Assembly: GCF_000020025.1 (NCBI RefSeq)
Contig: NC_010628.1
Coordinates: 6,570,001 to 6,602,000 of the forward strand
Reading direction: 5' to 3'
Source of the DNA: Nostoc punctiforme PCC 73102
Lineage (GTDB): Bacteria > Cyanobacteriota > Cyanobacteriia > Cyanobacteriales > Nostocaceae
Length of the DNA: 32,000 nucleotides
The position numbers were made by a program, and so were the translations under genes. This document shows positions 1 through 32,000 of the stretch, one piece after another (the stretch's first letter is position 1; each line of letters begins with the position of its first letter). A model generated the notes under the pieces. It saw only the letters and a list, made by a program, of their open reading frames with translations. It ran no database searches and was not told the origin of the DNA.

Positions 1-752
1 CGGGCTAGCTGATTTTGAATTGTTCCTGTCAGGATTTTATTTAGTTCTGTGATGTCTTGGAATTGCAAAATTTGCTGTGTGGGTAAGTCGAAGGGAAATT
101 GTCCTTCAATATCTGGACGTTGCATTTGTGCTAGTACAATCTGTTCAGATCGCTTACTTTGAATAGCATAGCCAATCTCAATACAGACATTGGGACTAGG
201 AATTAGTTGGGGGGTTTCTTTACCGTCAAGACTAGCGATGGGTGTGGTGTCAGCGATAAATAACAAACTTTTACGGATTTTTCGCATGATCGTGCGGTTA
301 ATCCGTAGAATAGCACCACTGGGGCGAGAGGATTCTACTAATGTTAGAGGAAGGCGCGATCGCAAGTTTAAACTTTCTAAACTTTTTCGCAGTTCTTCTC
401 TAAGAGCATTTGTCGCAGCGGCATACTCAGTTTGATAGGATAAAAAAATAGTTGGTTCTAACTGAGCCAACAGTGCCTGTTTGGTAAAATAAATTTCATG
501 ACTAATTAAGTCAATGTTGGCGACGCAATAGCCACCACTTCCTTCAATATAAAATTCAATATTTTCCCCTTCTAGATAGCGCCCAAACCAAGTTGATTTC
601 TTAACTTCGTCGCTCTCTTCTAAAAAGTCTGCCCGCAATGCCGATCTCAGCAGGCTTTTTTTGCTCAAGCGAATGTCTGGCGGACGTTTTTCTAGTTCTG
701 GAATCGGCTCGTAATCCTGTAGATACCACGCTCTGAGCGCAATAATTGACAT
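1..752 (-). CDS. Hypothetical protein, N-terminal 250 codons only (gene runs off the left edge). The distal part looks TIR-like or nucleoside 2-deoxyribosyltransferase-like.
   Basis: Hand translation of the minus strand from the ATG (complement of 750-752) stays open to position 1. It is absent from the ORF track because no stop lies in the window. The sequence reads MSIIALRAWYLQDYEPIPELEKRPP... It contains PTIFLSYQTEY (a TIR beta-A-like xFxSY motif) and SLLFIADTTP...NVCIEIGYA (a conserved Glu context). Confidence 0.5.
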   Translation of the reverse strand, partial: MSIIALRAWYLQDYEPIPELEKRPPDIRLSKKSLLRSALRADFLEESDEVKKSTWFGRYLEGENIEFYIEGSGGYCVANIDLISHEIYFTKQALLAQLEPTIFLSYQTEYAAATNALREELRKSLESLNLRSRLPLTLVESSRPSGAILRINRTIMRKIRKSLLFIADTTPIASLDGKETPQLIPSPNVCIEIGYAIQSKRSEQIVLAQMQRPDIEGQFPFDLPTQQILQFQDITELNKILTGTIQNQLA

Positions 753-1345
753 AAGGCGCTATTTAAATTATTTTTCACTATTTAGCTTAGTATAATCTTA
801 CACCAAGAGGAGTTCATATCTTAGACTTCTCTTTAAACACAACAACACCCAAGCATCTACTCGCTGAACTATCTTCTCTCGTTGTTTATCAGATGCAGGG
901 ATGTACTAATTTTCATCGCTTGTGTAAACAAGTTATGAAATCTAGTGACAGCGCCCCCTAATCTTCCACATTTGAGTAAATAGCAGTTTTCGCGTTGGGT
1001 GTTGCTGTGTTTTGACGAGACAGATGTAAGTTAAACAGCGTCTTTTACCTCTTACTTATCGATTCTAAATGCAGCTGTTATATCTGCCAGGGAAGCTTTT
1101 TTATGAGCTTCAATTATTAGATTATCACTCATCGATGGAAGGGAGTTTTTTTGCAACGAAACTTTACTTTTAAAGTATTGTGTAATCAAAGTCAATATAT
1201 TGCAGTAATGGGATAACTTCTAAATCTTTTCTTTAGCCTATTTTCAAAAAATATCATCAACCTTTTGGATGAACAAAGTAATTACTAATTCAAATTTTAA
1301 GTTTTGAAACTAACATTCTGAAAATAAGATAGAAAATCTATTCCT

Positions 1346-4078
1346 CTACCTTGAGTAAACTATTTTAGCTGGAGGCTTGACGGGAATTTCAATCCAGAAC
1401 TCTGTACCAATGCCCGGTTCTGAAATGCACTCCATTATTCCACCATGTTTTTCGACAATAATCTGATAGCTGATTGCCAATCCTAGTCCTGTACCCCTAC
1501 CCACAGGTTTGGTAGTATAAAATGGGTCAAAAATTCGCTTTTTTATCTCTGGAATCATTCCAGGCCCATTGTCACTAATACGAATCAATAGACGAGAGTT
1601 ATCTGCTGAGATTTTAGTGGAAATGCGGATAGTAGGCACTGGAGATGGCTTATTCTCTTTGTCTTCCTCCGCAGTCCCCATTTCTAAAGCATCTATGGCA
1701 TTGCTGAAAATATTCATGAATACCTGATTCATTTGGCCGGCATAGCATTCTACCTTTGGGATGTTGCCATAGTCTTTGATTACCTGAATGCCTGGAAATT
1801 TACCATTTCCTTTCAGCTGATGTTGTAAAATTAATAAGGTGTTGTCAATGCCTTCATGCAAGTCAACGCGCTTGTTTTCAGCCTCATCCAAGCGAGAAAA
1901 ATTGCGTAACGACAGCACTATTGAACGGATGCGATCGCTTCCTACTTGCATTGAGGTAATGATTCTTGGGAGGTCTTCTACCAAAAATTCAAAATCCACT
2001 GCTTCGATCGCAGCGCTAATTTCACTATGAGGATCGGGGTAGTGTAGCTGGTAGAGGCGTAAAATTTCTAGCAGTTGTTCGATGTAGTCACTGGCGTGGC
2101 ACAGATTACCGTAGATAAAGTTAACGGGGTTGTTGATTTCGTGAGCGATACCCGCCACCAACTGTCCTAAGCCGGACATTTTTTCGGTTTGAATCAATCT
2201 TGTCTGTGTTTCTTGGAGTTTATGTAGAGTCTGTCCTAACTCTCCAGCTTTATTTCTGGCTTCAGTTTCAGCTTTACAGGTTTGTTCGTAGAGTTGTGCT
2301 TGTTGAATGGCGATCGCAGCCTGATCTCCTAACTGCTGCAATAAATCAATTTCTACATCCTGCCAATTTCTGGGAGTATTACATTCATGGGCAATTAGTA
2401 AGCCCCATAGTTCTATACCTATGTTAATCGGAACTGTTAGGTTTGCTTGAATTTGCAGACTTTGTAAAAACTCTCGATGACAATCACTTAAAGAATCGGT
2501 TGAAACATTGTTAATTGCCCGTACTCTACCCTGAGAGTATAAATCCCTATGCTCATTAGGAAAGCATTCTGGTGGTGCATTCACTCCCAAAACTGACTGC
2601 CAATTACCATTCATCTCTTCCACAATCACCGATTTACTGTTCAGTTGGAAAATCACTACCCGGTCTGAATTTAGCAGTGAGCGAACTTCGGAGACAATAG
2701 TTTGCAAGGTTGTCTGCAAGTCCAATGTCCTGCGGATCTGCTCTGTGATTTGCTTGATTACCTTGGTGAGGAGTAATGATTTTTCTAGTTCAGCAGTTTG
2801 TTCTTGCACCCGCAGTTCCAAGTTGGCATTCAGGGCTTGTACTTCTTTATATATCTGTTGCTGCTGAATTGCCATTGAAAAATGATCGTACAAGGCTTGT
2901 GCCAATGTCATGTCTTCTGGTTTCCACTCAGGTGCTAGCCCTTTTTTTTGCTCTCGCCAAATCTCAAAGGAAAGCTGGGGTAAAAGTTGTCGCCGATTTT
3001 GTTCGCATCGTCCCGCCCACAAGATTTCCGTTTCAAATTCAGCGCGAAAAATGCTTAATACACCGATAAATTGTTCCCGGTAATGCAGGGGAATCACCAT
3101 CAGTCCGCGAATTTGAGTAGAACGAAATGCTAAAGCTAAAACTCGCAAATGCGGTTCTTTATATAGGTCAGAGGTTGCCCAAATATTGCCTGGTTGACAC
3201 TCAGTCATCCAGTTTTGCCATGTAGGATGCTGTTCAATAATGCTGCTATCTAATTCGTAGGGTAGTGTGGGTTGGTCGCCCCAGGTGTATAGTTCCCGAC
3301 TCTGTTCAATGTAAAGCCTACCACCGACTCCGCTGAATGCGGTAATAACTTCTTCAATAGCTCCCTGTAATTGGATTGTTGGTAGTTTATGCAATAGTGT
3401 GGTGACTCGGTTAATAGTAGCTTCTTGTTTTTGCTGGGTAAGCGCTGCTGTGAGTAGATTACTTTGAGCGATCGCGATCGCAACCTGATCGGCAACTTGC
3501 TGCAATACTTTGATTTCCCGCTTCAAAATCTTTCGCGGTTTACTCTGGTGAGATACCAACAATCCCCACAATTTAGGCTTTGCCGATTGTTGTGGATCGC
3601 TATCTAAAATTGGCACTACTAAAGAAGATTGCACCCCCATTGCCTTTAAGTATTGAATATGGCACGGGTCTACTTTGCGATAGTAGATATTAGTTTGTAG
3701 GTGTTTGCCAGTTTCTGTTGATTGTAGAGGTGATAGCCCGATTTTATGGTTTGCTACATCGACAATTGAACGTTGCCCCGCCAACAAAAACATCTCTCTG
3801 GCCGCTTCGGGGATATCATGAACTGGAAAGCGCAACCCCAACAAAGATGGCAGACGCTCGTTATGAATAGATTCAGCAATGACTTCACCACTACCGCTAG
3901 TATCAAAACGATATACTTTCACTCGATCTGCACGTAAAAATGACCGTACTTCAGTAACGGTAGTTGTTAATATTTCTTGAAGATCGAGCGATCGCCTAAT
4001 TTGTTTGATCATCCGGTGCAGTAAGCTTTCTTGCTCTAAGCTTTGCTGCAAGCCGTTTGGTTTATCGGTAGATGTCAT
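1346..4078 (-). CDS. Multi-GAF sensor histidine kinase (three GAF-like modules, coiled coil, HisKA, HATPase_c)
   Basis: 910-aa ORF. GAF-type starts recur three times (..IRRSLDLQEILTTTVTEVRSFLRADRVKVYRF.., ..IRRTLDLQTTLQTIVSEVRSLLNSDRVVIFQL..). H-box GIAHEINNPVNFIYGNL. ATP-lid motifs DNGPGM and GTGLGLAIS. Confidence 0.9.
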   Translation of the reverse strand: MTSTDKPNGLQQSLEQESLLHRMIKQIRRSLDLQEILTTTVTEVRSFLRADRVKVYRFDTSGSGEVIAESIHNERLPSLLGLRFPVHDIPEAAREMFLLAGQRSIVDVANHKIGLSPLQSTETGKHLQTNIYYRKVDPCHIQYLKAMGVQSSLVVPILDSDPQQSAKPKLWGLLVSHQSKPRKILKREIKVLQQVADQVAIAIAQSNLLTAALTQQKQEATINRVTTLLHKLPTIQLQGAIEEVITAFSGVGGRLYIEQSRELYTWGDQPTLPYELDSSIIEQHPTWQNWMTECQPGNIWATSDLYKEPHLRVLALAFRSTQIRGLMVIPLHYREQFIGVLSIFRAEFETEILWAGRCEQNRRQLLPQLSFEIWREQKKGLAPEWKPEDMTLAQALYDHFSMAIQQQQIYKEVQALNANLELRVQEQTAELEKSLLLTKVIKQITEQIRRTLDLQTTLQTIVSEVRSLLNSDRVVIFQLNSKSVIVEEMNGNWQSVLGVNAPPECFPNEHRDLYSQGRVRAINNVSTDSLSDCHREFLQSLQIQANLTVPINIGIELWGLLIAHECNTPRNWQDVEIDLLQQLGDQAAIAIQQAQLYEQTCKAETEARNKAGELGQTLHKLQETQTRLIQTEKMSGLGQLVAGIAHEINNPVNFIYGNLCHASDYIEQLLEILRLYQLHYPDPHSEISAAIEAVDFEFLVEDLPRIITSMQVGSDRIRSIVLSLRNFSRLDEAENKRVDLHEGIDNTLLILQHQLKGNGKFPGIQVIKDYGNIPKVECYAGQMNQVFMNIFSNAIDALEMGTAEEDKENKPSPVPTIRISTKISADNSRLLIRISDNGPGMIPEIKKRIFDPFYTTKPVGRGTGLGLAISYQIIVEKHGGIMECISEPGIGTEFWIEIPVKPPAKIVYSR

Positions 4079-4889
4079 TGCTTATGTACACCATGACTGA
4101 AGTATATTTTTTTATAAGTTGTCTTTAATGATAAATTTAAATTTACAATGCCTTGATTTTTATTCCATTTCGATAAATTTCTGCGACAAAGACATTGCGA
4201 GGGCCGTACATCTGTTGCAATTTTTTTAGAAATGGATTAAAGGGTATTTGAAAAGTATTAGATATTTTGCTTAATTCCCGTAGTCCTAAGAAAGTTGATT
4301 TAGGGAGATATCAAACTATTTGGTGTATCATTTGTGACTTTTCAAATATCCTTTCAATTTTAAAGTAAATAAAAATTTAAACATTGACACTTATTGATTT
4401 TATATTCTTAATCATTAAAATATTTCAGTATTTTTACTTAAATAATATCTTCATCATTACCTTATTTTCTTTACCATTTTTGCCTCGAAAGCTCCCTAAA
4501 GACCACAGTGGTTCCCCTTGAAAAACTATGTATTAGTCAGATATTTCTTAATATTTACAAGGGCGATCGCTCCTACAAGTCCCAAAGCCTTAAACTACAT
4601 TGTATATTCTCAATAGCAATAAGCTTTTTTCGCAAAAATAATGACTAGTTTACCAATTTAGCAAGAAATTCAAGTATTGTAAGCCATGTAAAACAATGCT
4701 TTGAATATTGCTAATACAAAATGTCACTAATAAATCAAATGGTCTTGAACTTGCTCTTTATTAAGTGGCTTTAGAGAGATTTAAGCCTTAAATGAAGTTG
4801 ATTTAATTATTGGCAATTTTTCAAAAAAAATGACTGGAGAATTTTAATATTCCCCGTCTAATTACTGATTTTATATTAAATGTAACTAT

Positions 4890-5022
4890 AAAACTCCTAT
4901 TTGATTTTTTGACAAGACTCAGTGCGGATCTATCCCTTCTTTCCTATTCCCCATTCCCTGCCCACGCAAGTAAATATAGCTACGCCACGCTGCGCGAACA
5001 GGAATCAAACCGAATTCCTATA
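4890..5022 (-). repeat. MITE-like dispersed repeat, copy a (inverted relative to copies b and c). Approximate ends.
   Basis: The reverse complement contains TTTGATTCCTGTTCGCGCAGCGTGGCGTAGCTATATTTACTTGCGTG and a CAAAAAATCAAATA module. These match the copies at 10287-10438 and 21215-21347. Confidence 0.6.
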
Positions 5023-5033
5023 TTTTGATGAAA

Positions 5034-5504
5034 TTATTCGTAAATTCCCGTTAAAGATAGTAAATTACGAATTTCTTCACGCACACTCATGAGAGTTTTA
5101 CCGAGATGGTTAAGACCTGCTTTATTAGCACCACAGCCCCAAAAAGAATCGGTTGGGGAGTTTTCAACCAAAAGCTCATCGCCTGTCTTCAGCAGAACTT
5201 CTCTAATATCAGCATGAGTGAGAAACTTTTTGAGTACAGCTTCTCGCATAATTTGCGTTTTGACTAAATCCCAGTCTCGACGGAGTTGGCGAGTGCTACA
5301 TCTTCCCAAGGCGGCAGCTTCTTCTGGGGTGGCGGCGGCATGGATGAGGGGTATAATTGCCGCATCTTTGCTGCCAACAAACTTTTGTGCTTGATAATAA
5401 TGCTCAACAGTTGCCCAGTAAGTGTCCTGGATATGGATTCCGTGGGGAGAAAAGTTAGAAAAACAGCCATAAGGCTGCCAAACCTTATAAAAGTAAATGG
5501 TCAT
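5034..5504 (-). CDS. NADAR-family protein (YbiA/DUF1768-like N-glycosidase or ADP-ribose-processing domain)
   Basis: 156-aa ORF with family-typical FSNFSPH, YWATVEHYYQAQKF and ENSPTDSFWGCG motifs. Confidence 0.85.
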   Translation of the reverse strand: MTIYFYKVWQPYGCFSNFSPHGIHIQDTYWATVEHYYQAQKFVGSKDAAIIPLIHAAATPEEAAALGRCSTRQLRRDWDLVKTQIMREAVLKKFLTHADIREVLLKTGDELLVENSPTDSFWGCGANKAGLNHLGKTLMSVREEIRNLLSLTGIYE

Positions 5505-5648
5505 TTGAAAATTACTCTTTCATATATAGCAATCCTATTTGATTTGTGAGAATTGCAACTCAAAACCGAACTTATCTAAATTCTGTCACTTCATCAAAGA
5601 AGGGAGTTGTTGCAGAGGTCAGTTTTCGCCCTAACCACTGCCTCTTAC

Positions 5649-7142
5649 CTACTTCATCGGTAAGGTGAGGGTGAAAGCTGTTTGACCAAAAGCTGTTGAG
5701 TCAAGGGTGAGGTCGCCATGATGTGCCCTGGCAATTTCACGGGACAGGCTCAGTCCTAGTCCGATGCCTTCTATTTTGCGGGTTCGAGCCGGATCGCCGC
5801 GATAGAAGCGGTCAAAAATGCGTTCGCGTTCACTCACTGGAATATCTTTGGATGCATTGGCAATAGTGACATGGAGAGTTGTTTGAGTTTGATAAGTGCG
5901 AATCTGTATCCAGCCGTTGGCGAGATTGTATTTTATAGCATTACTGAACAGGTTTTGCAAAACTTGAATCAGAAGATCGCGATCGCTCTGTAAGCGTAGT
6001 CCATCAGTAAAGTCAGTTTTCACAGTCAAGTGGGGAGCCAGCATTTCCACATCTTCTAGCATCTCCAACAGCAACTCAGACATATCTACCTCAACCAAAT
6101 ACAAGCCCATTTTTCCCGCATCTGCCAGAGATAGCAGCAAAAGTTTCCGCATAATTCCACTCAAGCGGCGCACCTCATCTAATAGGTTACTTAAGCGCTG
6201 TTGTACTTCACTTCCAGGATCAACCTGTTGCAGCGTTCGTTCTATTTCGCCTTGCAAAATCGTCAGTGGGGTTTTCAGTTCATGAGCCGCATCACCACTA
6301 AAGCGGGAAGCTTGGGTAAAACTGCGTTCCAACCGTTCCAACATCAAGTTAAATACCTGAATCAACTCGACAAATTCAACATCAGTTGTGCCAATGGGAA
6401 TCCGTTGATCTAGTCCTTTGACAGTCACCTGTTGAATAACGCCCGTTAATTGCCGGATGGGATGCAAAGCACCACCAGAAACTAACCATGCACCGATTGC
6501 AACTAGCAGTAGCGATCCGGGAATTGAAACCAGGAATATATTCCGAATGGTAGCCATCTCTTGATCGACGGCTTGCAGATTCACAGCAATGCCAACCTGA
6601 GCATTGGGAAATTTAGTTGCTCCAATTCGCCAAGCTGCTTTTGCTGTCTTTTCAGTGACAAATTTAGGTGGACGTGGACGAAGAAAGGGTGGCGGCCCAA
6701 CAGATGGATTTCTATTTGAGGGTGGCGGTGGTTCTCTCTGCGGAGGTGATGGTAAAGGTATCAACTGAAGGCGCTTAAGCAGCAGGCGATTCACCTCAAC
6801 GTCGGCAGGTAGGGAGTTAGATTGATAAAGTATGTTGCCGTTTGCATCAAGCACCAGTAGAGCAATGGGGGTTTTGGTATTGGTTCCGAAGGCATCAGAT
6901 AAAGAGTCTTCGTAAAATTGCCATCGTGAGGGGCGGCTTTTTTTGCCCTGATTTTCAGGAGGTTCCCCCCGTGGTGGCATCGGAGTTGCCCGCATCAAGT
7001 GATTTAACAGTTCTGCATCAAGACGGCTGATTTTAGCATTGTAAATCTGAAACCAGGAGACTGCACCAAAACCGACTAATGTAGTTCCAGCTAAAGCCGC
7101 AGACAATAGGGCAATTCGGAGGCGAAAGGAAGGGAGTTTCAT
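5649..7142 (-). CDS. Sensor histidine kinase of the heavy-metal (CusS/CopS-like) type: TM1, a roughly 170-aa periplasmic domain, TM2, HAMP, HisKA, HATPase_c
   Basis: 497-aa ORF. H-box RFSGDAAHELKTPLTIL. G-boxes GIGLGLSLSREI. Two hydrophobic segments (residues about 10-33 and 203-222) bracket a proline-rich extracytoplasmic region. 4-nt ATGA overlap with the upstream regulator gene. Confidence 0.9.
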   Translation of the reverse strand: MKLPSFRLRIALLSAALAGTTLVGFGAVSWFQIYNAKISRLDAELLNHLMRATPMPPRGEPPENQGKKSRPSRWQFYEDSLSDAFGTNTKTPIALLVLDANGNILYQSNSLPADVEVNRLLLKRLQLIPLPSPPQREPPPPSNRNPSVGPPPFLRPRPPKFVTEKTAKAAWRIGATKFPNAQVGIAVNLQAVDQEMATIRNIFLVSIPGSLLLVAIGAWLVSGGALHPIRQLTGVIQQVTVKGLDQRIPIGTTDVEFVELIQVFNLMLERLERSFTQASRFSGDAAHELKTPLTILQGEIERTLQQVDPGSEVQQRLSNLLDEVRRLSGIMRKLLLLSLADAGKMGLYLVEVDMSELLLEMLEDVEMLAPHLTVKTDFTDGLRLQSDRDLLIQVLQNLFSNAIKYNLANGWIQIRTYQTQTTLHVTIANASKDIPVSERERIFDRFYRGDPARTRKIEGIGLGLSLSREIARAHHGDLTLDSTAFGQTAFTLTLPMK

Positions 7143-7822
7143 GAGCTAGACTCTGGTTTGCGAAACCGATATCCAACCCCTCGAATGCTTTCAATCCAGA
7201 CTGGTTCATCAATGGGGTCAATTTTTTTACGAATTCGCTGGATACAAACATCTACGACGTTGGTGTTGGGGTTAAAGTCGTAACCCCAAACATGCTCCAG
7301 AATTTGGGTACGGGTGAAAACCCGTCCGGGAGAGCGCATCAGATACTCTAGAAGATTGAACTCGCGGCTGGTGAGTTCTATCGCCTGGCGATCGCAAGTA
7401 ACTTCCCTGGTGATGCGATCGAGTCTGATCGGCCCAACACTAAGGATATTTTGGCGATTGCTCACACTCCGGCGAACAACGGCATGAATTCGAGCCGCTA
7501 ACTCTTCTACAAAAAACGGTTTAGCGATGTAATCATCTGCTCCTAAATTTAGCCCTGCCAAGCGATCGTCTAGTTCATTCCGAGCCGTCAACAAAATTAC
7601 CGGCGCATTCCGACCTTGCCCCCGCAAGAGTTTTAAGATTGATAGTCCATCCTTTCCCGGCACCATAATGTCGAGGATAAGAACATCATATTCATTTTCT
7701 AATGCCCGCAGATATCCTTCATCACCGTTGTCGCAGTAGTCTACAACAAATCCCTGCTCCTTCAGTCCAGCCCGGACGAAGTTAGCAATTTTCGCCTCAT
7801 CTTCGACAAATAGAACGTTCAC
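7139..7822 (-). CDS. OmpR/PhoB-type response regulator, CusR/CopR clade
   Basis: 227-aa ORF. Receiver motifs VEDE, ILDIMVPGKDG, LTAR and KPF. Winged-helix tail LTSREFNLLEYL...TNVVDVCIQRIRKKID...IRGVGYRF. By eye it aligns along its full length with E. coli CusR. Confidence 0.9.
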   Translation of the reverse strand: MNVLFVEDEAKIANFVRAGLKEQGFVVDYCDNGDEGYLRALENEYDVLILDIMVPGKDGLSILKLLRGQGRNAPVILLTARNELDDRLAGLNLGADDYIAKPFFVEELAARIHAVVRRSVSNRQNILSVGPIRLDRITREVTCDRQAIELTSREFNLLEYLMRSPGRVFTRTQILEHVWGYDFNPNTNVVDVCIQRIRKKIDPIDEPVWIESIRGVGYRFRKPESSS

Positions 7823-7876
7823 AAGTATTTATTAGTTTATATATTGTTCCATTCTAGATTCATTACCTTTCTACTT

Positions 7877-7920
7877 AAATTACAAAACTGTAATTTAGAA
7901 ACCACGTGGACTGTAATTTT
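7877..7920. promoter_or_regulatory. Cassette 1: 20-bp palindrome AAATTACAAAACTGTAATTT (7877-7896), 14 nt, then CTGTAATTTT (7911-7920). Predicted response-regulator box and promoter for the 7973 gene, and possibly autoregulation of the divergent two-component operon.
   Basis: The palindrome is visible directly. The same architecture with identical spacing recurs at 8265-8308. TAATTT (7914-7919) lies 17 nt after the right half-site and could be a -10 element. Confidence 0.55.
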
Positions 7921-7972
7921 GAGGTGGCTTAATCAGAAATATGAACACCTTACCTTTTCCAGGTTGAGTTAT

Positions 7973-8242
7973 ATGAATATTCGTCGAGTCTTAACCGTAG
8001 CGGCGATTCCTTTTTTGATTGATACATTCGGTTTTAGCCTACAAAATCAGGCTTATGCCGCTAATCCATCCAATCGAAATGCCCAGATTTCTCAACAGCC
8101 TCAAACACCACAAATATCTGATAAAAAACCACAGATTAGAGATTCTAAACCCTTTCTAAATCAGAAAAAGCGTCTTCGCCAATATCCCCAAAATCATCAT
8201 CAGGGTGCGGTTCAAAATCGTGTAGAACACAATAACCGTTAA
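7973..8242 (+). CDS. Small secreted Q/N/P-rich protein (89 aa) of unknown function
   Basis: I moved the start to the internal ATG at 7973, because the longer track ORF would begin inside the regulatory palindrome. The N-terminus MNIRRVLTVAAIPFLIDTFGFSLQNQAYA-ANP is a signal peptide with an AxA site. It is paralogous to the N-terminus of the next gene. Confidence 0.55.
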   Translation: MNIRRVLTVAAIPFLIDTFGFSLQNQAYAANPSNRNAQISQQPQTPQISDKKPQIRDSKPFLNQKKRLRQYPQNHHQGAVQNRVEHNNR

Positions 8243-8264
8243 TTGCAGCACCCTTTCTTCCTCA

Positions 8265-8308
8265 AAATTACAAAATTGTAATTTACAAGCAGGGCAAACT
8301 GTAATTTT
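8265..8308. promoter_or_regulatory. Cassette 2: palindrome AAATTACAAAATTGTAATTT (8265-8284), 14 nt, then CTGTAATTTT (8299-8308)
   Basis: Duplicate of cassette 1 with identical spacing. It is followed by a conserved leader, AATCAGAAAT(A/G)T(G/A)AAC, as in cassette 1. Confidence 0.55.
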
Positions 8309-8351
8309 GTTTCAGTTAAATCAGAAATGTAAACGAGCTATCTTTGGAAAA

Positions 8352-8984
8352 ATGATCGTGAATATTCGTAGAATACTAGTTGTAACAGCGATTCCCGTTC
8401 TGGTTGGCACATTTGGTTTGATTTCACTCAATCAGGCTGATGCCGCTAATAAATTCTCTCAAATTGCCCAGGCGCAACAACCACCCAACCAACCACCAGA
8501 AGGAGAACAACGCCCACCCCGACCTGATTTTAAGGCGGCGGCGACTAAGTTAGGAGTTAGCGAGCAACAGTTAAAAGATGCGTTGGGTGTTCCTGCCAAT
8601 CCTCCAAAAGGCGATCGCAGTCAGCGCCCACCCCGACCTGATTTTGCAGCAGCTGCAACCAAGTTAGGAGTTAGCGAGCAGCAGTTAAAAGATGCGTTGG
8701 GTGTTCCTGCCAATCCTCCAAAAGGCGATCGCAATCAGCGCCCACCCCGCCCTGATTTTAAGGCGGCGGCGACTAAGTTAGGAGTTAGCGAGCAACAGTT
8801 AAAAGATGCGTTGGGTGTTCCGCCTCATCCTCCAACAGGCGATCGCAATCAGCGCCCACCCCGCCCTGATTTTAAGGCGGCGGCGACTAAGTTAGGAGTT
8901 AGTGAACAACAGTTAAAAGATGCGTTGGGTGTTCCGCCTCATCCTCCAACAGGCGATCGGTCAGCACCTCCTAGAAATCAGTAA
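8352..8984 (+). CDS. Secreted tandem-repeat protein (signal peptide plus 4 x 38-aa repeat QRPPRPDF(K/A)AAATKLGVSEQQLKDALGVP..P..GDR)
   Basis: Start placed at the ATG at 8352 (MIVNIRRILVVTAIPVLVGTFGLISLNQADA-ANK). The four repeats are obvious in the translation and in the DNA. Confidence 0.7.
   Translation: MIVNIRRILVVTAIPVLVGTFGLISLNQADAANKFSQIAQAQQPPNQPPEGEQRPPRPDFKAAATKLGVSEQQLKDALGVPANPPKGDRSQRPPRPDFAAAATKLGVSEQQLKDALGVPANPPKGDRNQRPPRPDFKAAATKLGVSEQQLKDALGVPPHPPTGDRNQRPPRPDFKAAATKLGVSEQQLKDALGVPPHPPTGDRSAPPRNQ
8508..8963 (+). repeat. Four tandem 114-bp coding repeats (in frame, near-identical)
   Basis: Direct reading gives units starting at 8508, 8622, 8736 and 8850. Each contains a HIP1 site (GGCGATCGC, encoding GDR). 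Units 1-2 encode PANPPKGDR and units 3-4 encode PPHPPTGDR. Confidence 0.9.
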
Positions 8985-9055
8985 TTTACTCACTGAAAGC
9001 TTGCTGTAGTTATTACCAGTCTGCTCCATAACTGTGATGTTAGGCTTTAGCGATA

Positions 9056-9114
9056 GGGTATAGGTTACAGGGTACAAATTATTCTTTATTACCTGTTACC
9101 TCTCCCCTATACCC
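9056..9114. terminator. Imperfect hairpin between convergent genes (candidate bidirectional terminator)
   Basis: GGGTATAGGTTACAGG ... CCTGTTACCTCTCCCCTATACCC. The arms pair with one mismatch and a bulge. There is no clear U-tract. Confidence 0.3.
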
Positions 9115-9117
9115 AAT

Positions 9118-9690
9118 TCAGATTCCTGTTCTCTGGTTAGGAATGCGACGGCTAGGCAGTGAGAGCGCGATCATCCAAACACCTGTCAACAAAAAATTAA
9201 TCCCTGCAAATAATCCCAGCACCCAAGCTGCACTGAAAGGCCATTTATACAAAATTAAAATTCCCAGAATAATGGCCATCATGCCACTAAACAGTGTCCA
9301 ACCCCAATTTGGCTCTGGACGTATTTGAAATGCTGTAATTACCTCAAATACACCCTCAGCCAAAAAGACAATTCCCAAGGCGAATGTGATGGAGAGCGCA
9401 GCACCAAAGATGTTGCCAATCAACATAATCCCAGCAAGTGCATAGAGAATACCAACCACTAGCTTTAGCCAGAAGCCTTTTTGTCGTCGTGATTGCAATG
9501 CGTGGACAATTCGGACAATACCAGCGATCAATAAAAACCAAGAGATGACGATTGTAATGGCAATAGTGGCAACGAATGGTTCTGCGATCGCTGCCATGCC
9601 TAGCACAATCATTAAAATGCCTAGAACGATGAACCATCCTAAACTTTGTCTCGCTTGACCGATGTTTTCAGAATTCATAATAGTTTCCAA
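9118..9690 (-). CDS. HdeD/DUF308-family membrane protein
   Basis: 190-aa ORF made of repeated hydrophobic hairpins (GWFIVLGILMIVLGMAAI.., WLKLVVGILYALAGIMLI.., WVLGLFAGINFLLTGVWMI) typical of HdeD-like proteins. The start could instead be the MNSEN methionine. Confidence 0.75.
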   Translation of the reverse strand: METIMNSENIGQARQSLGWFIVLGILMIVLGMAAIAEPFVATIAITIVISWFLLIAGIVRIVHALQSRRQKGFWLKLVVGILYALAGIMLIGNIFGAALSITFALGIVFLAEGVFEVITAFQIRPEPNWGWTLFSGMMAIILGILILYKWPFSAAWVLGLFAGINFLLTGVWMIALSLPSRRIPNQRTGI

Positions 9691-10004
9691 AATGCGTTAA
9701 AATGGCGTTTTTAGTCAAGGATTGATATTCGTCTTAATTACTTCATTTCTTAACTACTCTTGTTGACCACTAAATCGAAAATTTAGTGGGGTATTAAACT
9801 CTTGGATTCAGACGCTCGCGGACTCGCTCTAAGCGTTGCACAGCCTCTCGTAGAGAAGGCTTTACGCTCCGCTATTCACCAGTCATACAGAATTCAATTC
9901 TAAATTCTGACTTCTGAATTCTGTTTTGATAAATGCTCGATCTTAAACAGTCATAAAGATATTTAAAGCAAGCTATAGCGCTTTAAATCCGCACAACTTT
10001 TGCG

Positions 10005-10025
10005 GGCAAGATGCCCAGCCCACAA
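10005..10025 (+). repeat. Short dispersed repeat GGCAAGATGCCCA(G/C)CCCACAA, copy 1
   Basis: 21-nt match with one mismatch to 12896-12916. Confidence 0.5.
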
Positions 10026-10286
10026 GTGATTTATTTTTACGGATGCAAATTAAAAGATTTTTAGCTTATGAGCATGAGCATGGACAAACGGAATCGTAAT
10101 CCGCATAAGTAAAGAATTTACAATATCTGAAGTTTTGACTTCCTCATTCCTTAGAGATAAAGCAATTCCTAGCAAATACTGATATTTAGCTTTGATTAAT
10201 CTTTATACAGAGTGATGAAATAAAGTTATGAAGATGCTATTAGAGTACGGCAGAATTTAGCTAACATCTCTGTGAACAAGACTTGG

Positions 10287-10438
10287 CTAAAATCCCCTTT
10301 GATTTTTGTTCGTGCAGCGTGGCGTAGCCATACTTACTTGCGTGTGAAGACAAGAGGCAAGATGAAGAGGCAATAGGCAATAGGAAAGAAAGCTTTTTGA
10401 GTTGTATGGAGTTTTTTCAAAAATCAAATATGAGTCTT
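10287..10438 (+). repeat. MITE-like dispersed repeat, copy b (approximate ends)
   Basis: CTTTGATTTTTGTTCGTGCAGCGTGGCGTAGCCATACTTACTTGCGTG ... GAGTTTTTTCAAAAATCAAATATGAGTCTT. It matches copies a and c. The 62-aa track ORF at 10287-10475 lies on it and is discounted. Confidence 0.6.
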
Positions 10439-10509
10439 GTAGTTTAAATATTTGTATATTTTTGATTGATTGCAAGTTGACTAACAGACTCTGTTAGCCA
10501 ACTAAACCA

Positions 10510-12123
10510 TTAAAAATCGAAGGTTGTACGAAGCACGCCCACGTACTGCGTATCATTTCTACTATCGTTTTCCGGGTTGAGAATCACCCAAAAACCAGGA
10601 GTTACTGAGATATTATCGTTCAGGCGGTAGCGATAGAATGCTTCAATATGGTAAGCTGTGTCTCGGTCTTGACGGATATCACTGTTAGAGACACGCGGCG
10701 GTATCCCAAAAAGAATTCCTGGCAGGTTGCCCTTACCGCCCACATCAGGAAACGACATACCAATCGCTCCAAACCAAGCATTGGCATTATCACCATTGTT
10801 CACGAACAGAGAATCTGTTCCACCCCTACCATTAGAAATATCGCTGAAACCAGAGTTTTTCGCATTTGCCCTGACATATCCGCCCCAAGAGTGTACCTGG
10901 AAATTTGGGGAAAAGCGATAGTATCCCTGTACGCCAACAATGCTATTGGAAGTAGCAATGTTATTTCCAAAGGGAGCATTTGACAGGGCGCTGCCTCTCC
11001 CGGCGTTAATATCTACAGTGCCAGCAGGATTATAACCATGAGAGTAGGCAATACCAATAGCTCCTTGTTCGCCGTAATATGCCAGGTGCGCTAGAGCATT
11101 GTAGCCGCCATCAAATAAGCCATTTTGTGCTGATGGAACGTTTGGACTATTTGCTAAATAGCCCAAGGTAAGAATCAAGTTTTTACTGATACTCCAATTA
11201 GCGGCTGCACCCCCACCACCTCGCTCGAAGAGGGGACTGTTTTTACCAAAGAGTGAGGGAATCCCATTACCATCATCAGCGATCGTGGCAGGAGTGATGT
11301 TGTTTGTGATGTCGTTGTAACCAATACCTGTGGGGCCAACAACGAAAGAAAGGGAATCACCAACGGGGAAGTAGTAACGTATGTGGGGAATTATTAGTGT
11401 ATTGTTGCTGTCATTGTCGAAATTGAGTCGTGTCATGCCTGTGCCAGTGGCTGCGGCAATTTGACTTGCACCATTAGAATTTGTAAAGTTGCCAAACTCC
11501 AGCCGTACTCGCAATAAATCTTTACCGGTGAAGCTACTCTCTAAGTTTAGACGACCTCGGTTTGCAAAATAGAGACGGGACTCATCGCGATCGCCACCTA
11601 CTCTATTACCAAAGGTATCACTAATGGCCGTAATAATTTGAGCATTCAACTTAGTAGTGGTGGAAAATTGCTGCTCCTCCAGCGTTGCTGTATGTGCTTC
11701 CAGGGTATCCACCCGGCCACGCAGAGTTGCCAATTCTGCTGCAAACTCTGTCTGCAAATTTTGCAGCACTGCCAAATCTTCTTTTTTGACCAAATCATTA
11801 GTACCCACAGCAATTAATTCATTCACCCGGTCTAAGCAGGCGTTTAAACCAGCAGCAAATTCATAACGACTCAAGGCACGATTACCGCGATAGGTTGCAT
11901 CAGGATAACCTGCAATACAGCCATAACGTTCGACTAGTGATTGCAGTGCTTGGAATGCCCAATCGCTCGGTTTGATGTCGGAAAGTTGGGAAACAGAATT
12001 TACTTGTCCCTGTAAATTTCTATCAGCATCTGCTGTACTCGAATCTTCTTCTGGAGGTGCTGCCCAAACTGCTGGAACTGCGAAAAATAGGATAAAAAAG
12101 CTATGCAGAAGAATTTTAATCAT
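10510..12123 (-). CDS. Outer-membrane porin with an N-terminal SLH domain, a coiled coil and an OprB-type carbohydrate-selective beta-barrel
   Basis: 537-aa ORF. Signal peptide ending VWA-AP. SLH motif SDWAFQALQSLVERYGCIAGYPDATYRGNRALSRYEFAAGLNACLDRV. Gly/Asn/aromatic-rich barrel ending in ...LRTTFDF. Confidence 0.88.
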   Translation of the reverse strand: MIKILLHSFFILFFAVPAVWAAPPEEDSSTADADRNLQGQVNSVSQLSDIKPSDWAFQALQSLVERYGCIAGYPDATYRGNRALSRYEFAAGLNACLDRVNELIAVGTNDLVKKEDLAVLQNLQTEFAAELATLRGRVDTLEAHTATLEEQQFSTTTKLNAQIITAISDTFGNRVGGDRDESRLYFANRGRLNLESSFTGKDLLRVRLEFGNFTNSNGASQIAAATGTGMTRLNFDNDSNNTLIIPHIRYYFPVGDSLSFVVGPTGIGYNDITNNITPATIADDGNGIPSLFGKNSPLFERGGGGAAANWSISKNLILTLGYLANSPNVPSAQNGLFDGGYNALAHLAYYGEQGAIGIAYSHGYNPAGTVDINAGRGSALSNAPFGNNIATSNSIVGVQGYYRFSPNFQVHSWGGYVRANAKNSGFSDISNGRGGTDSLFVNNGDNANAWFGAIGMSFPDVGGKGNLPGILFGIPPRVSNSDIRQDRDTAYHIEAFYRYRLNDNISVTPGFWVILNPENDSRNDTQYVGVLRTTFDF

Positions 12124-12252
12124 GGACTTATTTATGTGAAAATGGTTGAATTCTGACTTTGTAAGGAAAAAAATTACAGTCGAACAAAAGCTGCTAGCTT
12201 ATAAGCTGATCGGCATTAAAGTTAGATATTTTGAGTTGAAATTTTAGATTAC

Positions 12253-12815
12253 TTAAAGCAACGCTATGACTTTTTGCTCATTGCTGCTTTTAATAGCTGC
12301 TTCTATAATCCGCATTACATTAATTCCGTCTTCGGCAGTAACAGTAACTGGCTGATTATCAACAATAGATTTATATACCGCGTCGTAATAGCCTAAATAA
12401 CTGCCCTGTGAGCTTTTTACTTTTTCCCGAATTACTTTTGTGTCTTTTTCTGTATGCAGCAAGCCATATTCACTTTCTGGCTCTGTATACCAATCAAGTG
12501 TTGTTCTGCTTCTTTGACTGTTGTGGTAAATGCTTTTTCTACCACTACATGCTTGTCTGCCAATAAAGCCTGTTTAGTATAATCGTAATGTGTATAAGTT
12601 GGTGTATTTACCAACACTAGAATTACTCGCTCGTCGGCTAGCAATGCTTCCAAAGAAGGATAGCTTTTTACTTTCGGATAATCTTCCTGTATAAGATTTT
12701 TGCTTCTTTCCCAAGAGCCTGCTAATTGAAAACCGGGATGCAAATTAATAAACGGCGCATGAAATACCCTACCAGACAAACCATAAGAACAAAGAGCCGT
12801 ATTGAGAGTTTCCAT
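12253..12815 (-). pseudogene. Gfo/Idh/MocA-family oxidoreductase remnant (internal deletion plus frame change)
   Basis: An N-terminal Rossmann part (..VLVNTPTYTHYDYTKQALLADKHVVVEKAFTTTVKEAEQ) and a typical C-terminal end (..YDAVYKSIVDNQPVTVTAEDGINVMRIIEAAIKSSNEQKVIAL) lie in different frames. They are only about 560 bp apart, and the roughly 150-aa middle of the family is missing. Confidence 0.7.
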
Positions 12816-12895
12816 CTTTTTACTGATTGACTGAAGCGAAAGCTTGTATTTAGTTGTTGTTAGATGTTCCAGATAAAGTTTGCAGCATCAGGGCA

Positions 12896-12916
12896 GGCAA
12901 GATGCCCACCCCACAA
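12896..12916 (+). repeat. Short dispersed repeat GGCAAGATGCCCACCCCACAA, copy 2
   Basis: Matches 10005-10025. Confidence 0.5.
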
Positions 12917-13115
12917 AATTTACAGCAATCTTTTTTGATTTGAGACCAAATCCATTTGTATCGGAATTATTCTTCTCAGCGCCCTCAGCGTCTCTGCGGT
13001 TTTTTAATCATTCAGATGCTACTGAATTTGATTTGAAAAGTCGAAAATAATTTTTTTACAAATGATTCAGTTCAGAATTACAAATTAGGCAGCAGGGGCA
13101 TTAGGTAGATGTAAA

Positions 13116-14516
13116 TTACATGTCTTCCAACTCAATTCCTTTGGTTTCTTTAATAAAAAAGAGAATGAAAAAGAATGAGGTAGCCGCCGCAATTGTATAA
13201 AGTCCATAGGCAGAACCTAGACCGAAATATTGGAGTATGGGAGGAAATGTTGTGGAAATAAGGAAATTCGCAACCCATTGGATTGCAGCAGCAACTGAAA
13301 GTGCAGCCGCTCGAATCTTGTTATTAAACATTTCTCCCAACAACACCCAAACTATCGGCCCCCAGGAGAAACCGAAGCAAAACACGTAGAGGTTGGCGGC
13401 GATGAGAGCCACAGTCCCAGCGCTTCCGGCGAGGGAAGGATTTCCAGCAGCATCTAGGGGAGCATTACCAAAAATATAAGCCATTGTCCCCAAGGTCAGG
13501 GTCATGCCAATTGAACCTATTATTAGCAACGGCTTGCGACCAAATTTATCCACAAAGGCGATCGCAATCAGTGTTGTAATAATGTTGACGGCTCCTGTAA
13601 TCACCGTGATTGATAGGGAATCTTTTTCGGAAAACCCGACTGCCCGCCACAAAACACTACTGTAGTAAAAGATTACATTAATCCCAACAAATTGTTGTAA
13701 TACAGATAAGCCGATTCCTATCCAAACAATGGGGAGGAGTCCGCCACTTCTGCTTAAGAGGTCAGAAAATTTGGGTTGGCGTTCGCGAAGCACTGTCTGC
13801 CGAATTTCTTCGATTTTTGGCAGTACGTCACCTCCCAAAATCTTGGTCAGAACGTTAACAGCTTCTGATTCTCGTCCTTTGGCAACCAAATAACGGGGAG
13901 ATTCAGGAATTGTTAAAGCTACCATCCCGTAGAATACTGCTGGTGGGACTGCTGTCCAAAACATCCAGCGCCAAGCTGCAACCCCAAACAAAAACGGCGA
14001 GTCTGCTGAACCTGCTGACGTAGCGATAAAGTAGTCGCTCAATAAGGCAACGAAAATTCCCACTACGATCGCTAATTGTTGCAGAGATCCTAACCTTCCC
14101 CGCAAATGGGTAGGAGAACATTCCGCAATATAAGCTGGGGCGATTACGCTAGCAACGCCGATTCCAATCCCACCCAATACTCGCCAAAAGATAAAATCCC
14201 AAATTGTGAAGGCCATCCCAGAGCCAATGGCACTGATAGTAAACAACACCGAAGCGACCACCATTGCCTTGACTCGACCATAACGGTCTGCAATCTGTCC
14301 GGCAAAAAAGGCTCCTACCGCAGATCCTAGTAACGCGAGAGACACTGCCAGTCCTGTCACCCAACTACTGGTGTTAAAAGCTTTGGCTAATGATAAAACC
14401 GCGCCGTTAATCACAGCGGTATCAAAACCGAATAAAAACCCGCCGAGGGCAGCAGCACCAGCAATCAAAATGACATAAAACGTGTTGGATTTACGACGAA
14501 CAGTAGTAGAAGACAT
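13116..14516 (-). CDS. glcP: MFS sugar porter, GlcP-like glucose/fructose:H+ symporter
   Basis: 466-aa ORF with 12 predicted TM segments. Sugar-porter signatures GFLFGFDTAVINGA, DRYGRV, PESPRYL and KETKG. It is collinear with the Synechocystis/Nostoc GlcP sequence as I remember it. Confidence 0.85.
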   Translation of the reverse strand: MSSTTVRRKSNTFYVILIAGAAALGGFLFGFDTAVINGAVLSLAKAFNTSSWVTGLAVSLALLGSAVGAFFAGQIADRYGRVKAMVVASVLFTISAIGSGMAFTIWDFIFWRVLGGIGIGVASVIAPAYIAECSPTHLRGRLGSLQQLAIVVGIFVALLSDYFIATSAGSADSPFLFGVAAWRWMFWTAVPPAVFYGMVALTIPESPRYLVAKGRESEAVNVLTKILGGDVLPKIEEIRQTVLRERQPKFSDLLSRSGGLLPIVWIGIGLSVLQQFVGINVIFYYSSVLWRAVGFSEKDSLSITVITGAVNIITTLIAIAFVDKFGRKPLLIIGSIGMTLTLGTMAYIFGNAPLDAAGNPSLAGSAGTVALIAANLYVFCFGFSWGPIVWVLLGEMFNNKIRAAALSVAAAIQWVANFLISTTFPPILQYFGLGSAYGLYTIAAATSFFFILFFIKETKGIELEDM

Positions 14517-14616
14517 ATTTATAAATAGCTGTGATGAACTGCATATATCAAGGGAGATGAGGTAGTAGGGAGCAGAGGAGAGTAATTACTAACCAATGCC
14601 CAAAGACTTTGATTTT

Positions 14617-15615
14617 TTACCGTCTGGAACGTCTACGCAATCGATCAATCATTACTGCCAAAATAATTACTAGTCCTTTGACGACTAGTTGCCAGAAGTA
14701 AGATAGGTTCAACAAGGTTAAACCGTTGTTGAGAATAGCAATGATTAATGCACCTAAAAGAGTGCCGCCAATGGTACCAATACCACCTGTAAAGCTGGTT
14801 CCACCAAGAATAACAGCTGCGATCGCATCTAATTCGTAACCTTGACCCAATATGCCACTGGCACTATATAGACGGCTGGCGCTCATGATTCCTCCTAAGC
14901 CTGCCAGTAATCCGCTAATACCATAGACAAATAGCAAGACACGATTAACTTTAATCCCAGTTAATCTGGCTGCCCGTTCGTTACCTCCTACGGCATATAT
15001 CTGCACTCCTAAAACAGTTTGCCGCAGCACAAACCAGCTAGCGATTACGGTCAGTAGGGCAATGATTACTAACCACGGCAGAGGCCCGACGTAACTATTA
15101 CCCACCCAAGCAAAATTGATATCTCGGTTAATCAGTGTTGTACCCTTCGCAATCAGAAATGCCACACCCCGCAAGGCTGTAAGTGAACCTAACGTCACAA
15201 TAAAAGGTGGCACATCCAAGAAGGTGATGAGAGCGCCGTTGACTAAGCCTAAAAGCAATCCTGCCAACAATGCAGCAGGTACAGCCGCCCAACTTAAAGC
15301 CGGCAATAGCGATACCAGCAGTCCAACTACGGCAGAAACGGCCAATATTGACCCAACTGATAGGTCAATACCTCCGGTGAGAATTACAAAGGTCATTCCT
15401 GTCGCCAGCACAATATTGATTGATGCCTGACGCAAGATATTGACGATGTTACCGCCGGTGAGAAAGTTGGGAGAAAGGAATGCAAATAAGATGCAGATAA
15501 TTACTAGGATTGGCAGAATACCAGCAACTTCCAGCAGAGTGCTGATTGATTTCCGGTTGCGAGCTGCGGAATTGTTGGCTGATTTATTGATAGGCGGTCT
15601 GACTGTCTGACTCAT
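14617..15615 (-). CDS. Sugar ABC transporter permease (RbsC/FrtC-like)
   Basis: 332-aa polytopic ORF. 4-nt overlap with the upstream ATPase gene. Typical monosaccharide (CUT2) permease composition. Confidence 0.88.
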
Positions 15616-17174
15616 AATGCTGATACCTCCGATGCTCCAGTTGCGTAGTGCATAATCTTTTCTTGGGTGATTTCTTTGCCAAGGCTGCCGTCTAGTTCGC
15701 CTACCAGTTGTCCTTCTCGCATCACTAAGACGCGATCGCTCATACCGACAATCTCTGATAGTTCGCTGGAAACCATTAAAATAGCAACACCTTGTGCTGC
15801 CAATTCACTCATAATTCGGTAAATTTCGCTTTTGGCACCAATATCTACGCCGCGTGTCGGCTCATCTAACATCAGTACTCTAGGTTTAATGGCTAACCAA
15901 CGCGCTAGCAGTAGCTTCTGTTGATTCCCACCAGAAAGATCCAATGCTCTAATTTCCAAATTGGCCAGGCGGATATTAAAGTTTTCCACCGCTTCTGTTG
16001 ACAGCCGATTCACTGAAGGCCAGTTAACAATTCCACCTTTAGCATCCTGCTTGAGTGTGTTGATAGCAATATTCTTGCGGGCGCTCATCTCTAGAAATAA
16101 ACCTTGGTCTTTGCGGTCTTCCGGGACATAGCCAATTCCGGCAGCGATCGCATCACTGGGCGTATTAATTTCTAGTTTTTTGCCATTTAAAAATACTTCG
16201 CCACTAGCTTTACGGTCAGCACCAAAAATTAGCCGGGATAATTCTGTGCGTCCTGCACCAACTAACCCCGCTAAACCGAGAATTTCCCCTGCATGAAGTT
16301 CAAAGCTAGCAGGCTCAATCTTTTTGCGAGCATCACTCATGTTTCTGACTTCCAGCACCACAGGGCCAGGATTCATTTGCCGTTGATGTTCGTAAAAGTC
16401 TTGCATGGAGCGACCAACCATCATCTGCACCAATCGCTGTGGAGAAATTTCGCTGCGTGTAAGACTACCAATATATTGACCATCGCGCAGTACGCTAATC
16501 CGGTCAGCTAAAGCATAGATTTCTTCCATACGATGACTGATGTAAATAATCGCAATGCCATCACTCCGTAGTTTGCGAATTACTTCGAATAAATGGTCGC
16601 TCTCGCGGTCAGATAATGCTGCTGTTGGCTCATCCATCACCAAAACCCGGCTTTTATCTTTCAGCGCTCTGGCAATTTCGACTTGCTGCTGTTCTGCGAT
16701 GGATAAAGTCCCAACTATAGTCTGCGCTGTAAAATTGGCTCCCAAGCTATCTAACACTTGCTCTGCTTCAAGTTGCATGGCTTTGCGGTCTAAAAACTGA
16801 CCCCGACGCAACTCGCTACCCATAAACATATTTTCGGTAACGGTTAAATTAGGTGCAACATTCAGTTCTTGATAAATAAGATTAATACCCGCCTTGCGTG
16901 CTGTCGCCGGATCGGTAATTTTCAAGGGTTGACCATTGATGCGAATTTCTCCTTCATCAGCAATGTAAGCTCCAGCCAAGATTTTCATCAATGTGCTTTT
17001 GCCTGCCCCGTTTTCACCCATCAGGGCATGAACTTCTCCCGGATAAATCGTGAGATTAACATTTTGGAGCGCAGATACACCATGAAATCGTTTGGTAATC
17101 CCTTGCATTTCTAATACAGGGGTGGTGCTTGGTGCATCAGGAAATGAGGTTTCTATACTTGTTGCCATGAACAT
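15612..17174 (-). CDS. Sugar ABC transporter ATP-binding protein with duplicated ATPase domains (RbsA/FrtB-like)
   Basis: 520-aa ORF. Two Walker A motifs ([18 protein letters not shown]), two signature motifs ([15 protein letters not shown]) and two Walker B motifs ([16 protein letters not shown]). Confidence 0.92.
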
Positions 17175-17415
17175 CTCCTGTAAAAAAAATTTGAAAGTCG
17201 CAATTTGTGAGTTAGAAATTAATCAACTCACATCTGATGTGAAATTAAAAGCATCAGAAAATCATGTTTTAAAAAGCGATTACTATCTTGGGAAGTTCTG
17301 AATATTGAAAGGCAATATATCAGAACTTTCTACAACTGCACATATATACATCATGGGTATGTGCAAAAACTATGTCAATGTACCTAAAGACTCAACTCAG
17401 ATCGAACATTATTCT

Positions 17416-17441
17416 TAATAATTGTAAATTTACAATTATTA
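17416..17441. repeat. Perfect 26-bp AT-rich palindrome TAATAATTGTAAATTTACAATTATTA, 3 nt downstream of the binding-protein stop codon
   Basis: Read directly; it is self-complementary about 17428/17429. It may be an intercistronic hairpin or a protein-binding site. Confidence 0.5.
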
Positions 17442-17444
17442 TTA

Positions 17445-18467
17445 CTATTTCCAGCCTTTTTCTGTGCCGACGTTATCTTTTGTGATCAGCTTTACTGGAA
17501 TTAAAATGGTGGGATTAGTAGGTTTTTTCCCATTCAAAATGTCGTTTCCAACCTGAACTGCTTTTTCGGCCATCCCTCGCGGATTTTGAGTAGCGGTTGC
17601 AGCATATATACTATCTTTAGCTGCGATCGCAGTGATTGCTTCTGGCGCACCATCAACCCCGACAATAAAAAAATCTTTACGTTGTGCTTGGTTAGCTGCT
17701 AGTTCTGCACCAACTCCACTCGGATCGTTGATGGCAAAAACTGCATCAATTTTTGGGAAGGTGGTGAGCAAATCAGTCATAACTCTCAGTCCTCCATCCC
17801 TGCTACCTTCTGCATTCTGGTTTTTGGAGAGGATTTTGATATCGGGATATTTGGACAGTACACTCTCGCAGCCACTAACTCGTTGAATCACCGAGTCTAC
17901 TGGTGGGCCATTAACTATTACTACATTGCCTTTACCTTTGAGGCGATCGGCAATATATTTACAACTAACTTCTCCAGCTTGGACATTATTAGTAGTGATG
18001 GTGGCATCCACGCCTCCCTCAGCACCAGTATCTACCGCAATGACAATTCTACCCGCTTGTTTCGCTTTTTCAATCGCTGGTTTAATGCCACTTTTATCAG
18101 CAGCATTGACGATAATAATGTCAGTATTGGAAGCAGTGAAATTTTCAATTTGATTGGATTGTTGATTCAGATCGTAAGCACTGGAAACTACAGTTACATT
18201 GACATTATTACCCCCAATTTTCTTGGCTTCTGCCTCAGTTGCTTGTCCCATGAGAACGAAGAAAGGGTTACTTAAATCGCCAACTGTGAAGGCAACGGAT
18301 CGTAACTTTGAATTCCCAGTGGCAGTTTTTGTTTCTGCACTAGTATTTGTAACGGGTTTTGTATCGGGGTTAGTAGCACTGTTGTTATCGGGAGAAGCAT
18401 TTGTACAGCCGACAACTCCACCACTGATGATACCTAGTATGCTAGCTGCGATCGCAATTCTTTTCAT
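17445..18467 (-). CDS. Sugar ABC transporter substrate-binding lipoprotein (type I periplasmic binding protein, RbsB/FrtA-like), paralogue 1
   Basis: 340-aa ORF. Lipobox GGVVGC. Collinear with and highly similar to the adjacent 331-aa paralogue. Confidence 0.88.
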   Translation of the reverse strand: MKRIAIAASILGIISGGVVGCTNASPDNNSATNPDTKPVTNTSAETKTATGNSKLRSVAFTVGDLSNPFFVLMGQATEAEAKKIGGNNVNVTVVSSAYDLNQQSNQIENFTASNTDIIIVNAADKSGIKPAIEKAKQAGRIVIAVDTGAEGGVDATITTNNVQAGEVSCKYIADRLKGKGNVVIVNGPPVDSVIQRVSGCESVLSKYPDIKILSKNQNAEGSRDGGLRVMTDLLTTFPKIDAVFAINDPSGVGAELAANQAQRKDFFIVGVDGAPEAITAIAAKDSIYAATATQNPRGMAEKAVQVGNDILNGKKPTNPTILIPVKLITKDNVGTEKGWK

Positions 18468-18505
18468 CTTTATCTATTTCCTAAAGTTAATTAAATTTTT
18501 CTTAT

Positions 18506-19501
18506 TTACCAGCCTTTGTAGCTGCTGAGGTTATCTCTAGTAACCAAGTTGACTGGAATCAGAATGTCAGGTGACTCAGGTTTGTTACCCTGGATGATAT
18601 CGTTGCCAATCTGAACCGCTTTTTCAGCCATCCCTGCGGGATTTTGAGCCGCAGTTGCAGCAAATACACCATCTTTGTCTTCCATTGCTTTGGTTGCATC
18701 TGGCGAACCGTCAACCCCAACAATAAAAAATTCTTTGCGTTTTGCTTGTCTTGCGGCTAAGTCTGCACCTACACCGCTTTGATCGTTCGTGGCAAAAACG
18801 GCATCTATTTTGGGAAAGGTTGTAAGTAAATCACTCATTACTCTCAAACCTCCATCCCTTGTCCCTTCAGCGTTTTGGTCTTTAGAGATGAGTTTGATAT
18901 CAGGATATTTGGCTAATGACTTTTCACAACCACTGACTCGCTGATTGATTGAATCCATCGGCGTACCGTTGAGGATGACTACACTACCTTGACCTTTGAT
19001 GCGATCGGCAATATATTGACAAGCAACTTCACCAGCTTGGGTATTGTTGGAGCTAATCATTGCATCTACGTCTGCATCAACGGCTGAATCTACGGCAATG
19101 ACAATCTTACCTGCCAGCCTTGCTTGGTCAATTACTGGCTTAACTCCTTTTTTATCAACAGCGCTGAGGATAATTAAATCAGTATTTGCAGCAGTAAAAT
19201 TTTCGATTTGGTTGCTTTGTTGGTTCAAATCAAAGCCACTGGAAACCGCATTAACTCTAATATTACCGCCAATTCTCTTAGCTTCTATCTCCGCACCCTT
19301 TTGCACTGCATTATAAAAAGGGTTTCCCAAGTCACCCAAGGCGACACCGATTGTTTGTAATTTTCTACTTGGACTATTAACTGTAGTCTCTAAACTAGTG
19401 TTGGTAGCAGTATTAGTAACAGAATTGTTATTTTGAGCGCTATTTGTGCAACCAACAACAGTCAAACTTAATATGCCAACTATGAGCGAAAGTGTCTTCA
19501 T
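18506..19501 (-). CDS. Sugar ABC transporter substrate-binding lipoprotein, paralogue 2
   Basis: 331-aa ORF. Lipobox LTVVGC. It shares blocks with paralogue 1 (NQQSNQIENFTA.NTD, QAGEV.C.YIADR.KG.G.VVI.NG.P.DS..QRVSGCE, YPDIK..SK.QNAEG.RDGGLRVM.DLLTTFPKIDAVFA.ND). Confidence 0.88.
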   Translation of the reverse strand: MKTLSLIVGILSLTVVGCTNSAQNNNSVTNTATNTSLETTVNSPSRKLQTIGVALGDLGNPFYNAVQKGAEIEAKRIGGNIRVNAVSSGFDLNQQSNQIENFTAANTDLIILSAVDKKGVKPVIDQARLAGKIVIAVDSAVDADVDAMISSNNTQAGEVACQYIADRIKGQGSVVILNGTPMDSINQRVSGCEKSLAKYPDIKLISKDQNAEGTRDGGLRVMSDLLTTFPKIDAVFATNDQSGVGADLAARQAKRKEFFIVGVDGSPDATKAMEDKDGVFAATAAQNPAGMAEKAVQIGNDIIQGNKPESPDILIPVNLVTRDNLSSYKGW

Positions 19502-20057
19502 CTTTGTCTGTTTTTAACAACGGATTTAAATTTGATAAAGGTCAAAAAAATATTAAATATGTCTCAGAAGTTAGACTCGATCTAATATTCCTACAGGCTT
19601 TGGCATTTTCAACTATTATTTAACATCTTGTAACTGATGTGATGTGAGTTACTGCTATTAAGTCCATTACACTTGATAGATGTTTTATTTTTAAAGCAAA
19701 GCTATGACGGCTACACTACGTCGTGAAATTTATTTTTTAGTGAAAATGCTTTTTTAATATGCCTGGAATGAAACTACCTTTTCAGCCAAATTTCTAGAAA
19801 AGGATATTATTAAACTTGAGAATTTATGCTTATTTTTTATGAGTTAATCCTTCCTTAGTTAAAAAATGAGCTTTATTGATTGAATTTTACAGAACGAAGC
19901 CAGATTTTTAATCTATCTTTAGTTAAAATTCTTGGATTTCTCGTATTTATAAACATTAAGTTTTCTTAAGATAAAATGCACTTAAAAAAACTTAATCTTT
20001 TTAGCTCCAAATATCATAATTTAGCTTGGAGATTGAAGGATGATCAAGTTGAAAAAT

Positions 20058-20954
20058 TTAAAATTTTAACGTTGCGGGTAAATATTTAGCTACTAAATCT
20101 TCGTAGTATGGTCTTAACTTTTGCCAATCGGGAGGAGTAGGATTTTTTGAATACAAATCATAAGGATTGAATAATTTAACCCATTTAAACATTTCGCGAT
20201 CGTGATTATCCATCAAATGCTTATATGCGTTTTCGCGGTGTTGAGGATAAAATGAGTGATAGCGAAGCATATACAATGCAGGTTCAGGTAAATAGTTTTT
20301 CATCATCTGATAAAAATATTCATCGTGACCCCATGAAATATGTACATTAATCAATCCACAATTTGGTTCGTAAATACCATATTTAGTGTTGTAATTGGGA
20401 TTATTGTAATCAGGATTTTCTTGGAAAAATTCTGAAAAAACAATTTTATCAGAGAATGCACAACCTACAGGATAAGTATCACCGACGGTAGCCCATTGAG
20501 GCTCACCAAATAGACAAAGTACCTTCCCCATATCGTGAAAGAAGCCGGTAAGTACCATCCAATCAGGATGACCATCGGCGCGTATGGCTTCTGATGTTTG
20601 CAATAGATGCTGTAACTGATCCATCTCTGTATCGGGATCTGAATCATCTACTAATTGATTCAAAAATTCAACTGCATCCCAAACAGACATTTCTTTTTTA
20701 TCAAACTTGAGAAAATTCTTTTCTTTCTCAAGGACAAAATTATATGTTTGATTAATATGATTTAACCGATAAAATTCTTTTACCGTTTCTCTGGTAGGCG
20801 TTTCATAATTTCTGTACTCTTGAGTAGTTTTACCTTCTTTAACTATGCTATGTGGATCGGGGTAGCGATTAAGTAAGTCTTCTTCCCACTCTTCTAACGA
20901 ATGTAACGGATTGTATTGAGCTTGTTTGATAAAATTCTGGAGAATTTGAGACAT
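20058..20954 (-). CDS. myo-Inositol oxygenase (MIOX family, HD-type di-iron oxygenase)
   Basis: 298-aa ORF, collinear with animal MIOX as I recall it. Motifs: DDSDPD, GFFHDMGKVLCLFGEPQWATVGDTYPVGC, SWGHDEYFYQ, LRYHSFYP, KLRPYYEDL. Confidence 0.9.
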   Translation of the reverse strand: MSQILQNFIKQAQYNPLHSLEEWEEDLLNRYPDPHSIVKEGKTTQEYRNYETPTRETVKEFYRLNHINQTYNFVLEKEKNFLKFDKKEMSVWDAVEFLNQLVDDSDPDTEMDQLQHLLQTSEAIRADGHPDWMVLTGFFHDMGKVLCLFGEPQWATVGDTYPVGCAFSDKIVFSEFFQENPDYNNPNYNTKYGIYEPNCGLINVHISWGHDEYFYQMMKNYLPEPALYMLRYHSFYPQHRENAYKHLMDNHDREMFKWVKLFNPYDLYSKNPTPPDWQKLRPYYEDLVAKYLPATLKF

Positions 20955-21002
20955 ATCTTGTTACTCGTCGATATTGATTTTTTAAATCGGGTTTTCGCAA
21001 CA

Positions 21003-21128
21003 TTATGCACAGGTGTGCAAAACCTGTTTTTGACTTATTTTTATTTTTGCACACGTGTGCAAAACTGTGTGTTAAGTTTCTTTTCTATTTGTACATTTGT
21101 ATACAAAACACTTTGTTAAATATTTTTT
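21003..21128. promoter_or_regulatory. Three phased 42-bp repeat units upstream of the MIOX gene, each with a palindromic operator: TGCACAGGTGTGCA (21006-21019), TGCACACGTGTGCA (21048-21061), and the degenerate TGTACATTTGTATACA (21090-21105)
   Basis: Read directly. The perfect 14-mer recurs at 23379-23392 in front of the LacI-family gene. The central CG is typical of LacI/GalR operators. Confidence 0.6.
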
Positions 21129-21214
21129 ACAATCGACTCGGAGCAGAATTAGCTAAAAGATTGATAAAGTACACGAAATAGAGAACGCAGATTTCAGATT
21201 AAGTACTTATGCTT

Positions 21215-21347
21215 ATAGGAATCTGCTTTGATTTCTGTTCGCGCAGCGTGGCGTAGCCATACTAATTTAGCTTACAAGGCAAAAAGCAAAGCGAAAGAAG
21301 GCTATTTTTGTTGTATTGAGTTTTTTCAAAAATCAAATATTAGTCCT
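21215..21347 (+). repeat. MITE-like dispersed repeat, copy c (approximate ends)
   Basis: ATAGGAATCTGCTTTGATTTCTGTTCGCGCAGCGTGGCGTAGCCATACTA ... GAGTTTTTTCAAAAATCAAATATTAGTCCT. It matches copies a and b. Confidence 0.6.
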
Positions 21348-21600
21348 ATATGTATTGAGCCGAGATACATGTAAAAACCTGCATTCCGAGTCTGGTAATG
21401 CCTGCTCTATCTACGTTGTAACGATTTTGACTCACCATTTTATAAGGCTTTCCGCACACTGGATAAAATTTATACTTTGTGTACACTATTAACTCGCCAC
21501 AGTGAGCGCAATTAGCGCGTAGTTGTGTCCCGCAAAGATAACAATACTTAGCTTGAGCAGTATAATAAATTGTTAGGCCCTGCTGCATCTCTTTTACCAT
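21346..21600 (-). CDS. Small zinc-ribbon-like ORF, possibly a gene remnant
   Basis: 84-aa ORF with CYLCG...CAHCG pairs and a degenerate third pair (FYPVCGKPY). Its 3' end runs into MITE copy c. Its ATG is only 7 bp from the divergent SnoaL-like start. Confidence 0.3.
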   Translation of the reverse strand: MVKEMQQGLTIYYTAQAKYCYLCGTQLRANCAHCGELIVYTKYKFYPVCGKPYKMVSQNRYNVDRAGITRLGMQVFTCISAQYI

Positions 21601-21607
21601 ACCTCTT

Positions 21608-21988
21608 ATGTCAGAGCAACCTGCATCAGAAATCGAACTGCTCCGTGCGGCTTACGCGGCCTTCAACGCGCGAGACATTGACGCGGCCCTTGCCCTCATG
21701 ACTCCGGACGTGGCTTGGCCGAAAGCGTTCAAAGGCGGTTTTGTCCGTGGGACTGAAGAAGTTCGCGCTTACTGGACGGAGCAATGGAGCGAGATCAATC
21801 CGCACGTCGAGCCGGTTTCCTTTTACTCGGAGGAGGCCGGACGCATTTTGGTCGATGTGCATCAGGTCGTGCGTGACTTGGTTGGAGGAGTTCTTGCCGA
21901 TGAACACGTGGGTCATCGATTCACCCTTGAGCAGGGGTTGATTCAAGTCATGGAAGTCTGTCCACTTCCATCGTCCATCCCAAATTGA
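21608..21988 (+). CDS. SnoaL-like / NTF2-fold protein (DUF4440-like)
   Basis: 126-aa ORF. N-terminus IELLRAAYAAFNARDIDAALALMTPDVAW.. is typical of SnoaL-like polyketide-cyclase-fold proteins. GC content is strikingly higher than in the flanks. Confidence 0.7.
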   Translation: MSEQPASEIELLRAAYAAFNARDIDAALALMTPDVAWPKAFKGGFVRGTEEVRAYWTEQWSEINPHVEPVSFYSEEAGRILVDVHQVVRDLVGGVLADEHVGHRFTLEQGLIQVMEVCPLPSSIPN

Positions 21989-22124
21989 CGGTAAACTAAA
22001 ACGGTTGAAAGCATTAATAATATCCCGAATCGCTGCCTCAATTTTCGGCGTACTGAATATGGCGACTCAATGCCCTATAGACAATTCATCTGTTGGATCG
22101 ATTTTTGAATAAATAACGTTATTC

Positions 22125-22228
22125 ACACATTAGACATCTCCGAAAAAGAATGTAGAGACGCAGCAGTGCTACGTCTCTACAAGGTTTCTGTGTAACGCAT
22201 ATTTAATTTCTGGAGATGTCTATTAGTA
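22125..22228. repeat. Nested-hairpin short repeat element (outer arms TAGACATCTCC/GGAGATGTCTA, inner arms GTAGAGACG/CGTCTCTAC)
   Basis: Outer arms at 22131-22141 and 22212-22222. Inner arms at 22152-22160 and 22172-22180. The GTAGAGACG...CGTCTCTAC type resembles Nostoc intergenic repeats. Confidence 0.5.
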
Positions 22229-22270
22229 AAATCTATGTTAAATTTTTTGTCCGCTTGACTTTGAGGAATG

Positions 22271-22594
22271 TTACGTTGTCAATTCTATGGTGGATGAATG
22301 CTTGACAATATTAGCTAACTCTTGAAGTTGTTTTACTGCTTCTGCACCCTCCAACTTCATTAATTCGCGATCGTCCCATAATTCCATCCATGTAATTCCG
22401 TAATCAGACACTACAAAACGGATCAGATGCTTTTCTCGCAGGCTAACCATAAATGAAGCACTCTTCATTTGGTCGCCGCACGTATAACATGAGGCAGAAT
22501 ACCCACGCCGCTCAAGAATAATTGTCAAGGCTTGTAAGTTCATTACCAAGTCTTGAACGAATTCTCGATGTTGTTGCGCTAATCTTAGAAACAC
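22271..22594 (-). CDS. Hypothetical protein
   Basis: 107-aa ORF on the same strand as gntK and downstream of it. I recognised no motif. The start may be the internal MNLQAL. Confidence 0.35.
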   Translation of the reverse strand: MFLRLAQQHREFVQDLVMNLQALTIILERRGYSASCYTCGDQMKSASFMVSLREKHLIRFVVSDYGITWMELWDDRELMKLEGAEAVKQLQELANIVKHSSTIELTT

Positions 22595-22731
22595 TAGTTT
22601 TCTCCTACCACTACTGTGAGGTGGTTCCTTTTAAAACTTCTTTAGACTTACATCCGACGTATTTAGTTGCCAAAAGTTCGTGTTTTCTTAGAGACGTGAT
22701 TAATCTTAATCTTATGGTTTTAACCAATCAG

Positions 22732-23241
22732 CTAAAGTCTCAAAGCCGTTCTAATATTCTGGACAATGATCTGGGGTGGTTGTGCGACATCTATAGATAT
22801 GGTGTCTAATGGTTCTTCAAGAGTATCAAACTGGCTATTGAGAAGTTTTTCGCTCATGTAATGATTGCTACGCTCTTGCAACCGCATTTGAATTAACTCA
22901 TAAGACCCTTTGAGGTAAACTAGCTTAATGCGATCGCTCTTGGCGTTGGTGCAGCGATCGCTATCCGATACCAAAAATTGCCGATAGCTGTCTTTTAAAG
23001 CCGAACACGCCAGCACTACATTTTTATTTTCTTGCAGCCAATGTTTGATGGCTGTTTGCAAATCTTGCAACCAAGGCATCCTGTCAGCTTCAGTCAACGG
23101 GATACCGCGCCGCATTTTATCAACATTCTCTGGTGAGTGGAAACTATCAGCGTCACTAAACTCCCAGCTTAAAGAGTCTGCTAGCAGTTTTCCTATGGTG
23201 GTTTTACCAGAACCAGATACACCCATGACGATAATAATCAT
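22732..23241 (-). CDS. gntK: Gluconokinase (GntK/IdnK family)
   Basis: 169-aa ORF. P-loop GVSGSGKTT. Motifs F.DADSFH, DRMPWL, ACSALK..YR and YLKG are collinear with E. coli GntK. Confidence 0.9.
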   Translation of the reverse strand: MIIIVMGVSGSGKTTIGKLLADSLSWEFSDADSFHSPENVDKMRRGIPLTEADRMPWLQDLQTAIKHWLQENKNVVLACSALKDSYRQFLVSDSDRCTNAKSDRIKLVYLKGSYELIQMRLQERSNHYMSEKLLNSQFDTLEEPLDTISIDVAQPPQIIVQNIRTALRL

Positions 23242-23341
23242 ATTTTTTGAAGAAAAGCTAAGTTATTGAGGTAAAGGACAGGAGGCAGGAAGTAAGACTA
23301 TTGAATTTTTGTATGCAAAATGTGAGTTGTATTAAAATCTC

Positions 23342-23392
23342 TTGACAAATAACCATTATTTTCTATAATACATACAACTGCACACGTGTGCA
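23342..23392 (+). promoter_or_regulatory. Near-consensus sigma-70-type promoter (TTGACA 23342-23347, 16-nt spacer, TATAAT 23364-23369), followed by the operator TGCACACGTGTGCA (23379-23392)
   Basis: Read directly. The operator lies about 10 nt downstream of the -10 element and 25 nt upstream of the regulator ATG. This is the position expected for autorepression. Confidence 0.6.
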
Positions 23393-23416
23393 TTATTTTA
23401 AAATCTAAACTAAAAA

Positions 23417-24445
23417 ATGAATAAACGAAGAATTTCAATTGAAGATATTGCTCGGAGAGCAGGTGTATCTCATTCCACAGTTTCACGTGCTTTGCGGGAT
23501 AATGCTCTCATTAGCCCGAAAGTACGAGAAGAAATTAAGCAACTGGCGCAGGAGATGAACTATGTGCCAAATGCTATAGCTCAAAGTTTGCAAAATAAAC
23601 GTACTAATACCATTGGTGTAGTAGTAACTTCCATTGCAGATCCCTTTTTTGCTGAAGTAGTAGACGGTATTGAACAGATAGCCAGACCAGCCGGATTGAG
23701 TGTTTTGTTAAGTGCTTCACACCGAGATTTGGAGCAGGAAATAGCAGCTATTGATACCTTTCATCGCCGCAGAGTAGACGGAATCTTAGTAGCCGACTCA
23801 CGAATTAGCAAACAACATACAAAGCAACTAACGCAAATTGCTGTGCCAACAGTTCTGATTAACAGCCAGACTGAAGATCAATCCGAAATACTTCACTCAG
23901 TAGCAATAGACGATCGCTTAGGCGCTAGATTAGCAACAGAGCATTTAATAAGTTTGGGACACACCAGCATTGGTTATTTGGGTGTAAGCGATCGCAGCAG
24001 GTCAAACCACCAGCGCCTAGAAGGATATAAAATGGCTCTTGCTGAAGCTGGTTTACCACAAAATCCTGATTGGGTTGCAATTAGTGACGAATATGATACC
24101 AGAATCAGCGATGTCGCCACCGGGCAAAATATGCTATCTAAACTATTGATTGCTGAGGTAACAGGCATCTTTTGTTACAACGATATGGTGGCAGTTGGCG
24201 CTCTTTTAGCTTGCCAAGAACTAGGTATTTTAGTGCCACGAAATTTAAGCCTGGTTGGATTTGATGGTATTGCTTTAGGTAGTTACGTTACACCGGCACT
24301 TACAACAGTCAGCCAGCCGATGTTAGAAATTGGTGGCTATGCCATGCAAATGTTAATCGATTTATTAGCAGACAAAGCTGTGGAAAACCGCGTTTTATCT
24401 CCTTTTCTCGTAGAGCGTGGTAGTAGTGCCAGATTAATAAAGTAA
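23417..24445 (+). CDS. LacI/GalR-family transcriptional regulator
   Basis: 342-aa ORF. N-terminal HTH ISIEDIARRAGVSHSTVSRALRD and YVPNAIAQSLQ. The C-terminal part resembles a periplasmic-binding-protein-like sugar-binding core. Confidence 0.92.
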   Translation: MNKRRISIEDIARRAGVSHSTVSRALRDNALISPKVREEIKQLAQEMNYVPNAIAQSLQNKRTNTIGVVVTSIADPFFAEVVDGIEQIARPAGLSVLLSASHRDLEQEIAAIDTFHRRRVDGILVADSRISKQHTKQLTQIAVPTVLINSQTEDQSEILHSVAIDDRLGARLATEHLISLGHTSIGYLGVSDRSRSNHQRLEGYKMALAEAGLPQNPDWVAISDEYDTRISDVATGQNMLSKLLIAEVTGIFCYNDMVAVGALLACQELGILVPRNLSLVGFDGIALGSYVTPALTTVSQPMLEIGGYAMQMLIDLLADKAVENRVLSPFLVERGSSARLIK

Positions 24446-24596
24446 TTTGAAATCGTGTCTATCTTGAAAACTGTAGTTTTTGTGTAATTAGACTAAACCT
24501 ACAAGAGAAAATGTTTCAAAATGGACAACTCTTTCCTTGTGTGTAAGACAAATTATTTACACTCAGCAACACTAAAAATTTTAACCAAACAAAAAT

Positions 24597-26015
24597 ATGT
24601 TAACTAAAAAACCGGTTTTATCTCCCGATCGCTGCTTTTCTCCAGAACCAGTTCAAAGACGACTAGCTCATCAATTCTTTGACAGCATATCTGCATTACC
24701 TTTGGTCTGCCCACACGGCCACGTAGATCCAGCCCTATTAGCTAATCCAGCAGCCCGTTTTGGTTCACCAACCGAATTATTTATTATCCCTGACCACTAC
24801 ATTTTGCGGATGCTTTATAGTCGGGGCGTTCCTTTGGAAGCTTTAGGCATACCTACTCGTGATGCACCAACAGAAACTGACCATCGGAAAATCTGGCAAT
24901 TGTTCGCCGAACATTTTTATTTATTCCAAGGTACTCCATCTGGGTTGTGGCTCAAAGACGAACTAACTAATGTCTTTGGGGTGGATGAAGCATTAAATTC
25001 TCGTAATGCTGGACGTATCTATGATTATCTAGAAGGTTTATTAGCCTTACCTAAGTTTTCCCCACGTGCTTTATTCAAACGCTTTAACATTGAAGTGCTT
25101 TGTACTACCGATGCAGCCAGTGATAACCTAGAGAATCAGCGATCACTCCACGAAGAAGGTTTCACTCAAATTAGACCGACTTTTCGACCAGATGCAGTAG
25201 TTAACCTAGATGCTCCTGGTTGGCGGGAAAATCTCACCAAATTGGAAAGCAGTATCGGTAGAGAAATTAGCAGTTATGCTACTTTTGTGCAAGCTTTAGA
25301 AGAACGTCGGGCTTTCTTTAAAAAAATGGGTGCAACAGCTACCGATCAAGGTGCAGCTACGCCTTATACCACAAGTCTTTCTGACCAAGAAGCAGAAGCT
25401 ATCTTTGCCAGAGCATTAATCGGCAAACTGAATCCAGGAGATGTAGAGCAGTTTACCGGTCATATTTTCATGGAAATGGCTCGGATGAGTGTAGAAGATG
25501 GTTTGGTGATGCAAATGCATTGTGGTGTTATGCGTAACCATAACCCAGCTCTGTTTGAGAGATTTGGATCTGATAAAGGTGCTGATATTCCCCTCAATAT
25601 AGAATGGACTCGAAATCTGCACCCATTATTGTCATCTTATGGGAACAATCAGCGCTTCCGTTTAATTATTTTTGGTATGGATGAAAGCACTTATAGCCGA
25701 GAGATGGCTCCGCTAGCTGGTCATTATCCTACTATATTGCTCGGGCCGCCTTGGTGGTTTCACGACAGCGTAAATGGCATGGAACGCTACTTCAATCAGG
25801 TAATGGAAACTGCCGGAATTTATAATACTGCTGGGTTCAATGATGATACCCGAGCTTTCGTTTCTATTCCAGCCCGTCATAATGTTTGGCGGCGGGTAGC
25901 TTGTAATTGGTTAGCTGGATTAGTAACACGGGGATTAGTTGACGAAGAGGAAGGGTATGATATGGCCCGCGCTTTAGCTTACGACCTTGCTAAAAGTGCT
26001 TACAAATTAGACTAA
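24597..26015 (+). CDS. uxaC: Glucuronate isomerase (uronate isomerase, UxaC family)
   Basis: 472-aa ORF. Motifs: N-terminal ..LVCPHGHVDP, central MQMHCGVMRNHN, C-terminal LLGPPWWFHDSVNGMERYF ... FNDDTRAFVSIPARH. Confidence 0.85.
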   Translation: MLTKKPVLSPDRCFSPEPVQRRLAHQFFDSISALPLVCPHGHVDPALLANPAARFGSPTELFIIPDHYILRMLYSRGVPLEALGIPTRDAPTETDHRKIWQLFAEHFYLFQGTPSGLWLKDELTNVFGVDEALNSRNAGRIYDYLEGLLALPKFSPRALFKRFNIEVLCTTDAASDNLENQRSLHEEGFTQIRPTFRPDAVVNLDAPGWRENLTKLESSIGREISSYATFVQALEERRAFFKKMGATATDQGAATPYTTSLSDQEAEAIFARALIGKLNPGDVEQFTGHIFMEMARMSVEDGLVMQMHCGVMRNHNPALFERFGSDKGADIPLNIEWTRNLHPLLSSYGNNQRFRLIIFGMDESTYSREMAPLAGHYPTILLGPPWWFHDSVNGMERYFNQVMETAGIYNTAGFNDDTRAFVSIPARHNVWRRVACNWLAGLVTRGLVDEEEGYDMARALAYDLAKSAYKLD

Positions 26016-26084
26016 TACAAATCAAGCTACTAGAATTAGCCCTTTCAAGGTGAATTGGAAAATCTCTTTTTTTCTCTCAGCGCT

Positions 26085-26145
26085 CTCTGTGTCTCTGCGG
26101 TTTAAAAGAAATTTATTTAACCACAGAGGTGTAGAGGACACAGAG
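26085..26145. repeat. Nostoc-type hairpin repeat (CTCTGTGTCTCTGCGGTT ... AACCACAGAGGTGTAGAGGACACAGAG) downstream of uxaC
   Basis: Imperfect inverted repeat, read directly. A single-arm relative (CAGCGTCTCTGCGGTT) occurs near 12985-13000. Confidence 0.5.
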
Positions 26146-26248
26146 TAAAGAGCTTAAACAGGAATTTATCAACCAAAATTTTTACCCACCTTCAAAGGGC
26201 TAGTCCTTATACTGATTTCTTTAATTACGAATTACGAATTGAAATAAG

Positions 26249-27085
26249 ATGTCAGATTTGATTTTAAATAAACTTTTTAGCCTAAAAGATCGGGTAGCAG
26301 TAGTCACAGGCGGTTCTGGTGTACTTGGTGGAGCAATGGCAAAGGGTTTAGCCCTTGCTGGAGCGCGGGTAGTCGTTCTAGGCCGCAATGAAGCACGGGC
26401 GAGTGCAGTAGTAAGTGATATTACTGCTAACGGTGGAGAAAGTATGGCTGTACTGGCAGATATTAGCGATCGCTCCCAATTAGAAATCGCTAGGGAAGCT
26501 ATTATACAGCGTTGGGATCAGATAGACATCTTGGTAAACATGGCCGGTGGTAATATTCCTGCTGCCACAATTACCCCTGATGCCACTATTTTTGATATGC
26601 CACATACAGCTTTTGAGGAAGTAGTTAGCCTCAACTTACTCGGTACTCTATTGCCTAGCCAAGTTTTTGGTCAAGCAATGGTCGAAAGAAATCAGCCATC
26701 TGGTTGTATTGTCAATATTTCTTCTATGTCTGCCATTCGGGCGATCAGCCGCGTGGTTGGCTACTCAGCCGCTAAAGCCGGGATAGATAACTTTACTCGT
26801 TGGTTAGCCGTCGAACTTGCCCAAAAGTATGGGGATGGAATGCGAGTAAATGCGATCGCGCCAGGTTTCTTTATTGGGGAACAAAATCGAGATTTACTCC
26901 TAAATGCAGATGGCAGTTTGACCGAACGCGGGCAAAAAATTATCGAGCATACCCCCGCCGGACGTTTCGGCAAACCGGATGAATTACTCAGTACCTTGAT
27001 TTGGTTATGCAGTTCTGGTTCTAGTTTCGTCAACGGGGTAGTTATACCAGTAGACGGTGGGTTCAGTATCTACAGTGGAGTTTAA
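26249..27085 (+). CDS. Short-chain dehydrogenase/reductase; candidate fructuronate reductase / D-mannonate oxidoreductase (Bacillus UxuB/YjmF-like)
   Basis: 278-aa ORF. Cofactor motif VTGGSGVLGG. Catalytic S...YSAAK. The function is inferred from size, type and context. The SDR family call is secure (about 0.9); the substrate call is about 0.5. Confidence 0.8.
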   Translation: MSDLILNKLFSLKDRVAVVTGGSGVLGGAMAKGLALAGARVVVLGRNEARASAVVSDITANGGESMAVLADISDRSQLEIAREAIIQRWDQIDILVNMAGGNIPAATITPDATIFDMPHTAFEEVVSLNLLGTLLPSQVFGQAMVERNQPSGCIVNISSMSAIRAISRVVGYSAAKAGIDNFTRWLAVELAQKYGDGMRVNAIAPGFFIGEQNRDLLLNADGSLTERGQKIIEHTPAGRFGKPDELLSTLIWLCSSGSSFVNGVVIPVDGGFSIYSGV

Positions 27086-27087
27086 TC

Positions 27088-28350
27088 ATGTATTCACTGG
27101 CTGTAAATAACGGAACACTTTCCGACGAGCAAATTTCTGGGCTAGTTCATCAAGCTTTGGCAGACCGTCAGTTAGATGGACAGCGTATTTTAATATTAAT
27201 TCCAGATGGCACTCGTACTGCTCCCATCCCTCAAATATTTCGATTGCTGCATCAGGAGTTGGGTAAAAGAGTTCCGGCTCTAGATTTTTTGATCGCTCTG
27301 GGTACACATAATCCTATGAGTGAAGAACAGATTAATCACCTAGTGGGGGTGACACCAAAAGAGCGAGAGACAACCTTTAAAAAAGTTCGCATATTTAACC
27401 ACCTGTGGAATGAGCCAGATACTTTTATTTCCTGTGGAGTAATTTCGGCAGATGAGATAGCAGAAATTAGCCGAGGAATGCTACATCAGTCCGTTGAAGT
27501 CCGGGTTAACAAGCTTGTAACACAGTACGATCTAATAATGATTTGCGGTCCTGTATTTCCCCACGAAGTTGTCGGTTTCTCTGGTGGAAATAAATACTTT
27601 TTTCCCGGTATTGGGGGTCAGGAAGTAATTGATATATCTCACTGGTTGGGCGCTTTAATAACCAGTTACGAAATCATTGGTACATCGGGAATAACACCAG
27701 TTCGGCGCTTGATTAACCGAGCCGCTAACCTAATTTCTACACCGAAACTTTGCTTGGCGATGGTGGTTGCACCTAAAACAAATCAGCTAGCAGGACTTTA
27801 CATAGATAAACCAGAGTCAGCCTGGGAAGCCGCCGCAAAATTATCCGACAAACTGCATATTACTTATGTAGATCGGTCTTTTAAACAAGTGCTTTCAGTA
27901 ATGCCCGAAATGTATGATGACATTTGGACAGCCGCGAAAGGAATGTACAAGCTAGAGCCAGTAGTAGCTGACGGAGGCGAAGTAATTATATATGCCCCTC
28001 ACATTACTGAGTTTAGCTACACACACGGTGAAATTCTGTCTCAAATTGGCTATCATGTGCGGGATTATTTCCTCAAGCAGTGGGATAAATTTCAAGCCTA
28101 TCCCGGTGGAGTGCTGGCTCATAGTACTCACTTAAAAGGTATGGGTACATTTGATTTTACAGAAGGGGAAAAAGCGCGGATTCGCGTCACTTTAGCCACT
28201 GGTATTTCTGCTGAACGCTGTGCTGCTCATAATTTAAACTATCGCGATCCAGCTACCATTAGACCCACAGAATGGGCTAACCGTGAGGATGAAGGTATCT
28301 TACTTGTGCCGAAATCTGGTGAAATATTATACCGTTTAATACAAGCGTAG
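27088..28350 (+). CDS. LarA-family (DUF2088, lactate-racemase-like) nickel-pincer-dependent 2-hydroxyacid racemase/epimerase; candidate D-mannonate/D-gluconate 2-epimerase
   Basis: 420-aa ORF whose start lies 2 nt after the SDR stop. Motifs: IPDGTR, LGTHNP, FPHEVVGFSGGNKYFFPG, and DISH 16 residues after the Lys. Confidence 0.8.
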   Translation: MYSLAVNNGTLSDEQISGLVHQALADRQLDGQRILILIPDGTRTAPIPQIFRLLHQELGKRVPALDFLIALGTHNPMSEEQINHLVGVTPKERETTFKKVRIFNHLWNEPDTFISCGVISADEIAEISRGMLHQSVEVRVNKLVTQYDLIMICGPVFPHEVVGFSGGNKYFFPGIGGQEVIDISHWLGALITSYEIIGTSGITPVRRLINRAANLISTPKLCLAMVVAPKTNQLAGLYIDKPESAWEAAAKLSDKLHITYVDRSFKQVLSVMPEMYDDIWTAAKGMYKLEPVVADGGEVIIYAPHITEFSYTHGEILSQIGYHVRDYFLKQWDKFQAYPGGVLAHSTHLKGMGTFDFTEGEKARIRVTLATGISAERCAAHNLNYRDPATIRPTEWANREDEGILLVPKSGEILYRLIQA

Positions 28351-28546
28351 TTACTATGTATTACCAAAATCATCTAGCACCTGGTCAGACGGATTTTTGT
28401 GAGAATTTGTGAAGTTATTGAATGCCATGAGTGATCGCTGATTCCCAATCAAAGTTGATCGGTTCAGGCGATCGCCCTCATAGCCATCAATTATATAGAT
28501 AGAACACTTACTTCTCAGTTCAATTAATTATTCTTCAGTTTAGTTT

Positions 28547-28686
28547 TGTACACATACAATAAAGTTCTTTACTGGCAGCGCCTGAAACACTGGTTATTGC
28601 GTTGCCAATTTTTTGTTAAAGTTCTTTACTGAAGAAAATGCTAGCCGCAATACAATGTCAGCCACAAACAATAAAGTTCTTTACTG
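28547..28686. mobile_element. Tn7-like transposon end: terminal TGTACACA plus three direct TnsB-type binding repeats
   Basis: The 15-mer TAAAGTTCTTTACTG is perfect at 28560-28574, 28617-28631 and 28672-28686 (spacing 57 and 55 bp). The outer and inner copies extend to 22 nt (CA(T/A)ACAATAAAGTTCTTTACTG). The array starts 6 nt after a 5'-TGT terminus at 28547. Confidence 0.75.
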
Positions 28687-28793
28687 TCACAAGTTCGTAT
28701 GTACTAATTGATATAGGTTGATTTTTATTCTTGGAGAACACTCACTCACCACAAAATATAAGGTTTTAAGCTTGATCAATAACCTTTTTTTAT

Positions 28794-30725
28794 TTATATC
28801 AGCGAATTTAAAACTTCTAAAGCAGCTGCGATCGCTTCCTTGACCAAAGGTAACTTTCTCGTTTCTTTGCGTAGGCTTGCACGACGAACTAGTTGCCACT
28901 TTTGAGGAGTAATATTCTCTTGATGAAAAGTATTTGCTGCCCACTGCACTCTTCTCACCGCAAACTCTTCTCTGGTTTCTGCCAACTCATCTAAAATCTT
29001 TGCGGTCATAGGTAATCTGTTTAGATGTCTTTTTACCCAAGCGCTTGCAGGATGATCGAGGAAATTAGCGATCGCTGTCCTGCTAATCCAAATTGGTCGA
29101 CTGGCATCTTGCTTCAAGCGCCGTGCAGCAACCTTTACTGCTTCCACCGTTTCAACATCTCGGTTATGCCAATCCACATTTAAAGTGCCATTATTTTTTA
29201 GTGGTGGCGGCAGATGCTTCAAAAGCCAATTTTTGTCGTATTTGTATAATTGACCATAGATTGCTGGGGCTTTACTTCGTAATTGTGTTCTTCCCGCATC
29301 AGGATTGGCTTCAATGGCCTCTAACCATTGCTTACGCCAGCTTTCGAGGATATCTGGAGCCTGAATAAATGAAAATACACGAGGCTTAAGTGAGGGGCAT
29401 AACTCAGTTGCTCTCGCCTTAGTATTAGGTCGGGGAAAGGTAAGCTTTAGTTTATCTGCTTGACGAAGCACTGTCTTCACTTGAACTCCTAGACATTGAC
29501 TAATCTCCTTAAGGGTAAGTGATGAGTCTTCCCAGAAAACTTTTAAAGATTCTTCCCAAACAGAACCATAAACCTTGATTTTTGAGAATCGAAATTGATC
29601 CTCTGGTGATTGATCCGCACCTATTCTAGAGTAAACAAAACCACAGCTACAAAAAAATGTACCAGTTGGTTTGCGACTTTCCTGGTTATATGTAATCAAA
29701 CATTCCTTTATCTGCGGTTTATTAAAATATTTACAAACAGGGTTAAGGCAGGGCCAGAGAGCATTACCGAATGCTTTTGGTGCTTCTTTTAATTCAAAAA
29801 ATTCTTGTGCTGTGTATCCTAAGAAGTGAATAAATAGCAGATGCCGTAGTGGATGGTGAACTCTTTTAGGGAAACGCACTAATTGAGCAAGCCAGTTATC
29901 ACGAATCTGCTCATCAAGTGGACATTGCAGCCAATTTAACACTTGGGAAGGGTAGTGATTTTTGAAGAGCCTCAATAATTCCTGAACACGAATCCTACCT
30001 GTGTAAGTGACTAACTCTGGATTGGTTTTTACCAAAGACAGGTATTTTTGATACAAAGCTTCTAAGCCAGGGACGAAGGGGCAATTATTCAAAAGCCAGT
30101 CTATATCTGTGGCAATTTTCAACAGAATTTTGTGATCAGGATTTAAGGGGTCTACTGGACGAAGAGATACTAATTGAGTTGCCTGTTCTAAAGAAGTAAA
30201 TTCAGATATGCGTCTACGATTGTGGGTTAATACAGCACTTTTCTCTAAAAAAACTCCATGATTGGAACAGACTTCAACACCAGGTAATTGATGAAGACGA
30301 TGCCAGTAGCACTCACCAAACTGCTTCTGATCATCTTCCATACACAATGGACAGAAGCGCAAATGAGAAGGCATCTCAATGAATCCAGCAACAATTCCCA
30401 AGCGTGTATGAATTTTTGAGCCATTATCACCGCACATATCCTGCCGAACTAATTGAAGTCGCTCTAGTGGCAGGAAAGGTCTATAAAAGGGTAATAAAGT
30501 GTGATTGTCTATGAAATCATCAACTGTGTAAGAATGTCCGGTGGGTAAAGCAGCAACAAATCTGTTCAATCTGCTTGGTAGATCAACAGTTGCGATCGCA
30601 TTTTTTGTTTGGAATAAATCTCTAACTACTGAAATTTGGCTAGGATAATACACTCTCTCTTGAAAGCGAGCGCAAACACTATATAACAATTCATTTGGGT
30701 AAGGATTAGGAAAGAAGCCAAGCAC
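28794..30725 (-). CDS. tniQ: TnsD-like target-site selector (TniQ-family N-terminal domain, two zinc-ribbon motifs, HTH, and a long TnsD-type C-terminal domain)
   Basis: 643-aa ORF. TniQ-type N-terminus FFPNPYPNELLYSVCARF. Zinc motifs CPLCMEDD..YWHRLHQLPGVEVCSNHG and CLNPVC...FFCSCG. HTH LKEISQCLGVQVKTVLRQ. Contains three HIP1 sites. Confidence 0.88.
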   Translation of the reverse strand: MLGFFPNPYPNELLYSVCARFQERVYYPSQISVVRDLFQTKNAIATVDLPSRLNRFVAALPTGHSYTVDDFIDNHTLLPFYRPFLPLERLQLVRQDMCGDNGSKIHTRLGIVAGFIEMPSHLRFCPLCMEDDQKQFGECYWHRLHQLPGVEVCSNHGVFLEKSAVLTHNRRRISEFTSLEQATQLVSLRPVDPLNPDHKILLKIATDIDWLLNNCPFVPGLEALYQKYLSLVKTNPELVTYTGRIRVQELLRLFKNHYPSQVLNWLQCPLDEQIRDNWLAQLVRFPKRVHHPLRHLLFIHFLGYTAQEFFELKEAPKAFGNALWPCLNPVCKYFNKPQIKECLITYNQESRKPTGTFFCSCGFVYSRIGADQSPEDQFRFSKIKVYGSVWEESLKVFWEDSSLTLKEISQCLGVQVKTVLRQADKLKLTFPRPNTKARATELCPSLKPRVFSFIQAPDILESWRKQWLEAIEANPDAGRTQLRSKAPAIYGQLYKYDKNWLLKHLPPPLKNNGTLNVDWHNRDVETVEAVKVAARRLKQDASRPIWISRTAIANFLDHPASAWVKRHLNRLPMTAKILDELAETREEFAVRRVQWAANTFHQENITPQKWQLVRRASLRKETRKLPLVKEAIAAALEVLNSLI

Positions 30726-30984
30726 AGCCCATATCCTTTTAAAAAATATAAAAATTCATCTTATCTCGTCAAACTTTTTAATGGTTAATTATTAAACACC
30801 ATTTGTATATTATTAGCACCTTTAAAAAACATATATTTTTATTTCAATAATTATAAAAAGTTACAATTTTAGGTATAGGATATTTCAAGTTTATAAAATA
30901 CAAAATAACCCATCTACGATGTCGTGAACTTTTCTATTGTAAAGGTAAAAATATGCTTTATTTACTTATAAAGTGCTGTATAAA

Positions 30985-32000
30985 CTATTTATTTGGCATT
31001 CTCCTTAACAAAGGTAATTTCAAATAACCTACCTGGCGCTCAATCGTCTCCTCACTAACACCAAGGTATTGAGCAATTTCTGTAAAATTCAATGCTCGAT
31101 TTTGCCATAACATTTTCAAAGCATATTCCCAGGCATAACCGTATTCTATTTTCTTTGTTGCTATTGGTACTTGATACTTATTAATTATATCAAAATCTCT
31201 GTTGAAAGAGACAAAATCACAAATACAGCAAAATTCAGTTACAGCTTTAGTGCTGTTACTATAGTCTGTATGTTGGTATTTATCCTTAATTAATAGCTGT
31301 TGAAAATATTCACCCCCTCGATTGATGCATGGACAATATTCTGTTCCAAAAGGCTTATACTTCAAAGAAGTCTTAAAAAAATATTCCACTGTAGATTCAA
31401 AAAAGATAATCAACAATAAATGACGTAAAGGATGTCTTATTTTGCCATCTAAAATAAACATGTCTATAAGCCAGTTACTATGTCTAGCAAAATCACATTG
31501 AAGCATTTTTAGAAATGGAGGAGAGTAGTATTCTCTAAAATCATTGATAAGTTTAGCTAACGATTTTTTATCTTTAAAATTAAACTCTCCATATTTTTTG
31601 TATAACAGTTTTATATAAATTTTACGTACAGAATCTCCAAAAAAAATGGCATTTGGATACTTTAGAAGCCAATCAACATTATGAGCTAATTGTATAAAAT
31701 ATTTTAAATTGACATCTGATAATTCTAAATAATTATTTATCTTGGTCTTTACTGCTTCTTCTGCTGAAACTAATCCACAATAGTGATGACCTGTTCCTAG
31801 CTCAGTTTTTTGTAGAATAATGTTATGTATTAGACAAACTTCGACTCCAGGAACTTGATGTATGCGATGCCAATAGCATTCACCAAATTGCTTTTATCTT
31901 CTAATATACATTGAGGACAAAAACGTAAATAATTCATATTTCTCATAAAATTTTCAAAACGATTTAAAGTAACTTCTGGATTATTTTGTTTTATTGCATC
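30985..32000 (-). pseudogene. tniQ: Second, shorter TniQ/TnsD-family paralogue. It is frameshifted and its N-terminus lies beyond the window.
   Basis: Hand translation in frame A (32000 to about 31893) gives DAIKQNNPEVTLNRFENFMRNMNYLRFCPQCILEDK. Frame B (31893 to 30985) gives KQFGECYWHRIHQVPGVEVCLIHNIIL...HPLRHLLLIIF...EIAQYLGVSEETIERQ...*. Together these are collinear with residues of about 95-430 of the 643-aa paralogue. An in-frame TAA lies at 31894-31896 of frame B. Confidence 0.75.

Follow-up and report, generated by a model that had tools for sequence, protein, structure and literature searches.

What do the enzymes of the hormogonium-regulating (hrm) locus of symbiosis-type Nostoc do? 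Investigation of the locus dates back to 1997, and its documented developmental role is hormogonium repression in symbiosis, by which motile filaments are stopped inside the host. Work by Cohen and Meeks in 1997 and by Campbell, Wong and Meeks in 2003 reportedly dealt with hrm of Nostoc punctiforme ATCC 29133, and the host factor is said, in the 1997 work, to have failed to repress hrmU and hrmA mutants. Passages of reviews describe hrmA as induced by host factors and host extracts, and symbiosis reviews still list it as unknown or without homologues; PMC8461463 names hrmU and hrmA as important in setting how many hormogonia are produced. Here we examine a 32,000-nucleotide stretch of DNA (hereinafter designated the window) and conclude that the hrm locus, under HrmR control, probably encodes enzymes that take inositol or glucuronate to 6-phosphogluconate, with HrmA as a GntE-type epimerase.

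The window carries the hrm locus

The window contains the hrm locus (hrmE, hrmK, hrmR, hrmI, hrmU and hrmA), identified from the Fig. 6 legend of PMC5987646 and the statement of PMC8461463 on UCD121. The locus of N. punctiforme and relatives is drawn for lichen Nostoc in that Fig. 6, whose legend gives frtA1A2BC, glcP and oprB as neighbours, and for Azolla isolates in PMC8461463; the latter places hrmU/hrmA of UCD121 on a separate contig, in agreement with our related locus L005. The preliminary description had taken this gene combination to be undescribed as a pathway, but the combination itself is the long-known locus of these two sources. Novelty of the locus therefore fails; missing from the literature searched is a reading of its enzymes as one pathway, which turns the old question of hrm function into a testable one.

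20058–20954, minus strand: hrmE, myo-inositol oxygenase (MIOX); PF05153, 367 bits
22151–22181, minus strand: strong terminator-like hairpin of 14 pairs, ending the hrmK–DUF1815 unit
22271–22594, minus strand: DUF1815 gene; PF08844, 169 bits
22732–23241, minus strand: hrmK, GntK/IdnK-type gluconokinase; TIGR01313, 155 bits against a cut-off of 113.75
23417–24445, plus strand: hrmR (= frtR), LacI-family repressor; PF00356 and PF13377
24597–26015, plus strand: hrmI, glucuronate isomerase UxaC; NF002794, 489 bits against a cut-off of 387
26249–27085, plus strand: hrmU, SDR-type D-mannonate oxidoreductase (fructuronate reductase); NF006132, 394 bits against 281
27088–28350, plus strand: hrmA, LarA-family protein; Lar_N domain match

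The five enzymes and the LacI-family regulator lie where the preliminary description had placed them, and family profiles agree with its assignments, with UxaC, the SDR and GntK scoring above curated cut-offs. HrmE aligns with mouse MIOX 2HUO (E=3e-79), and the motifs that hold the diiron ligands are all conserved. HrmK matches the gluconokinase structures 3T61 and 1KNQ. Gluconate 5-dehydrogenase and KduD were considered for HrmU and rejected, both models scoring under their own cut-offs. The hrmU stop and hrmA start are coupled as had been read (TAA-tc-ATG, 27083–27090). In most Nostoc loci hrmE and hrmK have the DUF1815 gene between them, and it is probably the 'unk' of published hrm maps. 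UxuA, KdgK and KdgA/Eda, already noted as missing, were not found among the window ORFs in a Pfam or NCBIfam scan that covered almost every ORF of 100 aa or more, a sensor kinase (5649–7142), a response regulator (7139–7822) and a few antisense ORFs being judged by eye only. The notion that bacterial MIOX genes are uncommon did not survive a homologue search, which returned at least 8000 candidates, including Bacteroidota proteins 78–81% identical.

Gene content and order are identical to those of hrm in N. punctiforme ATCC 29133, as is the linkage to oprB, mviM, glcP and frtA1A2BC; in both, a LacI repressor has sites at hrmR and hrmE, and within the supplement passage giving Npun_F5335 the HrmA N-termini coincide. 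The differences are strain details only: mviM is a pseudogene in the window, genes for a SnoaL and a zinc-ribbon protein lie between hrmE and the DUF1815 gene, and a Tn7-like insertion is found ~200 bp beyond the 3′ end of hrmA.

A shared operator and a linked uptake block

A 14-bp palindrome, TGCACACGTGTGCA, occurs exactly at 21048 and 23379 and with one mismatch at 21006. Its presence both in front of the MIOX gene and in the regulator/gntK divergent region, reported earlier, is far beyond chance: 100 shuffles produced no site with at most one mismatch.

21003–21130, no strand assigned: hrmE control region, built of three phased 42–44-nt units
23342–23392, plus strand: hrmR promoter TTGACA-16-TATAAT (12/12), followed immediately by the palindrome at 23379–23392

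The first two units of the hrmE control region carry the palindrome (21006–21019, one mismatch; 21048–21061, exact) and the third a degenerate copy at about 21090–21105, while the copy at 23379–23392 also shares bases with a -35-like hexamer in a candidate divergent hrmK promoter. A pair of sites ~42 bp from each other ahead of MIOX, together with a single gntK/lacI site, is kept in 11 other Nostocales loci (8 of Nostoc, that of Tolypothrix and those of two Scytonema). The gntK/lacI site is present in all related Nostocales loci spanning that region, and in Mojavia, where the flank is without MIOX, it alone is retained. Two metagenome-assembled genomes (MAGs) from outside the cyanobacteria also have exact copies of TGCACACGTGTGCA ahead of lacI-uxaE-SDR-larAH-gnd-pfkB operons. 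Shared regulation of the hrm enzyme genes is supported. HrmR, named in the hrm maps of PMC5987646 and PMC8461463, is predicted to bind the palindrome at two places: the copy just downstream of the consensus promoter would regulate hrmR-hrmI-hrmU-hrmA together with, probably, the divergent hrmK, and the two phased copies upstream of hrmE would act on hrmE and probably also on frtA1A2BC-glcP behind it. The effector reported for HrmR in PMC5987646 is galacturonate or galacturonate-like. Galacturonate would yield tagaturonate and not fructuronate, and UxaE is absent from the locus.

The preliminary description had overlooked the hormogonium-repression role and the uptake genes behind hrmE, which follow on the same strand as the frt ABC transporter, then glcP and oprB.

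10510–12123, minus strand: oprB, carbohydrate-selective porin with SLH domain; PF04966 (OprB), 134 bits, and SLH
12253–12815, minus strand: mviM pseudogene, Gfo/Idh/MocA (inositol 2-dehydrogenase-like); NF008607 and TIGR04380, N-terminal part only
13116–14516, minus strand: glcP, MFS sugar-porter family permease; TIGR00879, 356 bits against a cut-off of 238
14617–15615, minus strand: frtC permease; PF02653
15612–17174, minus strand: frtB double ABC ATPase; PF00005 in two stretches
17445–18467, minus strand: frtA2, RbsB-like CUT2 substrate-binding protein; NF007936-like, 124–128 bits
18506–19501, minus strand: frtA1, RbsB-like CUT2 substrate-binding protein; NF007936-like, 124–128 bits

The frtA1A2BC names follow the hrm map of PMC5987646, whose 2018 Fig. 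6 legend puts oprB first in the gene order, names mviM and gives an asterisk as the sign for pseudogenes. Here mviM is broken in two, a 127-aa N-terminal piece (12432–12815) and a 69-aa C-terminal piece (12253–12462). FrtA1 and FrtA2 have 4RWE as best PDB match, frtC and frtB overlap by 4 bp, and frtA genes lie downstream of MIOX also in 8 Nostoc loci, Tolypothrix and two Scytonema. The glcP product, named in PMC5987646 and PMC8461463, goes by glucose permease in the Nostoc literature, and oprB forms the far end of this sugar-uptake block. The literature treats the transporters linked to hrm as systems for fructose and glucose; neither a hexuronate transporter nor a proven inositol transporter is present at the locus.

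HrmA as a LarA homologue of probable GntE type

Judged by residues and motif, HrmA is a nickel-cofactor sugar-acid 2-epimerase of the LarA superfamily. It keeps all catalytic and cofactor-binding residues of the superfamily: D40, R43, H74, H159, K169, H185 and K284 align with D38, R41, H73, H154, K164, H180 and K287 of GntE2, the residues named in PMC7583248. Its signature E160, V161, A344 and H345 corresponds, as an assignment by sequence motif only, to the E, V, A, H motif given for GntEs by PMC11770544. HrmA is 47% identical to GntE1, 35% to GntE2 and 33% to a group-18 protein, and its best solved structure is 4NAR (= GntE2; E=1e-61). The N. punctiforme orthologue Npun_F5335 appears in Dataset S2 of PMC7583248 (2020) under Group 19 / G2E2, as a gluconate 2-epimerase. 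GntE1 is a proven mannonate/gluconate 2-epimerase, and both GntE1 and GntE2 epimerise mannonate (PMC7583248). The cofactor, the nickel-pincer nucleotide, is made by cyanobacterial larB, larC and larE, which are widespread and functional in cyanobacteria (PMC11796402).

Of 80 related loci from many phyla, 59 have an SDR of the HrmU family no more than 8 kb from the LarA homologue, usually directly upstream; Gnd (6-phosphogluconate dehydrogenase) is near the epimerase in 28, UxaC and UxaE in 22 each, and LacI in 20. Linkage to MIOX is confined to Nostocales. All six genes are kept together in Tolypothrix and Scytonema sp. as well as in 8 Nostoc loci.

A predicted route to 6-phosphogluconate and its alternatives

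Once the locus is derepressed, HrmE would open myo-inositol to D-glucuronate, which HrmI would isomerise to D-fructuronate and HrmU reduce to D-mannonate; HrmA, with its nickel-pincer nucleotide, would invert C2 to give D-gluconate, and HrmK would phosphorylate this to 6-phosphogluconate, entering the oxidative pentose phosphate pathway. This prediction is well supported, in that the families, the LarA active-site signature and the neighbourhoods of relatives fit the chain, which the preliminary description had proposed. The mannonate Km of 120 mM for GntE1, the galacturonate effector of HrmR and the transporter content of the locus count against it; the substrate of each Nostoc enzyme, the placing of the epimerase before the kinase and the actual carbon flow are what we infer.

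The model of Meeks, as summarised in the hrm passage of PMC5987646, has the hrm enzymes turn a host-derived compound into a sugar-acid metabolite that blocks hormogonium differentiation; in this view the carbon gained does not matter, and the chain may end in something other than 6-phosphogluconate. The induction of hrmA by host factors and extracts and the importance of hrmU and hrmA in hormogonium control speak for it, but if HrmA is a 2-epimerase and HrmK phosphorylates gluconate, the chain leads into central metabolism, and the same back end adjoins Gnd in those 28 of the 80 loci, in non-symbiotic bacteria, which is a catabolic arrangement. We consider signal synthesis unlikely as a rival; the two views are compatible, as an intermediate, or flux through the pathway, could serve as the signal.

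The last two steps might also run in reverse, HrmK phosphorylating D-mannonate and HrmA epimerising 6-phospho-D-mannonate to 6-phosphogluconate, an order measured in Lactobacillus suebicus extracts (PMC6978723). The high Km for free mannonate of GntE1 (120 mM), the nearest characterised relative of HrmA, and of GntE2 (17 mM) leaves room for a phosphorylated native substrate, and a different native substrate of GntE1 is suspected in PMC7583248. Yet for GntE2 a turnover of 197 per second is given on free mannonate (PMC7583248), HrmK passes the GntK/IdnK model, and mannonate is, by a second-hand citation, reportedly not used by E. coli GntK, which makes reversal improbable. Also improbable, and slightly more so in our view, is that HrmA acts on altronate from galacturonate, on L-gulonate/L-idonate or on an aldarate and so delivers no gluconate from mannonate. 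Such substrates recall the suggestion in PMC7583248 that group 19 may use a mannonate isomer, a uronic or an aldaric acid, as well as the galacturonate-like HrmR effector; however, UxaC and an SDR passing the D-mannonate oxidoreductase model yield mannonate directly, UxaC would be superfluous in a gulonate/idonate route, and a gluconokinase in the same regulon, with Gnd adjacent in relatives, indicates gluconate or 6-phosphogluconate as the product.

Comparison with known systems

In the frt passages of PMC8461463, which cite Ungerer 2008 for the frtRABC fructose transport genes of Anabaena variabilis, HrmR is equated with FrtR, and the ABC transporter genes behind hrmE in the window are the frt genes; unlike the window, A. 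variabilis is described there as without hrm enzyme genes. The Francisella glucuronate operon (F7308_1388-1396; PMC3479022) likewise clusters MIOX, UxaC and mannonate oxidoreductase, and its XylT-like MFS permease may be compared with the MFS permease at the Nostoc locus, but it goes on canonically via UxuA, KdgK and KDPG aldolase, whereas Nostoc has the epimerase and gluconokinase instead. The galacturonate pathway of L. suebicus (PMC6978723), known from enzyme activities without a link to LarA, also reaches 6-phosphogluconate from mannonate with a single kinase and a single 2-epimerase and avoids KDG, although mannonate kinase precedes 6-phosphomannonate 2-epimerase, the order opposite to that proposed for Nostoc.

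A precedent for conversion of mannonate via gluconate to 6-phosphogluconate is the GntE route of Thermotoga maritima (UxuB-type SDR, GntE/TM0442, GntK and Gnd), proposed by Rodionova 2012, with the epimerase activity established by Desguin 2020 (PMC7583248; see also PMC6978723). HrmA belongs to group 19 and not to group 20 with GntE2, Nostoc entry is via MIOX and UxaC instead of pectin or UxaE, the Nostoc kinase is of the GntK/IdnK type, and the Nostoc locus is without gnd. Both systems nevertheless combine a fructuronate reductase, a LarA-family mannonate/gluconate 2-epimerase and a gluconokinase leading to the pentose phosphate pathway, and in both the epimerase gene lies immediately 3′ of the SDR gene.

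The hrm locus

The genes clustered around the LacI-family regulator are almost certainly those of the hrm (hormogonium-regulating) locus, whose literature dates from 1997. Our ORF calls and profile searches agree one-to-one with the legend of Fig. 6 in Gagunashvili and Andresson 2018 (PMC5987646), a figure that draws the hrm gene order together with its flanking uptake genes; matched in the window are oprB, mviM, glcP, the frt genes, hrmE, DUF1815, hrmK, hrmR, hrmI, hrmU and the LarA homologue.

Genes of the hrm locus and its flank, with the supporting profile evidence
10510-12123, oprB porin (profile match)
12253-12815, mviM pseudogene (Gfo/Idh/MocA, inositol 2-dehydrogenase-like), of which only a 127-aa N-terminal and a 69-aa C-terminal remnant are left
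13116-14516, glcP, MFS sugar porter (profile match)
14617-19501, ABC permease, ATPase and two binding proteins, frtA1A2BC (profile match)
20058-20954, reverse strand, hrmE, myo-inositol oxygenase, MIOX (PF05153, 367 bits, profile positions 2-249 of 249)
22732-23241, reverse strand, hrmK, GntK/IdnK gluconokinase (155 bits, cut-off 113.75)
23417-24445, forward strand, hrmR, LacI-family regulator (profile match)
24597-26015, forward strand, hrmI, glucuronate isomerase, UxaC (equivalog model, 489 bits, cut-off 387)
26249-27085, forward strand, hrmU, SDR-type D-mannonate oxidoreductase (394 bits, cut-off 281)
27088-28350, forward strand, hrmA, LarA homologue (lactate racemase N-terminal domain match)

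The six hrm genes lie where the preliminary description had placed them, and profile scores uphold each assignment; the close coupling it reported for the SDR and LarA-family genes also reads as claimed, the hrmU stop and hrmA start forming TAA-tc-ATG. The hrmE product matches mouse MIOX (PDB 2HUO) with E=3e-79 and keeps all of the His/Asp motifs of the HD-type diiron ligands, which in the mouse enzyme are H98, H123, D124, H194, H220 and D253. A 5-ketogluconate or KduD-type identity, against which the SDR was to be checked, is not supported, as the gluconate 5-dehydrogenase and KduD models both score under their cut-offs while the mannonate oxidoreductase model is passed. What does not stand is the view that the gene combination was undescribed: the hrm locus and the epimerase family are known and the GntE branch is already published. 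The enzyme logic of that description is sound, yet it concerns a known locus made of known parts, and it took no account of the transporters encoded on the hrmE strand or of the part that hrm plays in development.

The assignment of the names hrmU and hrmA to the SDR gene and the gene after it follows from the genome of Nostoc UCD121, for which the hrm text of Pratte and Thiel 2021 (PMC8461463) gives a separate contig carrying hrmA and hrmU. That contig corresponds in gene content to locus L005 of our neighbourhood survey, a UCD121 contig whose first genes are an SDR gene and a LarA homologue, each 97% identical to its counterpart in the window. The name HrmA occurs in none of the homologues' source records.

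The UCD121 contig starts within the hrmI-hrmU spacer (26016-26248, 233 bp), which in the window contains an inverted repeat (ctctgtgtctctgcgg / cacagaggtgtagaggacacagag) and a short tandem repeat (aattacgaattacgaatt); a contig break in this repeat-bearing spacer may explain the report of a separate contig. A SnoaL-like gene (forward strand) and a double zinc-ribbon ORF (reverse strand) lie at 21346-21988, in the interval that separates the DUF1815 gene from the hrmE control region, and are confined to contigs identical to this strain; elsewhere in Nostoc, loci L008 and L010-L013 have extra palindrome-like sites in this spacer instead. Farther away, the ORF at 8307-8984, adjoining a two-component system (5649-7822), encodes a probably secreted protein in which a unit of about 45 aa (PPRPDF.AAATKLGVSEQQLKDALGVP) recurs four times almost unchanged. 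No Rfam family matches the window.

A Tn7-like transposon (28547-32000; 2715-10874 in locus L001) is inserted about 200 bp downstream of hrmA and comprises tnsA, tnsB, tnsC, tniQ, a TnsD fragment (30985-31506) and tnsD (28794-30725). Homology of the window to UCD121 ends near 28546, and three copies of TAAAGTTCTTTACTG, at 28560, 28617 and 28672, resemble the end repeats to which a transposase binds. None of the other Nostoc loci examined carries the element.

HrmA as a putative GntE1-group epimerase

The best PDB match of HrmA, over its full length, is 4NAR (E=1e-61), which is GntE2, an enzyme of T. maritima with proven activity as a D-mannonate/D-gluconate 2-epimerase (Desguin 2020, PMC7583248). 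The residues D40, H74, H159 and K284 of HrmA align with catalytic D38, H73, H154 and K287 of GntE2, and R43, K169 and H185 with cofactor-binding R41, K164 and H180 (in LarA numbering D72, H108, H174 and K298, and R75, K184 and H200, respectively; PMC7583248). All of these HrmA residues are invariant across 12 homologues. Sequence alignment places E160, V161, A344 and H345 of HrmA at the specificity positions, giving the E, V, A, H signature described for GntE substrates at LarA positions F175, F176, W358 and T359 in a 2024 paper (PMC11770544). The AlphaFold model of HrmA, built on a 12-sequence alignment, is poor, with a mean pLDDT of 62 and values below 50 in the C-terminal domain.

Blastp gives 47% identity with GntE1, the group-19 enzyme of C. 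glutamicum, 35% with GntE2 of group 20 and 33% with a member of group 18; membership in this last group is ruled out, its NCBIfam model scoring 200 bits against a cut-off of 500. By residues, signature and identity to GntE1, HrmA is, at the sequence level, a GntE1-group nickel-pincer epimerase, in line with the mannonate/gluconate 2-epimerase type proposed for the LarA homologue. In the nickel-pincer literature, Npun_F5335 of N. punctiforme has already been classed among the gluconate 2-epimerases: its Dataset S2 entry in PMC7583248 assigns it to Group 19 with putative function G2E2, and the N-terminus given in that entry is identical to, and its 20-residue signature consistent with, the HrmA sequence of the window. 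D-mannonate/D-gluconate 2-epimerase activity has been measured only for GntE1 (Km 120 mM) and GntE2 (Km 17 mM), and the authors suspect that the native substrate of GntE1 is something other than mannonate (PMC7583248).

The genes larB, larC and larE do not occur in the 32-kb window. Many cyanobacteria have functional copies of these genes, those of Synechocystis producing the nickel-pincer cofactor, while LarA-like proteins are missing from most cyanobacteria (Turmo et al. 2024, PMC11796402).

A predicted route to 6-phosphogluconate

HrmE, HrmI, HrmU, HrmA and HrmK probably act as a chain from myo-inositol or glucuronate, via fructuronate, mannonate and gluconate, to 6-phosphogluconate. The canonical isomerase pathway would instead run UxaC-UxuB-UxuA-KdgK-Eda, and its last three enzymes are not encoded with the Nostoc UxaC and SDR: as the preliminary description had stated, UxuA (mannonate dehydratase), KdgK (KDG kinase) and Eda (KDPG aldolase) are absent from the 32-kb window (profile scans, with the sensor kinase and response regulator ORFs judged by eye), and likewise from the 10-kb sequences flanking the Nostocales loci.

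The order of the last two steps has a live alternative, in which mannonate would first be phosphorylated by a kinase and then converted by a 6-phosphomannonate 2-epimerase; both activities were measured in this order in L. suebicus, the genes being unidentified (Valk 2020, PMC6978723). The nearest characterised relatives of HrmA in blastp and PDB searches are the GntE enzymes. A route from glucuronate through L-gulonate, L-idonate and 5-ketogluconate to gluconate is rejected, since it would leave UxaC superfluous and since the SDR fits the mannonate oxidoreductase model but neither the gluconate 5-dehydrogenase nor the KduD model. Inositol uptake by the binding proteins, ABC genes and MFS permease behind MIOX was considered as well and dropped; these genes have the published names frtA1A2BC and glcP (PMC5987646, PMC8461463), and the best PDB match of the binding proteins is 4RWE, a sugar-binding protein without a specific label.

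Gene neighbourhoods of HrmA relatives

Relatives of HrmA occur in at least 596 species genomes, and we compared the neighbourhoods of the best 80 loci, counting genes that lie up to 8 kb from that of the epimerase. An HrmU-like SDR gene is present in 59 of these 80 loci, mostly directly upstream of the epimerase gene, and this linkage extends through Chloroflexota, Acidobacteriota, Planctomycetota, Verrucomicrobiota and Actinomycetota. Decarboxylating 6-phosphogluconate dehydrogenase (Gnd; TIGR00873, 788 bits) follows with 28 loci, UxaC and UxaE with 22 each, a LacI regulator with 20 and IolG with 13. Of the contextual evidence, the linkage to Gnd speaks most strongly for 6-phosphogluconate as the eventual fate of what the HrmA epimerase clade produces.

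Within the same 80 loci, a GntK/IdnK-type kinase and MIOX are linked to the epimerase in Nostocales only. The nearest non-cyanobacterial MIOX proteins among the matches listed are from Bacteroidota (78-81% identity); their genes neighbour transporters or a LacI gene, and uronate or LarA genes are absent within 10 kb in the two loci examined. The picture that emerges is of a common back end of regulator, fructuronate reductase and epimerase joined to varying front ends: in Nostocales this is MIOX plus UxaC, and in Chloroflexota and others UxaE together with inositol genes of the IolG type.

Three further, uncharacterised genes recur beside the epimerase in other phyla (loci L005-L084): one for a 300-aa HAD-like protein (17 loci, mostly directly upstream), one for a PPi-phosphofructokinase-like protein (10 loci) and one for a KdgK-like PfkB kinase (7 loci). 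The epimerase neighbourhoods of these other phyla contain no GntK-type kinase.

The predicted HrmR operator

The 14-bp palindrome TGCACACGTGTGCA, described earlier as lying before MIOX and in the regulator/gntK region, is found there, exact at 21048 and 23379 and with one mismatch at 21006. These are the only three copies in the whole 32 kb, all within the hrmE-upstream and hrmK/hrmR regions, and no match with at most one mismatch arose in any of 100 shuffles; at three mismatches the chance test is uninformative, three matches being reached in 6 of 100 shuffles. HrmR is predicted to bind the palindrome at hrmR and hrmE. The hrmR promoter (TTGACA-16-TATAAT, 23342-23369) is a perfect sigma-70 match, with the palindrome (23379-23392) nine bases on, where it also overlaps a -35-like hexamer of a candidate divergent hrmK promoter. 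Three phased units, each 42-44 nt long, lie upstream of hrmE; the palindrome is present in units one and two, and unit three has a degenerate copy. A simple pattern scan finds no terminator between hrmR, hrmI, hrmU and hrmA, in agreement with "hrmRIUA operon", a term that appears in print.

The layout, with a pair of sites ahead of MIOX and a single one in the gntK/lacI interval, is kept in 11 other loci, from eight Nostoc species genomes, Tolypothrix bouteillei, Scytonema sp. UIC 10036 and Scytonema hofmannii. The S. hofmannii locus (L087, 5438-15924) clusters hrmR, hrmK, a PAS sensor gene, hrmE and the frt genes with the operators present, while hrmI, hrmU and hrmA are missing within 10 kb of the cluster, so the pairing of MIOX and gluconokinase persists where the intermediate enzymes are encoded elsewhere or absent.

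Outside cyanobacteria, lacI-uxaE-SDR-larAH-gnd-pfkB operons in two MAGs, one from Chloroflexia and one labelled Syntrophothermus, have the identical 14-mer immediately before lacI, and their regulators share a VSHSTVSRAL segment in the helix-turn-helix region. Two copies each are found in L044 (6603-6616 and 13793-13806) and L058 (2717-2730 and 9858-9871), the first before lacI and the second after the pfkB kinase gene; in L044 the second precedes a Zn-ADH-like ORF and an IolG gene. These matches point to a regulator-operator pair common to several phyla, which possibly moved along with the cluster.

Implications for hormogonium repression

Few determinants of Nostoc symbiosis in plants and lichens have been defined genetically; the hrm genes are among them, and their biochemistry has been vague for some 25 years. 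N. punctiforme mutants in hrmU and hrmA, reportedly described by Cohen and Meeks in 1997, no longer show host-induced hormogonium repression; if so, the cue would lie downstream of HrmA, as gluconate, 6-phosphogluconate, or pentose-phosphate flux and NADPH. We consider it possible, if somewhat doubtful, that the repressing cue is flux through the hrm chain or a product downstream of HrmA. Equally tentative is the fuller proposal that HrmA is the missing enzyme completing an hrm route from host myo-inositol or glucuronate to 6-phosphogluconate, with the cue downstream of it. PMC8461463 calls hrmU and hrmA important in setting the level of hormogonium production, and, as summarised in PMC5987646, the hrm investigators preferred synthesis of an inhibitory metabolite to catabolism.

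If the proposal is true, HrmA would give the nickel-pincer nucleotide cofactor a definite physiological role in cyanobacteria, among which larB, larC and larE are widespread but a client enzyme is not known for most, and symbiotic competence is predicted to be affected by nickel supply and the lar genes. The nickel-pincer enzyme literature and the symbiosis genetics literature have not met: no paper in the literature searched pairs hormogonium wording with lactate racemase, and the hrm passage of a 2021 review has hrmA without a database homologue and the function of hrmE as unknown. Joining the two yields a full enzyme chain for test, a limited set of metabolites that may repress hormogonia, and in HrmA a candidate client for the cyanobacterial cofactor pathway.

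Comparison with known pathways

The Francisella MIOX-UxaC cluster differs from the Nostoc locus in going on via UxuA, KdgK and an aldolase (PMC3479022). A further comparison is the Thermotoga-type GntE route, in which gntE and gntK were proposed as the link from the hexuronate isomerase pathway to 6-phosphogluconate (Rodionova 2012, as cited in PMC7583248 and PMC6978723); Desguin 2020 showed the epimerase activity and thought entry of mannonate into the pentose phosphate pathway probable (PMC7583248). That route clusters the epimerase with 6-phosphogluconate dehydrogenase, whereas the Nostoc window contains no gnd; it does contain an SDR fructuronate reductase and a gluconokinase as well, with an operator common to both. 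No new kind of system is involved, since the locus, the family of the epimerase and the GntE branch have all been described, and the value left is one of synthesis, in that with a GntE1-group hrmA the hrm genes would form a closed route to 6-phosphogluconate.

Follow-up and report, generated by a model that had tools for sequence, protein, structure and literature searches.

The hrm locus and its gene neighbours

The window, by which we mean the whole 32,000-nucleotide stretch of Nostoc punctiforme PCC 73102 DNA that was analysed, carries a LarA homologue on the plus strand, together with a set of sugar-acid genes, a repressor gene and a group of sugar-uptake genes. These features are listed below with their coordinates, strand and the basis of each assignment; the codons of the residues discussed in the next section follow the gene that contains them.

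10510..19501, minus strand: linked sugar-uptake genes (Pfam, NCBIfam; names from the literature), including the five entries that follow
10510-12123, minus strand: oprB porin (Pfam/NCBIfam)
13116-14516, minus strand: glcP, MFS permease (Pfam/NCBIfam)
14617-15615, minus strand: frt, ABC permease (Pfam/NCBIfam)
15612-17174, minus strand: ABC ATPase (Pfam/NCBIfam)
17445-18467 and 18506-19501, minus strand: two ABC binding proteins (Pfam/NCBIfam)
20058..20954, minus strand: hrmE, myo-inositol oxygenase (Pfam MIOX, 366.8 bits; so named in PMC5987646)
21608..21988, plus strand: unk1, SnoaL-like (open reading frame; Pfam SnoaL_2 on the same gene in relatives' loci L003 and L004; literature)
22271..22594, minus strand: unk2, DUF1815 (open reading frame; Pfam DUF1815 in relatives' loci L003-L005; literature)
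22732..23241, minus strand: hrmK, GntK/IdnK-type gluconokinase, divergent from hrmR (NCBIfam TIGR01313, 155.2 bits, cut-off 113.75)
23417..24445, plus strand: hrmR, LacI-family repressor (Pfam LacI and Peripla_BP_3; literature)
24597..26015, plus strand: hrmI, glucuronate isomerase, UxaC (Pfam UxaC, 268.9 bits; NCBIfam NF002794, 488.8 bits, cut-off 387)
26249..27085, plus strand: hrmU, SDR-type D-mannonate oxidoreductase (fructuronate reductase) (NCBIfam NF006132, 393.7 bits, cut-off 281)
27088..28350, plus strand: hrmA (Npun_F5335), LarA family, LarAH group 19 (GntE1 type); predicted D-mannonate/D-gluconate 2-epimerase dependent on the nickel-pincer nucleotide (NPN)
27205..27939, plus strand: span of the HrmA active-site and cofactor codons (alignment to L. 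plantarum LarA, GntE1 and GntE2)
27205, plus strand: codon of D40
27214, plus strand: codon of R43
27307, plus strand: codon of H74
27562, plus strand: codons of H159-E160-V161
27592, plus strand: codon of K169
27640, plus strand: codon of H185
27925-27939, plus strand: codons of W280-T281-A282-A283-K284

Gene for gene, this is the order of the published hrm locus of N. punctiforme (hrmE, unk1, unk2, hrmK, hrmR, hrmI, hrmU and hrmA beside frt, glcP and oprB; PMC5987646), with the SnoaL gene unk1 and the DUF1815 gene unk2 included. Since the order is that of the hrm locus of Gagunashvili & Andresson (2018), the LarA homologue is HrmA, and its gene is the last of the hormogonium-regulating operon hrmRIUA. 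The stop codon of hrmU lies 2 nt before the hrmA ATG, upstream of which there is a GGAG. A terminator and promoter scan 3' of hrmA returned only a weak terminator-like site on the minus strand. The ABC transporter beside the hrm genes is described in the literature as a fructose system, not as one for inositol or uronates.

The neighbours UxaC, D-mannonate oxidoreductase, gluconokinase and MIOX each pass a curated cut-off or give a strong Pfam score. A hexuronate context such as the preliminary description had seen around the LarA homologue is tabulated for group 19 (PMC7583248). Among the open reading frames of at least 150 aa in the window that were scanned with Pfam and NCBIfam, none belonged to the UxuA, KdgK or KdgA families, and no mannonate dehydratase, KDG kinase or aldolase was found in the window.

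HrmA among the LarA homologues

The hrmA reading frame starts with ATG and encodes 420 aa. PDGTR (residues 39-43), GTH (72-74), FPHEVVGFSGGNK (157-169, containing H159 and K169) and H185 lie exactly where the preliminary description had placed them. K169 follows H159 by 10 residues and H185 follows K169 by 16, the same spacing as between H174, K184 and H200 of L. plantarum LarA. This spacing argument of the preliminary description was examined in a MAFFT alignment of HrmA, L. plantarum LarA, T. maritima GntE2, C. glutamicum GntE1 and other group 18 and group 19 sequences; the LarA reference was the full-length sequence from a plasmid-borne larABCE operon. In this alignment D40/R43/H74/H159/K169/H185/K284 of HrmA stand opposite D72/R75/H108/H174/K184/H200/K298 of LarA. 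The cofactor residues are in register (K169 with the NPN-tethering K184, H185 with the nickel-ligating H200, R43 with Arg75), as are the catalytic ones (H74 with H108, H159 with H174, D40 with D72, K284 with K298), so that none is lost and both the spacing argument and its numbering are correct. The alignment also recovers the published GntE2 equivalents R41, K164, H180, E155, S156 and G286 (PMC7583248), which validates it. None of the seven catalytic and NPN residues varies among 52 homologues with 63-90% identity, nor do the E-V loop and the W-T-A-A-K helix that the alignment places in HrmA.

Pfam Lar_N (PF09861) matches HrmA with 78.5 bits against a cut-off of 23.3 (E = 5e-22). The best relative of solved structure is PDB 4NAR (E = 1e-61, residues 31-417 against 29-422); lactate and malate racemases come next. 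Judged by sequence, HrmA is a member of the LarA superfamily, and its resemblance to the family far exceeds chance. The structure is predicted to agree: an AlphaFold2 model (pLDDT 88.2, pTM 0.87) superimposes on 4NAR, the apoprotein of a D-gluconate 2-epimerase, with a TM score of 0.89 and an rmsd of 2.3 A in Foldseek. All 19 PDB matches of the model with E <= 0.001 are LarA-family structures, 4NAR being the first; the TM scores to LarA and Mar2 structures are 0.58-0.78, and matches outside the family have E values of 4e-3 or worse. The earlier proposal of a genuine NPN-type enzyme rather than a degenerate DUF2088 protein is thus supported by the residue register, by the predicted fold and by a published listing of the protein in group 19.

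That listing is found in Dataset S2 of PMC7583248, where Npun_F5335 of N. punctiforme is entered as Group 19, G2E2. The entry stores 399 residues, which are identical to residues 1-399 of HrmA with no mismatch; this identity also assigns the window to N. punctiforme PCC 73102. That HrmA belongs to the family, which of its residues are catalytic and that its group occurs in a uronate context is therefore already known and in print (PMC7583248). Neither this published status nor the identity of the gene with hrmA figured in the preliminary description.

The same dataset gives the group 19 signature of HrmA as D R H H E V K H V W T A K G L A S T H K. Compared with GntE1, two of these 20 residues are exchanged, L for I and K for R. 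HrmA shows the E-V loop after the catalytic His, the W-T-x-A-K motif of helix alpha-11 and the L-A-S-T-H motif of alpha-14 that mark group 19; an E-V/S loop is common to groups 18-20, as are a Trp in helix alpha-11 and a small alpha-14 residue (PMC7583248). In the alignment HrmA is 47.5% identical to GntE1, 34.2% to GntE2, 29.5% to a group 18 member and 21% to LarA; identity to the aligned group 19 members ranges from 47.5 to 64.7%, against 34% for group 20 and 29.5% for group 18. The authors of PMC7583248 conclude that LarAH groups such as 19 bind NPN.

Public annotation is of little help with this clade. The best NCBIfam match of HrmA is the group 18 model NF052594 (NPN_18_hexonate), with 199.8 bits against a cut-off of 500, so that assignment to group 18 was rejected. 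NCBIfam has no model covering LarAH group 19, which accounts for the vague public names of the HrmA clade; the RefSeq names, 'lactate racemase domain-containing protein' and DUF2088, are uninformative.

A predicted route from myo-inositol to 6-phosphogluconate

We propose, with a probability of about 0.62, that hrmA (Npun_F5335) encodes a group 19 LarA-superfamily enzyme of the GntE1 type, which would convert D-mannonate to D-gluconate in an NPN-dependent manner within the hrm pathway. By homology, K169 would tether NPN and H185 would ligate its nickel, and R43 would make another contact with the cofactor. The cofactor would transiently accept a hydride from C2 of the hexonate, while H74 and H159, on opposite faces, would take and return the hydroxyl proton; D40 and K284 would be the other conserved catalytic residues. 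The hydride would then go back to the 2-keto intermediate on its opposite face, which would invert C2 and yield D-gluconate from D-mannonate.

Around this step the hrm genes can be read as a pathway. HrmE would oxidise myo-inositol with O2 to D-glucuronate, HrmI (UxaC) would isomerise D-glucuronate to D-fructuronate, and HrmU, the SDR enzyme, would reduce D-fructuronate to D-mannonate. HrmA would then epimerise D-mannonate to D-gluconate, which HrmK, the gluconokinase, would phosphorylate to 6-phosphogluconate for the oxidative pentose-phosphate or Entner-Doudoroff route. Such a route would bypass the usual mannonate dehydratase/KDG branch. Only with D-mannonate to D-gluconate as the HrmA step do the genes link up into a chemical chain without a gap. 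D-mannonate and D-gluconate had been suggested as substrates in the preliminary description, and they are those of the activity demonstrated for group 19 and group 20 enzymes: GntE1 (LarAH19) and GntE2 (LarAH20) convert D-mannonate to D-gluconate only with NPN (PMC7583248).

Parts of this module are found in other genomes. Tolypothrix bouteillei has ABC, two binding-protein, MIOX, GntK, LacI, UxaC, SDR and LarAH genes in the same order. In a Chloroflexia genome the SDR and LarAH genes are adjacent, with 65% and 71% identity, and the SDR also passes the D-mannonate oxidoreductase model. An Embleya replicon carries UxaC, larB, larE, a mannitol-dehydrogenase-family reductase, LarAH, larC and LacI; the LarAH protein is 50% identical to HrmA, and its gene lies between larB-larE and larC and overlaps the larC start. 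The Saccharobesus orthologue of HrmA was found under a gluconokinase annotation. Among the neighbours of group 19 genes, Table S1 of PMC7583248 lists LarE (33%), LarB (33%), LarC (19%), glucuronate isomerase (24%), LacI (24%), mannitol/altronate dehydrogenases (19%) and SDRs (19%), so that the hexuronate context of the group was already documented.

The alternative that survives best, although we hold it to be rather unlikely, is that HrmA is an NPN-dependent C2 epimerase whose physiological substrate is another sugar acid, such as an aldarate (D-glucarate/D-mannarate) or a galacturonate-derived hexonate such as altronate, and whose product is an intracellular hormogonia-repressing signal rather than a catabolic intermediate. 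For GntE1, the sole tested enzyme of group 19, the Km for D-mannonate is 120 mM, and its authors suspect that the native substrate is a different one, a uronic or aldaric acid (PMC7583248). In the work of Campbell et al. (2003), as relayed in PMC5987646, galacturonate and not glucuronate frees HrmR from DNA in vitro, and the hrm locus is argued to make a signalling metabolite, an inhibitor, and not to serve catabolism. The 2018 Nostoc paper further describes symbiont-specific substitutions in the substrate lid of HrmK (PMC5987646), so that HrmK may not be a plain gluconokinase. Against this stands the chain of neighbours, which any other HrmA step would break, and the same logic held for T. 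maritima GntE2, whose mannonate to gluconate role was proposed and then verified (PMC7583248). HrmU passes the D-mannonate oxidoreductase model, the HrmU-HrmA pair is kept outside symbiotic lineages, in Chloroflexia, and the Saccharobesus orthologue carries the gluconokinase annotation. The occurrence of MIOX, UxaC, mannonate oxidoreductase and gluconokinase without a dehydratase gives independent support to mannonate/gluconate as the physiological reaction of group 19, despite the Km of GntE1.

A reading of HrmA as a degenerate DUF2088 protein or one that lacks a cofactor, or as a LarA-like protein without epimerase activity whose ligand is not NPN, is very improbable. Such proteins would have counterparts in LarAH groups 12, 13 and 16, which have no catalytic residues and were left out by Desguin et al. 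(PMC7583248), but in HrmA the seven residues are present and invariant across homologues and the predicted fold is intact, on which grounds degeneracy was rejected. Moreover, orthologues are embedded among larB, larE and larC, and hrmA has a mutant-associated phenotype and is expressed in response to plant extract, according to earlier work as relayed in PMC5987646. That HrmA is a true lactate racemase can be dismissed almost entirely: it shares the superfamily and has RefSeq/IMG names such as 'nickel-dependent lactate racemase', but with the lactate racemase model NF033504 (Ni_dep_LarA) it reaches 71.9 bits where the cut-off is 460, it is distant from LarA in sequence, its substrate-side residues differ (E160/V161 for F175/F176, hence no F-F loop, and W280/T281 for Y294/Q295), and GntE1 and GntE2 have no lactate racemase activity (PMC7583248).

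Cofactor supply, hormogonium control and known systems

As proposed, D-mannonate epimerisation by HrmA would call for NPN, the product of LarB, LarC and LarE, whose genes would stand elsewhere in the genome. The preliminary description had seen no lar accessory genes in the window, and tblastn with LarB, LarC and LarE found none there either. Turmo et al. (2024) report a wide distribution of larB, larC and larE among cyanobacteria and functional NPN from the Synechocystis genes; the same authors state that 'most cyanobacteria lack LarA-like proteins'. A chain of LarB queries, from Pseudanabaena through Chroococcidiopsidaceae to Nostocales, recovered many cyanobacterial LarB proteins. In a search of genome contigs, the matches listed included LarB genes of Nostoc paludosum, another Nostoc sp., Anabaena and Dolichospermum; N. 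punctiforme was absent among them. The Nostoc LarB cluster has 202 members, and none of the 15 listed bears the label PCC 73102. When L. plantarum LarB, LarC and LarE were searched against PLSDB by tblastn, there was no Nostoc plasmid among the matches listed, and Pseudanabaena (LarB) was the sole cyanobacterial genus among them. Cyanobacterial larB loci had no larC or larE within 10 kb; the orthologue tables of the 2018 Nostoc paper hold no Lar entries, and the supplement of Turmo et al. holds no Synechocystis Lar sequences. An HrmA orthologue and LarB occur together in Desmonostoc muscorum CCALA 125 and in Nostoc sp. CreGUA01, and in Tolypothrix bouteillei both are recorded on a 9,494,340-bp contig. 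None of these searches turned up larC or larE in a Nostoc. The preliminary description's inference that the host must have larBCE has indirect support from the Nostoc LarB cluster, from the three relatives with both proteins and from the work of Turmo et al., and we consider it unlikely that larBCE is missing from the PCC 73102 genome.

The hrm locus is known from the control of plant infection. PMC5987646, relaying Cohen & Meeks (1997) and Campbell et al. (2003), states that hormogonium-dependent infection of Anthoceros increases when a transposon insertion reduces the expression of hrmUA, and that hrmUA is induced by plant extract containing hormogonium-repressing factor. As cited there, that literature assigns HrmA no function. 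The 2018 paper itself calls hrmA 'unknown' in its main text, while its supplement mentions a similarity to lactate racemase and gives no function (PMC5987646), and a 2021 review still says that HrmA has no homologue. None of the searchable papers joins Nostoc or hormogonia to lactate racemase or the nickel-pincer cofactor in its main text, and the locus tags Npun_F5335 and NpF5335 led to no paper in the searchable literature. We did not find it stated in the literature that HrmA is a mannonate/gluconate epimerase completing the hrm route, and we offer this reading as a modest synthesis, which we infer from the two bodies of work.

As to hormogonium repression, one can only speculate: such a pathway might channel flux into the oxidative pentose-phosphate pathway, supply an intermediate that serves as a signal, or remove the inducer. 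Tentatively, and with less than even odds in our judgement, HrmA might close a shunt from inositol and glucuronate to 6-phosphogluconate that depends on NPN and nickel, and the flux through it, or mannonate/gluconate themselves, might be the means by which the hormogonium-repressing factor turns motile infection filaments of Nostoc back to vegetative growth. In that case the control that this symbiosis locus exerts over plant infection would hinge on nickel and larBCE, a block at fructuronate or mannonate would underlie the hyper-infective phenotype linked to hrmUA, and HrmA would be the first identified client of the NPN pathway in cyanobacteria. The epimerase reading by itself would bring a nickel and larBCE dependence of the locus and a cyanobacterial NPN client. 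What it offers is a link between the literatures of the symbiosis and NPN fields, neither of which cites the other. For the symbiosis field, in which hrmA has had no assigned function since 1997, the GntE result of 2020 would make hrm a complete and chemically explicit pathway and would narrow the candidates for the plant repressing factor to inositol, glucuronate or a related uronate.

The closest characterised relative is C. glutamicum GntE1, with which HrmA has in common its group (47.5% identity), a near-identical signature and the uronate-type gene context of that group (PMC7583248). NPN-dependent epimerisation of D-mannonate to D-gluconate is demonstrated for GntE1, whereas the function of HrmA is predicted from homology; HrmA further differs in standing beside MIOX and gluconokinase in a cyanobacterial symbiosis locus, with larBCE not adjacent. 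T. maritima GntE2 (TM0442, LarAH20, 4NAR) has the same catalytic and NPN residues as HrmA and the same proposed role, from mannonate through gluconate into the pentose-phosphate pathway. However, this thermophilic enzyme, with a Km of 17 mM, is only 34% identical to HrmA and belongs to another group; it has an E-S loop where HrmA has E-V, G286 in place of A283, and the alpha-14 signature N-A-A-V-I-N-R in place of G-L-A-S-T-H-K. With L. plantarum LarA (PDB 5HUQ), HrmA shares the predicted fold (TM about 0.70) and the seven key residues in register, but the substrate pocket is predicted to be polar and roomy in HrmA and is aromatic in LarA, which is encoded in an operon with larBCE; HrmA is 21% identical to it and fails the NCBIfam lactate racemase model. 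At the level of the pathway, the hrm route would share with the canonical Ashwell pathway of glucuronate (UxaC-UxuB-UxuA-KdgK-KdgA) the first two steps of the latter, the isomerase and the fructuronate reductase. Where the Ashwell pathway leaves D-mannonate by dehydration to KDG, the hrm route would leave it by C2 epimerisation and gluconokinase, and its entry would include myo-inositol oxygenase.

Relatives of HrmA and the origin of hrmUA

In the homologue list, the Nostocales relatives of HrmA share 84-91% identity with it, and the closest named relatives outside Nostocales belong not to other cyanobacteria but to the Chloroflexota (Chloroflexia, Roseiflexaceae and Thermomicrobiales; 65-71%). 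A Chloroflexota stretch (L091) shows that hrmU and hrmA stay paired there. According to the literature, Nostoc clade II and the clade sister to it are the only groups with the hrm locus. Since the nearest non-Nostocales relatives are Chloroflexota, in which the pair is kept, and the locus has this narrow distribution, hrmUA looks like a lateral acquisition.

Group 19 LarA homologues are an annotation gap. No NCBIfam model recognizes them at its cut-off; for the hrmA product (window 27088-28350), the best match is the group 18 model, with 200 bits against a cut-off of 500. Public records call members of the HrmA clade "lactate racemase domain-containing protein", "DUF2088" and even "nickel-dependent lactate racemase".

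Variable stretches and flanks of the locus

The 1-kb interval between oprB and glcP (window 12124-13115) contains no ORF that reaches 150 aa; the PCC 73102 gap is reported to hold a pseudogene of mviM, inositol 2-dehydrogenase-like (Gagunashvili & Andresson 2018, PMC5987646). The MIOX and gluconokinase genes of N. punctiforme lie about 1.8 kb apart (window 20955-22731), with a SnoaL-like ORF, a DUF1815 ORF and an ORF of 84 aa between them. Their counterparts in Tolypothrix bouteillei (L089 4946-6503) adjoin directly; thus, the unk genes are no fixed part of the module.

About 440 bp 3' of hrmA lies a Tn7-like element, which occupies window 28794-31506 on the (-) strand and runs on into the continuation past the window end (L001 2715-10874):

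Within the window, (-): 643-aa TnsD/TniQ protein
Next after it, also within the window, (-): 173-aa TnsD fragment
Beyond the window (L001), in this order: TniQ, TnsC-like AAA protein, TnsB, TnsA

The N-terminus of TnsB is a separate 60-aa ORF. The element faces hrmA with its tnsD end, not its tnsA end, and unrelated genes (AMIN, Macro domain) occupy the matching position in Tolypothrix.

Upstream of the sugar locus, and with no evident link to it, are the following genes (window 5034-7822):

5034-5504: NADAR/riboflavin-intermediate N-glycosidase homologue
5649-7142 and 7139-7822: two-component pair of the heavy-metal type, CopS/CopR-like

Relatives and lar genes in other contexts

Pseudanabaena sp. 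PCC 7367 carries a larB (L008 5977-6774) on its conjugative, 329-kb plasmid pPSE7367.01, adjoining phycoerythrobilin-synthesis genes and a phage terminase; neither larC nor larE is found near it.

A compact actinomycete cluster surrounds the group 19 LarAH of Embleya sp. NBC_00896 (L094), on a 3.1-Mb linear replicon that is listed as a plasmid in PLSDB and hardly annotated:

NZ_CP108777.1 134726-149922: UxaC, larB, larE, mannitol-dehydrogenase-family reductase, group 19 LarAH, larC, LacI

Here, the stop of the LarAH gene overlaps the start of larC.

A HrmA homologue at 69% identity, on an 11.26-Mb contig (ERZ25039485), has a different neighbourhood (L093 5681-11263):

Neighbours: GFO_IDH_MocA oxidoreductase, AP_endonuc_2 TIM-barrel protein

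A second, weak Lar_N protein lies 3 kb away. Because neither UxaC nor gluconokinase is present at this locus, the homologue may act on another substrate despite belonging to the same clade.
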